A stretch of 56,564 nt of DNA, counting the filler, from Dugesia japonica (lineage: Eukaryota), in the NCBI GenBank assembly GCA_001938525.1. It is 5 parts of 5 records of this genome, joined end to end, with 100 filler letters (N's around TTAATTAATTAA, not from the genome) between each part and the next. Parts side by side here need not be neighbours in the genome. Positions count along the whole stretch, not along the records: positions 1 to 11,060 come from MQRL01547408.1; 4 more parts are not named here. The stretch is one strand, 5' to 3'. This document shows positions 1 to 56,564 of this stretch, one piece after another. Both the position numbers and the translations under genes were made by a program. How positions within the stretch are numbered: the first letter of the stretch is position 1; every line of letters starts with the position of its first letter. The notes beneath the pieces were generated by a model. That model did no database searches. It was not told where the DNA came from and was given only the letters and a program-made list of their open reading frames with translations.

Positions 1-26
1 TCGTAATTTGGCGCTTATTACTCGCT

Positions 27-176
27 GGAGACCATCCATTAAGGACGTTCCAAAAAATGAGCACTTTTTGACCCCCATCAACCTTGTCCATTTCCAGGAT
101 CCCTCTATTGTCCACAAGTGTCCCCTTTTGTGGATACCCCTCCCCTTAAGAGGGGACGTCCTTAATGGAAGGTCCC
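27..176. mobile_element. ~150-bp MITE (PIF/Harbinger-like ends)
   Basis: Imperfect ~25-bp terminal inverted repeat: GGAGACCATCCATTAAGGACGTTCC (27-51) vs GGGACGTCCTTAATGGAAGGTCCC (~153-176), followed by TTA. No coding capacity. Confidence 0.6.
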
Positions 177-399
177 TTATGAAGTTCAACACTTTTGGTC
201 TAGTCTGGGTTCACAGTTTATTTTGTTTAATGTAAATTTTAAAATGGTCTGTTAGTCACGCAAGAAATACTAAAAATGTTACAATGTCTTACAATCATAA
301 TATTCGGTCCCTGAATCATTCATAAAAGTTTTGCTGGTAATATTAAACTGAAGTGCATGCATGAAGTAATTTTATTATTGACTGCTTCACTTAGTGGTA

Positions 400-1250
400 G
401 AACCTCTTAGTTGAAATAATCCGAATTTAAAGTTTTTAAATTGATAGATAAAAAATGCTAATAATTTGCGTAGATAGCAATAAACAGAAGAAATAATGAT
501 TTGGAAATTGGAGGAAGTAGAAGATATAAAATAGAACCTATGAAAATCTGGTGGAAAGCTATTTCGTGTTTCTTCTGATAAAGCAAGCATTTTGATAATT
601 ATGCTTCTCAAACGTCAAGAAGTAGACCTTGGAATTTATTGTTTGATACATTTACAGTAATGTAAAAGAATATTCTCCTTTTTATTCCCACAATACCTTT
701 GGAGGAAGTCCTGTTTTTCTTATATGAATTTTCAGAAATTTATCAAATTCAGTCTGTTTTATTCAAAATGTTTCTTATAAATATCGAATAACTAATGAAT
801 GGTATATCTGGATTCGAATTGATTTCTGTCCTGTGCTTAAACTATAAGTAATCTTAACACCCGGATCTATTGCTATTTTTAATTGATTTCGTCTAGTTCT
901 ATGTACTGATGATACTACACTGTTGTAGAACAGACAATTCTTCGGATGTTTGTTTCGGGTCTCTTCAGACTAATTGTCATTAGGAAATCTGTCAAACCAT
1001 TTTTGGAAATTGAGAACTTCACCATAAACATCGATGATATTTTTGGTGCCAACAGTGGTATTTGATTTGCATTTAACTCATACAACATTCAATAGGGAAT
1101 ATGATTTATATTTAGAAAATTTTCACTCAACTGTAAAGAAAATTATATGGTTGCCCAAAAAGATTGTCGTTTTTGAGTTTTATTATATTCATAGCAATAA
1201 TAAAAGAATATTTTAAACCATCAGTATTTACATGTAATAGAAAACTGAAT
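400..1250 (+). pseudogene. Highly decayed non-LTR (CR1/L2-like) reverse transcriptase remnant
   Basis: Scattered motif relics in expected order: AISCFF..KAF-like (~558-600), NGISGFEL (~798), PDLLLF (GPLLF-like, ~860) and LCTDDTTLL (YADDT-like, ~899-925). Many stops and frameshifts. Confidence 0.4.
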
Positions 1251-1379
1251 TCACTAATAAGTAGTATAGTTCCCATTACACTCGATAACATCATTAACAT
1301 GTTTCATCAACATCTCGTATTTATCTCGCATCGTATCGAAAGACAAATTAATAAAAAATTACATTATATTTGCTCAAGC

Positions 1380-2120
1380 TGCACAGAATTTTGTAATTAT
1401 ATATTCCTGCGATATATTTTACAATTTCTAAATATAAAATGATTTTGTAAATAGATATCTGATGAGTAGGTTAGACGTCTTAATAATTTAATCCCGCAAT
1501 ATTTGATATAGAAAGACGTTTGTTAAGATCTGAGGCGGCGTATTATTATGCATCCAACCAATTTTTCTGAAGTGCTCCAATTTATAATAGTCCAAAGACA
1601 TTTTCCATGAATTCTAAGTATCGTTTCGAGTTGATGCATCCACCATCTTTCAGTAACTCAAAATTTATTGCACCATTAAAATTATTCACTTCATACATCT
1701 GAATCTTTTGGTGGTATTGCCCATTTGTGGTACTATTCTTTGATATTGCTCACTTGTTCCATTTACAGACACCCACTTCCTTACATTATCAACATATGCA
1801 GAATGCTTAAGGTACAGCTGTTTTTCATTAGTGAAATACAAATTATTGTAAGCATTACGCTAGGCAAGCACATTACCCATTACCTTGCAAATTTCCTTGC
1901 ATTTCTTCTTGTGCACATTTGTTAACAGTTATCTTCCAGTTATTGATTTTAAGCCTAATGCGTTATGCCGAATTCTTTGTACTGAAGTTCTGTTTAGATT
2001 TGCTAATCTGTTAAACGTCAACAACGATACAGCCGTACATTTTTCATCATTATCTCACACCAATACAATAATCTCAAGAATTAGGATAATGGATGATATC
2101 CCAGAACATGCATTCCTGTT
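1380..2120 (-). mobile_element. Decayed Tc1/mariner transposase
   Basis: Minus-strand translation gives HTH-like TSVQRIRHNALGLKS, then NLYFTNEKQLYL (FTDEK), NFELLKDGGCINSKRYLEF, WMHNNTPP (LHDNAPPH) and YSSDI (PYSPDL). Confidence 0.65.
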
Positions 2121-2412
2121 AAAACTTGTTCTAATAACAAGGGACTCACTTTAATCATATCATTTTTTTCCGATGCATTTACTAATTACCACGAAATTTC
2201 AGTAGTGAAAAACCCATTGCGTTTCATTGTTGCAGTTTATATATTCTCAGTGCTAAGAGATCTAATAAATATTTTTTTACAATTAAGTGCGCATTCCAAA
2301 CACGCAATGTAAATTTTATAAATCCACGCAAAAATGTGACGAGTGTATACATAGTTCGTTATATCTGAAAGCTATACTTGAAATCTACCACGAAGTTTTG
2401 TAAAACGCAATA

Positions 2413-3198
2413 TATTGACTTGGTGCAAAAATAAAGTAGTTTTCTAATTAAAAAAAACGTAACTCGGCTCTGAATAAATTTTATTAATCAAAATCAATTC
2501 AACAGACTTCATACATTTAATACAAGTTTATTGATAACTATTGGGTAAACGTCTACGTTTCTGAAATTATCATAGATCGTTTCAGCATCAGCTCGATTTT
2601 TAAAGCACCATTCATGCAAGAAGTCGCCAAGGTGCTTAAACGAATGAAAGTTTGTTGGGCAGAGATCTGATGAGTATAAAAGATAAAGCTAAATTTCCTA
2701 GTTCAACTCGTTTAATTTCTGTAGAGTTCTTTATGCAAACAGTCAATACTGAGTTCCTCTGCAGCTTCTCCAGTAATTTTGGATGAATAAGCTTTGATTA
2801 TCTTCTTTAATTGGTTATTGTCAAAAATGATGTATGGCCACGACCCTTCTAATCTTTAAGGGTTTCATCTACTTGGCGGGACCATTGCACCATTCGTCGA
2901 CTAACAGTTACAGGACCATATGCAAGATTAATTTTTAAAGGCTTTTGCAAATGGCTTTTGTAACTAATTTAAACTCAAGCAAAATAATAGTTCGAATTTC
3001 CTTCTTTTCCGTGTTCTGTTAAAAACCTTACAAAAAGAATGATTAATATTTATTAAAAATTGATTACATTACGAAATAGCTAAATAATTGTAAGCTTTCA
3101 AATAGTATCAAAACATTATGAATATTTGAACAAATTGTGCGTCAAAATAAAAGAATTAAATGAAACCATTAAAAAAACATTTTTGCACCAGCCTAATA
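2413..3198 (-). mobile_element. Internally deleted mariner element with both TIRs
   Basis: TIRs TATTGACTTGGTGCAAAA and TTTTGCACCAGCCTAATA. C-terminal transposase relic LYSSDLCPTNFHSFKHLGDFLHEWCFKNRADAE. Confidence 0.8.
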
Positions 3199-4174
3199 TT
3201 TTGTTAATTGAAGCTTTAGACAACCCATTTTGAATATCATTAATAATGTTTTTTTTTTTTTCATTATATTGATTATTAATGCGCTACATTTGTAAGTAAT
3301 ATCTTATGTAGAAACTAACAATCTGGTTCGTTGGACCCAAAAAATGAGGAGTTCATACATTCTGTGAGAGATGGAAAGTCCCCAGAATGACTCTGAAGAT
3401 GAACATAAGGAAGTCGTAAATGCTCGTTGCCAAGCTATGTATGAATGATAGACAAACACTAATGGAAAACTATTTTAAAAATTAATTGTTTTAATAATAA
3501 ATTTAAAATTAATTCTATTATCATTCTTTTAATTTGTTTTGTTTTAAATGAGTTGATTGACTTAAACGTAATTTGCAGGCTCTTAATTGAGACATAGAAA
3601 CATGTGCCCTGGATATTTCATCGGCTATTTACAAAGACTTTTTTGTTAGCACTGATCATCTATTTGGGTTTATTATTATGAGGATGATTTTAGATCGAAA
3701 AATTTTAATGTCGTAGTTATTTATTTAACCACATAATAGAACCATAATATTATTTAAATTTATAGCAAATAAGTTTAAAAACGTATGGAACGGTAACCTT
3801 TATTTAAGCTTCAATCAAAGAATGTTTTGTTTTCAAAGTATATTTAAGTTCTATATAATAAATTATTAAGTTGACCAATATGGAAAATTTAAATATCATT
3901 AAAATTCATTTTAACATTTTGNNNNNNNNNNNNNNNNNNNNNGGTTTTCAGAAAAACTTGAAAATATTTATTCATTTATTAAAAGAATAAGCAAATAATT
4001 TAGATGACATAAAACTGAATTTGTACAAATCAAATTAACGGGCTTTAGATGAAGCTCACTAGTATCTCCAATTCTGCCTTTTTTGATAAATAAATAACAG
4101 TTTTTAATAATATCTTTTACGTATTAGAAAGAAGGAATGAATTAACAACACGACACATAAAAGTTTATTTATAA

Positions 4175-4462
4175 CCATAAAAATGTTTGGGTCATTTTAT
4201 CAATAAGACGCATGTCAAGAGGCACTCATGCCCTAAACTTCAAAATACCATTCACGAGTCGATTTTCTCTCTCCTGTAAAGAACGAATGACTTCTGCGAA
4301 AGTCTCTAACTGCGCTTTCCATAATCGCTGCTAGGAATGTCAGAGCTCAGCTTCTCTTCGCAACTCGTGGCACCGTTTCTTATACATTTTATTTTTGGCC
4401 TTCTCGGCGGCAATTTGAGCTTACGAATTGCTCTTAGCAAACCGATATAGTTCCCAAGACAT
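4175..4462 (-). pseudogene. Small decayed orphan ORF (coiled-coil-like), possibly a Polinton accessory gene
   Basis: GC-richer patch reading MSWELYRFAKSNS*AQIAAEKAKNKMYKKRCHELRREAEL...RSLQERENRLVNGILKF with a few stops. Lies downstream of the capsid remnant on the same strand. Confidence 0.3.
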
Positions 4463-4749
4463 TTCTTGGTCATCGCTGTCTTTGCTTTGACGATTAATGG
4501 TGGTCGATTATGTTGTTCACTGGAAATAAAGATTCGGTTAATAATTATTCAATAATATTATGTAAAAGGTTATTTAACAGAAGAAACTAACAACGATATT
4601 ATGCGACGTTTGCCTCACCAAAACCTAAGTCTATGCCTGGATCTGGTCCACCATAAATGCTAATTTTGATCAGTAACTCGAACTTTTATGGAATTGATCA
4701 TTGAATTTAACTTTTATTTTGCATTAATATTTTTCAGTGTTTCGCTTAC

Positions 4750-5415
4750 TTCCCAGATGATGAGCAGCTAGTACTGAGGGTTCAACTCGTACACGTCTAA
4801 CCATTAATCTTGCATCTAGTAATACATATTTAGGTTCATTGGCTGGAGATTTCAAACAAATCTTAGAAGATGATCGTTTCAATCGAATATGAACATTGAC
4901 TCAGGAATAAGGTATTTTGGTTGATTCATGAAATGGAATTGCAAAGAACCACAAAGAGATAATTGTTTTGATTTTGCAATAGACTTTTTTCTATCTGCTT
5001 CTGTTCCATATCCAATTGCTGCAAGACATTTATTCTTACTATCACCATTATAATTTATTACAGATTCAATAAATGGTTTGTGAATATAAGATCCATTTCC
5101 ACCTTCAATTTTTAAATTATTAAACGAAAGAGTTACATCCTTCAAAAGTGTATGCAGCATATAGTTACTAGCAGCTGAATCATTCTTATCAGTCAAATCT
5201 TTACCATCATTATCAACTACCTTCACTTTAATATACAATAAAGTATCATTCAAATCCAAATATTCTGTTTGAGATCCATTTATGAAAAACTCTACATGGC
5301 TTTGCAATTCGGAAATTGAATTCATAGGAAAGATATCTTCGAAAGTATCAATTTCAATTACAGGTTGTGGAGATGGTCGATCAAAAATATATAATTCGGT
5401 TTTATCGCAAATCAT
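4750..5415 (-). pseudogene. Polinton/adintovirus major capsid protein (double jelly-roll, hexon-like), N-terminal half
   Basis: ELYIFDRPSPQ...VEFFINGSQTEYLDLNDTLLYIKVKVV...NYMLHTLLKDVTLSFN. After a frameshift near 4900 it continues VNVHIRLKRSS...YVLLDARLMVRRVRVEPSVLAAHHLG, matching adintovirus MCP motifs. 3' truncated. Confidence 0.85.
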
Positions 5416-5812
5416 TTTTCAAATATTGTTCTTTGTCCTCTCATTCGTTTGTTTATATGCGATGAGTGTGATTTTTTGCGTTTTCTATGAGTTGGCTTAC
5501 TTTTTGGCTGATTTGATAGCATATTAGTTATTTCAAATGATATTTTACTTGTTATACTTTGCGGTAATATGTTTCCTACTTTTAGGATCATACTGGTAAC
5601 TCCACTAAGTAATGATGACACTAGATTTCCAAGTTTCGCTAATGCATTAGATTTTAATGTTGATAGTATTTTTCCATTATTAGGTAGTACATCTTGAGCT
5701 GTTTTCATACCAAATGAACCAATTAGTAGGCAAAGCAAATCTACCTATATTTTGTAGCCAACCAGATCTATACTGTTTTCCAAGAAAGTAAGGCAGTTCT
5801 CCGCCTGTCTGA
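5412..5812 (-). pseudogene. Polinton/adintovirus small basic core-like protein preceding the MCP
   Basis: QTGGELPYFLGKQYRSGWLQNIGRFALP, a frameshift, then LIGSFGMKTAQDVL and a basic tail RKRKKSHSSHINKRMRGQRTIF. Its stop overlaps the MCP ATG (ATGA, 5412-5415). Confidence 0.7.
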
Positions 5813-5815
5813 CTA

Positions 5816-7143
5816 GCTATAATGACTCCAAGACCAAAGGACAGAGAAATATGTTATAACGAACTAAAAATTTGGAATAAAAGTAGAACAAGATATGTAC
5901 AACCTGTCACAAGAATAATGTCACCGATTGACTATATTCCAAATCAAATAAACTGTTCTAATATTTTAGGACCAATGTAAATAATGCCAAATGGAAAATG
6001 GATCAGATTTCCCGAAAGATCCCATTGGGGTCCCAAACCTCAGAAGTTTTCTTTACTCAGATTAAACGGTGGAGAAAGATTTGAATCTCTAAACGTAGCA
6101 GAAAATGGAATTTACAGCTCAGACAATTTAGCTAGAGCCCATGAACATATGCTCTTCCCAGTAAAAATAAATCAAATATTATCAAACATAGTACAGATAG
6201 CTAGCGGAACGTTATCTAATGGAAGACCTAATTGCGCTCTATTATTATCACCAGATCACTTTCAACAAGCAACTCACAAGGTCATGAAAAAGATGTGGGG
6301 AAAATTCATCATATTTGACCAAGCAATGGCAGAATTATTAGGAATTATTTTAATTATATCCATCGTGAGTGTAGTTATCACTCAAATTTTCGCGATTTTT
6401 GATATATACCGAAGAGAAAAACGAATAAATTGGAAATTAATGACAGGAATATTTCCATTCTGGGGAAAGATGATTGTACTAAATAGCCACACAAAAGATA
6501 TCCATCAAAAAAAGAAATTCCTCAAGAAAATAAGCAAAATACACGGGTCAGATCAAGAAATTGGAGCACAAATCAGACAACTATGCATCGAAAGAGACTC
6601 TAGAGGACAAAATAAAAAGTCATACTTAAAAGCACTACAAGATCAGTTACAAAATAAATGGAACGACAGTGCCAGTAGTGATAGCAATGAATCAGTAGGA
6701 AACACCCAATCAACAAGTTATTACAGAGAAGAAGTTGTACAAAAAGACAGAAAACATGAGACAAAAGCCAAAAGGAAATCAAAAATTAGCAAAGTTAAAA
6801 AATCAATCAAAGATATGTATCAAAGAAATGCACAAACCTATAATCTAGGAAATCCACAAGTACTCAATACAGGGGTAATAGGTAATGACGGATGATATTA
6901 TCCAATGGAAGATCCAACACAATTAAGACGAGTACCTAGACCATACGATTTTTCAAATCCACCACCAAACCCAAGTTGAACTATGCCAATGAATGCAGTA
7001 TTACCAGATCAAATAATATGGCAACCAATTAATTCACCAATGCCACATCAAATGGAACCAATAGTGCAGCTAAACATTATGAGGTCAAGAAGCTCCATGA
7101 TATTACAAGACAATACGCAACCACCGGTACGAAACCGACAATC
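5816..7143 (+). pseudogene. env: Chuvirus/herpes gB-like (class III) envelope glycoprotein C-terminal part plus in-frame K/S- and P/Q-rich extension
   Basis: One frame: EICYNELKIW..YVQPVTRIM..INCSNILGPM*..KWIRF..ENGIYSSDNLARAHEHMLFPVKINQILSNIVQIASG..MWGKFIIF, then a TM helix (LLGIILIISIVSVVITQIFAIF). ORFs 5984 and 6983 are in the same frame, broken only by point stops. Confidence 0.72.
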
Positions 7144-7257
7144 NNNNNNNNNNNNNNNNNNNNNNNNNNNNNNNNNNNNNNNNNNNNNNNNNNNNNNNNN
7201 NNNNNNNNNNNNNNNNNNNNNNNNNNNNNNNNNNNNNNNNNNNNNNNNNNNNNNNNG

Positions 7258-7500
7258 ATCGACACAGGAGCAAGTATATCGATGATACATCCAGATGCAC
7301 TTCCACCACAAGCACACAGACCAATGAAAGCGACGAAATTAAGGGTTAATAGTCTGGAGGGACAAGTCATCTACCCGCTCGGACAGATAAACTGCTCAAT
7401 TCAACGAGAAAACGCACCAAAAATTCGACACAAATTAGCGGTAATGGATAAATTAGCTTACAGTTGTATATTGGGATTGGATTTACTGCCAAAATTCTAG
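7258..7500 (+). CDS. Retropepsin aspartic protease domain #1
   Basis: IDTGASISMI catalytic motif immediately after the N gap, and a terminal CILGLDLL motif. Confidence 0.85.
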   Translation: MDTGASISMIHPDALPPQAHRPMKATKLRVNSLEGQVIYPLGQINCSIQRENAPKIRHKLAVMDKLAYSCILGLDLLPKF

Positions 7501-7592
7501 ATAATGACATAATTAACTTAAATCAACTAGGAATATTCAAGGAATCGAACGAAAATAATAAATCCCCAAAAGTTACTCAATAAGTTACACTT

Positions 7593-7700
7593 TGTGCAAT
7601 ATGCGGAGAAAAAGGACATAAAGCCTCACAATGTAAATTATCAAAACCTAAATGCCATTACTGCGGAAAATTCGGTCACATAGAAAAATTTGCATAACAA
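7593..7700 (+). pseudogene. Two CCHC zinc knuckles (nucleocapsid)
   Basis: CAICGEKGHKASQC and CHYCGKFGHIEK-(frameshift)-C. Confidence 0.85.
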
Positions 7701-7902
7701 AATCATCACGACGTTACAAGTGTGAAATAAGGGGTCATAAGGAAAATGAATGTTTCAGAAATACAGTTCCAAGTCAACTTTAGCCGGGAGAACAGGCTAA
7801 TAGAGGTAATTTCAATAATAAACGAATCAACCGAAACCATAACAAAAGGATTCGAGGGAGAAAAACACCAACGGCGGTCAAAATCATGATGGCTTAAAAG
7901 AA

Positions 7903-10900
7903 ATGCCACCACCAATGTCAAATTTAGCCGGAAAAAGGAGAATTTCATACATCAACAGAATACACGGAGATCCATTGGATAATCACGAGGATATCTACCA
8001 AATTCATTTAGAAGAATACGAAAATTCAAACGAAATACAAGCAAGCAATGAGATCAAAGAGAAAGTTTGTTACGCACTTAGTCCAGGCCGACCACGATTC
8101 GGCATTGATATAAAATTGAATGGAGAAAAAGTTAACGCACTTCTAGATACAGGATCAACACTGTCCATAATAAATAATAGCAGCTTATCCAATGAACAGC
8201 GAAAAGGGATACTTATCAGGGATCAAACAACTAAAACAATAGATGAAGTATCAGTCTATTTAATCGGAAAATTACCCTGTGAAGTATCTTATAAAGGAAA
8301 AATAGTACTACACCATATGACAGTAATGGATATAACAGAACACATATACTACCTCAACTATTAACAAACGGAATAATCGATTTATCAACGTTACATGTCA
8401 AAGGTAAAAAGAGAGGCCGGTACTCAAAAAACTATGAGGCTAGTAACTCCGAAAAAATGATTATACCAAGAAAAAGTCAAGTGTGCTATCTCGCAGACAC
8501 AAAGATTTCAGAAAGAGGAACAATTTTATTTGAACCATATGATGGGTTCTCACAGAAATATAAATTACCAGCAGCAGGAGAACTCGTAACAGTAAATGAT
8601 GACTGGAAAGTGCCGGTCAATGTAGTAAATTTCTCAAATAAAGATATCATAATTCATCCAAATTCAAGATTAGGAACATTGACACCCGTATTAAATTTTG
8701 CCCATCAAGAAGAAGGAAAAACTACAGAAGACGACTCGGAATCAAAGGGCATGGTAGAATTCCCTCCCATGGAAGAGGATTGTAAAAGTTATGTACCAGA
8801 AAGTTAACCAACAGAGGTAGACAGATCATTCCAAGTCAATTCCGAAACCATATTAGCGGAACAAAAGAAACAGCTACTAAATCTCTTGGAAGAGTATAGA
8901 GATATATTTGCGTGGACGGACGATGAATTATTAGAATGTGGCGTCACAATGCATACGATTCCGTTAATCNNNNNNNNNNNNNNNNNNNNNNNNNNNNNNN
9001 NNNNNNNNNNNNNNNNNNNGACCCAGTAAAATTAAAACCATGCAGAATTGCACAATCTCAGAAAGAAATTTGTGATGCAGAAATTAAGAAAATATTAGAC
9101 GCAAAATTAATTGAACCTAGCTAATCACCTTGGCAATTTCCAGTAGTATTAGTTAAAAAGAAAGATGAGTCAACACGTTTCTGTATCGATTACAGACAAT
9201 TAAATGCCAAAACAAAAAAAGACACCTATCCTTTGCCGGAAATAAACGAATTATTACAGTTGTTGTACAGAGCGATATTATATTCAACACTTAATCTAAT
9301 AAGCGGATATTGGCAATTAAAAATCAAACCAGAAGATAAGGAAAAGACAGCATTTACAGCAGGACGCGATTTTTATCAATTTATTCGAATGCCATTTGGT
9401 CTAACTGACGCACCAGCATCATTTCAGAGATGCATGAATTTTGTCACACATGGCATAGCACATTGTATGATATATATAGACGATCTATTAATATTCTCAA
9501 CATCATTTGAAGAACACATAAAGGATCTTCGAACATTCTTCATTAGACTTCGACACTGAAATTTAAAAGTCAAACCTACTAACTGCGATTGGGCCAAGAA
9601 CAAAGTCACGTTCTCAGGACATCAAATATCAGAGAAGAGTAGAGAACCAGACCAGAGGAATACAGAAAAAATAAAAGAATTTCCAGTGCCTAAATGTGTC
9701 AAAGCAATACAAAAATTTCTTGGATTATGCTGATATTACAGGAAACTTATTAAAGGTTATGCAACGATTGCAAAATCCATGCAAAATCTTGTAAAGCAAG
9801 ATACAGCCCTTATATGGGCAGATGAACAACCAAATTCATTCGAATCTCTCAGACATAAAAAAAACCACCAATGTTAGCTCAACCAAATTTTGAAAAACCA
9901 TTCTTACTTGCAACTGATGCAAGCAAATACGCAGCAGGAGCTGTATTAGGCCAGTATGATGATCAAGGGCGAGAACACGTTATAGCGTATTTCAGCAAAA
10001 CATTCCAAGGAGCTGAAAAAATTTACAGTACAACAGAAGGAGAAAAAAAGCAATTAAACATTTTAGATATCTTCTTCTCGGGCATGAAGTCATTATATTC
10101 TCAGATCATCAACCACTAACTATGATTGGCTAGAAATCATTACGAACTCTCAGAATTGCAAAATGGCCAATAAGTTTACAAAAATACATGCCAAAAATAA
10201 AATTCAGGAGCGGCAAAGCAACTTCTAATGCAGATTGTTTATCACGAGCCATATTTCCAGAACTTGTAAACGAACAAACGGAAGCTATCTGTTTCTTATT
10301 ATCAGAAGACATAGATTTTAAACAATTCAAGGAGGATCAGAGGGAAGACTTAGAAGCAAAAATTATTCAGAAATATCTAATGGCAAAGCAAAACGATGCA
10401 CTAAACTACGACCCAGAAATGAGAGAACACTTACTGAAAAGTGGATGTCGTTATACAAAGAAAAAGGATAGTTAATGGCACAGAATGGAGATAAAAAGCA
10501 ATATTTGTACCAAAATCGCACAGAGAACGAATTCTATAGCAATACCACAATGGAGTCCTCGAAGTACATATATCAGCAAGAAAAACAGAAGCCAAATTAA
10601 GACACAAATACTATTGGCCAAGAATCGCTCAAGATGTAAAGGATTGGATAGCACATTGTCAGATATGCGCTTCCAGAAGAGGAACAGGAGGTTCAGAAAA
10701 GGCATCATTAAAACCAATGCCAATACCAACCAAACCAATGTTAGATCATGGCGATGGACGTAGTCGGACCATTACCCGAAACTGTAGATGGAAACTCATA
10801 CATTCTGGTATGTATGGATTATCTGTCTAAATATCCTGAAGCATTCCCGATGAAAAATCAAAACGACACAACGATAGAAGAACTATTTGTAAAGGAAATT

Positions 10901-11060
10901 TTCAGCAAATATGGTACACCAAAGAAAACCCTAACTGATCAAGGCAGAAATTTTATGAGTGACATTTTTACAGAAGTCACTAGATGCTTCTAAATATTGA
11001 AATTAAGAACATCACCGTACCATCCACAGACAGACGTGCTAGCAGAAAGGTTTAACAGAA
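7903..11060 (+). mobile_element. pol: Ty3/gypsy pol (decayed): protease #2, dUTPase-like segment, RT, RNase H, integrase
   Basis: LNGEKVNALLDTGST (~8116-8160); VPVNVVNFSNKDIIIHPNSRLG; SPWQFPVVLVKKKD..FCIDYRQLN; RMPFGL..YIDDLLI; LATDASKYAAGAVLGQ; NADCLSR; YYWP..CQIC; MDVVGPLP..TDQGRNF..SPYHPQTD..ERFNR. PR-RT-RH-IN order is gypsy. Truncated at the scaffold end. Confidence 0.93.
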
Positions 11061-11160
11061 NNNNNNNNNNNNNNNNNNNNNNNNNNNNNNNNNNNNNNNN
11101 NNNNTTAATTAATTAANNNNNNNNNNNNNNNNNNNNNNNNNNNNNNNNNNNNNNNNNNNN
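11061..11160. other. Artificial scaffold-joining spacer
   Basis: 44N + TTAATTAATTAA (stops in all six frames) + 44N = 100 bp. Confidence 0.95.
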
Positions 11161-11949
11161 CGTATGAACAACCAATTTAAGAAGTAGATCAACTCAACAT
11201 TCGATATCCAGAATCAATATTCGATGTTCAGACATTCTAATGGTTTGATTCCGTGCCATCTGAACATTTGAACATTTTGAAATATTTATCTTTTGAGCAT
11301 GATATTATATATATTTCATTTTATTTATTCTATTTTGACAATATTTATTTTTTTCAATCATGCTGATTTTATAAATTTTGTATATATATATTTTGAACAT
11401 TTTTGAGTTTTATTCTTATTATTTTATTGATTGATTAAACTGTTTTGAGTTATATATTACAGATGTTTAATAATGTATCAACATACTACCATCTAAATTC
11501 AAAAATCCTCAAATAATCATTTCAAATTTCAAGTATAATTTTAAATTACGATCTATAAAATGCTTTATTGATTAGAAATACCCAACAAATTTGGAATCAA
11601 AAGAAGTGAAAATTATTAAAATCAAGCTGGTATTCAACCTTTGTTAAAATCTTCCGTGTTTTAGTCAGTTTATATCAGATATTGTAGAAATTCTACTAAA
11701 ATCTTTTATCAAAGTTGATTAATTTAATTATCTTAAGTTTGGTACTGCAATCTCTTATCAAAGTTCTGATAATATGAAATCATTTCCTTAACGATACGAG
11801 TTGAAAGAAACTCAAGAAAAGGTATTCGGATGAAAGAAACCGAATAAGTATTTTTAAGCATTCAAGTTAAAAGAAACTGAAAGATTAGTCATTGGAAGAG
11901 AAATAATATATAAATTGCGAAATAGAAATATCCATAAAAGGGGAGAAAA

Positions 11950-13100
11950 TAATTCACCATTAAGAAACTTAGCANAAAACGGTCAATGGGGACCACGCAA
12001 CTCTTTAAACATATAGCCTATCGAATTTTATGCAGAAAAACCAGAAGAATTTGTTGAATATTTAATGCATGCATATTTGTGCTACAGCATGTGGAAGCGC
12101 AGAAGCAGATTTGATTAAACGATTACCCATTTATTTGAAAGAATACGTACTGAAGTGTTATAAAAATATGAACAATAAACCGAATAATTGAGAATATCTT
12201 AAAAAAAAGTTAAGAAAAAGGAAAATAGTTCCAAGGGAATTAGAAAGAACTTGCATACAAAAATTTAGAGATAAAACACAAGCATAAAAAAACTGTGGGG
12301 AATAATATATCCATGAATTGACCAATTTAGCAGATCAAGCTTTTGATAAAGGAGATAATATCGGTCACATAATATAATTTCAATTTTTAAACGGGACACA
12401 TAATTATATTCAAGAAGCATTAATAGCAGCAGAATATAAAAACTTAAAATAATTAACATCTAAAGCAAGAAGAATCGAGACAAATAATTTAGCATAATGA
12501 GAAAACTAGTTAAATATACACAATTGAAAAAAACATTGAAAAAACCTCGTCGAACGAAATGAGAAAATCATATCCAAATCCTCAAAATAGTAGAAAAGAT
12601 CAAGATCTAATATTTCCATCGGATTATTACTTACCGAATTAAAGTAGAAACGCGAGAAATTATAACAACTATAATAGGAATGCAATTCCAGAAAGAAATT
12701 ATAAAAGAAATCTAAGCCCTAGAAGAAATTTCAATAACTATAACAGAAATACAAGCCCAGAAAAGAATTTTAACTGAAATACCAGCACATCAAGGATATA
12801 TAATCGAGATGACAGAAATTTCATGATGATGATAATCATAAGAGTCCGAGCCCATATTTTTAAAGGGAAGAAAGAGACAAATTAAACTACAAAAGAAAAA
12901 TAAAAGGTTACAATTGTAATAAATTTGGACATATGGCAATGGTATGTAGAAAGAAGCCAAGTGACTGAAGTAATTTAAAAAAAAAAAGTTGTATCATTCA
13001 GTTCAAAAACAAGAGAAACTAATGCTATTGAAATAATAAGCAGTGAAGGTTATGAAAACATGATAATTGACCTAGAAGATATGAAAATATATTCGAATAC
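11950..13100 (+). pseudogene. gag: Decayed LTR-retrotransposon gag
   Basis: PIEFYAEKPEEFVEYL capsid-like start, RN(L/T)SP repeats near 12700, and knuckle (G)YNCNKFGHMAMVCRKK at ~12907-12960. Strong A-rich coding-strand skew. Confidence 0.6.
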
Positions 13101-14434
13101 CAACGAATGATGGAAAGACAAGAAGAAAAAAATGAATATCAGATAGGTGTGTGAACCAGTAAAAGTGGATTTGGATGCGATCGACGAAAGAAAACAAGAA
13201 ATATTGATTGAAAATTTCAAATTAGAAATAACGAAAGAAAGAACTAACGAACTAATATTTTTACAATATCTAAAGGATATCAGGAATTCCTATTAATTTT
13301 CAAAATATCAAACCAATAACAATTACTCTAGCAAAACATTGAAGTAAGATAGAAATATCAGAGAATTTTGATGCAATAGACAAAATATTTCAAATGTATA
13401 GGGATTATGTAAAGAAAAACAAAAATTGGCAAAAGCTTTTAAATTTCAAAGTGACAGTAGAACAAGACGATTTTTCTTTGACAGAGTAGAAATAAATTAT
13501 GCATGAATGTATGTAAACAAATAAATTATATAAAACAGTGAAAAGATATTGGCCAGTATTGCTACAAGCAGAAGATGTGATACAATTGTCATTATACAGA
13601 ACTTAACGAAAATAAAGCTCTAATGAAATATGAAACCATTCCAGGTAATATTAACATCATAAAAGCAACAATAATGAAGTATGTACTACAAATACTAACT
13701 AATGACAAAACAACAATCAATGAAAGAAATTTTAAATCTAATGGTACTAGCAGATAAAGTGAAGGAAGAAAGATTGAATTAACAAAGTAATGAAAATATG
13801 AAATCCAACAATAATCTACATGTTATAAAAAATAAAAATGATGATCCAATCATTGTTGCAGTAAATCGGTGTAAAGTAGCAGAGTCAGAAATTGAACCTA
13901 AGAAATAACATAGATATGTTGGGCTAGAATGAGAAAACAGCATAGAGAAATATAGCAGAATGAAATATGATCTGTCTCAAAATAAGTACCAGAAATAGAA
14001 TCAATTATTTAAGAAGAGAAATGATTAAAATAATGGGTTAAATACAATTATATAATTAAAAGAAATAAATAGGGGCGAATGAATCAATAATAAATAGAAA
14101 TTGTTGGACCTAAAGAAAGAGAAAATAACCGGGAGAAAATGATAATTAGAACGATGAATTATATATTTTATTTATAATATATGAATAATATAAAAGTAAA
14201 AATATATTAAAATGTGTGATATCAGAACGAAAGTAATATATATTAGAAAGGTATAAGAATATTATATTAATTTATTATAATATATTAATTGTGCACGATA
14301 ATATTATCAGGAATATTATTATGAAAATCGGAAACGATTATATTATTATTTAAAGTTTGTAAAAATAATNNNNNNNNNNNNNNNNNNNNNNNNNNNNNNN
14401 NNNNNNNNNNNNNNNNNNNNNNNNNNNNNNNNNN

Positions 14435-14494
<60 letters not shown>
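14435..14494. repeat. (TAT)n microsatellite
   Basis: About 20 perfect units adjoining a gap. Confidence 0.95.
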
Positions 14495-14858
14495 GTGTTT
14501 TGATGATAGAAATAGTCTAATCAGAATTTTGTTTATTTATTAATTAAAATACAGAAAACGTAGCCAATAAAGTATAATGAGAAATCATCACGAAGCCTAA
14601 TTTTTTTTACTGTCACAACATAAAAGCAAACCATTTCTTCAACGTAACGTGTCATGTGATAAAAAATGAATTTGTTGTATTAATCATAGGCGTTTATCTC
14701 AATAGCTGGATGAAAATCAAGCACCAAAACAGAGTTCAAAACCGAATTGACAGCAATCATCAAATAACCAAGTGAATACACTTCATAAACTAAAATTAAT
14801 ATTTTCAACATACTTTTATACATAGAAAATAAGTAACGCCATTTAAAATAAAACTTTA

Positions 14859-14885
14859 TTGTTATATATTTCGACGGATCAACCG
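14859..14885 (-). ncRNA. Second hammerhead copy (3' half visible; CTGATGA half falls in the N gap)
   Basis: Reverse complement reads CGGTTGATCCGTCGAAATATATAACAA. Confidence 0.5.
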
Positions 14886-15444
14886 NNNNNNNNNNNNNNN
14901 NNNNNNNNNNNNNNNNNNNNTTCAGTCCGTATTATTCAAACAAAGATTAATCCGATTATACTGAATATAAGACGGCTATAATTCTTAATTAAGAAGAAAT
15001 ATAAAGTTGGAAAAAAGAAGAAGAAATTATATTGTCAAGAATTTGACAATGGTGAGATCAGCTCTGTATGAAGTAAGCAATGATTTTGGATTTAATGTGT
15101 ATTAATATGGCTATTTTCTTGTCTAATAATTCAATTCATTATAAAATTGTATCACAGAATAAAAAACTTTTAAATCTTAGGTAATTATTTGGTATTTATA
15201 AGTTTGATGTTAGAAATACTATTTTAAATTTTAGCAATATTAATTTAAAAACGTCTTTGATTTTACAGGTAGCAGTAATAAAATATTATTATATAAATTA
15301 ATTTTTATTGAAAAATTGTTTAAAAATTTTCAAAATTAAAAATTATTTTTAAAAATTAAGAACTATAGCCGACTTATATTTAGTATAATTGCATTAATCT
15401 TTGTTTGAATAATACGGACTGAATAAACTCATTTTTTTTCATTT

Positions 15445-15485
15445 TTGTCTGATGATGACGATTGATCCGTCGAAATATATAACAA
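15445..15485 (+). ncRNA. Minimal type I hammerhead ribozyme
   Basis: TTGT-CTGATGA-T-GACG(ATTGATC)CGTC-GAAA-TATA-TA-ACAA: complete core, stem II GACG/CGTC, palindromic minimal stem III, AUA cleavage triplet, stem I TTGT/ACAA. Confidence 0.75.
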
Positions 15486-16205
15486 TATAGTTTTATCCTA
15501 AATGGCGTTACTTATCTTTTATTATTTTTGCATATTTTATAAATAAGTTCAGAATATCAAATTTGCTAAATAAGTTCAAAATGACTACCAGCCACCATCT
15601 GATATTATAGTAACTTTAATCAGTGTAGATGTTTCAACTTTATTTAATCAGTTTTAATACTCGATTTTATAGTTCAATATCAATTTAAAATTTATACTTT
15701 ATTATATTTTAATCATCATCAAGCCCATTTCAATGAACTTATTATCAAGGAAGTTGAAATAGTAAGCAGATAAATCAGCATGACACCACTAATCTGATTG
15801 GTCAAATTCAACACCCCTGCTGATCGATATAGTGATTTTTGATCTGATTAACTATTGATTTCGGATGTGATTGATTTATTAAAAATTTTTGATCGAATCA
15901 AAATCGAAAATTATTTTTATTTTTGCTTAAATTCATGGGAAAATTTTGTGGAAATTTTAAATTTTGTTTTAATTTTTTAAAACTTTTTTTATGAGCAAGT
16001 GCACATTTGGGTGCAATGGGTTTGGTACTATTGTGTTGATGTACAGAGTACACAGCATGCACAACACGCAGACAAAGAAAATGCCATGCAAACATAACAT
16101 CACAGAAAATTTTCAAATCAAGCAATCCTCAAAGTCAATCCAAAATCAGTCAGGACAGTTCAATTCAAATCAATTCATCATCAAACCTCGAGCAGATCTC
16201 CAAAC

Positions 16206-16300
16206 ATTCATATTGATATTTTTTATCTAATGATTTGACTCTAATTCATATTGATACTGTTTATCTAATGATTTGACTCTAATTCATATTGATATTGTTT
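16206..16300. repeat. 38-bp tandem repeat, ~2.5 copies
   Basis: Unit ATTCATATTGATA(T/C)T(T/G)TTTATCTAATGATTTGACTCTA. Confidence 0.85.
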
Positions 16301-18819
16301 TAGTTTTATTTTGCGGTGTATTATATTAATTTGATTCAGTTTATTTTGACTGTGTATTTTAGATTTAAATTTTATAAAAGTAATTTTCAATCTACTATAT
16401 ATTTTGAGAGTAGTTTTTAATTTTGGTTAAAAGAAAATGAAAATTAATAGAAATTAATACGGTGTATTAAAAGAAATATTATTTTTATAGAATTTTATTT
16501 ATAATGTAATTAATTTAAAAAAATAATTAATCAAAAAAGGTAAATTTGTATAAAAAATATTAAGTTTTATGTATGTAATGTAAGTGTATGTGATTGGCAA
16601 ATTCAGTATAAATACTGAACTAGTTCGTTGTAAATTCAGACATCAAATTACTGAACACTCCAACCTCTTCGGGCGGCAGCAGTTCGGATAATTAAAATTT
16701 AGCGCTTTGTACTATACTTGAATACATAAAAATATAAAGTTTTATCAAAAGGTTGTTATTCATTTATTTATATAAGAAACTCTACAATATATAACTATAT
16801 TTATAGCATTGAATATTGATTATATAATATTGTATTTACAAATACATCAACACTCATCAAATCACAAAGCAATTATTTACTACGAACCATAAAATCTTTT
16901 GTTGATTTAGAATACCCAACAATTGTGTGAGTAAGTAAATATTGAAAAAAACGAAATTTGAGACAGATTGTGTGTTTANGTGTGTGGATTATTGATTTTT
17001 GGGTTTTAAGGGTAGACTTGACCGTGGCCTCAAAATCAGTCTATACATTGCAAAGGTAATTATGGTCTAAAATTCGCCTAAGGGTTACAGACTTAGGTCA
17101 GCATGACACCACAGTGATGAGTTATCGCGCCCTTTTGTTTACAAGAATGTGATGTAATAAACTTTGTTGAATTCGGGTCACTTTAGGTTTTGTGCAAAGA
17201 TTGGGTGTCAGAGTAGGTGATGGTGTTGAGTTTGGGTTGATATTTTGGATTATTGATTTATTTTTTTAGGGCTGAATGTTAAAGGTTTGTAAGTAGTGTA
17301 AGTAGATGAAGAAACTTTTGTTGAGGTTTGCTTGACTTTTTTGAAATAGATGGAAGAACGGGAAATCCGAAAAGTATGGTTTTGATTTTTCAAGAGTGTT
17401 GCAAAAGTGAGTTATAAGTATATTTTAAGGGTTTGTGTTAGTTTAAAAATTATTAGGCATGTGATTTTTGGATGATTGTATGTTGCACATGTGTTGCGCT
17501 TGTGTTGCATCTCTATTGCAGTAATAAATATTTTTACATATTTTTTATTTACTACTTATATAAAGAAACATTTATTTACAATAATAAATATTTATTGTTA
17601 CAACATTTATATTTGTGTTCTTCATCTTCAGTTTTTTGTTCCTCTGGAGAATTTTTCATTGGTTCCAGGTATTTTTCTGTTTATTCTAGAAAAAAAATCC
17701 GTTTAAACTATCACGATGTATAATGAACAGAGCAGAAATCTTAAAGATTCATTACAATCTGGATCCGTTTATGTCTCCGATGACAGAAATCTCAAACAAT
17801 GAGATCTTATTATATTGATACAAGTTGAAGTGAAAAATGCAAGGACTTCATGCATCAATAGAAATATAATTTCCGGATAGCTTAGTTGTTTTGCGCAAAG
17901 AAGAATGCAAAGAAAAATTGAAATTCAATTCAAAGGAATTAGAAAATATGAAATTTCGTATGAAAAATCTTGTAAAGTTTTTTAAGCTTAATCCACCAAC
18001 AGATGCAATTGAAATTTATAAAGAAGAGAAGAAAAGAATTACAAACAGATTAAACTTTGATTGTGCATATAAAAGCCCAGAAATAATTGATAGCACAAAA
18101 GCTAATATCAAAGTGCAACCTTTATCGATAGCTTTAGGAAAACAAAGACAATGGTAAGTTATTAGAAATGAAAACAATGGTAATTTTATTATTTATTTTA
18201 AAAAAAGTATTAATTATTAGTTTAGATCNGGTCTGTCAAACAAAATTTGCAAAGGATCATGCAGTTTTATGGTTATAAAAAACATTTCTTTTCCTGTGAT
18301 GTCATTTGTTGTTATTTTAATGTAATGTTATTTATCAATAAATCTTATTTATCATAATCTTGTTTTTGAACTTTAAATTTTTAATTTAAACTTAAAACTT
18401 TATTACCTTGCTTAATTGATGCAGATAATTTAAATGTTGTATCAGGGTAATTTAATTCAATATTTTTAACCATTTGTTCTATTACCAAATCTAAATTCAT
18501 GATAATAGAACAATAATTTTTTTATTTTGTTTGTTTATATAACATGCTCATGACATACATAAAGCATTAACATGTCATATATAAAAATAATATTTTATTA
18601 TAAAAATAACAATAATGATAATAAATAACATATTTTTTTATAACATATCACATATATGACCCGAAAAATGGCCGGTTTAGCGTCCAGATATACATACACA
18701 GATTTCTTCTTTTCTAAAATATAAAGAATTAATTAATGTGATAAAAAAATAAATAAATACCACTTATTTTTCAGATGTTCTTCCTGTGACTAGATTTTTG
18801 GTTTTATGCGAAAAAGATT

Positions 18820-19590
18820 TTTTTATAGTATCCATAAAGTACATTTTCATTAAACGAACATCTCTTGTCATCATTATTTGATAAAGCTATTTTCTTCGAT
18901 CTTACACTAAATTAATTGGTGATTCTTACTGGGGATCCGAAATTGATCTACATAGACCGATTGATTCTCATTGGAACAGTCAAGGTATGACTGATGAGAA
19001 ATGTTTGTGTTTTTTAGTATTATGCCTTTAGCTTTCATATTTGTCTTTTCGCTAAGCTATACTTATTCCTCCTTTTCGCATCCTTAAACTTCTNAATGAC
19101 AGAATTTAACATATTACTATACAGTGGATGTTCTTTACTATATTTTGATGTATCCAACAATTCATCTTTTATCATTAATGATAAAATATTTTCTAGTTTT
19201 ACACCAATTATTTTCTGAAAAAAGGTGTCAGTATCATCAGCTACAATATTAATTGTACAGTTTTCTTGTTTTCTGTATTTATAGAACTCAATATACTATA
19301 GCTGGTACATTCGTAATTTGCTCAAGTCAAGCACTGCTTGGCTAATGAACCTAGGTTGATCTAAGAATACTGACTCTTTATTCATCAAAACTGCAATAAG
19401 GTCCTCATAAATCTTGATAAATTTCTGGAAGCTGGGTTTTGATGCATATGTTATCAAATTCTTACTTGTATTGCATAATCGAAAATCCACTGTTCTTCAG
19501 ATTTTCAAACAATTTTCCAAACAAAATGTTGTTCAAAAGTTTGTAATAATTTTTCACAAGCTTGGTATTACAAACAGCTCTTAATGCAGA
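18820..19590 (-). pseudogene. polB: Polinton protein-primed DNA polymerase B, C-terminal part
   Basis: KNYYKLLNNILFGK (KxxxNxxYG), LDQPRFISQAVLDLSKLRMY, ADDTDTFF (YxDTDS), LDTSKYSKEHPLYS, MKAKGI, KKIALSNNDDKR. Confidence 0.9.
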
Positions 19591-21945
19591 TTTTTGTTTT
19601 ATTATTATTTTATTTATTTAGAAAGAACTCAATTTGATAAAGTTCTCGGGCGTTTTTAGACTAAACAGAGTTTAGTTTGGAATTGAGGGAAATGTAGCCT
19701 CATTATATGATCTAAGTAAATGAGATGGCTCACTTTGATTACTTTTTCGATTGATATTTGCGAGATCTTCTTTATTTCATTTGATGTTAGACCAATACTT
19801 TTGAGAGCCTTTTGATTGAAGGTGTTTCCAAGAGCCTAAGGTGCTAATAACAAGAGAATCAAGTGTAACCTCTTTGTGGGACTTTGAGCTAATTTTGGCT
19901 TTAATGCTCTCATATTTTTTTCTATTATTTTCTCTAACTTTTGCAAAGCCTTGTAATGAATCATATGGAACCTTGATGCCAAGAATATAAAATTTTCCAT
20001 TTATGTGGCTCTTGATGATGGGATCAGGTCTGAGCTTCGTTGTGAAGCCTTGTGGACATAAACCCATTTCTACATCAAAGTTCCATTTTCTAAGTTGAGC
20101 TGCAATCTTTTCCATAACACGATTGTGTTTATCGCACTTTTTATTCCTCATGGCTGAGTAGTGGTTGAATATGTGTGTCAGCTTCAGTACCACATTGTCT
20201 GCAGTCAATTGGCATGTTGCTCTTCAGTCTATATAGATTGTAGTTGGTTCTCAGAAGATTGCTTCTTGCTCTGACAACGAAGTGCTTTCTCTAATTTTTA
20301 TAATGAAAGGAATCATATTTGGTTTTAAGCTGGTGTGACTGGATGTACAAATTTCTTTGATATGATTGTTGACCAATCAACAATTTGATTTCCTGTCTAT
20401 ATTGCTTAGTATCTGGTACAGTGAAATTTTTGTTATTGAGGAGACATTTTGTAAAATGTATCACAAAAATCCCACAATCATGGTCACCTCTTTGAGTAGG
20501 ATGATTGTATGATGTTTTAATTGTAAGGTTGATGTTGTCTTTATAATAGCAAAAATTGGAAATTATTTTTTAAGCTTACCATGAAGATCTATCTGTTCAA
20601 CTGAGAGGTATGTTGAAGCTGGATCAATCAGAATGGATTTACCTTTATCTTTGTTTGCATANNNNNNNNNNNNNNNNNNNNNNNNNNNNNNNNNNNNNNN
20701 NNNNNNNNNNNNNNNNNNNNNNNNNNNNNNNNNNNNNNNNNNNNNNNNNNNNNNNNNNNNNNNNNNNNNNNNNNNNNNNNNNNNGATATGTGAATTGATG
20801 AACAGAGTGTATTTAAGACAAATTTCTTGAGGTAGGTTTCAATGACATGGTTTCTTGGTCATAGTTGCGAGGCATCCGATTCAAAGAGTTGAAAATATTC
20901 AGCCTTGTTTGATTCAGTTGGTTGATCCTTGCAAGCTTATAAGTAGTGGATTAAGTTTCCGAAGTTAGAACTGTAACCACATTTACACAGAATAATATTG
21001 TCAGTGTCTTTAAGATCATTTTGAGGTGGATATTGAGATGTTCCTTGATATTATTAATGTTGTCTATATTGTTGAAGGATGTTTTAAAACTTTTCCGTTT
21101 CTTTGCAGAGTATTTGCAAAATTTTCATTTTTATTGAAATTTTCAAAATTGTTTGAATTTTTGATCTATTTTTTAATATTTTCTTCATCTTTGTCTGTTG
21201 AATTTTTAAAATTGCAACTATTTTCAATTTTTCTCTCGGAATTTGTATTTTTTCCAGTGTGAAATTGAGCATAATTTTCAAATTTTCTTTTAAATCTTTG
21301 GTTATTTGATTTTTCATAATAATTTTTATTAAGAAAATTTTGAAATTATTCGATAAATTTTGTATCTTTTTTGTTGAAATTTTTGATACATTCTTTCAAG
21401 TTGATATTATTTTTAAAATTTGAACTTTTCGAAATTAATTTTATTTTTTCAAATTAAAATAATTTAAAGTTTGAGAGGTTCTGAGATATATTGAATCCAA
21501 TATTTTTGTAATTTTCTAATAAAATATTAGTGATATTTTCTGTGATGTATAAATTATTGAATTTTTTGGGTTAATGATTTTTTCATAAATGTCCATGATA
21601 TGGCCACGTGATAAGATTTCTATTTTGGTCTGTCCAATTAAAGCCAGAGAAATTTGGAATAGTGGGTGTGTGTTAGCTTCACTGAATATTTTATTGAAGA
21701 GTTCTGTGTCTATATTATTCATTTCAGTGAGGTTTGTAAGTCCTGATTCAAAGGAGGTGCTTTGATGACTTTGGCTACTATCAAAGTTCGACTTGAATTC
21801 CTGAATCAATTTATTAAAGTTTGAAAATTTATGTGTTAAACTTTGATTAGTTTTTACTATTTCACAAAAATCACTTTCCATACCTTGAATGGCAATGTGG
21901 ATAAATTCAAATAAGCGCTGGTTTGAGTTTTTACGAAACCTTTTG
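19591..21945 (-). mobile_element. RLE-type (NeSL/R2/R4-like) non-LTR retrotransposon, internally deleted, inserted in polB
   Basis: FVVRARSNLL, a decayed CCHC knuckle (LTHIFNH), KHNRV (RHN), LRPD..ILGIKVPYD (PD-D), RKKY, VISTLGSW. A/AAT-rich 3' tail at ~19591-19620. The 5' boundary is approximate. Confidence 0.85.
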
Positions 21946-23300
21946 GCATTTTACTACCTGGAGCACATTAATATTCTGCAGCTACTAGTAGATCCTTTAG
22001 ATAGTCATGGATTTCTTCAGAGATAACCATATCTACCTACATAGTGTACGATAACGCATCCAAATCCAACGTCTTAAATTCGTGTATTACTGATTCTAAA
22101 TTCAATGGCTCAAATATTTTGTGTGATATAGATTTCAATCTGAACTGCTGAAAGAAAGTTGCCAATAAATAAACATCCTATTTCAAATAACCAGACGGTT
22201 CTTACAATCAGTGATTATCCGAATTTCCATTGCCTTTTCATATTCTTTCTCTGTGATCTCATTCCATTTTGGTGGTATTTGTGCTGTTTCAACCAGAACT
22301 TGCAAACTAATTGCATAATTGTATGAAAATACCTCCTTTGACGTTGTAATTCTTCTATCTTTAAATTCATTTAACGCCAAAGATGTCTCTTTTAAGAACT
22401 TTACCCCTGAATCTATTGAAGAGTTTATAAACTAGTATGAATCTATAAACTTAATTACTGGTAATTTAGTTTCATGCACTATTAAGGATAGAAAATTTTC
22501 CGATGTTGTTGGAATGCAATTTAGGCTCCACTGCGGAAATGTATTTAATCCATATTTCATGATATGATGTAAATCATCCCTTTTAAATTGTGAAATACAA
22601 CAGGAAGTTGCATTTTCACACTTCTACTCAAGGTACATTTAGAACATGCTGCGCATAAATACTGAGCATTATAGTGATTGTGATCCTGAACTGGTCAGGC
22701 AATGTGTTCTTACACAAATAAAAATTTTTGGCGCAGCAAACGATATTTCTTCTTCTCTTGATATTACTATTGGCTTATTTTCATTCTGTTTGTAATATAA
22801 AGCCACCATAATTCTATTTATGTCTTGAATTTCCTTCAAGAAATTATATACATAGTTATCACCAATAAACTGTTTATATGTGGTTTTGTCAGTAAAACTA
22901 TTTACTAACAAATGTCCTGCTGAAACTGGCCTATTTCTTTGAAAATACACGTCATCTGATGGTAAAACTGATTCGAAATCAGCATATATGACAAATGGTG
23001 GTGTCATTGTATTTGAGAAATCTTTGAACTCTAAGTTTTTATCCGTTGTCACGATATATAATGTTGTTCCGGTTTGAATCTTCTCACAAATTACCTGATG
23101 CTTCTCAAAAGCTATTTCTTTTCTAAAACCGTTTAAACCATTTCAACACCATATTGATTGGATCCTTATACCATTGTTTTTATCATCAACAAAATAAATT
23201 TTCTCACCGTTAACCACAGTGAACCTATGGATGATATCTAAATAGGGATGTTTGAAAACATATTGATCATTATCTTTCACATCGTTTGAATTCCATGAAA
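21946..23300 (-). pseudogene. polB: Polinton pPolB, N-terminal and middle part (Zn finger, exonuclease, EndoVII-like insert, start of palm)
   Basis: PFVIYADFES (ExoI), DHNHY..LCAACSKC, CIPTTSENFLS..KFIDSY, KEVFSYNY, DVYLLATFFQQFR, VDMVISEEIHDYLKDL..APGSK. Confidence 0.88.
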
Positions 23301-24442
23301 GGAATTTGATTAAAAGTCCAGGATTTTACTTTTAAACAGTTGGGTAATCAAATTTTCTGGTAGTATAATTTGATTAGTATTCCAACTTGATATGTCGATT
23401 TTTATAATTTGGTGAGATCTATATAAGTTCCTTTCTAAAACGACATCTTCATTTGTAACACCTGAAAATTCATTAGTGTAGATATTTTTATTATAAGAAT
23501 TCTTTAGCGTGGAACGTTTTGCAAAATATGTTTTCTTTGAAATATTCATAAAGCATATTGTTTTCTTTAAACAATTCATAAAGCATAGATGTTTTTTTAA
23601 ATATTAATAAGCATAGAATATTTTAATCATAAATTTAAGTAGAAAAACATATCTTCTTCTTAATATCTTCGTCATAATAGCTTATATTTTGTTTACTTTT
23701 AAATAATGTTTTTGAAAAATGTATTATGTTAACTTCATAAAAAAAATAATCGAAAAAACAAGGTGCATCTGCATTCATTTCCTTGTCTCCTTCTAATTCA
23801 TACATCATTGCTGCAAAGTTCTTAAAAAAAATAATTAAAAAATTTTTAAAAATAAATATACTTTATTCATGAATGAATTGAAATTTCTTCCACATTATTT
23901 ATGCAAATTGTTATTCATTTATAAATGACAAATTAATATTAATAAAAAATGATAAATTTACTTTTTTAGTTCTGACAAAATTCACTCAAATAAATGAATA
24001 TTTTTTTAATTGTGATAAATAATTACTATTTTATCAGGGTTTGTCAAGTATCCAATGAGATACGAGTATATGTGTATGATAATAATATATTTCATAATTA
24101 GAATTTTACAAATTTGATTTAAAATAACACAACGTAATATGTATGAAATATTTAAAATTAATTTGAAATATTACAGATATATTACGTTATGGTACTTTAA
24201 ATCAAATTTGCCAATTTTGATAATAAAACGTGTCAAAATAATAAATAAATATACACGCAAGCACTTATTTTACATATAAAAAATAATTTTTTAAAATAAC
24301 AAAATGAATTATTGTTAAGCCGTAGTTGTATTTTATAAATTAAGTTTTATTAATTTGTATTGTCTTATTTAAAAATAATAAGAAAAAATCAATAAGAAAA
24401 AATTTATTTTTGTATAACAAATACAAATAAATGTCTCAATTA

Positions 24443-24770
24443 TAACGTTGTTTTTTAAATCATAATAAACAGTATTGTCCACATGTTGTTGTAAATGGAT
24501 CTTGATAACGAATTTTGTTGTATACAATTGGTTTTAATAATTTCGATAAGTGTGACACCAACATTGATGGATAATAAAATCCTAATGGTTTAAATACAAG
24601 TATTTCAGCCAGTTTATTGTAAACAGCTGTCCAATGTTCTCCGGGTAGATTCGATGTATGAGTATTGACAATTAAGGCACTGTTTACTGAAATATTATTT
24701 GGAAGTTTATTAACGCATAATCACCTAATCATGCTGATCCAAGCTTCATTGATGCAATCCGATAAATTTG
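24443..24770 (-). pseudogene. Adenain (adenovirus-type cysteine protease) of a Polinton
   Basis: ALIVNTHTSNLPGEHWTAVY...VFKPLG...YQDPFTTTCGQYCLL; catalytic His, Gln and Cys motifs present. Confidence 0.88.
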
Positions 24771-24869
24771 AATAGTACTATTTAAATAAAATCATTAAAA
24801 TAACAACATTTACTTCATAACATGTACCAATTACACAACAAATTGTTTACACCAATACTGTAAAGAACT

Positions 24870-25200
24870 GATAATTATCCTTTAAATCTTTTACTAGTAT
24901 TACATAATCACAACTCCATTCTTTTCTTTAAACTTTCGATCGATTTCCAATACAAACTGTTGTTCATCAATTTTTTGTAATTTTTCTCAAGCTCAGTATT
25001 ACATTCTGCTCTTAATGAAGTTCTTGTTGCAATGTACGTTTCGAATATACATGCTTCAGTAAATTCTACCGACTCATGAACCACTTTAACTTCAACTCCT
25101 AATATTAAGTACATTTGTAGACGTTTACAGTGTAATACATAATTTACCTTAGCGTAATGAGTTTACATTAGCTTTCTTTACGTTACTGCCTGATGCGCTT
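24870..25200 (-). pseudogene. polB: Second pPolB fragment (palm/fingers)
   Basis: KVNYVLHCKRLQMYLILGVEVKVVH...LRAECNTELEKNYKKLMNNSLY. Confidence 0.85.
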
Positions 25201-25239
25201 CGATGTTCTGCTGCTACTGGTGGAGCCTTAAAATAATCT

Positions 25240-25490
25240 CGAAACAATGTTTTAATTGGCAATAATCATATATCAAATCTGCTTGGAGAAAACTGGATAG
25301 CTGTTTAAAATAAATTTGCTCAAATACTAGTATTTTATCCATGAGCATTTTATTATCCATCAATGTTGGTGTCACACTTATCAAAATTATCAAAACCAAT
25401 TGTTTACAACAGGATTCATTATCAACATCTATTTACAAAAACTTGTAGACAACGCTGCTTATTATGGTAAACCAACAAAGCAACATAAAG
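25240..25490 (+). pseudogene. Inverted, more decayed second adenain copy
   Basis: Clear reverse-complement similarity to 24443-24700 (shared TTTTATTATCCATCAATGTTGGTGTCACACTTATC). GENW replaces GEHW, and there are stops. Confidence 0.8.
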
Positions 25491-25835
25491 ATTATATATT
25501 TATTCATATGTATTTGTAATATACAAAACATACGTTATTTTAACAAAAGATCATTTATTTAAAAACATTAATACTAAGAAAATTATTTTACGTAATCAAA
25601 TGATATAATAAATTGATGAATGGTATTAAATGCTATGAACATCACCGAGCATACATTTTTCATAACGTGAGCATGCATTTACATTACTACACCATATTAC
25701 AAGGTTACTATACAAATTATGCACTTATAAATTCTATATACTCATAAACCTTATATATTCAAAAACACTATGAGTTCATAAAAATATCTACTTATAAGGT
25801 ATTTAAGGTATATAAGGTATACAGTAATTGTAAGT

Positions 25836-25858
25836 TATATATATATATATATATATAT
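25836..25858. repeat. (TA)n microsatellite
   Basis: About 11 units. Confidence 0.9.
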
Positions 25859-25913
25859 TGTTGTTTTATAACTAAAAGAAACTAAATAGACAAAATATAT
25901 TTTAAAAAACTGC

Positions 25914-26013
25914 NNNNNNNNNNNNNNNNNNNNNNNNNNNNNNNNNNNNNNNNNNNNTTAATTAATTAANNNNNNNNNNNNNNNNNNNNNNNNNNNNNNN
26001 NNNNNNNNNNNNN
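25914..26013. other. Artificial scaffold-joining spacer
   Basis: 44N-TTAATTAATTAA-44N. Confidence 0.95.
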
Positions 26014-26544
26014 CTTCTCGATTTTTCTTACTAGGGTCCCTTCTGGTGCCCAGGGCCAGAGATATCTGTAAAAAACAGATTTTTATCTAATTTTCCAAGA
26101 AATTTGTTTTAAAATTAATTAATTTTTTTGTATTAATTAATTATTTTTTATCATTGTTTTTCTGATTGTTTCTTGGGACTTATTAATCATTTTTAATTGT
26201 TGATTCATTCTGACTTCATTTCTTCCNNNNNNNNNNNNNNNNNNNNNNNNNNNNNNNNNNNNNNNNNNNNNNNNNNTTTTACATGTTTGTTTCTTTTTAT
26301 TGTGTCTTTCCTTGCTTTATTTTCTGCTTTAGGGGTGTTCCACCCCAACAATAATATAAATTTTATAAATATGGGTATGCCTTATTTAGCTATAATAAAT
26401 ATGAGTGTTAGTAAAGTAGCTAATGATTATATAAAAGAGAAATTTTAATTTTGATTAAATAAAAATGTCTCAGGGATTTTTTCATAAATAAAAATAAAAT
26501 ATGTTTATATGTTAATATGTTTTTATTCTGGAATAAAAATAAAA

Positions 26545-27280
26545 ATATGTTTAATAATAAAATCTTTCCTTCTAATTTTAGATTATTAATAATTGGATCT
26601 TCTGGCTCAGGTAAAAATGTTTTGTTAATGAAAATGTTATTAACTCCAGAGTTTTTAGATTATTATTATTAATTTATTCTACAACTATTAACCAATTTAA
26701 ATTACAATTGGTTTATTATGGTTTTGAAAAGGGATTAACAAAACAAGATATTATTTTTATTTTCGAACATCAAAATATAGTTCCTGATTTTTTTTTAACA
26801 CCTTTACAAGTTATCAAATGGTTTATAGAAAAAAGTATTTAACAAATAAACCAAGATCTATAAATATTATTTTAAGCAATCAATCAAATAGAATTATTCC
26901 TTGGGATAAATTATCTAAACAAAAAAGAATTTAATAATTTTTGATGATGTTGTAAATGTTAAAGATCAAGAAATTCAAAACAGTTATTTTACTAGAGGAA
27001 GACATGTAAATTGTAATATGATTTATATTTCTAAAACTTATTTTCATTTGGATAAAAAACTCTATTAGAAATAATTCTAATTGTTTTATATTTTTCAAAT
27101 TAAATAAAACAGATAAAGATAATGTTTATTATGATTTGTTTAGTAATATACTTTTTAGTAAAATGGAATATGATTATAATGTAAATTTACAATGGAAAAC
27201 AAAGTATAATTATTATTATTTAGATAGAGAAGCAGATGTTTTAATAGAAAATTTATTTGAAGAGGAGGTGAAAGAAGATT
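26545..27280 (+). pseudogene. Polinton A32/FtsK-like DNA packaging ATPase
   Basis: FRLLIIGSSGSGKN (Walker A), LIIFDDV (Walker B), YFTRGRHVNCNMIYISKTYF, IRNNSNCFIFF. Frameshifted. Confidence 0.9.
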
Positions 27281-27387
27281 AGAGAAGATTAGAGAGGATT
27301 TGAAAGAGGTATTGAAAGAGTTAAAAGAGGATTTGAATTTAGATACTAAACATCAATAAGAATATTTTTATTATTTTTTTAAATAAA

Positions 27388-27900
27388 ATGTCTTCAGTTT
27401 CAGAACAAGAATTAATTGATTTGATAAATTCAAATAAATGCAAATCTGTCAAAATTAATTATTAAAAACTATTGGATTGGTAATAAAGTTAAAGAAGAAA
27501 TACACAATGAAATTAGGTAGATTTGGTTTCCTTGTTGCAATTCCAGTTATAATTGCTGGTTTCGCATCAACAGCTGGTATTGCAACTGGAATAGCATCAA
27601 CTTTGCGTAATTCTAGAGATGCAATTAAAAAACAAAAAGAAACTGAATTAGTTCAATTACAGAAAAAAGAAAAATTAATTCAAATAGAAAAATTAGAAAA
27701 ATAAGGTTCAGATAAAACTAGTTCTAGATCTGGATTATATGGGACCGGTTGGGATTTAAAACCTTATCAAGGAATTGCAATTCATAAATATTTAAAAAAT
27801 AGTTTACCAAATTCAGAATTAAAGATGATTACTAAAAACTTTAAAAATGGAGTACAAATAAAACCTAGTGGTGATTGTTTATATTTTAAACTTTGTGAAA
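27388..27900 (+). pseudogene. Polinton small virion protein with adenovirus pX-like hydrophobic segment
   Basis: FGFLVAIPVIIAGFASTAGIATGIASTL, then a charged helix, then SGLYGTGWDLKPY. Resembles the GGFLP-IPI-AG...GLYLKPY adintovirus ORF. Confidence 0.6.
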
Positions 27901-28630
27901 ATGGATAATGAAGAAATATTGGCAGGAATAAAACTTTTAAAAGATTTAATTAAAGCTCAAGATGATTATAATAATTTATTAACTGGAAATGCCATTGAAT
28001 CAAAACTTTACAAGATACTTTAACCTTTGAACAACAACCTACTATTAAAGCTATTGAAAAGTTAAGTACAAAACCTATAAACCATTTTAGAAATAGAAAA
28101 CCATTCTTTCCTAAACTTAATTTAAATGTTGATAATTTATCTTAAACAATTATACCCATATTTGAAATAGAAGTTATTAATAATAAAAACTTTCAAAAGT
28201 TAATTTACCCACATAAAGAAATATATTTATTTGAAGAAAGTGATGGAAATAAATACTTTTTAACAAAAGAAGAACTAATACTTTATTCTGAAGAAGTAAT
28301 GAATTTAATTTTAGGAAATGGAAGTAATGATCCTGAAGCTAAAGATATTTATTTAAATAAATTAAATATTAAAATCCCTACTACATCTAATTATTATAAA
28401 TTTTTAACTGGGAAAAAATCTTTTAAAATACCTAAGCTTACAAAAGAAGTTCCCATAGAAGAAATCCAAGAAGATATTATTAAAGGTGAAGGTATTGACT
28501 TTACTTCAAACTCAGCTTCAAACCCAAATAATTAATACAAAGAAATTAAATCTGTTTGTAAAGAATTATTAAACCAAGAATTATTTACCAAAGAAAAATA
28601 TAATGTTTATAAAAATAAATACTTTTCATT
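27901..28630 (+). pseudogene. Decayed Polinton hypothetical protein
   Basis: Starts MDNEEILAGIKLLK directly after the previous ORF and ends KGEG...NPNN..EIKSVCKELL. Tightly packed in a co-oriented cluster. Confidence 0.45.
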
Positions 28631-28648
28631 ATGATAATCCTAAATAAA

Positions 28649-28760
28649 ATGTCTCATCAATTTTTAGTTGTTGGTAAAGAATCTAATTTACAAGTTGATT
28701 CAAGATTTCCAATAAAATTAGATTCTGATTGTAAAATGGAATTATTATGTTTTATTTGTT
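28649..28760 (+). pseudogene. N-terminus of Polinton minor capsid (penton), truncated
   Basis: MSHQFLVVGKESNLQVDSRFPIKLDSDCKMEL resembles the penton start (S-L..F..PI.L...E.AL). Confidence 0.5.
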
Positions 28761-28789
28761 ATAATATAATTTTTAATGTTATATAATTT

Positions 28790-29505
28790 TTAAGCGTAAG
28801 AGCAACAGACATGAAAATATGTGAAATATGGTTTCGTAGATTTAATGAGGACGATACCAGTCTGGAAGACAAATCACGTTTTGAAGGCCACCGGTCCTGA
28901 TAAATTATTCTTTGTTGCAAAGTATTTAACAGCGAACAGTCACTCGCATACTGGCTATTCAACTTGAGACGTTTCAATCAACCATTGTTCGGCACCTTCA
29001 CGAACTTGGTTTTGCAAATAAGAAATCCAGATTTGTTTGACATGAACTTTCTGATCAACAAGCAAAAAAGAGAGAAGAAATTTGCAAGAAATTGTTGGAC
29101 AAACCAAAAGATAACAGGTTCTGGAGACGAATTATAACTGGCGATGAAAAGTGGATTTATCTCAGAAATCCTATTATCAAAAGGCAGTGGCTTCAGTCAA
29201 TTCAGAAGGCATCATTGGTAGCTAAAAAGGGAAGGTTCGAACACAAGGTGATTTTATCCATATGTTGGAATTTAGAAAGTCCTGTATTATGAGAGTTAAT
29301 TTAAGAAAGCCGAGCTGTGGATAGAAACATGTAAGCTAAACAATTGAAATGTCTTTATGATGATATGGTCACTCGTTATCCAGGTTTAATAAATAGAAAA
29401 CGTGTAATTCTGCAGCAAGATAATGCTCCAGCCCATAACTCTAAAGTGATAAAGTCTAAGTTAGAATAGCTCAATAGAATCGAACTACTACCTCATTCAG
29501 CTTAG
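28790..29505 (+). mobile_element. Decayed mariner transposase, TIRs lost
   Basis: WFRRF..LEDKSR, FV*HEL (WVPHEL), RIITGDEKWI, VILQQDNAPAH, LLPHSA. Confidence 0.9.
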
Positions 29506-29539
29506 GAATTGAATTATCTAACTGATTATAAATAAAATC

Positions 29540-30420
29540 ATAAATTACTTCTTTTGCATATTCTAAAATAGTAAAACTTATATATGGAAATATATTATAT
29601 TTTAATTTTGTTTGTCTTAAATGAATTGCTGCTGTTTGAGCTTATCCTGTTTCACTGCATGTAAATATTTTGCTAGATCTAAAGTTTATTTTAGAAGCAA
29701 ACTTTTGATAATCTTCGTCAGTTCCAACTATTTCTACTTTACATCTTTTTCTTATATCTTCTAATGTCTTTCCATAAAATGCATTGTTAAGTAATTTAAA
29801 GAAATAATCTCCAAAAACATCATTATTTCCTTTTGATATATTTCTTTGGTTAATATTAAATTCAATATAATCTTTAAACCAAGGTTTTGTTGGCATTTTA
29901 TATTTACTATGAATTATTTTTATTTTCATTCCTAAAGATAAATACAAATCTAAAGTACTTCCCAAAACAATATAATTTTGTTTATCAAATTGATTTAAAG
30001 TTAATTTAATATTTGTCTAATAATTCTCTGAAAAATAAATGATTATCATAATCTGTAGCATTATGAAAATAAAAAGGTATAAATAAATCTCTAATTGATT
30101 TATCTTCTAAATTACCAATTTTATGAGCATATCCTCTCAAATTTCCATTAAAATGATCATGATCAATAACTAGATTTTCAGTTATATCTTTATTACAATA
30201 TCTACATTTTTGATTTGTAAATTTAGGATGGTTTGTTCCTCTATAAAATTCAATTAATTTATTTACTTTTACATCAATTAATTTATTATTAATTTCTTCT
30301 AAAAATTCAAAGAATTGTTCATGAATGGTTTCTTCACAAAATACTTTATATTCATTTTGAGTTAAATGCTGATATTTACTTTTGATGTAAATTCCAAGAG
30401 ATAATGGTTTTTTTATTTAT
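29540..30420 (-). pseudogene. polB: Third pPolB fragment (divergent family), internally deleted
   Basis: CRYCNK..IDHDHFNGNLRGYAH, then LYLSLGMKIKIIH..PWFKDYIEFN..FFKLLNNAFYGKTLEDIRKR. Confidence 0.88.
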
Positions 30421-30559
30421 AATTGTATTTATGAGAAAATAATTATTATTTAATAATTTTGAGCCAATAGAAATTGAGTTAATTATGGATAAAGATTTTA
30501 AAGCTACTATTCAATTATCATTTCTCTTATTAAATTTAGAGTTGAAGTAGAAAAATAAA

Positions 30560-30745
30560 TAATACATAAATTATTATGTCATGCAGGAGTTGAAAATGTG
30601 TACGAATATATGAGAAACAAATATATTGCGAAGAATCTGGGGACTCAAGTATATAAGACAGTTCGTAGTTGTGGAATTTGTCAGAAGACCAAAGTAGTGA
30701 CAACAGCAACTAGAGAAAAGACAAAGAGATTAGAAGCTACCAATT
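30560..30745 (+). pseudogene. Gypsy integrase HHCC zinc-binding fragment
   Basis: IHKLLCHAGVENVYEYM...VRSCGICQKTK. Confidence 0.8.
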
Positions 30746-30789
30746 AAATAATTTTACGTCCTTCTTCAATTTTCGATTCAATCACGATG

Positions 30790-31560
30790 CTTTTGCAACT
30801 TTCCGATATGCCTTACACTTTCACATGCGTAGCATGTAGGAGGCTTTCTTTCTGGGCACTCCCGACTTATGTGTTCCAATTTTTGACAGTTCTAACATTC
30901 TACTTTCTCTTTTCTGGACTCTCTTCTGGTATTTGACCNTTTGTAGGTTGATTCCTGCATCCTTGGTACCGCTCTTTTTGGTTCCGTGTATAATGCCTCC
31001 TTGTAGCTACGCATCACGGTTATTTCTTTTGCCTTTTTGGCAATTCTTGAAACGTCTCTGATTATTTCTTTTATTTCTTCCGGTTCGGAAACTTTTTACA
31101 TCAGAATCTCTTTCTGTGTCGTTGCGCTTATCAGGAGTGCTGATATTAAAAACTCTTTTAACAGATTATGGCTAAGCAGTTTATCTGCCAGTTTTTCTAC
31201 ATTGTGGAAGAATAACTCTTTATCGGTATCACCCTGCCTGAAACGAATGAATTCTTCTAGGTCTTCAAAAACGTCTCTCAGTCTTTCCACCAGCAGTCGT
31301 AGCCTAGCTTCATACTTCTTTATTTTGTTCTCTGATGCTTCATATCTTTCTTCAAAATTCGGGTAAATCATCTTACCGATTATAATCTCTTTTAAATCTT
31401 TATAAATTTTGACTGCTTTGAAAAATCGACCAACCTCCCTCAAGAATCTGTCAAGATTGTCACCTAACCTGAAAGGTCTCGGGCGTAACAAATCTGTTAC
31501 TATGTTTGAGCTTGGCGTGGTCACCATATTAGCGAGAAAAACGTTATCCTCATCAAACAT
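30790..31560 (-). pseudogene. gag: Ty3/gypsy gag remnant with two CCHC knuckles
   Basis: RPRPFRLGDNLDRFL...FRQGD; EC*NCQKLEHISREC and TCYACESVRHI. Same family as 53271-54450. Confidence 0.8.
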
Positions 31561-31949
31561 TTATTTAAGACAAAGTTTCTATAAATTGAAAAACTGAATT
31601 AGAATAGTTTTAATATTCAAACAAATTAGTTCGTTATATAAACGCATTCTCCGACTCTCGGTGATTTGGATGCTGAAATTGATAGAGATTGGTCGAATTA
31701 TCGAGACGGCCTGTTGTAGGAGACCGATNNNNNNNNNNNNNNNNNNNNNNNNNNNNNNNNNNNNNNNNNNNNNNNNNNNNNNNNNNNNNNNNNNNNNNNN
31801 NNNNNNNNNNNNNNNNNNNNNNNNNNNNNNNNNNNNNNNNNNNNNNNNNNNNNNNNNNNNNNNNNNNNNNNNNNNNNNNNNNNNNNNNNNNNNNNNNNNN
31901 NNNNNNNNNNNNNNNNNNNNNNNNNNNNNNNNNNNNNNNNNNNNNNNNN

Positions 31950-34900
31950 AAATATTATTATCGCATTCATTAATTGACTACTTTTAACTACTTTTATCTA
32001 CTGATTGATACTCCTTATTACTAATTACTACACTACGATACATTANNNNNNNNNATTTCTATTACTTTAGCAGCGTATTTACGTACTTTACTTTTATTAC
32101 TCATTCATTTATTATACATAAGCAGCAATTTTATTCGATTCTGTCTACTGAAATACCCACTTCAATATTTATTGTTCTGGGACAACTCCACTCAGATTAG
32201 TGATTCCAATTATAATTTATATAGTTTAACAACTTACAACATTCCCATACTGATTTGTCTGGGACTTTTCAGATGTGCCTTNGACACATTACTCCACTAA
32301 ACAGAACATTTCCACCTGCTCTTGGCAATTTGTCTTCAGGACAACTTTCGCAAATTTATCAATACCCAATTTATCTTCCTTTCATTTCCCATAGTAGAAC
32401 ACTCCAGCCGGTTCTTGTCAATTTATCTTCCAAATAAACTTTTTACTAATTGACGATTAATTCAATTCGACTCCTTTTTTCACGTTAGGGCAATCCCACC
32501 TGCCCCTGGTAGTTTATCCTCCGGATAAACTTTTAATATCAATTATTAATTACTTAAATTTAATCCAACCTTCATTTTGAAACAATTCCGCCTGTTCCTG
32601 GCAGTTTATACCCTTGATAAACTTTCACAACTAATCAATGATTCCATTATCTCCATTTTACATTTAATCATTTTGATACCACTCATATCTCTTCGATTCG
32701 TTTTCATTTGCTAATAATTTTGACTATACCTTTTCTTTCACCACTTCACATTAGTACCCCTCAATATCTACAATGGAACTCTTGCGCCGGTTCCTGGNAA
32801 ATTTCCTTGGGAAATTTTGTAAGTTCAAAGCTCTTCTCCCATAATAAGTATCAATAAACTTCTCCCCAACTTATTCATTTTAACCACACTCTCGGACAGT
32901 TTTCATTACTTCTCCAAACTTAACAATACCCTCGGATATTTTTATTATTTCTCTCACTCAAACTATACACTTGGATAGTTTCATTATTTCCGACTAGATC
33001 TACCCTAGTTCTCTTTTCAGTGCCCAACCAACAAAGTATCCGGAACGAATTACTGGTAATTAACTCACTACTCCAATATTTGTTTCAATATATTTCATTT
33101 AATTCTGTTATCTTTTTCCTCCAAATAGATTTAGACCTTTCCAGACTAGTTTATTTGCTTTGAACACTCTTTATGCAGCCGGTAGTCTATTTTTTCAGCT
33201 CCAGCTGGGCGACAATTTCGATCCTCAATTAACAATAAAACTGTAATATTCCAATGATTGAGTCAGTTGACAGTCTATTTCGGTTCAGCTTCAACCGCTC
33301 GCTAATGTGAAGGTTTTCAGTCAGAATCCCATGATCCAGCTAATGTGCAACTACGACGCTACCCGCGATTGCATTACCAAAATAATTTTCCAAAATAAAC
33401 AACGCTACTGATGCCACACTTGGACTAACTAATGTACCATCTTGTCAACACTGAGTCCTCCGATCGCAAGATACCACGGACAACTTGCGGTCTTGTCCTA
33501 CCAGGATTTCTCACCCTCAAATCTAAAACTCTGTATAGCTACGGGTAGTGAGCTGTAGGGAGTGAGTGTCATGGCGCACTCACGCCAACCGAACGCCATA
33601 AGTGGTCAACTTAATAGATGCGATACTCGTTGCCGGCTCCTACGTTGATTCTGCTAGAATTCCTGAGTTCATCTCTCCTGGATTAAACTCCATTCTCCCG
33701 GCGTGGAAATCAGACAAAGTATCCAATTTCCGAGATCGGTACTCCTTATTCGAAGCGTCGAAGCTCGAAGTCCGTCCCAGCATATCCACGGAAGATCTTC
33801 CACTTCACTAAATACTTCGAAGATTCCCGTCCCTCGGTCAATAACAATTTCAATCATTTCAGTCATTAGACGATCATTACAGCTGTACCTTCAAAGTTGA
33901 TCAGGCCTCTAGTTCCAGCTTACTAATCGCGGGCCCTATTTTCCAAAATGACATCCACCATTACGACATATTTTTCTTGGGTGCTTTCACATATATATGG
34001 TTACGCTCGAAATTGTCTCTCTCCACATTATCACAATAAAATTCTCCAACAACATTTAAATCGAACTTCTACATTATTTATCTCATATGAAACCCTAAAT
34101 TAATTCATACTTGATAACAAATTCCTTTTAACATTTTATTCCAATAATATTCGAATTGCTAGCCTATTGTTTCAAATGACTCCGTAACCATAGAACCCCA
34201 CTGTTACACCTCGCCCCCATCTCGTTCATTTGTCGATCGAATTCACGGTTACCACTCACCTGGGTGGCCTCCCTGTGTTGACTGTCCGATACCCCTCCTG
34301 CAATTCTTGATAAGGTATAGCAATTCCTTCTCCGTATAGATTCATTGATTAACTCCATTATATTTTCAACTAATTTGTCGCCTCTACTTCTCTCTAAATT
34401 TAGGAATTTCTTTTCAATATCCTCTCATTATAAATTACTCTTGTTGCTTTCAGTTACTTCTACTCCACTGCTTGCATAATATCGTTATCGTAAATTATAT
34501 CTCGTCAATTTCATCGTCAGCATTTCTATTATCATTAATATTCGTTAATCATTTCCATCTCAATTATTATTGTGCATCTCCTTCTATCTACTTAAAACCA
34601 TCTCAATTGGTCTGCTTCATTATTGCACCACGCCAGGATACAGCTCGATCCATTAATTTATTCTCATTACGAATGATTTGACAACCTCACTGGAGGCTTG
34701 TATCTCCTGATTAGAAAATTGTATTTTGACATTCTACAATTATATCATGATGATTTATTTTAACCCTATTTCAATTAATATTTGGTTAATCTACTGCTCG
34801 TCTATTTTTGATTTATCATTATCCGTACCAATTCTCTTCATCTGATTTCTAATTCTAACAACATATTGTCACTTTTGATTCACTCGTTAGTTGCGGTATA

Positions 34901-36480
34901 GCAGTTTCACAGTCGCTTCATTTACTATACCAATACTGATTATTGATTTACTCACTCGGTACGTTCGCTTCTCGTTAAGTTTCCCTGCTGCTACCTACCT
35001 TTTAATACTCATTTAATATTTGATTCGACATTAATACAATTTAAAAAGCTGCTCCTGTAGAAGTATACACATCAAATGTCTATTGATTCACATCCAGTTT
35101 CTACTATTATGATTTTCGTAGACAACCGCCATGCGCGTCAATCCAATTTTCCGCTTTTAACTACAATCCTGCCGATTACTCAACAGATATTCCATGACCC
35201 ACTGCAACGATTTGGTTTTGATGTTTTACTCAAACTGCCCACCCTGAACATTGTTTACTTGTCGATCCATTCAATATGTGATGCTCGAATCGAGGCTCTT
35301 CGAATGAGAAGAGTATCGAGATTTTCTTTCTAATCTCACCACTATGCTCATTCGAAATCACTCCATCATCATCTTATCATTATTCGTTTATTTATTATAC
35401 TTTATTTAGTTTAATATTTATACACTCGTTGGATGCTCCATAACACATAATCCGGAGATGCATTTGGAACATTCATCTTTCTACACATTTATTTATCAAT
35501 TACTCCATCGATGTTTAATATTAGTCGATCTCAATACTCGGTGTGTGCAAGTTCTCCTGACCCACTCTCACCCACCAAGCATCCTCTCCTTATTATCATT
35601 ATCTCATTTTATATTTACATTAGCTGATGATCACGGTAAAATATTCTTGCTGTCTAATGAAAGATAGTCCAACTCCCCGAACTCTCTGTCATTAAGCAGC
35701 TTGTACATCTCACTTTATTTGTTGACGCTCATCATCATCTTTGCAGCATCACCAAAAGACACACACAATAGCTCGATGCCTGTGCCAATCGCGATACAAC
35801 AATTTTGACGTAACTTATTTACTCAATCTGTATCCTCGTATGAATTCAACTCGTATTCTTTCGCTGCACCTCTAATTACTCGAATTTATCGCTACTCATT
35901 GCACAAAATTTCAACTATGCTTTGCCTGTATCTTATTATGTTCCTATTTTCTGCGTGCATTTCGATTGTCTTCTATCATTGTTTATGTGAATACTTGCTA
36001 TGTTCCTAACTCTCTGCCTGTCTGTATCAACTAATATTATGTACTAAACCAACTCAATACTTCTACTGTACTTCTGTTTTATTTTAATAATTATTATTTA
36101 CGAGTGGATTTTAAGTTATCTATAATTACAAAAAAATAAAATTGAAATATCTAAATTACTCGACTTTCACTTTGTTTTAATTAGGTAATTTTAATCTATG
36201 ATACATAGATCGAATTTAAAATATTTATATAATATTAATACTATAAATCAATTAAAATATAAAATATCAGAGTATTTTCGGCAGTACCATCATGATTTTA
36301 TTTTTAACAAGAGTATTACTAAAATCATTACCCAAGAATTCGGTTCTAATCACGTTATTTATTAAAACTTATTCAAATTTTACTAAACTGTATTTATTAA
36401 AGCCGTTTACTAAAATCATTTACTGCAAGTTATTATGAAAATTTACTGACCGAACAATAATAATAATAAAATAAATTATT
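31950..36480 (-). mobile_element. Very old, decayed Ty3/gypsy-like element
   Basis: Relics in order on the minus strand: PBS-like TGGTACTGCCG (~36280-36289), protease-like DVYTSTGAA (~35050), RT-like stretch (33650-33950), LTRWY (RNase H end, ~33440) and KLSPSW (GPY/F, ~33145). Strong purine skew. Confidence 0.5.
32310..32820 (-). repeat. Imperfect ~92-bp tandem repeat (coding-like, KVYPEDKLPGAGG unit)
   Basis: Cores CC(A/G)CCTG-TC-TGG-A-TTTATC at ~32312, 32404, 32497, 32588 and 32784. Confidence 0.65.
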
Positions 36481-36597
36481 AATTNNNNNNNNNNNNNNNN
36501 NNNNNNNNNNNNNNNNNNNNNNNNNNNNNNNNNNNNNNNNNNNNNNNNNNNNNNNNNNNNNNNNNNNNNNNNATGATCCGAGTGCCCGCATAAAATT

Positions 36598-37454
36598 TAA
36601 GGAATTCATCAGTATTTAGAAAATTTAATTTTCCTATTAAGCCAAATCGATAATCGTGCTCTCAAAAACCACTTAATTTATAATTTAACACCTGAAACTT
36701 TTGATATTTATCACATTCTGCTACAATTTTATCCATTTTCAAAATTTCAATTTTTTCAAATAATCATTTATTTCGTAAATCCGATTCAATTCCGACATCA
36801 TTTCATCAATTAGCAAAATTTCTCACTTCTAAATAATCATTTATTTTCATGATTCCTATTTCACACCAATTTAAAGAAACAATTTTACATTTTATTCCTC
36901 TCAATTCATTGATCAGCTTCTTTCCATCATAACTATTCGTTTCATTATTTTATTTCACATTCATTTGATGATTGGGGACTAGTAGATAGATCCTGGCGCA
37001 CTGTATCACCCCTCCCCCCCNNNNNNNNNNNNNNNNNNNNNNNNNNNNNNNNNNNNNNNNNNNNNNNNNNTAAGGAATTCATCAGTATTTAGAAAATTTA
37101 ATTTTCCTATTAAGCCAAATCGATAATCGTGCTCTCGAAAACCAATTAATTTATAATTTAACATATGAAATTTTTTATATTTATCACATTCTGCTACAAT
37201 TTTATCCATTTTCAAAATTTCAATTTTTTCAAATAATCATTTATTTCGTAAATCCGATTCAATTCCGACATCATTTCATCAATTAGCAAAATTTCTCACT
37301 TCTAAATAATCATTTATTTTCATGATTCCTATTTCACACTAATTTAAAGAAACAATTTTACATTTTATTCCTCTCAATTCATTGATCAGCTTCTTTCCAT
37401 CATAACCATTCGTTTCATTATTTTATTTCATATTCATTTGGTGATTGGGGACTA
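36598..37454. repeat. ~384-bp near-identical direct duplication flanking a gap
   Basis: 36598-36981 vs 37071-37454 differ only at a few positions. Confidence 0.92.
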
Positions 37455-37491
37455 TTTATTCATTTAATACAGATTTTATTTGAAACAGAGA

Positions 37492-37509
37492 ATCCCGGCT
37501 GAGCCCCCA
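37492..37509 (-). promoter_or_regulatory. tRNA-Pro primer-binding site of an LTR element (putative LTR at ~37512-37883)
   Basis: Minus strand TGGGGGCTCAGCCGGGAT, a 16/18 match to the canonical PBS-Pro TGGGGGCTCGTCCGGGAT. Confidence 0.8.
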
Positions 37510-37883
37510 AAACACTTATTGGGTTTTTAGGATTTTGAATATCTGAGTTTAATATCTGCACACTTCATATTTGATTATCTCCATAACTAAATAATTCCGA
37601 TAACTTTCGTCTAGGGGCATACCTAAAAACCACAAGCATTTAGTCACCTCTGTGACATGCCCCTCTTTTCCGCGGGTTCAACGCGACTTTGTGGTATCGC
37701 GTCTTACGTTTATTTTCAGGAATCCCAATTACCACTCACTTATTGGCTTATGATTCGTTGTCATTAAAAATCTAAATCGATCATATCGTTTTCCAATATT
37801 ACCTTACAACATACTCGGATTTCACCATCAATGTTAAATATTAACAGTTACAATGGCGAATAATAAAATTGGAACTCATTTAT

Positions 37884-37983
37884 NNNNNNNNNNNNNNNNN
37901 NNNNNNNNNNNNNNNNNNNNNNNNNNNTTAATTAATTAANNNNNNNNNNNNNNNNNNNNNNNNNNNNNNNNNNNNNNNNNNNN
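37884..37983. other. Artificial scaffold-joining spacer
   Basis: 44N-TTAATTAATTAA-44N. Confidence 0.95.
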
Positions 37984-38310
37984 TTTTGCGTCAACACACT
38001 AAATTTTCAATCAAACATATAGAATTGTAGCACATTAATTACATCCAATCTATATGTCTAATTTATTTAACATACTTAATTAATCAATTAATTAAATAAT
38101 NAATTAAATCAATCATATCCTCTACCAATTATTTTGGATCTTAATGTATTAAATGAACTCAAAAATTTAAATAGATATAAAAACCACTAAAATTATAAAC
38201 AGCTGCAAGCAATTTCTTTTATGTATTGATTTTGATTATTTTTCGTATTACAGATTATAATTTTAATGTAATGTATGTATGGAATAAAATAATGTATGTA
38301 TTTATAAAAA

Positions 38311-38450
38311 TGTATGACTCATCCGATGAGTCATTGTCTTTGTTCTACAGGACCGATGACTCATCATGATGAGTCATGGTCTTAGTTCTAACCGGCNATG
38401 ACTCATCAGCATGACTCATTTCTTTGTTACAAAAAATGATGAGTCATACA
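38311..38450. repeat. 42-bp-period palindromic array with seven ATGA(C/G)TCAT motifs and inverted ends
   Basis: Motifs start at 38314, 38326, 38356, 38369, 38398, 38411 and 38439. Ends are TGTATGACTCATC / GATGAGTCATACA. Confidence 0.85.
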
Positions 38451-38949
38451 AATTTTTCATAATCATTATTTAATATAATTTAGCTAATTACTATTTGTAT
38501 GTAGTTTATAAGCGACTAATATTTCTTAGTGATCTAGTGCGCTACTATCTACCTACTAATATGCAACAATGAATGTATGAAATAACTACTCTTGGAAAAT
38601 TTTGCACAAACACATACGCTGCTTACAAAACAATTACAATAACTAAGCAAACTGTTTCTAACCTTTTAAATTAATTGGCTTAGCTCCAAAAAGAAAGCTT
38701 GGTTTCACACAAACTCACTCAATCAAACAAAAATCACTGAAAGTGAATCTGTATTTATCCACTCAATATATGGCATTGAAAGTCGTTCTTGTGATAAAAC
38801 GTGAGTNNNNNNNNNNNNNNNNNNNNNNNNNNNNNNNNNNNNNNNNNNNNNNNNNNNNNNNNNNNNNNNNNNCATCAGCATTGGTCATAAAACCCAATTG
38901 TTTCGTAAAAAGATAATGCTCTGCTTCTGGTGGTAAATTAAGGGCGTTC

Positions 38950-39030
38950 AATATTATAAGCTATTGGAACCCAGTGAAATAGTTACTGCTGATTTATACC
39001 AAGACCAACTAATGATTTTACAATAAAATG
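38950..39030 (+). mobile_element. Short mariner transposase fragment
   Basis: YYKLLEPSEIVTADLYQDQL. Confidence 0.6.
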
Positions 39031-41125
39031 ATCAAAAAAAACAAATTTCACATGTGTCTTCGTACGTTTGCATTCATCTACATTTGAATTCTGATATTAA
39101 TGATCCGATGAGTTTTCCAAATTCATCTAACAATCCAATTACATAATTTGTGTGCAAAATATTCTTTCTCAACTAAATACACAGAGAAAATATGGACACA
39201 AATACGTTATATTATGCAAATTTGAAATTCCCAACTGAAAACACGGGGATTAAGTTGCATTGCATCATAAATCCTAAGGGGGGATTAGGATTTATGTCAG
39301 TGAGCCACTATCGATCTACTGTTCGTTGTTCTTATTAAGAAGAACTTCTTGAATAAATATGTTGACTTTGAACTTTTTAAAACTTTAATTTATTTTAATT
39401 TATTCTTAATATTCAACGTTTTATTGATTTTTCACTGAAATATTTTTTTTAAAACTTTTAAATATCAATATTGCCTTTATAAAATTTGTTTAGTTGGGAC
39501 TATATAATTTCCTATATTTGATGTACTGATATTATAATAATAATCATAATAATAACCGAATAAAAATAATACAAAATACAGAATTTTAAGAAAAGAATAA
39601 TACAATTAATAGAAAATCTAATCACTAAATTTTCTCTGAATTAATATATAATTACAGTATATATTCCATTAGCATGGGACCCTTGAAAAATTTGGCGTAC
39701 GAAAGTTTAGTTTGAAATTAAAAATATGAAACAAAANNNAAATTTATTGATTTTCTAAAATTTTTATAGAAAATTGAATAATTTTATAAAAATAGAAATT
39801 GTAATAAATAAACTTTGTAAATATTATAAAAATAGAAAACTTTACCAGTAAATTTTATAAATATTTTTAATTTTCTATGAATTATTATAATGTGCATGCA
39901 TACTTCTCTAGTATAAATAGAGAGCTTAATTTCATTTTTATTACCCTCATTTTAAATTCTTTTATAAGGTCTAAAACNNNNNNNNNNNNNNNNTAAAGAA
40001 TAAAAATATTAACCTGAGAAACTTTGTAAATTATTGTTGAACTTTAATAAAACCTTTTAAGTAATTACATTATTTATTTGCATAAGGAATACTATTTAGT
40101 TATTTATACGATATTGCTATATTTATATTAATCATATTTAGGAAAGTCAAATATAAAATATATTCGGATTTCATATTCAAATTTCTTACGAAACTAAACT
40201 CACGATCTTGTTGATTTGCCTTTANNNNNNNNNNNNNNNNNNNNNNNNNNNNNNNNNNNNNNNNNNNNNNNNNNNNNNNAAATATTACCAATTTCGACCG
40301 TCAGCGCCGTATGGATTCCTGCATGACACTGATTTCATAACAGTGACTACATCATTAATTGGCATAAGCCATCTGCTAGTTTAATTCATTTTATTAATAA
40401 TAAAACTTGTTTGTTTATAAATAACAAAAATATTGCGGAAACTTTCTTTCCAAACTAATATAATATGTGATATGAAATCAGATTTATTTTTAAAAAATAT
40501 TTATTAAATAAATCCCATAATAGAGAATATTTTTATATTTACTACTTTCAGGTTTTCATTTGTAGAAAATATTATTTTGTTTTAGAAATTCAAGAAATTT
40601 ATATTTTATAGGCTAGTTAATTTAATTTAACAATTAATTTTCGATTTTTTTCTTTANNNNNNNNNNNNNNNNNNNNNNNNNNNNNTTTCTAAGTCTTTCA
40701 TTGTTAATATCTCACAATTTATCAAGCAATTCAACTTATTTAAACAAAAATTATTTAACAGTCAAAATCATTTTACTGTTTACGTTTTCACTGAAGACAT
40801 TTTCCAATCTGCGTGGACTAATCGAGGTGGAGATAACATCTCATTTCCTTCAGAATGTTTTAATCAAAATACTTATAAAAATATTAATGAATTCTCTCAT
40901 CTCTTTAAAATGAAAATGTTTTGTTTTCTACAAGACGCTCTGATGTAGATTTCAGATAATAACCAAACATTAATATTTTTATAGACAATTTATAAATATT
41001 ATTAAATGAATATATTTTTCTGTTTTCATTCATTGTCAGATGAATAAATTTCTACAGTGTTTCGTGTTTTAGTTTCAAGCTAAACAAGTATCGAAAGCCA
41101 ATAAACTAATTTAGTAATAATAAAA

Positions 41126-41127
41126 TA

Positions 41128-41187
<60 letters not shown>

Positions 41188-41249
41188 NNNNNNNNNNNNN
41201 NNNNNNNNNNNNNNNNNNNNNNNNNNNNNNNNNNNNNAATAATAATAAT
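41126..41249. repeat. (AAT)n microsatellite spanning a gap
   Basis: Perfect AAT units on both sides of the Ns. Confidence 0.95.
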
Positions 41250-41860
41250 GTTGAGGTGAAACATCAGAGGAAGGGCTAATAAAAAAACTAGGGGGCCCAA
41301 AATAAATGGGGTTTAGTTCAATTAATAATAGTAAAATCAGAATTAAATAAAAATTAATTCCCAATTAATTTAAACAAGAAATAACCCAAATGACTGGAAA
41401 ATAAAGAAAATAAATTTCTTATTAATTTTTATTAATTCAATTTCTCCTTTAATAACGCAAAAATAAAATCATCAAACAGCTGGAAACCGTCTACAAAAAG
41501 CAATTGTCTATTGCGAACACTGTCGCGAATATATATTTCAACGAAGTAGCTTTCCTAACACAATACATTGCAGGTGTATTTGCTAGGCGTAGCGCTCTTG
41601 CAATCAACAGTGGGACGACCGAGATGATGAAGACGCCTTCAACTTTAGTGCCGACCTATTGAACTAACCATAATTAGCACTTCAGTGAATAAATAAATGT
41701 TTCATCTGTACAATTCTTACTGTGTTGTCCCTTTATAAGTAATAAGTAAGAGGAACGATTGAACCCAAACCAAAGTAATGCGGACAAGTACTCCAACTAC
41801 GGCCTGTGGATCACCGGTCATATTCCGAAGAACTAGCACAGGGGCGTTAGGTTAAATACT
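41249..41860. mobile_element. Possible LTR-like non-coding repeat
   Basis: Starts TGTTG right at the microsatellite edge, is GC-richer and contains AATAAA. No partner copy or TSD seen. Confidence 0.3.
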
Positions 41861-41929
41861 TCGATGGGTTCTACTGGATTTCAATTTTTTTCCATAATTG
41901 CTTTGCTTCTCTTGAATATCTACTTAACA

Positions 41930-43245
41930 TACTGGTTTTTTATTTTCCACTTTTGGGATCCTCGTGTGACATTAGACAGAGTGCACATGTATCGCATTTA
42001 CTCCTTGACAACATATCAGCATTTGTATGAAGCGATCCTTTTCTATATTCCAATTTTATATCTAAACTACTCAAATAATTAATCCAGGTTTGAAACTGTG
42101 ATGTNNNNNNNNNNNNNNNNNNNNNNNNNNNNNNNNNNNNNNNNNNNNNNNNNNNNNNNNNNNNNNNNNNNNNNNNNNNNNNNNNNNNNNNNNNNNNNNN
42201 NNNNNNNNNNNNNNNGAGAAATTCTTTCCGCGTAGTGCAATATCCTTTCTCATGACTCGTCTCTTCTTGGATCTTCATTTTCTATTATGCTCTCAGAAAA
42301 GATCTCTTCATTCTCATCATCATCCTCTTCTAGAATGGCATGTATTTATTTGGAGCAACTCTATACTTTTGTTTGTTTTCCACTTTTAAAAATATATCTT
42401 TTCTCTTTTAGTCTTCGTTTGTTATTGTTCGAATAACATTCTTCTGCTCTGTGATCTGGTTATTTACATCTACCGCATACAATTTTTGAGCATAATTTTC
42501 TGATGTGACCAATCTTACAACACCGAAAACATTTTAGAGGCTTCTTATCTGGACAATTTCTACGTAAATGTCTTTTCTTGTGGCAAGTCCAGCATTCCAC
42601 TTGTCAAGTTTTTGGACACTCTCTTTTTGTGTACCCATAACTATGGCATGTCCAACACTGTGCTTCTGTTCTTTTCGTAACTCCTCTCCACATGTTACTC
42701 CGCGTAAATCTTTACAACGTTAATAAGTTTTTTCTTTATATTTTTTCAACTAGTGATAGTGTTTCTTTTATATCTTCTACTTTCTCAAATTTCCGCACGA
42801 TTATCTCTTCTTCTGATTTTTACTGTTTGCACAAATTATTAGCATTTTTTTAACAAGAGACTTTCTTTTGTCAGCTCTCCATTTGCTAAACATTTATTGA
42901 CTAAATNCTCCACCTTTTTAAAAAAAAACACTTCAAGTTTTTCATCACCACGTCGATAGCTTACAAAGTTCTGCAAATATTTTTTTTAATCTCTTTTCTC
43001 TTGAAAGCTAATCGCAATCTTTCTTGATATCCATCCGCTTTCTTCAATGTTTTCACATATGCCTCTATTTATTTTTCATCACGCATTCATGTTATCAAGC
43101 GCCCCTTGTCTGTCTTAATAACGATGTTCTTCGCCTCGGTGTATATTTCACACAATTTAATAAACTTTTCTAGATCATCGCCTTTGCAAAATAACTTTGA
43201 CAACAATCTCTCTGTGATCGCATTGGTGTTTCCCGCTTCCACCAT
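41930..43245 (-). mobile_element. Gypsy deletion derivative: gag with four zinc knuckles joined to RNase H end
   Basis: MVEAGNTNAITERLLSKLFCKGDDLEKFI; knuckles CWTCHSYGY..EC, CWTCHKKRH..NC, CFRCCKIGH..LC and CGRCK*PDH..EC; then EKGYCTTRKEFL..WINYLSSLDIKLEYRKG..NADMLSR. Confidence 0.85.
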
Positions 43246-43559
43246 GTTAGATAAACTTTGAAGGACTTAATGAATAATTAATGTCAAAACTCGTTTCCTT
43301 AAAAGATTTATTCACAAAACAAAAACTATAAATATAAATTTGTTTTTTTCAAAAAAATTAAAAAATTTATATTCGTAACGGAAATAATCAAATATCAGTA
43401 TTTTGTAAAATATTTTTTTAAAAATTTTAATAATGTAAAATCTTAAAAATACACTCCAATCCTAAAATCTATTTTTCCCAAATGGTTTCTTAAATCTTTC
43501 CCTCGTCTTGTCTATTCAATGTTACCAAATACACATCTTTAGTACATTGTTCTATCATT

Positions 43560-44760
43560 CATAAAATTTATTTTGTCTTTTTTAACGCCTTGTAAAGGTC
43601 AATGACTTTTTATTCGAAATGAAAAAAACTTCTTTGTTTCTTCAGATCTTTCTTCCCTACAATAATAACTATCTGACCATCATGTTGATTCACGCGTTGA
43701 CACTGTATTAGCTTTGGTTTTCTGACATAACAAATAACTCTTAATAACCTTTGTTCTCTCCACCAAGCCATTTCCCTTTTTAAATAATTCCAGGGTTTTT
43801 TTATTCCTGTGGAATATAACTGATAGTGCATTTCTCTGATCGTCTCCTTCCTCATCTCTTAAGAAATTTCATCTTTTACATACAATACTTCACTCTTTCT
43901 TATTAACAACTAATATCATCTTCTCTAATTCCATTCAGCTTCTTCGTCTTTAATTATGTTTTCTTTGCCTCTTCTTGAATCATTTAACATTGAATACACG
44001 ACTTTAATTTTAGCCTATTCAACAAATCAGCATTGATAAAGTAGACAACTTTACGATATTTCAAACTTATGTCTAAGCTACTTAAAAAGTTTATCCACGT
44101 TTGAAACTGTGCCGCCATCGGTATTTTTGTATTCAACATACATGTAATAGCATTATGATTTTTCCTTAAAACAAATATATTGTAATACAAGTAATGTTTA
44201 AAGTGTATTCTGAAATAATAGACCGCCAGCAATTCTTTCCTAATAGTATAATATACATTTTTGTCTTTAAACACAGAATGAAAATCATATGCAATCACTT
44301 TTCCCCCTTTTTATTTATATGTGACAACACCGCTCAAATTGGTTTAAACCTTGCGTCCGTATCCAGAATGAACGTTTTCTCCAAATCTGGAAAACCTAAA
44401 ATTGGGGTAGATGTTATAGCCATCTTTGATACTTTAAATATTTCTCTCAATTTTACTGACCATACTAATTTGGAGTTTCAGGGACCACTACAGAATTGCT
44501 CCAATTATTTGATCTTCTATGCTTATTCTTTGATAAACTTCCTGTAGTCGTTGCAAATGCCTAAAATACTACGAGGCCTCTTAACGTATTTAGGTTTTCC
44601 GTACAACTTAATCGTTTCTATCTTAGTTTATTTGTCTTTACAACTTTTCCTTTTGAAAAAAGGACGTTTTTCTGAATTAATTCGTAATCATGCTTGCAAA
44701 GTTTTTGTCAACATCTTCTCAATCACTTCATAGCGTTCATCTTTTCGAAAATTATAATTG
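43560..44760 (-). pseudogene. pol: Gypsy pol remnant (RT connection, RNase H, integrase start)
   Basis: LRSILGICNDYRKFIK, PILGFPDLEKTFILDTDA, TIRKELLAVYY..HFKHYL, WINFLSSLDI, NADLLNR. Confidence 0.85.
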
Positions 44761-44867
44761 ATCTCTTATTTAGACTAACATAAAAATGAAAANNNNNNNN
44801 NNNNNNNNNNNNNNNNNNNNNNNNNNNNNNNNNNNNNNNNNNNNNNNNNNNNNNNNNNNNNNNNNNN

Positions 44868-45611
44868 GTAAGTTTTAATCTATGTATGGTGGAGCGTTGG
44901 TTTGAACAATTTCTTAAAAATGAGGGTTGAGACAGTCATTGACGATTAAAAAAGATAATCTACGCCGATCCATTCCAAAGCACCATAAAAGTTGCAGAGG
45001 AACTCAAATTCGATAATTTTACGGTATTTCTACATTTATTGATACATTTATTTATATAATGATATGCAATGAGAAATTGATATTATTGTACAATTGGTGA
45101 CGTTAGACACAATGGTTGGATCATGATAAAACTCCTTAGCATTTACAAAAGCCATATTTACACTAAATAAACAGGATCTAGACTAAATCTTATTTTAAAG
45201 TTTTAACCATTGATCTGTAAAATAACGGAATAAACAATTTTATCTAAAATAAAATGTTTTATAAGCAAAAGATCAAATTATTTTTTCTTCTTTTTTCAAT
45301 TAATATTAACCTTAAAATAACAACTCAAATTAAATTAATTTGATTAAATTTAAAAAAGAACAACAACAATTTTGATCTAACAGACTTTCATTTTTTTAAG
45401 CACCCAGATAACGTTCTCCAGCAAATGTGCTTTAAAAACCAAGCTGATGACGAAACGGATTTGTATGAGTTCCTTGGTTCTAGAAATTCAGACGTTTACT
45501 TAACGGGTATCAATAAACTTGTTACACTTTTGCTAAAATGTATTGAATTTGTTGGTTTTTATTTTGATTAATAAAGTTTTAAGGTGACATTATTTTTGCA
45601 CAAATCTAATA
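44868..45611 (+). mobile_element. Decayed mariner (related to 2413-3198)
   Basis: VERWF, ADPFQSTIKVAEEL, QWLDHDKTP, TDFHFFKH..CFKNQ..GINKLV..KCIE..YFD*. Right TIR TTTTTGCACAAATCTAATA. Confidence 0.8.
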
Positions 45612-46083
45612 ATTAAATGGAAACACATTGACTCCTTGTCACCGTGTTATTTATTACACTTCATATATATATTAGCGATGAAATACAATTAACATGTTTT
45701 GGTGATGCATGGCTAAATCCGCCCTTTTTTTGTCGACGTATATACAAATGATGCCTGCATTCTTTATTATTAAAAGATACCTTTAGTTAGTACATCGTGT
45801 ACTAACGCATTAATTAGAAAAGGTTGTAACATCTTAGATAGCATTTAAGTTGATTTCCTGTTCGATTTTAATTTCCCAGAGCAGCATTAAAAATTAATTT
45901 AAAAGTGTTTCTGAGNNNNNNNNNNNNNNNNNNNNNNNNNNNNNNNNNNNNNNNNNNNNNNNNNNNNNNNNNNNNNNNNNNNNNNNNNNNNNNNNNNNNA
46001 TTTAAAATTATTGAAATAAATACTACAATCCAAGAAGTAAAGCCTGAGAACCTATGAATAAATAAAGTGATAATTTGTATATA

Positions 46084-46353
46084 CAGACATTTTTCGTATA
46101 ACGCGGAGGTTACGTTCCAGAAAAATTTCGCGATATGTAAGACTTAGCTTTCATATAAAGTAAAGGGTTATGTTTCATATCTTTGTTCCTAAGAAAATAC
46201 TAAATTAAACAATTTCAAGTCAAATTTATAATTTAAAAAAAAATTTTATTTTAAATAATTTATTTAAAATAATTTTAAAAATAGGATTAATCAAGAATTT
46301 ACACAATTTTTAAATAGCGTTGTAAGAGTACCCCGTTATACGAGGGATACCTA
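46084..46353. mobile_element. ~270-bp pogo/Tigger-like MITE
   Basis: TA-CAGACATTTTTCGTATAACGCGG ... CCCCGTTATACGAGGGATACCTA-TA imperfect TIRs. Confidence 0.6.
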
Positions 46354-46951
46354 TAATATAAAGATGTGAGGGTAATTATAATTATAGGCGTATTTAGGAT
46401 AAATATTTTTCATTTTAACTATCGTTTGACTATCGAAAAACATTTATTTTCATTATGAATAGAATTTTTAAATAAAATATTTTTACCAACTTTTATTGCT
46501 TAACAATTTTAATTAATTTAATTTAAATTACAAATCAAAATTTAAATTTAAAACTAAATTTCAAAACTTTTCAATTAATTTTTATTTTCTTTTTACAAAA
46601 TTTAGATTCACAGTAAAATCTTGTTTTTTTTTTAATTGTTTTAACTTCTAATTTATATTTCAAATACTTTAATAATTAATGGAGATCAACAATGAGAAAA
46701 ATTGAACACCATTTTACTAAATTAAAACAATTAAAAATAATAATTAACCATTATATTTTTTGATTGCCCACCAAGTATTAACAACTGCTTACTGAAATGG
46801 TGATCACACCAGTGAACATAATATATCAGCAAACTAAAATTCCTGACTTAAAGATTTATAACAATTAGTTCGACCAAGAAAAACAATTAAAATAATTGAT
46901 GGGAAAATCTTACAAAATTTGAAAATTTCATAGTTAACTGGTTTTTATACG

Positions 46952-47051
46952 NNNNNNNNNNNNNNNNNNNNNNNNNNNNNNNNNNNNNNNNNNNNTTAAT
47001 TAATTAANNNNNNNNNNNNNNNNNNNNNNNNNNNNNNNNNNNNNNNNNNNN
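46952..47051. other. Artificial scaffold-joining spacer
   Basis: 44N-TTAATTAATTAA-44N. Confidence 0.95.
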
Positions 47052-47409
47052 TTTTACAATAATTATGCGATAGAAGAAACTCGAAACTAATCGTTTGATT
47101 GACGTTTTCATTTCATAATAATATTAACAAATGGCCTATAAAATATTCACATTTTAAAATTTATTCAGAAGCCACATTTTCATCGATTTGTATTCAAAAT
47201 TGAACTTTGGCATGAATTAGATAATAATAATAATAATAATAGCATATAATTGTACTCTTGAAAATTTTTAATTTTTAGAAACGGTAATGTCATTTAATAA
47301 AAATAAATTTATAATTAGAAATATTAATAAAATAAACTTTTTCACTATTTTTTTAATATTAAATAAATTTTTAATATGAAATGAGAAACATAATCACAAT
47401 TAACAAAAT

Positions 47410-49160
47410 AACTTATTAAGTGTATTGAATGAATTGAGCTGAGATCATTGCATGTTTTTAACTTATTAAGTGTATTTGGTTTATGGGTTAGTGTTTTTTG
47501 GATTATTCTGTGAATTTAGCTTCTAGGGTGTATTGAATTTAGTGGATTGTATTGACTTTATGAATTGATTTTTTGAATTTGTATTGGTTTTATGAATTTG
47601 GTTTATTAATTGTATTTAGTTTATCTAACTTCTTGAGTGTAATTTTGGTTTATTAATTGTATTTAGCCTATTTTTTGGAGTGTAGTAAATTTGAATTATT
47701 TAGCAATTTAATTAATTATTTAATTAAGTTTATTAAGCGTATTCACTGGATTAATCAGGCGTATCGGGTTTGTGTGTAGTTTTGAGTGATTTTGGTTTAT
47801 TAAGTGTAATTAGCTTCTGGAGTATATTTAACTTCTTAGCTTTACAGACTTTGAGTGTATTAAACTTGTTAAATGTATTTTGTTTATTCTGTGTATTTAG
47901 CTTCTTTTTTGGATTGTAGAAAATTTTAATTATTTCGCAATTGAATTAATGATTTAATTAAGTTTATTAAGTGTATTGATTGGTTTAATCAGGTGTAATA
48001 AGTTTAAGTGGAGTTTTGAGTGTTTTTGGTTTATAAGTGTAGTTAGTTTCTTGAGTATGTTTAACTTAATAACTTTATATGTATTAAGCTTATTAACTGT
48101 ATTTTGTTTATTCTATGTAGTTAGTTTCTAGAGTGTATTGAATTTAGTAAATTTTATTGACTTTATAAGTGTATTTAGTTCATTAAATGTATTTAGCTTC
48201 TTTTTAAAGTGAATGGAAAAAGAATTATTTTACAATTTAATTAATTTTTTACTTTTAGCTAATTAAGTGTATTGATTGGATTTATCACAAGTATTAGGTT
48301 AATTTGAAGTTTTAGTGTTTTTTTTGGTTTAAATCTGTTTAGCTTGTTTGACATCTTAAGTGTATTTTGGTTTATAATATGTTTTGGGTTTAATTATTGT
48401 ATTAAGCTCCTTTATTAAAATTATTTAGCAATTTAATTAATTATTTAATTAATGGTTTTGTTAGGTGTATTAATTGGATTAATAACGTGTATTAGGTTTG
48501 TTTGAAGTTTTGAGTGTTTTTGGTTTATTACGTGTACTTGGCTTATTCTGTATATTTAGCTTCTAGAGAAGATGCTGGCAACCGATGACACGCGTGTCAC
48601 GAAGTGACCTGTTTGATGATTTTAAGTGACTTCTTTGAGTTCTGTAAAAGTTATTTTGTTTTTTTATTATTTGTATATACGCCTGATAACATGTTGTCGT
48701 GCTACGACAAGACAACTTATATTGTTATAAGGAACAAAATATTAACCTCGCATTGCCGTTCTGGGACTGTCCTGATCTATCAACAGAGGGACATTCGCCG
48801 ATGTCACTTGGACACAGATCGTCAACGCTTGATCTTGATCGCCCCAAGAGAATAATCTTTGAGTTGATTTAAAAAAATAGCAAAAAGATTTTTTATTAAT
48901 GTAAATACCCAATAATGACCCGAACAGTATACTTACTTGTCACATTTTTTTAACTTGGACCTGCAGCTAAAAGAGGTTGCTAACTATTGTTCTAAAAAGT
49001 TTTGAATTTAGTGGATTCTATTGTTTTATGAGTGTATTGAGTTTATTAAGTGTATTTATCTTTTTGAGTATGTTAAGCTTATTAAATATATTGACTTTAT
49101 GAATGTATTAAGCTTAATAATAATATTTGGTTCATTAAATGTATTTTATGTTAATTTATG
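47410..49160. repeat. Degenerate ~19-20-bp satellite-like array (TATTAAGTGTATT core), resuming at ~50530-50700
   Basis: Dozens of GTGTATT-(TAGCTTC/TGGTTT/GAATTT) variants with longer recurring blocks. Interrupted by a ~420-bp insert (48570-48990) and by the rosa element. Confidence 0.7.
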
Positions 49161-49323
49161 TTAAGAAATCACATTGTTAAAAATAAAGTTTTATTTTCAA
49201 TGTTAAATACATTAATTTTTTTATAACGTAAATGGTTGAAATATTAAAAATAAGAAATGCGAAACGATCAATTCGCACTAATATTTTAACAATGGAATAA
49301 TGTTAATAAAAACAATTTGTAAA

Positions 49324-50453
49324 ATGTTCACTATTAAATAAAGGGAAAAATAAATTGTATTGTTGATGGTTCAGAAGAATTCAGCAACATTAGTTCAACG
49401 ACATTTAAGAAAAGTCAAATGGAAAAATAAACCTGCGGTGAAGACTTTAACCGACATATTTACATAATTTAAAAAAACTGTCAGTGTTTGCAATATTCAC
49501 AAAACGGAAAGACATTTAATTGATGACAGAAAATGGATAAAATTTGTGATATTTATGAAGAAGCTCCTATGTTGCTAAGGAAGTTGAATGAGGTTTCAAA
49601 ACAGCGCATAATGTACTACGACGTAAACTTCAACTTTTTCCATAAAAAATTCAAATGCTCCATCAGCTGCGTGATGAAAAATTATGCTGAAAGGAAAGGA
49701 ATGTGTCAAACGTTACTTAATGAAATCCACAATGATTCAGCATTTCTATAAAATCTTACTTGCACTGATGAAGCCACTTTTTATTTAAATGGATTTGTCA
49801 ATATACACAATTGCAGAATTTGGGAAACTGGACCGTTTAATGCAATAATCCTACAATGCCATTCCAGTTCAAAGGTTACTGTTTGGATGTGTGTTTCTAT
49901 TTCACGTCTTTATGGTCCCTACTTTTTTCATGAAAATGTGAATGGTTCTAATTATTTAGAGATGCTTAAATCTTAGCTCGTGCTTCAACTTCGTGCCAGA
50001 ACAATATAGAGATTAATTTTTCAACAGGATAGAGCGCCTGCTCATTACTTGCTTCAAGTTAGACATTTTTTGAACACAACATTTCCAGAAAGGTGGATTG
50101 AAAGATGTGGACCATTCAATTGGGCTGCAAGATCACCAGACCTTTCACCAATTGATATCTTTCTTTGGTGATACCTGAAGACAAAGGTTTATACACGAAA
50201 ACCAAAGACGATCCAAGATCTGAAAGATTTAATTGAGGAAGAAGTAGCTAAAGTACCACTGGAAATGTGTTAAAATGTTATGACTTCTTTTTATAATCGT
50301 TTAAAAACTTGTATCAATTTTAATGGATGTTCTGTAGAAAAATATTTAATTTTAATATTTGAAATGTATTGTGTTAAAAATTTGCAGTATTGTTTCAAAT
50401 ACATTTAACAATATAAAATTTTAAAATCTGGTAGTTACTTTTTACACACCCTG
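49324..50453 (+). mobile_element. rosa-type (DD41D) Tc1/mariner transposon, decayed, right TIR present
   Basis: TDEATFYLNGFVNIHNCRIW, KVTVW, GPYFF, FQQDRAPAH, WAARSPDLSPID. 41 residues counted between the 2nd and 3rd Asp. Ends CACACCCTG-TA. Confidence 0.9.
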
Positions 50454-50979
50454 TAGTATAACATACAATGCACATCCTCCCTAAAGAGGTACATTCAACC
50501 TGTACATACGTAGTTTCCGCCATATTAACGTTACTTTATATTAACTATATTGACTTTACGAATGTATTAAGCTTCTTTTTTGAATTATTTGGCAATTTAA
50601 TTACTTATTTAATTAATCATTTAATTAGATTTATTAACTGTACTGGTTTACTAAAGGTTTCTGGCTTATAAACTGTACTTGGCTTATTCTGTGAAATAGA
50701 CGAGTCTGTTAAACTCATTGTTGAATTTAAAAGGACAACACTTCATTTCCAAAATTTATTTTAACACAAGACCACAAAATATAAATTTATCTTTTCAAAT
50801 AAATTCAAAAAATTTATATCTGAAACAAAAATTGGAAAATATTTCTGATACACACACATTTCACATAAAAACTTATAATAATATATTAGATCAAATAAAT
50901 AAAAGATCAGAAAAACAAATCAGGCATTATTAAGAAAAAAAATCAAATTATTATATCAGATAATAACATCAGCATGGAC

Positions 50980-51032
50980 CATGGCGTAGGCAAGGGGGTT
51001 TAGGGGGTTAAACTCCCCCCATTGGCGTAGGG
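50980..51032 (+). mobile_element. Possible hAT-like transposon terminus
   Basis: CATGGCGTAGGCAAGGGGG..GGGGGTTAAACTCCCCCC GC-rich hairpin-like end. No partner end found. Confidence 0.35.
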
Positions 51033-52212
51033 AAAAAAATTCATTTTTTATGCGACTTAGAGATTCCAAACTAAATATTCGAATATATTCATGTTTTTAT
51101 TGATTATGCTGCATGGTTAATGTTTAATTCGATCAAATAGGTTAAAGATTTATGAAATAAATATCACAAAATATACAAGTTAATTATTTAAAATTTCATT
51201 TAAATAAGAAAAAGCTTCGATTAAAATAAAATTTATTTGTAAAAAGGTTCAAATTTTCGACAATAATCTTCTTCAGAAACATGTTGGCTTTTTGATATAT
51301 TCAATACAATAGATCTTTGTTACTCAACTCTTTAAATTTTATCGAAATTTTATCGGTTTAATTTTTTTTATTTTAATTAAGGATTTTAGTTTTTATTTTT
51401 AAATCAACTCAAAAAATTTCAAAAAAATTTTTTTATTAATACAGAAAAGTCTTTTAGATATTTTAGATATATTATACTTAGAATTTTTTAATTTAGAATT
51501 TTTTGAATTATTTTTTGAAAATTTTTTTAAATTTTATTTTGTTTTTTTATTAATAATTTATGTTATTTTAAATAAATTTTATTATTTTATAAATTTCTTT
51601 TTTGAAATTCATTCAAAAATGAACTAGTTTTACATAGAATTATAAAAGTAATTTTTTTTGAACCTGAAATTTTTAAGTTTCTTTCAAATCCATATTAGGA
51701 CAACTAATTAATATTATTTCGTTTTTTATATTTTTTATATATAAATATATTTATTTTAAACATATTATTTATAGATATTGATATAAACTTTTTTTTATTT
51801 TTTAATCATTAATTATTAATTAATTATTTTAACTTAAATACAATATTTTAGAGTATATCTTGATGAAAATTGCATTAGCATGTTAATCAATATTCGAATT
51901 TTATCTTTTAAAACTGGTAGTTGTTTTAATTGATACAGATTTGGCGCTAAATTTAACATATGATTTATATTAAACCAAAATTATTTCTATAAACTTTATT
52001 TTTAGAGATTTTAAATGTTAACAGTTACAAAGACAACTAAGAATAGGTTAATGCTTACAGATGGTGAGTTTGAATATTACTTGAACTCTAAAACGCCGAC
52101 TAGAATGTACTGGGTTTGCACGAAATAACTTTGTATTTATTGATGAATAAAAGTTAAATTCTTAATTGTTGTTCTTCTGACCTTTTATTTATTTGATCTA
52201 ATATATTATTAT

Positions 52213-53038
52213 AAGATTTTATGTGAAAAGTTTTTATGTGAAAATTTATTATGTGAAAAGTTTTTATGTAAAAAGATTTTATGTAAAAAGATTTTATGTG
52301 AAAAGATTTTATNNNNNNNNNNNNNNNNNNNNNNNNNNNNNNNNNNNNNNNNNNNNNNNNNNNNNNNNNNNNNNNNNNNNNNNNNNNNNNNNNNNNNNNN
52401 NNNNNNNNNNNTTTTATGTAAAAAGATTTTATGTAAAAAGATTTTATGTGAAAAGATTTTATGTGAAAAGTTATTATGTGAAAAGATTTTATGTGAAAAG
52501 TTATTATGTGAAAAGTTTTTATATGAAAAGTTTTTATGTGAAAAGTTATTATGTGAAAATTTATTATGTGAAAAGTTATTATGTGAAAAGTTATTATGTG
52601 AAAAGATTTTACGTGAAAAGTTATTATGTGAAAAGTTTTTATATGAAAAGTTTTTATGTGAAAAGATTTTATGTGAAAAGTTATTATGTGAAAAGATTTT
52701 ATGTGAAAAGATTTTATGTGAAAAGATTTTATGTGAAAAGATTTTATGTGAAAAGATTTTATGTGAAAAGTTATTATGTGAAAATTTATTATGTGAAAAG
52801 TTTTTATGTGAAAAGTTATTATGTGAAAAGATTTTATGTAAAAAGATTTTATGTGAAAAGATTTTATGTGAAAAGTTATTATGTGAAAAGATTTTATGTA
52901 AAAAGATTTTATGTAAAAAGATTTTATGTGAAAAGATTTTATGTGAAAAGTTATTATGTGAAAAGATTTTATGTGAAAAGTTATTATGTGAAAATTTATT
53001 ATGTGAAAAGTTATTAGGTGAAATGTCTGGGTACCATA
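52213..53038. repeat. 15-bp minisatellite (AAAAG(A/T)T(T/A)TTATGTG)n, probably internal to a non-autonomous DNA transposon
   Basis: About 47 visible units plus a gap. Terminates in GTGAAATGTCTGGGTACC. Confidence 0.93.
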
Positions 53039-53270
53039 TTTTTCATTAATTAAATTTATTTTTTAATAAATAACGTAAAATTTAGAAATACATTTCAAAA
53101 AATACATTTTTGAAGAAAATCAGAAACTTAATAATTTATACATTACAAAGTAAAATTATAAATTTATTATNNNNNNNNNNNNNNNNNNNNNNNNNNNNNN
53201 NNNNNNNNNNNNNNNNNNNNTTATAAATTTAAAAATCACGAATTTATGAACATTCATAAATTAATGAATA

Positions 53271-54450
53271 TATATGATGAGACAAGTAACAAGAGATATG
53301 GAGACATGAGATATTGCGACAACAGATACGACGCAAATGTATATGAACCAAGGAGAAACCCAAACGGAGAGGCTCCTCCAACAGGGGAGATGGTAGGAGC
53401 AGTAGTATTGATATTGATAGTAAAAGTAGTCATATCTATAATATAAGAGATTGTAATCGGTAAGATGATTGTCCCGAATCTTGAATAAAGATATGAAGCA
53501 TCTAAGAACAAAGTCAAGGGGTTTGAAGCTAGGCTATGACTGCTGGTGGAAGAGAAGTTTTTGAAGACCTAGAAGAATTTATTCGTTACAGGCAGGGTGA
53601 TACTGATAATGAGGTATTCTTCCACGATGTAGAAAAACTGGCAGATAAGTTGTTTAGCCATAATCTGTCAAAAAAGTCGTTAATATCAGCACTCCTGATA
53701 AACGCAACGGCACAGAAGAAGGCAAAAAAAGAGATTCTGATGAAAAAAGTTTCCGAACCGGAAGAAATAAAAGAGATAATCAGAGACGTTTCAAGAATCG
53801 CGAAAAAGACAGAAGAAATGCAGTGGAAAATGATGAAACAAGTAACGAGGAATATGAAGACAACTGATATGAAGACGTTAGATATGGTAACAACAGATAC
53901 GACGCAAATGTATATGAATCAAGGAGAAGTCCAAACGGAGAGGCTCCTTCAACAGGGGAGATGGTAGGAGCAGTAGAAATCAAAATCTAATGAGTGATCC
54001 CAAAAGTATTGATATTGATAGTAAAGGTAGTCATATCAATAATATAGAGGAAGATGTCGGGAAAGGAGTTTATAATTCGTTTTAAGAAAGAGATATCAGT
54101 AATCAATGGAGAAGCATCAGTGGAACCAACAATCGCAACAGAGGAAGAATGGGGGAGAAATGTGGTTAGGCATGATATAATGCAGGGAGATTGAGTATTG
54201 CGATAAAAATTCAAAACATGGAGTTTGAATGCTTACTGGATACAGAAATAAGGACTCATGTTATGGCTATGGATGCGTTTAACAAATGCAGGCATGTCTC
54301 GTTATTGCAACAAAGGACAGAGTAAGGTGCGCTACCGATAGTTCATTATGTACCAAAAGAAGAAAAAGAGTTGATGTGGAAGTGAGGATCGGCAAGACTA
54401 GAAAGATTAACTACATAGTTGTTGGCAGAGTTTAAGACGAGTTTGGGATT
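53271..54450 (+). pseudogene. Rearranged gypsy gag-protease remnant with internal direct duplication
   Basis: VFEDLEEFIRYRQGDTD..VEKLADKL closely matches 31096-31560. 53271-53447 is repeated at 53832-54050. FECLLDT protease relic at ~54225. Confidence 0.8.
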
Positions 54451-56564
54451 AGATTTTATGAAGAAAATCAAAAAGTTAATAATTTATAAATTACAAACTG
54501 AAATTATAAATAAATAATTTTGATGAAATATTTTTTTAAAAAATTTTTCACGAGAAAAATCTTCTATTTTATAAATTGTTCATTATTTCGCCTATTAATT
54601 ATTTATTATTAAATAATAATTAAATATTAATTATTTCACAAATTTCCAAATGCATACACTGATTAAAATTAATTTTTATTGGTTGGTAATTATAACATTA
54701 AATTTATTGTAAATATTCTCGATTTTTTGTTGCTAGCATAAAAAAAAACTTTTTTTAATTTTTAAACTTTTAAAAATTAAAAAATAAAATTTTTTAAATT
54801 TTAAAAAGTTTTACAATTATAAATTTCAATTTTTTAAATTTTCTAATGAATTTAATATTAATTTTAAAAATTTAAAATAACATTTTTTAAATTTTAAAAA
54901 TAAAATTAAATTTTAAAGTTTTAAAATTAGAAAATTTAATTTTTTAAAATTTCTAAATAATTTATTTTTAATTTTAATATACACTGTAAATTACATATTT
55001 TAGATTAAAATCAAATTATAAATTTAAAAATTCGTTTGCTTACTTTATAAACTATTTTAATGATTTAATTTAAAATATTTAACAAATCCGTTTCAAAATA
55101 TAAAAAATTTAAATCCGCTTTTTTATAAACAAACTTACAATCTTAGATTGTGTTGAATTAATTGACTGAATAATTTCGTGATTGATTGTAGATTTCTGTT
55201 GAAGTTTCGTATCAAAAGCAAATAAAATTTTTTCTTCATTCTGCAAATAAGTTTTACAAATTGATTTTAGCGATTGCCCTCCTTTAATCCGACTCTGATA
55301 TTTGGTTGTTTAATTTAATTAAATTTATCCAAACATTTTGACTTCCTGCATTTACATATTTCGCCATAAACTCTTTTGGTTTCATTTCATCTTTTTAATT
55401 ATTGTTTTCTTTTATATTAATTTCAACATTTTGTTTATTATCTTTTCCTATTATTTTCTTTCATAAAAATGATAATCCACTTTCAAATACGATTTAGAGA
55501 AAAACTAATATGAAAGCTAAATTCATTTATAATAAACAAATTTTTAATTGATTTTACAATTAGAATAAATCACTATTTAATTATTGAATCAAAATTTATG
55601 TAAAACTAAGTATTTATATTGTATAATTAATTACTAAAATAAACAATTTATAAATTACCATTTACTCTTAAATCTGATCTTTCTTCAAGAATTATGTCTT
55701 TGTGATGTAAACATTCAACTTCAACTTCCGATAAATTCTATAAATTAATTTATAAAATAATCTTATAAAAATTTCAACTTTATTAGTAAATAAATTTCCA
55801 CTTTTCATACAACATTTAATCACTTGAATGCTACATTTCAATATCTTCAATTAAATATTTAAAATAAACTATGCAAATTGACATAATTACTTCATCGGTT
55901 GATGTTAAGTGAGGATTATTTTTTATACTTTTCCAATTTATAATATTACTGGTGTGAATTAACATTTCATTCATTTCGCAAATTACAAAACTAATTACTT
56001 ATAAATAATACTTATAAAATAATCTTATAAATAAAGGAAAGTTTACTTTATAAGAATTTAAAAATAAAATTTAAAAGTGACTACATATTATATTTAAACA
56101 ACTATTGCTTTGTAAAACAAAAATCAAATTTGCTTAAAATTTTAGTAAACTAAAATCCCAAAGTAATTTGAAGTTTATTATTTTATCATTTATAAATTAA
56201 CTAGTAAACACTTTTGCTAATAATAATTGACAGTAAATATTTTTTAAAAATTCTGGACATAAAATTTATGAGATGTTTTTTGTTAAAATAAAAGATTCGA
56301 TCAATGGTTACATCCAACAATTATTCTCGTAATGATTCTAATAGTAAAAATATGAAATGTTATCAATAAAATATTTTATAAACATTTAATTTAATAAATG
56401 TCACTTTTTATAGTTATTGTAATGGTAGTAAAGCCTGAAACCACTTATTTTACAGGATTGAAAGTTGCAACGTTATTTGGATAAGTTTTAAAAAATGAAC
56501 TTTACAATGACAAATGCAATAAATTTGTAGAAAATACTAGTTTCCTATCTATCAGCATTCAATT

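Follow-up and report, generated by a model that had tools for sequence, protein, structure and literature searches.

A decayed Ty3/gypsy copy in Dugesia japonica with a gB/chuvirus-type envelope upstream of two proteases and pol, probably of the Burro-like gag-env-pro-pol kind

The window, a stretch of 56,564 nucleotides (filler included) made of five joined parts of the Dugesia japonica assembly GCA_001938525.1, contains between 5816 and 11060 what is very probably a copy, decayed and 5'-truncated, of a Ty3/gypsy element present in high copy number. A gB/chuvirus-type envelope (env) precedes two proteases (PR1 and PR2), reverse transcriptase (RT), RNase H (RH) and integrase (IN). It is likely a Burro-like gag-env-pro-pol element; when intact, such an element would be made as a single polyprotein threaded through the membrane, with env likely excised from it. 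The copy itself displayed env homology, the domain order env-PR1-2xCCHC-PR2-RT-RH-IN, one lineage on both sides of an assembly gap, high copy number and decay (Table 1). In its relatives, env to IN formed a single ORF; upstream there were gag markers and a Bcl-2-like domain, and a signal-like hydrophobic stretch stood directly before env. The order PR-RT-RNase H-integrase of the Pfam matches along 8090-11060 is that of Ty3/gypsy elements (Metaviridae). The GC content across the window was 17-42% per kb, which is compatible with the >70% A/T of S. mediterranea and not diagnostic.

Table 1. Features of the element copy and its surroundings, in window coordinates
Feature	Position	Strand	Evidence and remarks
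Polinton/Maverick-like double-jelly-roll capsid fragment, neighbour outside the element	4879..5418	-	Atlas 0.96-0.97 Preplasmiviricota clusters, 0.95 Capsid_N
Env C-terminal third (membrane-proximal ectodomain, TM, start of tail)	5816..6511	+	PF24664 E 6.8e-27; 5'-truncated at 5815; stop at 5978
Env transmembrane (TM) helix	6344..6400 (aa 177-195)	+	Kyte-Doolittle 19-residue mean 2.84 at aa 177
Cytosolic tail/linker, coding; K/S-rich, then P/Q-rich	6512..7143	+	stops at 6893, 6977
113-N assembly gap	7144..7256	.	contig of another copy crosses with 120 letters between 7140 and 7257
Retropepsin 1 (PR1)	7258..7497	+	DTG intact, N-terminus inside gap; PF13975 E 1.6e-4, below curated cut-off
Two CCHC zinc knuckles between PR1 and PR2	7590..7691	+	PF00098 E 3.2e-8; frame differs from PR1
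Spacer and retropepsin 2 (PR2 about 8090-8360, DTG ~8146)	7843..8364	+	PF00077 E 1.8e-4
Beta-rich domain between PR and RT, position of the Burro dUTPase-like domain	8445..8804	+	homologous in 6/6 RT-bearing relatives
Reverse transcriptase (YIDD), three in-frame stops	9020..9859	+	PF00078 E 2.2e-25; 55% to P0153
RNase H, split over two frames	9862..10250	+	PF17919 E 3.3e-20
Integrase zinc-binding domain and core, two frames, ended by scaffold end	10501..11060	+	PF17921 E 6e-14; PF00665 E 5.3e-11
Artificial scaffold spacer (44 N, 12-base palindrome, 44 N)	11061..11160	.	cuts off the 3' end of the element

The single reading frame that an earlier note had described from about 5816 to the gap was interrupted by exactly three stops, at 5978, 6893 and 6977, compared with 38 and 29 in the other two frames; 1000 shuffles averaged 32.5 stops, with at least 16 in each. 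The motifs quoted in that note were all present in the 5816-7143 translation. The tail (6512-7141) also proved to be coding, because it carried two stops versus 13 and 15 in the other frames, below the shuffle minimum of 5. The proposed identity of env as a gB/chuvirus-type fusogen was borne out. Residues 10-232 of the fragment aligned to positions 393-611 of the 653 in PF24664 (Monjiviricetes_fusion), and hhalign matched the fragment to env alignment A1 with a probability of 99.8. The env of the relative P0009 had a predicted fold (pLDDT 82) with HSV gB as a top Foldseek match (E 2e-13); Foldseek also placed the Tacheng tick virus 4 glycoprotein at the top, followed by chu-like virus glycoproteins (E 2e-41). 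The env is of the HSV/gB type on the PF24664 match, on the resemblance of the P0009 fold to gB and on the alignment of the window fragment to that profile. A profile search of the PDB with env returned herpes gB in 30 of 32 rows, though with E values of 0.03-0.8, and a PDB sequence search with the fragment alone gave chance matches only. Word-indexed protein searches, for longer relatives of the fragment and for the env of P0153, found no match and were uninformative, since such relatives exist. Chuvirus/Monjiviricetes G and herpesvirus gB share the Pfam family and fold with the env of the copy and its relatives. In those viruses, however, the glycoprotein is a stand-alone ORF of ~650 aa, and these matches were 19-28% identical to the window env, versus 30-49% for most polyprotein relatives.

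Downstream of env, the first protease followed at a spacing of ~319 aa, which compares with 128-461 aa in six relatives. The earlier note had read the order as protease-NC-pol; PR1 is indeed followed by the CCHC pair, but a second retropepsin after the pair had been missed. PR1 was 36% identical to the single protease of P0008, while PR2 aligned, in both P0153 and P0155, with the protease closest to RT. A protease tree (29 rows, quick mode) did not resolve PR1 and PR2. Relatives had 1-5 proteases between env and RT, and up to 7 per polyprotein. CCHC knuckles after env were found in none of 16 relatives, and these knuckles are the sole remaining oddity of the layout. Other relatives carry varied modules, such as C2H2 fingers and ankyrin, between tandem proteases. 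For the beta-rich domain, the best PDB sequence match was a dUTPase, weak at E 0.43; there was no Pfam match to the domain, and neither Pfam nor Atlas reported a dUTPase there. Beyond PR1, the domain pieces lay in changing frames with in-frame stops. The reading as one polyprotein, which intact relatives with a single env-pol ORF support, therefore rests on those relatives and not on the copy. Stops and frame changes throughout the copy set it apart from the intact ORFs of GAG-ENV-POL gB-type errantiviruses, and it is thus a decayed copy, not an intact member of that group.

The env and RT of the copy shared a single nearest relative, P0153, a 4,099-aa single-ORF env-PR-RT-RH-IN polyprotein. 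Identity to P0153 was 49% over 229 aa for env, versus 32-39% for other relatives, and 55% for RT, versus 46-48%. An RT phylogeny, suggested as a check, paired P0153 with the window, as did the env tree (support 95/96 and 100/100, respectively), the RT tree having 14 rows only. A scan of metagenome contigs for RT gave 21 loci, of which the seven with an RT match of at least 200 columns entered the tree and 14 were dropped; none of the 21 had an env match. Among the 15 top env relatives, 11 had a retropepsin after env, three of these had RT as well, and none had RT before env. All three longer cluster members were env-PR-RT-RH-IN single ORFs of 3,003-4,844 aa, and env and pol stood in a single ORF in six relatives. 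The hydrophobic stretch before env was present in 11 of 11 relatives. As for gag-type signals, CCHC knuckles lay upstream of env in 4 of 16 relatives, Retrotrans_gag matched P0016 below the cut-off, and the ORF of P0153 showed none, its contig being barely longer than the ORF. A Bcl-2 match in P0009 (E 1e-3, below the cut-off) was homologous to residues 369-462 of P0153 (E 1.5e-5). By homology, a Bcl-2-like stretch precedes env in P0153, P0004 and P0019; when the P0153 stretch before env was itself scanned with Pfam, no Bcl-2 match resulted. P0157 contained an ankyrin domain. Each genomic run yielded 9,182-16,476 matching contigs, spread over 30 of 30 bins. One RNA run gave 396 reads, none at ≥99% and 13 at 95-99% identity, which show at most transcripts of relatives, not of the present copy.

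The knuckles after env might reflect a recombinant lineage, in which env-PR1 of one gag-env-pro-pol element was joined by template switching to NC-PR2-pol of a close env-less relative, the chimera being amplified or confined to few copies. In the canonical gag-pol junction, PR-RT comes after NC. The knuckles of the copy resembled the gag knuckles of P0010 (38% over 50 aa), PR1 was nearest to P0008 and PR2 to P0155/P0153 (in a tree that did not resolve them), and some contigs started at 7509-7512 with a 5' part that did not match the element. Against this, env and RT have a common sister, and the depth over 7230-8194 was of the same order as over RT. No many-contig breakpoint like that at 5815 appeared among the loose ends listed 5' of the knuckles (1,337 further ones being unlisted), and varied modules between proteases are seen in other relatives too. 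We consider this origin rather unlikely. It concerns origin, and is compatible with the mechanism of the preferred reading, a gag-env-pro-pol element processed from one polyprotein.

The earlier note had proposed an env-first element, which would read LTR-env-PR1-NC-PR2-pol with the CCHC pair as a gag remnant after env. The only gag-type feature visible in the copy does stand after env, and ENV-GAG-POL elements with a short GAG have been published for oribatid mites (PMC13524379). The mite elements, however, bear an F-type env and not a gB-type one in the supplement rows of that survey. Moreover, the interval between PR1 and the knuckles is about 30 codons, with no capsid-sized domain, and there are relatives with gag markers upstream of env. 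The 5' end of the copy is a truncation at 5815 against a Polinton-like fragment. Loose ends of genomic-run contigs piled up before 5815, and the Polinton-like tract reaches this junction, which may be genomic or an assembly join. The capsid fragment within it had an Atlas recognition of 1962, below the bar of 2300, and no Pfam match. Both ends of the element are absent from the copy, with gag, LTRs, PBS and PPT outside the visible part. The spacer at its 3' end recurs identically, four times in all (11061, 25914, 37884 and 46952), and within the window 3950-11060 had neither a direct repeat nor a second copy. Taken with the relatives, the truncation makes an env-first arrangement very improbable.

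As for the gap, the misjoin or hidden LTR that the earlier note had envisaged within it did not appear. The bridging contig of another copy (464 nt, X2 record 10) has 144 and 200 letters on its two sides. With a bar of 31 letters per side, this single X2 contig passed; two X1 contigs had a 20-letter side and X4 gave none. The 120-letter bridge is frame-compatible in length, although its inner letters were not seen and stops are possible there. For a Burro-like single ORF, env to PR1 is accordingly frame-compatible by length, with the gag side missing and the frames broken after PR1. The bridging contig and the congruent env and RT trees assign env and pol to one element, with env on the upstream side, as had been supposed. 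That env belongs to another element as its 3' ORF, brought in by misjoin or nested insertion with an LTR hidden in the gap, is hardly credible and largely refuted: the assembly is a draft with 40 N-runs, artificial spacers and repeat-rich surroundings, but the gap is crossed, the nearest relative is the same on both sides, and the AT skew is unbroken at +0.22 to +0.32 over 6001-11000.

The env-before-pol architecture is real and has been in print since 2019, and the copy adds one decayed example. Nematode NERVs reportedly have a continuous gag-env-pro-pol ORF. The copy shares the flipped env/pol order with these NERVs (Sacco et al. 2022, as cited in PMC13524379), which we compared by description only. 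The earlier view that the arrangement was undescribed is superseded by the 2019 account of Burro (PMC6431247) and by a 2026 survey (PMC13524379). Burro/GYPSM1 elements, which occur in dugesiid planarians, are gypsy-like and of giant size (Jurka 2007 and Grohme 2018, as cited in PMC6431247), with an in-frame env between gag and pol. According to Arkhipova and Yushenova (2019, PMC6431247), this env is homologous to mononegavirus glycoproteins, and a single giant ORF holds it together with the gag before it and the PR-RT-RH-IN after it. The elements are further described as >25-30 kb long, with long LTRs, a BCL2-like domain directly before env and a dUTPase-like domain between PR and RT, and the same account mentions decayed D. 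japonica copies that contain stops and frameshifts (PMC6431247). BURRO1 levels go up after smedwi-2 RNAi (PMC8532177). Judged from this published description, not from sequence comparison to Burro1-4, the copy resembles Burro in a domain that occupies the dUTPase-like position between PR and RT, in very high copy number and in decay; BCL2-like and ankyrin domains occur in its relatives, the region directly before env being missing from the truncated copy. In contrast, the Burro text places CCHC in the N-terminal gag only and, its figure aside, does not mention multiple proteases (PMC6431247), whereas the copy has two knuckles between two proteases.

In the survey (Chary and Hayashi, eLife 2026, PMC13524379), Ty3/gypsy 'errantiviruses' of the GAG-ENV-POL order, their ENV being of the HSV/gB type, are reported from Nematoda, Bryozoa and Platyhelminthes, and the copy likewise has a gB-type env upstream of pol. 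Their gB-type ectodomain is flanked by a signal peptide or TM on one side and by a TM on the other. Six S. mediterranea elements are listed, with ≤215 copies, and two S. mediterranea env rows of the supplement shared short motifs with P0153 by eye, unaligned. The surveyed set consists of intact elements only, unlike the copy, and the GAG-ENV-POL elements are not monophyletic according to these authors. The main text uses 'protease' once and does not appear to discuss single-ORF translation or protease number (PMC13524379). Mosquito BEL/Pao elements also carry a chuvirus-derived env (as cited in PMC13524379).

In the intact form, the hydrophobic stretch before env may act as an internal signal that threads env into the ER. 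Host signal peptidase would cut at this signal, so that gag and accessory domains stay in the cytosol, and the env TM would serve as a stop-transfer sequence that returns PR-RT-IN to the cytosol. The retropepsins might then cut between the env tail and pol and carry out the remaining processing. The predicted proteolytic release of env from the polyprotein is plausible. The present copy, lacking gag and two-thirds of env and carrying stops and frame changes, could not perform this processing.

The metagenome-derived polyproteins of 2,600-4,800 aa show that the env-before-pol layout is a diverse lineage in which an internal signal ahead of env is conserved, and this signal gives a testable topology model for producing gag, env and pol from one ORF. 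Tentatively, these gag-env-pro-pol giants could be a lineage with expanded tandem retropepsin arrays interleaved with swappable modules, in which the high-copy family of this host moved or duplicated its nucleocapsid knuckles so that they sit between two proteases, on the cytosolic side of env; we hold this to be possible, with the balance against it. Protease multiplication and post-env knuckles were not found in print by the literature searches made, although Grohme 2018 or Sacco 2022 may already show multiple proteases, and both features may merit a survey in long-read genomes. If the proposal is true, tandem proteases could pair as tethered single-chain dimers and process a membrane-anchored polyprotein with no need for prior capsid assembly, and the knuckles after env could link the capture of RNA to the env tail.

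The frame from 5816 to the assembly gap at 7144 was interrupted by only three stops (5978, 6893 and 6977), as the earlier note had read it. The remaining two frames over the same stretch contained 38 and 29 stops, and the minimum among 1000 shuffles was 16. The tail of the frame (6512-7141) was likewise stop-poor, with 2 stops versus 13 and 15 in the alternative frames, and is therefore coding. Residues 10-232 of the env fragment matched positions 393-611 of the 653 in the Pfam family Monjiviricetes_fusion (PF24664, E 6.8e-27), and a transmembrane (TM) helix was located at residues 177-195.

A search of the fragment against 1.84 billion representatives gave 180 matches at E up to 0.001; 150 were listed, and 67 of these formed the env alignment. 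P0009, the first of the aligned relatives and a natural sequence of 748 aa, was 38% identical to the window fragment, and its predicted fold had a mean pLDDT of 82. Every listed PDB match of this fold was a herpesvirus gB (best E 2e-13, TM-scores near 0.3-0.4), while the best matches in the viral library were the glycoproteins of Tacheng tick virus 4 and chu-like viruses (E 2e-41). Since the window fragment aligned to the profile of the same alignment (220 columns, probability 99.8), the class III fold predicted for P0009 can be carried to it by homology.

The best env matches were polyproteins. Among 15 top matches scanned, picked from the 24 best, a retropepsin followed env in 11, with reverse transcriptase (RT) too in three of those; the remaining four stopped within or just past env, and RT preceded env in none of the 15. 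Three longer cluster members were single ORFs of 4,099, 3,003 and 4,844 aa, each ordered env-PR-RT-RH-IN. The first, P0153, was nearest to the window both by env (49%, others 32-39%) and by RT (55%, others 46-48%), and was its sister in the env tree (7 rows, 100/100) and in the RT tree (14 rows, 95/96).

Four public host runs were aligned to the window. In one 464-nt contig, 120 letters bridged the gap between 7140 and 7257, flanked by aligned stretches of 144 and 200. Two further contigs spanned the gap with a 20-letter flank on one side, and one genomic run gave no spanning contig. The bridge, seen as a length and not as letters, is a multiple of three, as continuation of the env frame into the first retropepsin (PR1) requires, although stops may lie within it. 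With P0153 nearest on both sides, a misjoin is very unlikely. Env and pol therefore belong to one element, and this part of the earlier interpretation stood, together with the gB/chuvirus type of env. The family is abundant in the host, as 9,182-16,476 contigs aligned per genomic run, mostly 90-99% alike, covering 30/30 bins.

Features in the window
Feature	Position	Strand	Basis or remark
Capsid-like ORF	4879-5418	-	Atlas
110-aa ORF	5412-5744	-	no Pfam match
Retropepsin PR1	7258-7497		Pfam scan
Two CCHC knuckles	7590-7691		Pfam scan
Retropepsin PR2	about 8090-8360		Pfam scan; overlooked in the earlier note
Decayed gag-like stretch	12075-12479	+	28% to relative P0013 (gag region), E 3e-5
CCHC-like motif	about 12905	+
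Inverted-repeat pair	14822-15522		like MITE or DNA-transposon ends
Inverted-repeat pair	24461-25466		like MITE or DNA-transposon ends
Protein-primed DNA polymerase B fragment and endonuclease VII	29642-30416	-	PF03175, E 1e-5; PF02945, E 8e-5
Further decayed gypsy fragment	41967-44627	-	RT/RNase H 44005-44627; zinc knuckles 42490-42711
15-nt tandem array	52144-53062		open in several frames

PR2 was followed by a beta-rich domain, RT, RNase H and integrase. From PR1 onward the frame shifted from piece to piece and in-frame stops were present, indicating that the window copy is decayed. In the interval from env to RT, the six RT-bearing relatives carried 1, 2, 5, 2, 1 and 1 protease motifs, and P0157 had 7 in all; two proteases are therefore a lineage trait. 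Knuckles between the proteases were found in the window only (0/16 relatives had knuckles downstream of env). Contig depth over the PR1-knuckle-PR2 region and contig depth over RT were similar in magnitude; depth, as distinct from contiguity in other copies, suggests that this arrangement is a family trait. Some host contigs began at 7509-7512, with an adjoining part that did not align to the window. A literature search for LTR elements carrying several or tandem proteases found only PMC6431247; figures, Sacco 2022 and Grohme 2018 may already show them.

The env-first order proposed in the earlier note was not supported. Contigs of other copies had loose ends before 5815 (27 in host run X1, 12 in X4, none among those listed for X2), so the window copy is cut there. 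At the other side, an artificial spacer at 11061 terminates the scaffold. The visible part lacked gag, LTRs, PBS and PPT, both ends lying outside. CCHC knuckles lay upstream of env in 4/16 relatives, and P0016 had a weak Retrotrans_gag match at the protein start. Given this cut and the upstream knuckles of relatives, the env-first appearance most likely results from truncation.

The env fragment adjoins a decayed Polinton/Maverick-like tract (4150-5815, minus strand). The nearest Atlas clusters of its capsid-like ORF were Preplasmiviricota capsids, with recognition under the bar and no Pfam match. Because the 5815/5816 junction is internal to both elements, a deletion or a join made during assembly fits it better than an insertion bounded by termini. 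Judged by its domain matches, the 29642-30416 stretch is a second Polinton-like remnant. The identical 100-base spacer (44 N, a 12-base palindrome, 44 N) occurred four times, at 11061, 25914, 37884 and 46952. It joins unrelated scaffolds, so neighbourhoods across it are meaningless; the gag-like stretch, on the next scaffold, is accordingly not linked to the env element.

All 11 relatives with an env start had a hydrophobic stretch directly before the first conserved env cysteine (11-residue mean 2.15-3.42), 130-1,350 residues into the polyprotein. From this stretch and general knowledge of polyprotein topology, we infer that it may act as an internal signal cleaved by signal peptidase. Env would pass into the ER lumen until its TM helix stopped transfer, and PR-RT-IN, back in the cytosol, would be set free there by the retropepsins. 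If no frameshift intervenes, translation would yield as much env and pol as gag, in contrast to canonical retroviruses.

In P0153 (2450-4099), P0157 (3300-4844), P0006, P0008 and P0155, the ORF continued 350-1,500 aa beyond integrase and held more stretches of signal-like or TM character, domains that looked secreted and, in P0006 and P0157, extra proteases. These extensions may represent unannotated membrane cargo within the same ORF. P0008 (HBK71150.1), an env-PR-RT-RH-IN polyprotein, is entered at NCBI as a hypothetical protein of a Flavobacteriaceae MAG, likely through eukaryotic contamination of the bin.

The architecture, not known to the earlier note as a described one, has been published. 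Chary and Hayashi 2026 (PMC13524379) describe GAG-ENV-POL elements with gB-type env from nematodes, bryozoans and flatworms, including six from S. mediterranea, as well as mite ENV-GAG-POL elements with F-type env. Relatives also bore hallmarks of Burro, the giant planarian gypsy-like elements with env in frame between gag and pol (PMC6431247): Bcl-2 before env, as a weak match in P0009 and as homologous sequence in P0153, P0004 and P0019 (a direct Pfam scan of the P0153 pre-env stretch gave no Bcl-2), and ankyrin in P0157. The window element therefore probably works like Burro, as judged by the domains of relatives, and is a candidate member of Burro proper, for which size, LTRs, host and identity to Burro1-4 count. 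The env-before-pol architecture is already described, and the window element adds a further member.

Follow-up and report, generated by a model that had tools for sequence, protein, structure and literature searches.

Two divergent proteases around a zinc-knuckle pair in a broken gypsy element of Dugesia japonica, and protease arrays among its relatives

The element in the window and its 5′ break

The analysed stretch (hereafter the window) comprises 56,564 nt of the Dugesia japonica assembly GCA_001938525.1, positions 1-11,060 corresponding to MQRL01547408.1. It is AT-rich (G+C 17-42% in 1-kb steps), fragmented (29 N runs) and rich in decayed mobile-element pieces. The element considered here lies on the plus strand, and its first recognizable part, at 5815..6895, is the C-terminal third of a class III (chuvirus/gB-like) fusion glycoprotein, here called Env (Pfam PF24664, E 7.5e-19, profile positions 438-611 of 653), in which hydropathy places a membrane anchor at ~6329 followed by a cytoplasmic tail, and which is interrupted by stops at 5978 and 6893. 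Translation continues in the Env frame, with one stop, through a proline-rich linker (6896..7143) without any match in the Pfam scan; the closest relative, P0153, is by eye likewise proline-rich after the Env anchor. An assembly gap of 113 N (7144..7256) covers the start of a first retropepsin (PR1, 7258..7497), beyond which lie two NC-like CCHC zinc knuckles with a 6-residue spacer between them (7593..7694), a linker with an internal frame change (7700..8103), in which hydropathy revealed no membrane segment and Pfam no known domain, and a second protease (PR2, 8104..8400). The following segment (8415..8700), recognized by tblastn to relatives and without a Pfam match, stands in the position of the dUTPase-like domain of Burro, a name taken from the description of that element by position only (PMC6431247). 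Reverse transcriptase (RT) and RNase H (RH), with stops and frameshifts inside, occupy 9023..10250 (Pfam RVT_1, E 1.7e-21), and the zinc-binding and core domains of an integrase (IN) occupy 10498..11060 (tblastn, 45-57% to relatives), ended by the scaffold gap at 11061.

The order PR-RT-RH-IN with a gypsy-type RT is that of Ty3/gypsy elements, and a class III fusion glycoprotein 5′ of PR and RT on the same strand is the Burro-like arrangement. A single continuous polyprotein ORF is present in the relatives P0153, P0157 and L002, whereas the window copy is broken by stops, frameshifts and gaps. No LTR pair was found within the window, where the copy is cut at ~5815 and 11061, nor inside the related contigs L001 and L002. 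We consider the element likely to be a dead, 5′-truncated copy from a multi-copy family of Burro-like Ty3/gypsy elements of Metaviridae type, with Gag, Env and Pol in a single polyprotein.

The preliminary description of this DNA had noted that no capsid domain (CA) was visible, proposing that CA had been relocated or deleted and that the glycoprotein was N-terminal. A capsid profile made from three relatives indeed found no match in 5815-11060. In two public sequencing runs, 37 and 12 contigs depart from the window sequence at 5815, and their letters beyond that point read by eye like the upstream Env of P0153; the window 5′ of 5815 holds an unrelated ORF on the minus strand. The copy has lost everything 5′ of the last third of Env, and CA is absent because the break at ~5815 falls inside Env and Gag was lost with it. 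Relatives carry the capsid 5′ of Env, N-terminal CA and CCHC knuckles having been found before Env in L002, P0010, P0013 and P0016. Relocation and deletion therefore both apply, CA standing upstream of Env in relatives and the copy being truncated; the glycoprotein, in contrast to what had been assumed, is internal in intact relatives. In the ORF of P0153 neither CA nor CCHC was detected, and the ORFs of several relatives likewise begin 3′ of Gag. The sole capsid-profile match in the window, at 11994-12539, lies past the scaffold join; the Gag at 11994-12950 was set aside as a candidate for the missing CA, being downstream, past that join and lower in G+C (28%). The missing capsid of the window copy is an ordinary truncation, and the proper comparison for its layout is with Burro-like Gag-Env-Pol elements rather than with the ordinary CA-NC-PR gypsy used as a yardstick at the outset.

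PR1, the zinc knuckles and PR2

As originally described for 7258-7500, PR1 reads IDTGAS at 7258 and CILGLDLL at its end; a stop follows at 7498-7500, and the tail goes on in a different frame. Since PR1 begins at the edge of the 113-N gap, the assembly lacks both its first ~12 residues and the junction with the glycoprotein. PR2 reads ALLDTGST at 8137 (DTG near 8146), where a second protease had been proposed. Both gave weak Pfam matches to retropepsins, PR1 was called RVP by Atlas (0.95), and a protease profile of the lineage run over the six frames of the window returned exactly two matches, PR1 and PR2 (47 and 45 bits). PR1 holds both retropepsin motifs, D[TS]G and Gly-x-Asp, while PR2 keeps DTG alone: its C-terminal Gly-x-Asp is missing in all three frames, having been lost near 8343-8361, and the lineage profile covers positions 1-76 only.

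The first knuckle, a CCHC at 7593, lies 96 bp after PR1 (Pfam zf-CCHC, E 2e-6), close to the ~90 bp given earlier, but the second (7653) is damaged, its final Cys being absent in frame. Among the proteins compared, the pair matches best the Gag NC of the relative P0010 (20 bits). The stretch had also been presented as contiguous, and 7257-8969 is free of N; PR1 and PR2, however, read in frame +1 and the knuckles in frame +3, with stops along the stretch, and PR1 abuts the gap. The window's own PR1 and PR2 are broken.

No BLASTP alignment was obtained between PR1 and PR2, and only 14 of 73 aligned residues are identical, which rules out a recent tandem duplication of PR and bears out the high divergence noted at first. 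These data support the presence of two real, old and divergent proteases in one gypsy element. PR2 is the ancestral protease next to RT, collinear with the PR-DUT-RT of P0153; its core scores alike with the profiles of the canonical (RT-adjacent) and accessory classes (52.8 vs. 52.4 bits), but it is canonical by position and by its tail, which in frame +3 resembles the tail of the P0153 protease. PR1 scores as canonical (60.6 vs. 48.5 bits) and not as a member of the accessory, or W-tail, class; its best match is the single protease of P0008 (37%), and a PDB sequence search with it gave no match. Its G+C (41%, against 32-39% elsewhere in the element) is a weak indication, the segment being short.

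Relatives of the element and their protease arrays

A phmmer search of 1.84 billion representatives, with the Env piece as query, yielded 180 matches, 150 of which were listed. The best Env matches were long polyproteins; among the 150 of 180 matches listed, 9 were longer than 900 aa and 14 had a protease domain. Cluster mates added proteins of 3,003, 4,099 and 4,844 aa, and a metagenome scan added the contigs L001 and L002. The latter is one 3,703-aa ORF with capsid (Atlas Retrotrans_gag 0.94, Pfam Ty3_capsid weak), two CCHC, a ubiquitin-like domain, Env, two PR, RT, RH, IN and a membrane protein. Before Env, relatives showed weak Pfam matches to Bcl-2 (P0009) and ubiquitin (L002). Overall, the order of domains in intact relatives is CA-NC-(Ubi, Bcl-2)-Env-PR x(1-5)-DUT-like-RT-RH-IN-(PR)-membrane protein. 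No match came from phage and IMG/VR collections or from prokaryote genomes, and word-based protein searches that used PR1 and Env as queries and were aimed at longer proteins returned no intact family member, a null result of little weight.

P0153 was the best or near-best match for the window Env (49%), RT (55%) and flanking domains. The RT tree (48 rows, taken from the 124 sequences whose RT match was long enough, with outgroups reduced at 75% identity) places the window as sister to this intact 4,099-aa polyprotein with support 100/99, and a 99/98 branch splits the 8 Env-bearing rows, window included, from 40 other gypsy RTs. A search with the P0153 RT among proteins of 2,254-7,174 aa was swamped by joined gene models, and its matches served as outgroups only; none of the best 120 of 495 carried PF24664. 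In the Env tree (36 rows) the window and P0153 pair with support 100, and 16 polyprotein rows are separated from 20 stand-alone glycoproteins with support 99. The two trees being congruent, Env and Pol of the window element come from one lineage, to which both Env and RT belong.

Multiple proteases are a trait of this lineage. Five of the eight relatives that reach RT have 2-5 proteases before it (two each in P0155, L002 and P0006, three in L001, five in P0157), and the remaining three (P0153, P0008 and P0012) have a single one. After the integrase P0006 has one more and P0157 two more, for a total of seven in the latter, and relatives ending before or at RT hold four (P0010), three (P0004) or two (P0016). 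DTG is kept in all 33 protease domains found in 14 proteins, a figure that is partly circular, as the profile was seeded with DTG-bearing domains. Pairs of proteases inside one element share 14-48% identity. Comparison of L002 with P0155 gives identities of 53% for the extra protease, 64% for the canonical one and 40% and 16% for the linkers, so that the extra protease is more alike than the linkers, which points to constraint. Extra proteases mostly end in a helix and a Trp, RT-adjacent ones in a beta tail, and profiles of the accessory and canonical classes assigned 25 of 27 domains correctly in leave-one-out. Regarding zinc fingers, no CCHC between proteases was found in the 20 relatives scanned (18 proteins and 2 ORFs), P0006 and P0157 have C2H2 fingers in that place, and the closest relative, P0153, has one protease and no CCHC.

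Probable origin of the second protease and proposed working of the polyprotein

Contigs from two runs, X1 and X3, whose kind is guessed or unrecorded and one of which is possibly the window's own source, were aligned to the window at 80% likeness (15,654 and 6,793 contigs). They cover 30 of 30 bins and are mostly 90-99% alike to it, and their summed depth, which is no copy number, is of one order across Env, PR1, knuckles, PR2 and RT; this similarity across all domains speaks for a trait of the family and against a single nesting event. One contig of 651 nt covers 7497-7779, a joint at 7779-7970 with a short side of 57 letters was found in both runs, and a further piece covers 7954-8198. Joints into PR1 are weaker (7140-7257, 7432-7498 and 7315-7910, short side 25-29 letters), the one contig that joins 7140 to 7257 across the gap having a short side of 29 letters, below the 31-letter mark. 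Among the pieces listed (16 of 22,535) none spans PR1 to PR2, and among the loose-end rows listed (18 of 878) none like that at 5815 marks the borders of PR1 and of the knuckles. In RNA runs 5 and 341 reads aligned, nearly all less than 95% alike and on both strands. The preliminary description had named, as evidence against itself, other copies with CA and one protease, and PR1 as an unrelated nested fragment; this was not seen, and contig cover holds over the cassette. The Env-PR1-knuckles-PR2 layout is quite probably real at the level of the family, and PR1 was, with somewhat less confidence, once active in it.

The reading in which PR1 and the knuckles are a functionless fragment of another gypsy, nested or recombined into one or few copies, draws on the absence of the layout from every relative examined, on the canonical class and the higher G+C of PR1, the latter fitting a foreign origin, and on the decayed pieces that fill the window and the gap that abuts PR1. 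We judge it improbable, because an ordinary gag-pol fragment would have NC before PR and not PR before NC, the cassette shows no drop in cover or depth, contigs that are collinear but differ at many sites extend, in both runs, from the knuckles into the linker of PR2, and no break signal comparable to 5815 appears among the rows listed. A misassembly, joining copies of repeats that belong to different families, is far less probable still: although the assembly is fragmented by its 29 N runs, short reads collapse repeats and the best run contains only a quarter of the words, the stretch 7257-8969 is gap-free, Env and RT on either side of it share their closest relative, and contigs of two runs are collinear over the inner borders. 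Taken together, private nesting and misassembly are less likely than a multi-copy family in which this order is shared. The canonical class of PR1 and the lack of CCHC between the proteases of any relative scanned indicate that this family got its cassette of protease and knuckles by a separate route; it likely acquired a canonical-type PR1 together with two NC-like knuckles, placed after the Env tail and before PR2, and then spread with them, the RNA of another gypsy element having probably supplied the cassette by template switching or recombination.

In the relatives, hydropathy places one hydrophobic segment ahead of Env and an anchor behind it, with more signal/anchor pairs after the integrase; in L001 and P0157 such a pair also lies between proteases. 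A polyprotein of this kind would be threaded through the ER membrane, where an internal signal peptide, cut by host signal peptidase before Env, would separate Gag from Env. Pol would then stay attached to Env by the cytoplasmic tail, unlinked from Gag and with many junctions still to be cut, and may be held there until the proteases of the element release it, extra active proteases being kept, on this model, for sharing the cuts, either as homodimers of their own with different sites or as a tethered pair. Zinc fingers between proteases (CCHC in the window, C2H2 in P0006 and P0157) could tie the Env-Pol chain to genomic RNA and bring about co-packaging; for the knuckles between PR1 and PR2 we regard such a putative RNA tether as conceivable, if doubtful.

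Structural models were obtained for relatives. The accessory protease of L002, modelled as a homodimer, scored 0.37 against 0.01 for the best control, with contacts agreeing at 93% between runs and a pLDDT of 81; it narrowly cleared a threshold that 21 of 30 solved pairs, but none of 23 single chains, attained, and its score may reflect likeness to solved retropepsin dimers. One AlphaFold2 model of the accessory and canonical proteases of L002 (pLDDT 66, pTM 0.63) has as its best structural match the covalent-dimer HIV-1 protease (PDB 3ka2), on which it superposes with Z 16.2, rmsd 2.8 and 185 aligned residues. Two accessory proteases of L001 stayed unpaired in their one model (pTM 0.42, rmsd 14), hence pairing is not automatic. 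The covalent-dimer HIV-1 protease and the bilobed proteases of the pepsin family are engineered or ancient fusions, while the domains of L002 are natural, non-identical and paired in the model only.

These data bear on how two proteases would share the work. The initial proposal, a division of labour in which PR1 is dedicated to freeing the glycoprotein tail and PR2 matures Pol, agrees with the position of PR1 as the first protease after the Env anchor, with the extra proteases of relatives, which are more conserved than linkers and keep DTG, and with an accessory protease that can be modelled as its own homodimer, although the latter may be a matter of likeness. It appears rather unlikely in that PR1 is of the canonical and not of the accessory class, protease counts vary from 1 to 7 without relation to Env, and P0153, P0008 and P0012 combine Env with only one protease; with three of eight RT-reaching relatives so equipped, there may be a protease dedicated to Env, but none is required. 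Alternatively, two proteases of one chain could form one active site, a pepsin-like single-chain dimer whose activation would need no meeting of two polyproteins. The fit of the L002 pair to the covalent dimer, against the unpaired L001 model, speaks for this; each result is, however, one model of a relative's pair built on a 6-sequence alignment, and solved retropepsin dimers invite such an outcome. Odd counts of proteases (3, 5 and 7) do not fit strict pairs, a membrane module separates proteases in L001 and P0157, and ~280 codons lie between PR1 and PR2, which makes pairing unlikely, slightly more so than the division of labour. A broader reading, of less than even probability, is that Burro-like enveloped retroelements may have multiplied their aspartic protease more than once, to arrays of 2-7 domains that are diverged yet active (the accessory class and independent gains such as PR1), within a membrane-threaded polyprotein, some perhaps acting as natural single-chain pairs, with inserted zinc fingers tying Env-Pol to RNA, a strategy that would be undescribed for reverse-transcribing elements.

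In the textbook picture, a retrovirus or LTR element has a single homodimeric protease that becomes active as particles assemble, and the pairing of tandem domains within a chain is considered the step that gave rise to pepsins. The interest of the present case rests on the protease arrays of the lineage more than on the dead window copy. With up to seven diverged, motif-intact proteases per chain, they constitute a natural series for the splitting of retropepsin specificity after duplication, they allow asking whether tandem protease domains pair within a chain, and they raise the question of how Pol reaches particles when Env lies midway along the polyprotein. The paper texts searched gave no account of several, duplicated or tandem proteases in one retrotransposon; an earlier notice of multiple proteases in this lineage may nonetheless exist, a lesser but real possibility.

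The Gag-Env-Pol order and the upstream capsid are already published. Burro/GYPSM1, a giant gypsy of dugesiid planarians, is described as a single polyprotein with an N-terminal Gag bearing 2-3 CCHC and Ubi and Bcl-2 motifs, an in-frame Env between gag and pol that matches mononegavirus fusion proteins, and a dUTPase-like domain between PR and RT (PMC6431247). The intact relatives found here share the order given in that description (PMC6431247). The same text, which mentions protease twice, names one protease and places knuckles only in the N-terminal Gag (PMC6431247), whereas the window has two proteases flanking a knuckle pair 3′ of Env, and relatives have up to seven proteases. GAG-ENV-POL errantiviruses with an HSV/gB-type Env, reported from Platyhelminthes, Nematoda and Bryozoa, share gene order and Env class with this lineage; the main text of that report mentions protease once, polyprotein and zinc never, and gives no protease count (PMC13524379). 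By eye, the Env of Smed_errantivirus_1 and 2 resembles the ectodomains of the relatives (PMC13524379). Outside gypsy, this time judging from the shared profile PF24664, the Env family of the window element recurs with a BEL/Pao RT and another gene order. This is the case of the mosquito elements named Anakin. A chuvirus glycoprotein has been described in BEL/Pao elements of mosquitoes (PMC7642597).

Predicted membrane topology and content of the relatives' polyproteins

Hydropathy predicts an additional signal-peptide/anchor module between protease domains in two of the Burro-like, Env-bearing gypsy relatives, at residues ~1585-1770 of the L001 polyprotein (metagenome contig L001:2-10282) and at ~2095 of polyprotein P0157, and a second membrane protein C-terminal of the integrase is likewise predicted in all the full-length relatives. 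With such modules between the proteases and a membrane protein after the integrase, the relatives' polyprotein seems therefore to cross the membrane several times.

Downstream of the polyprotein, another ORF in each of the two intact relatives encodes an RNase T (DEDD exonuclease) domain, at L001:10617-12107 (Pfam E 1.4e-5) and, on the second metagenome contig, at L002:12085-13473 (Pfam E 0.0011). Besides seven DTG proteases, the single 4,844-aa ORF of P0157 encodes C2H2 fingers as well as ankyrin repeats. NCBI lists P0008, a polyprotein of the same lineage with the order Env-PR-RT-IN, among the proteins of a Flavobacteriaceae MAG, into which animal DNA was probably binned.

Other mobile-element remnants in the window

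A decayed Gag with one knuckle remnant lies at 11994-12950 on the plus strand (capsid profile iE 1.8e-14); it resembles the Gag of relative P0013 and is separated from the element by a scaffold join. Other decayed gypsy fragments, comprising RT/RNase H and multi-knuckle Gag, occur on the minus strand at 44000-44750, 42380-42710 and 30820-30930. The same strand holds Polinton-like pieces with PolB and endonuclease VII (4879-5800, 29642-30416 and 22669-23142), the PolB matching Pfam DNA_pol_B_2 at E 9e-6. The ORF at 4879-5418, without a match in Pfam or PHROG, resembles a Polinton capsid.

Assembly gaps and repeats

Only a few letters bridge the 50-N gap ahead of the RT (8970-9019) in the contigs of both public runs aligned to the window, so that N-run lengths in this assembly are nominal. 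At 52144-53060, a tandem array of a 15-bp unit leaves four frames open.
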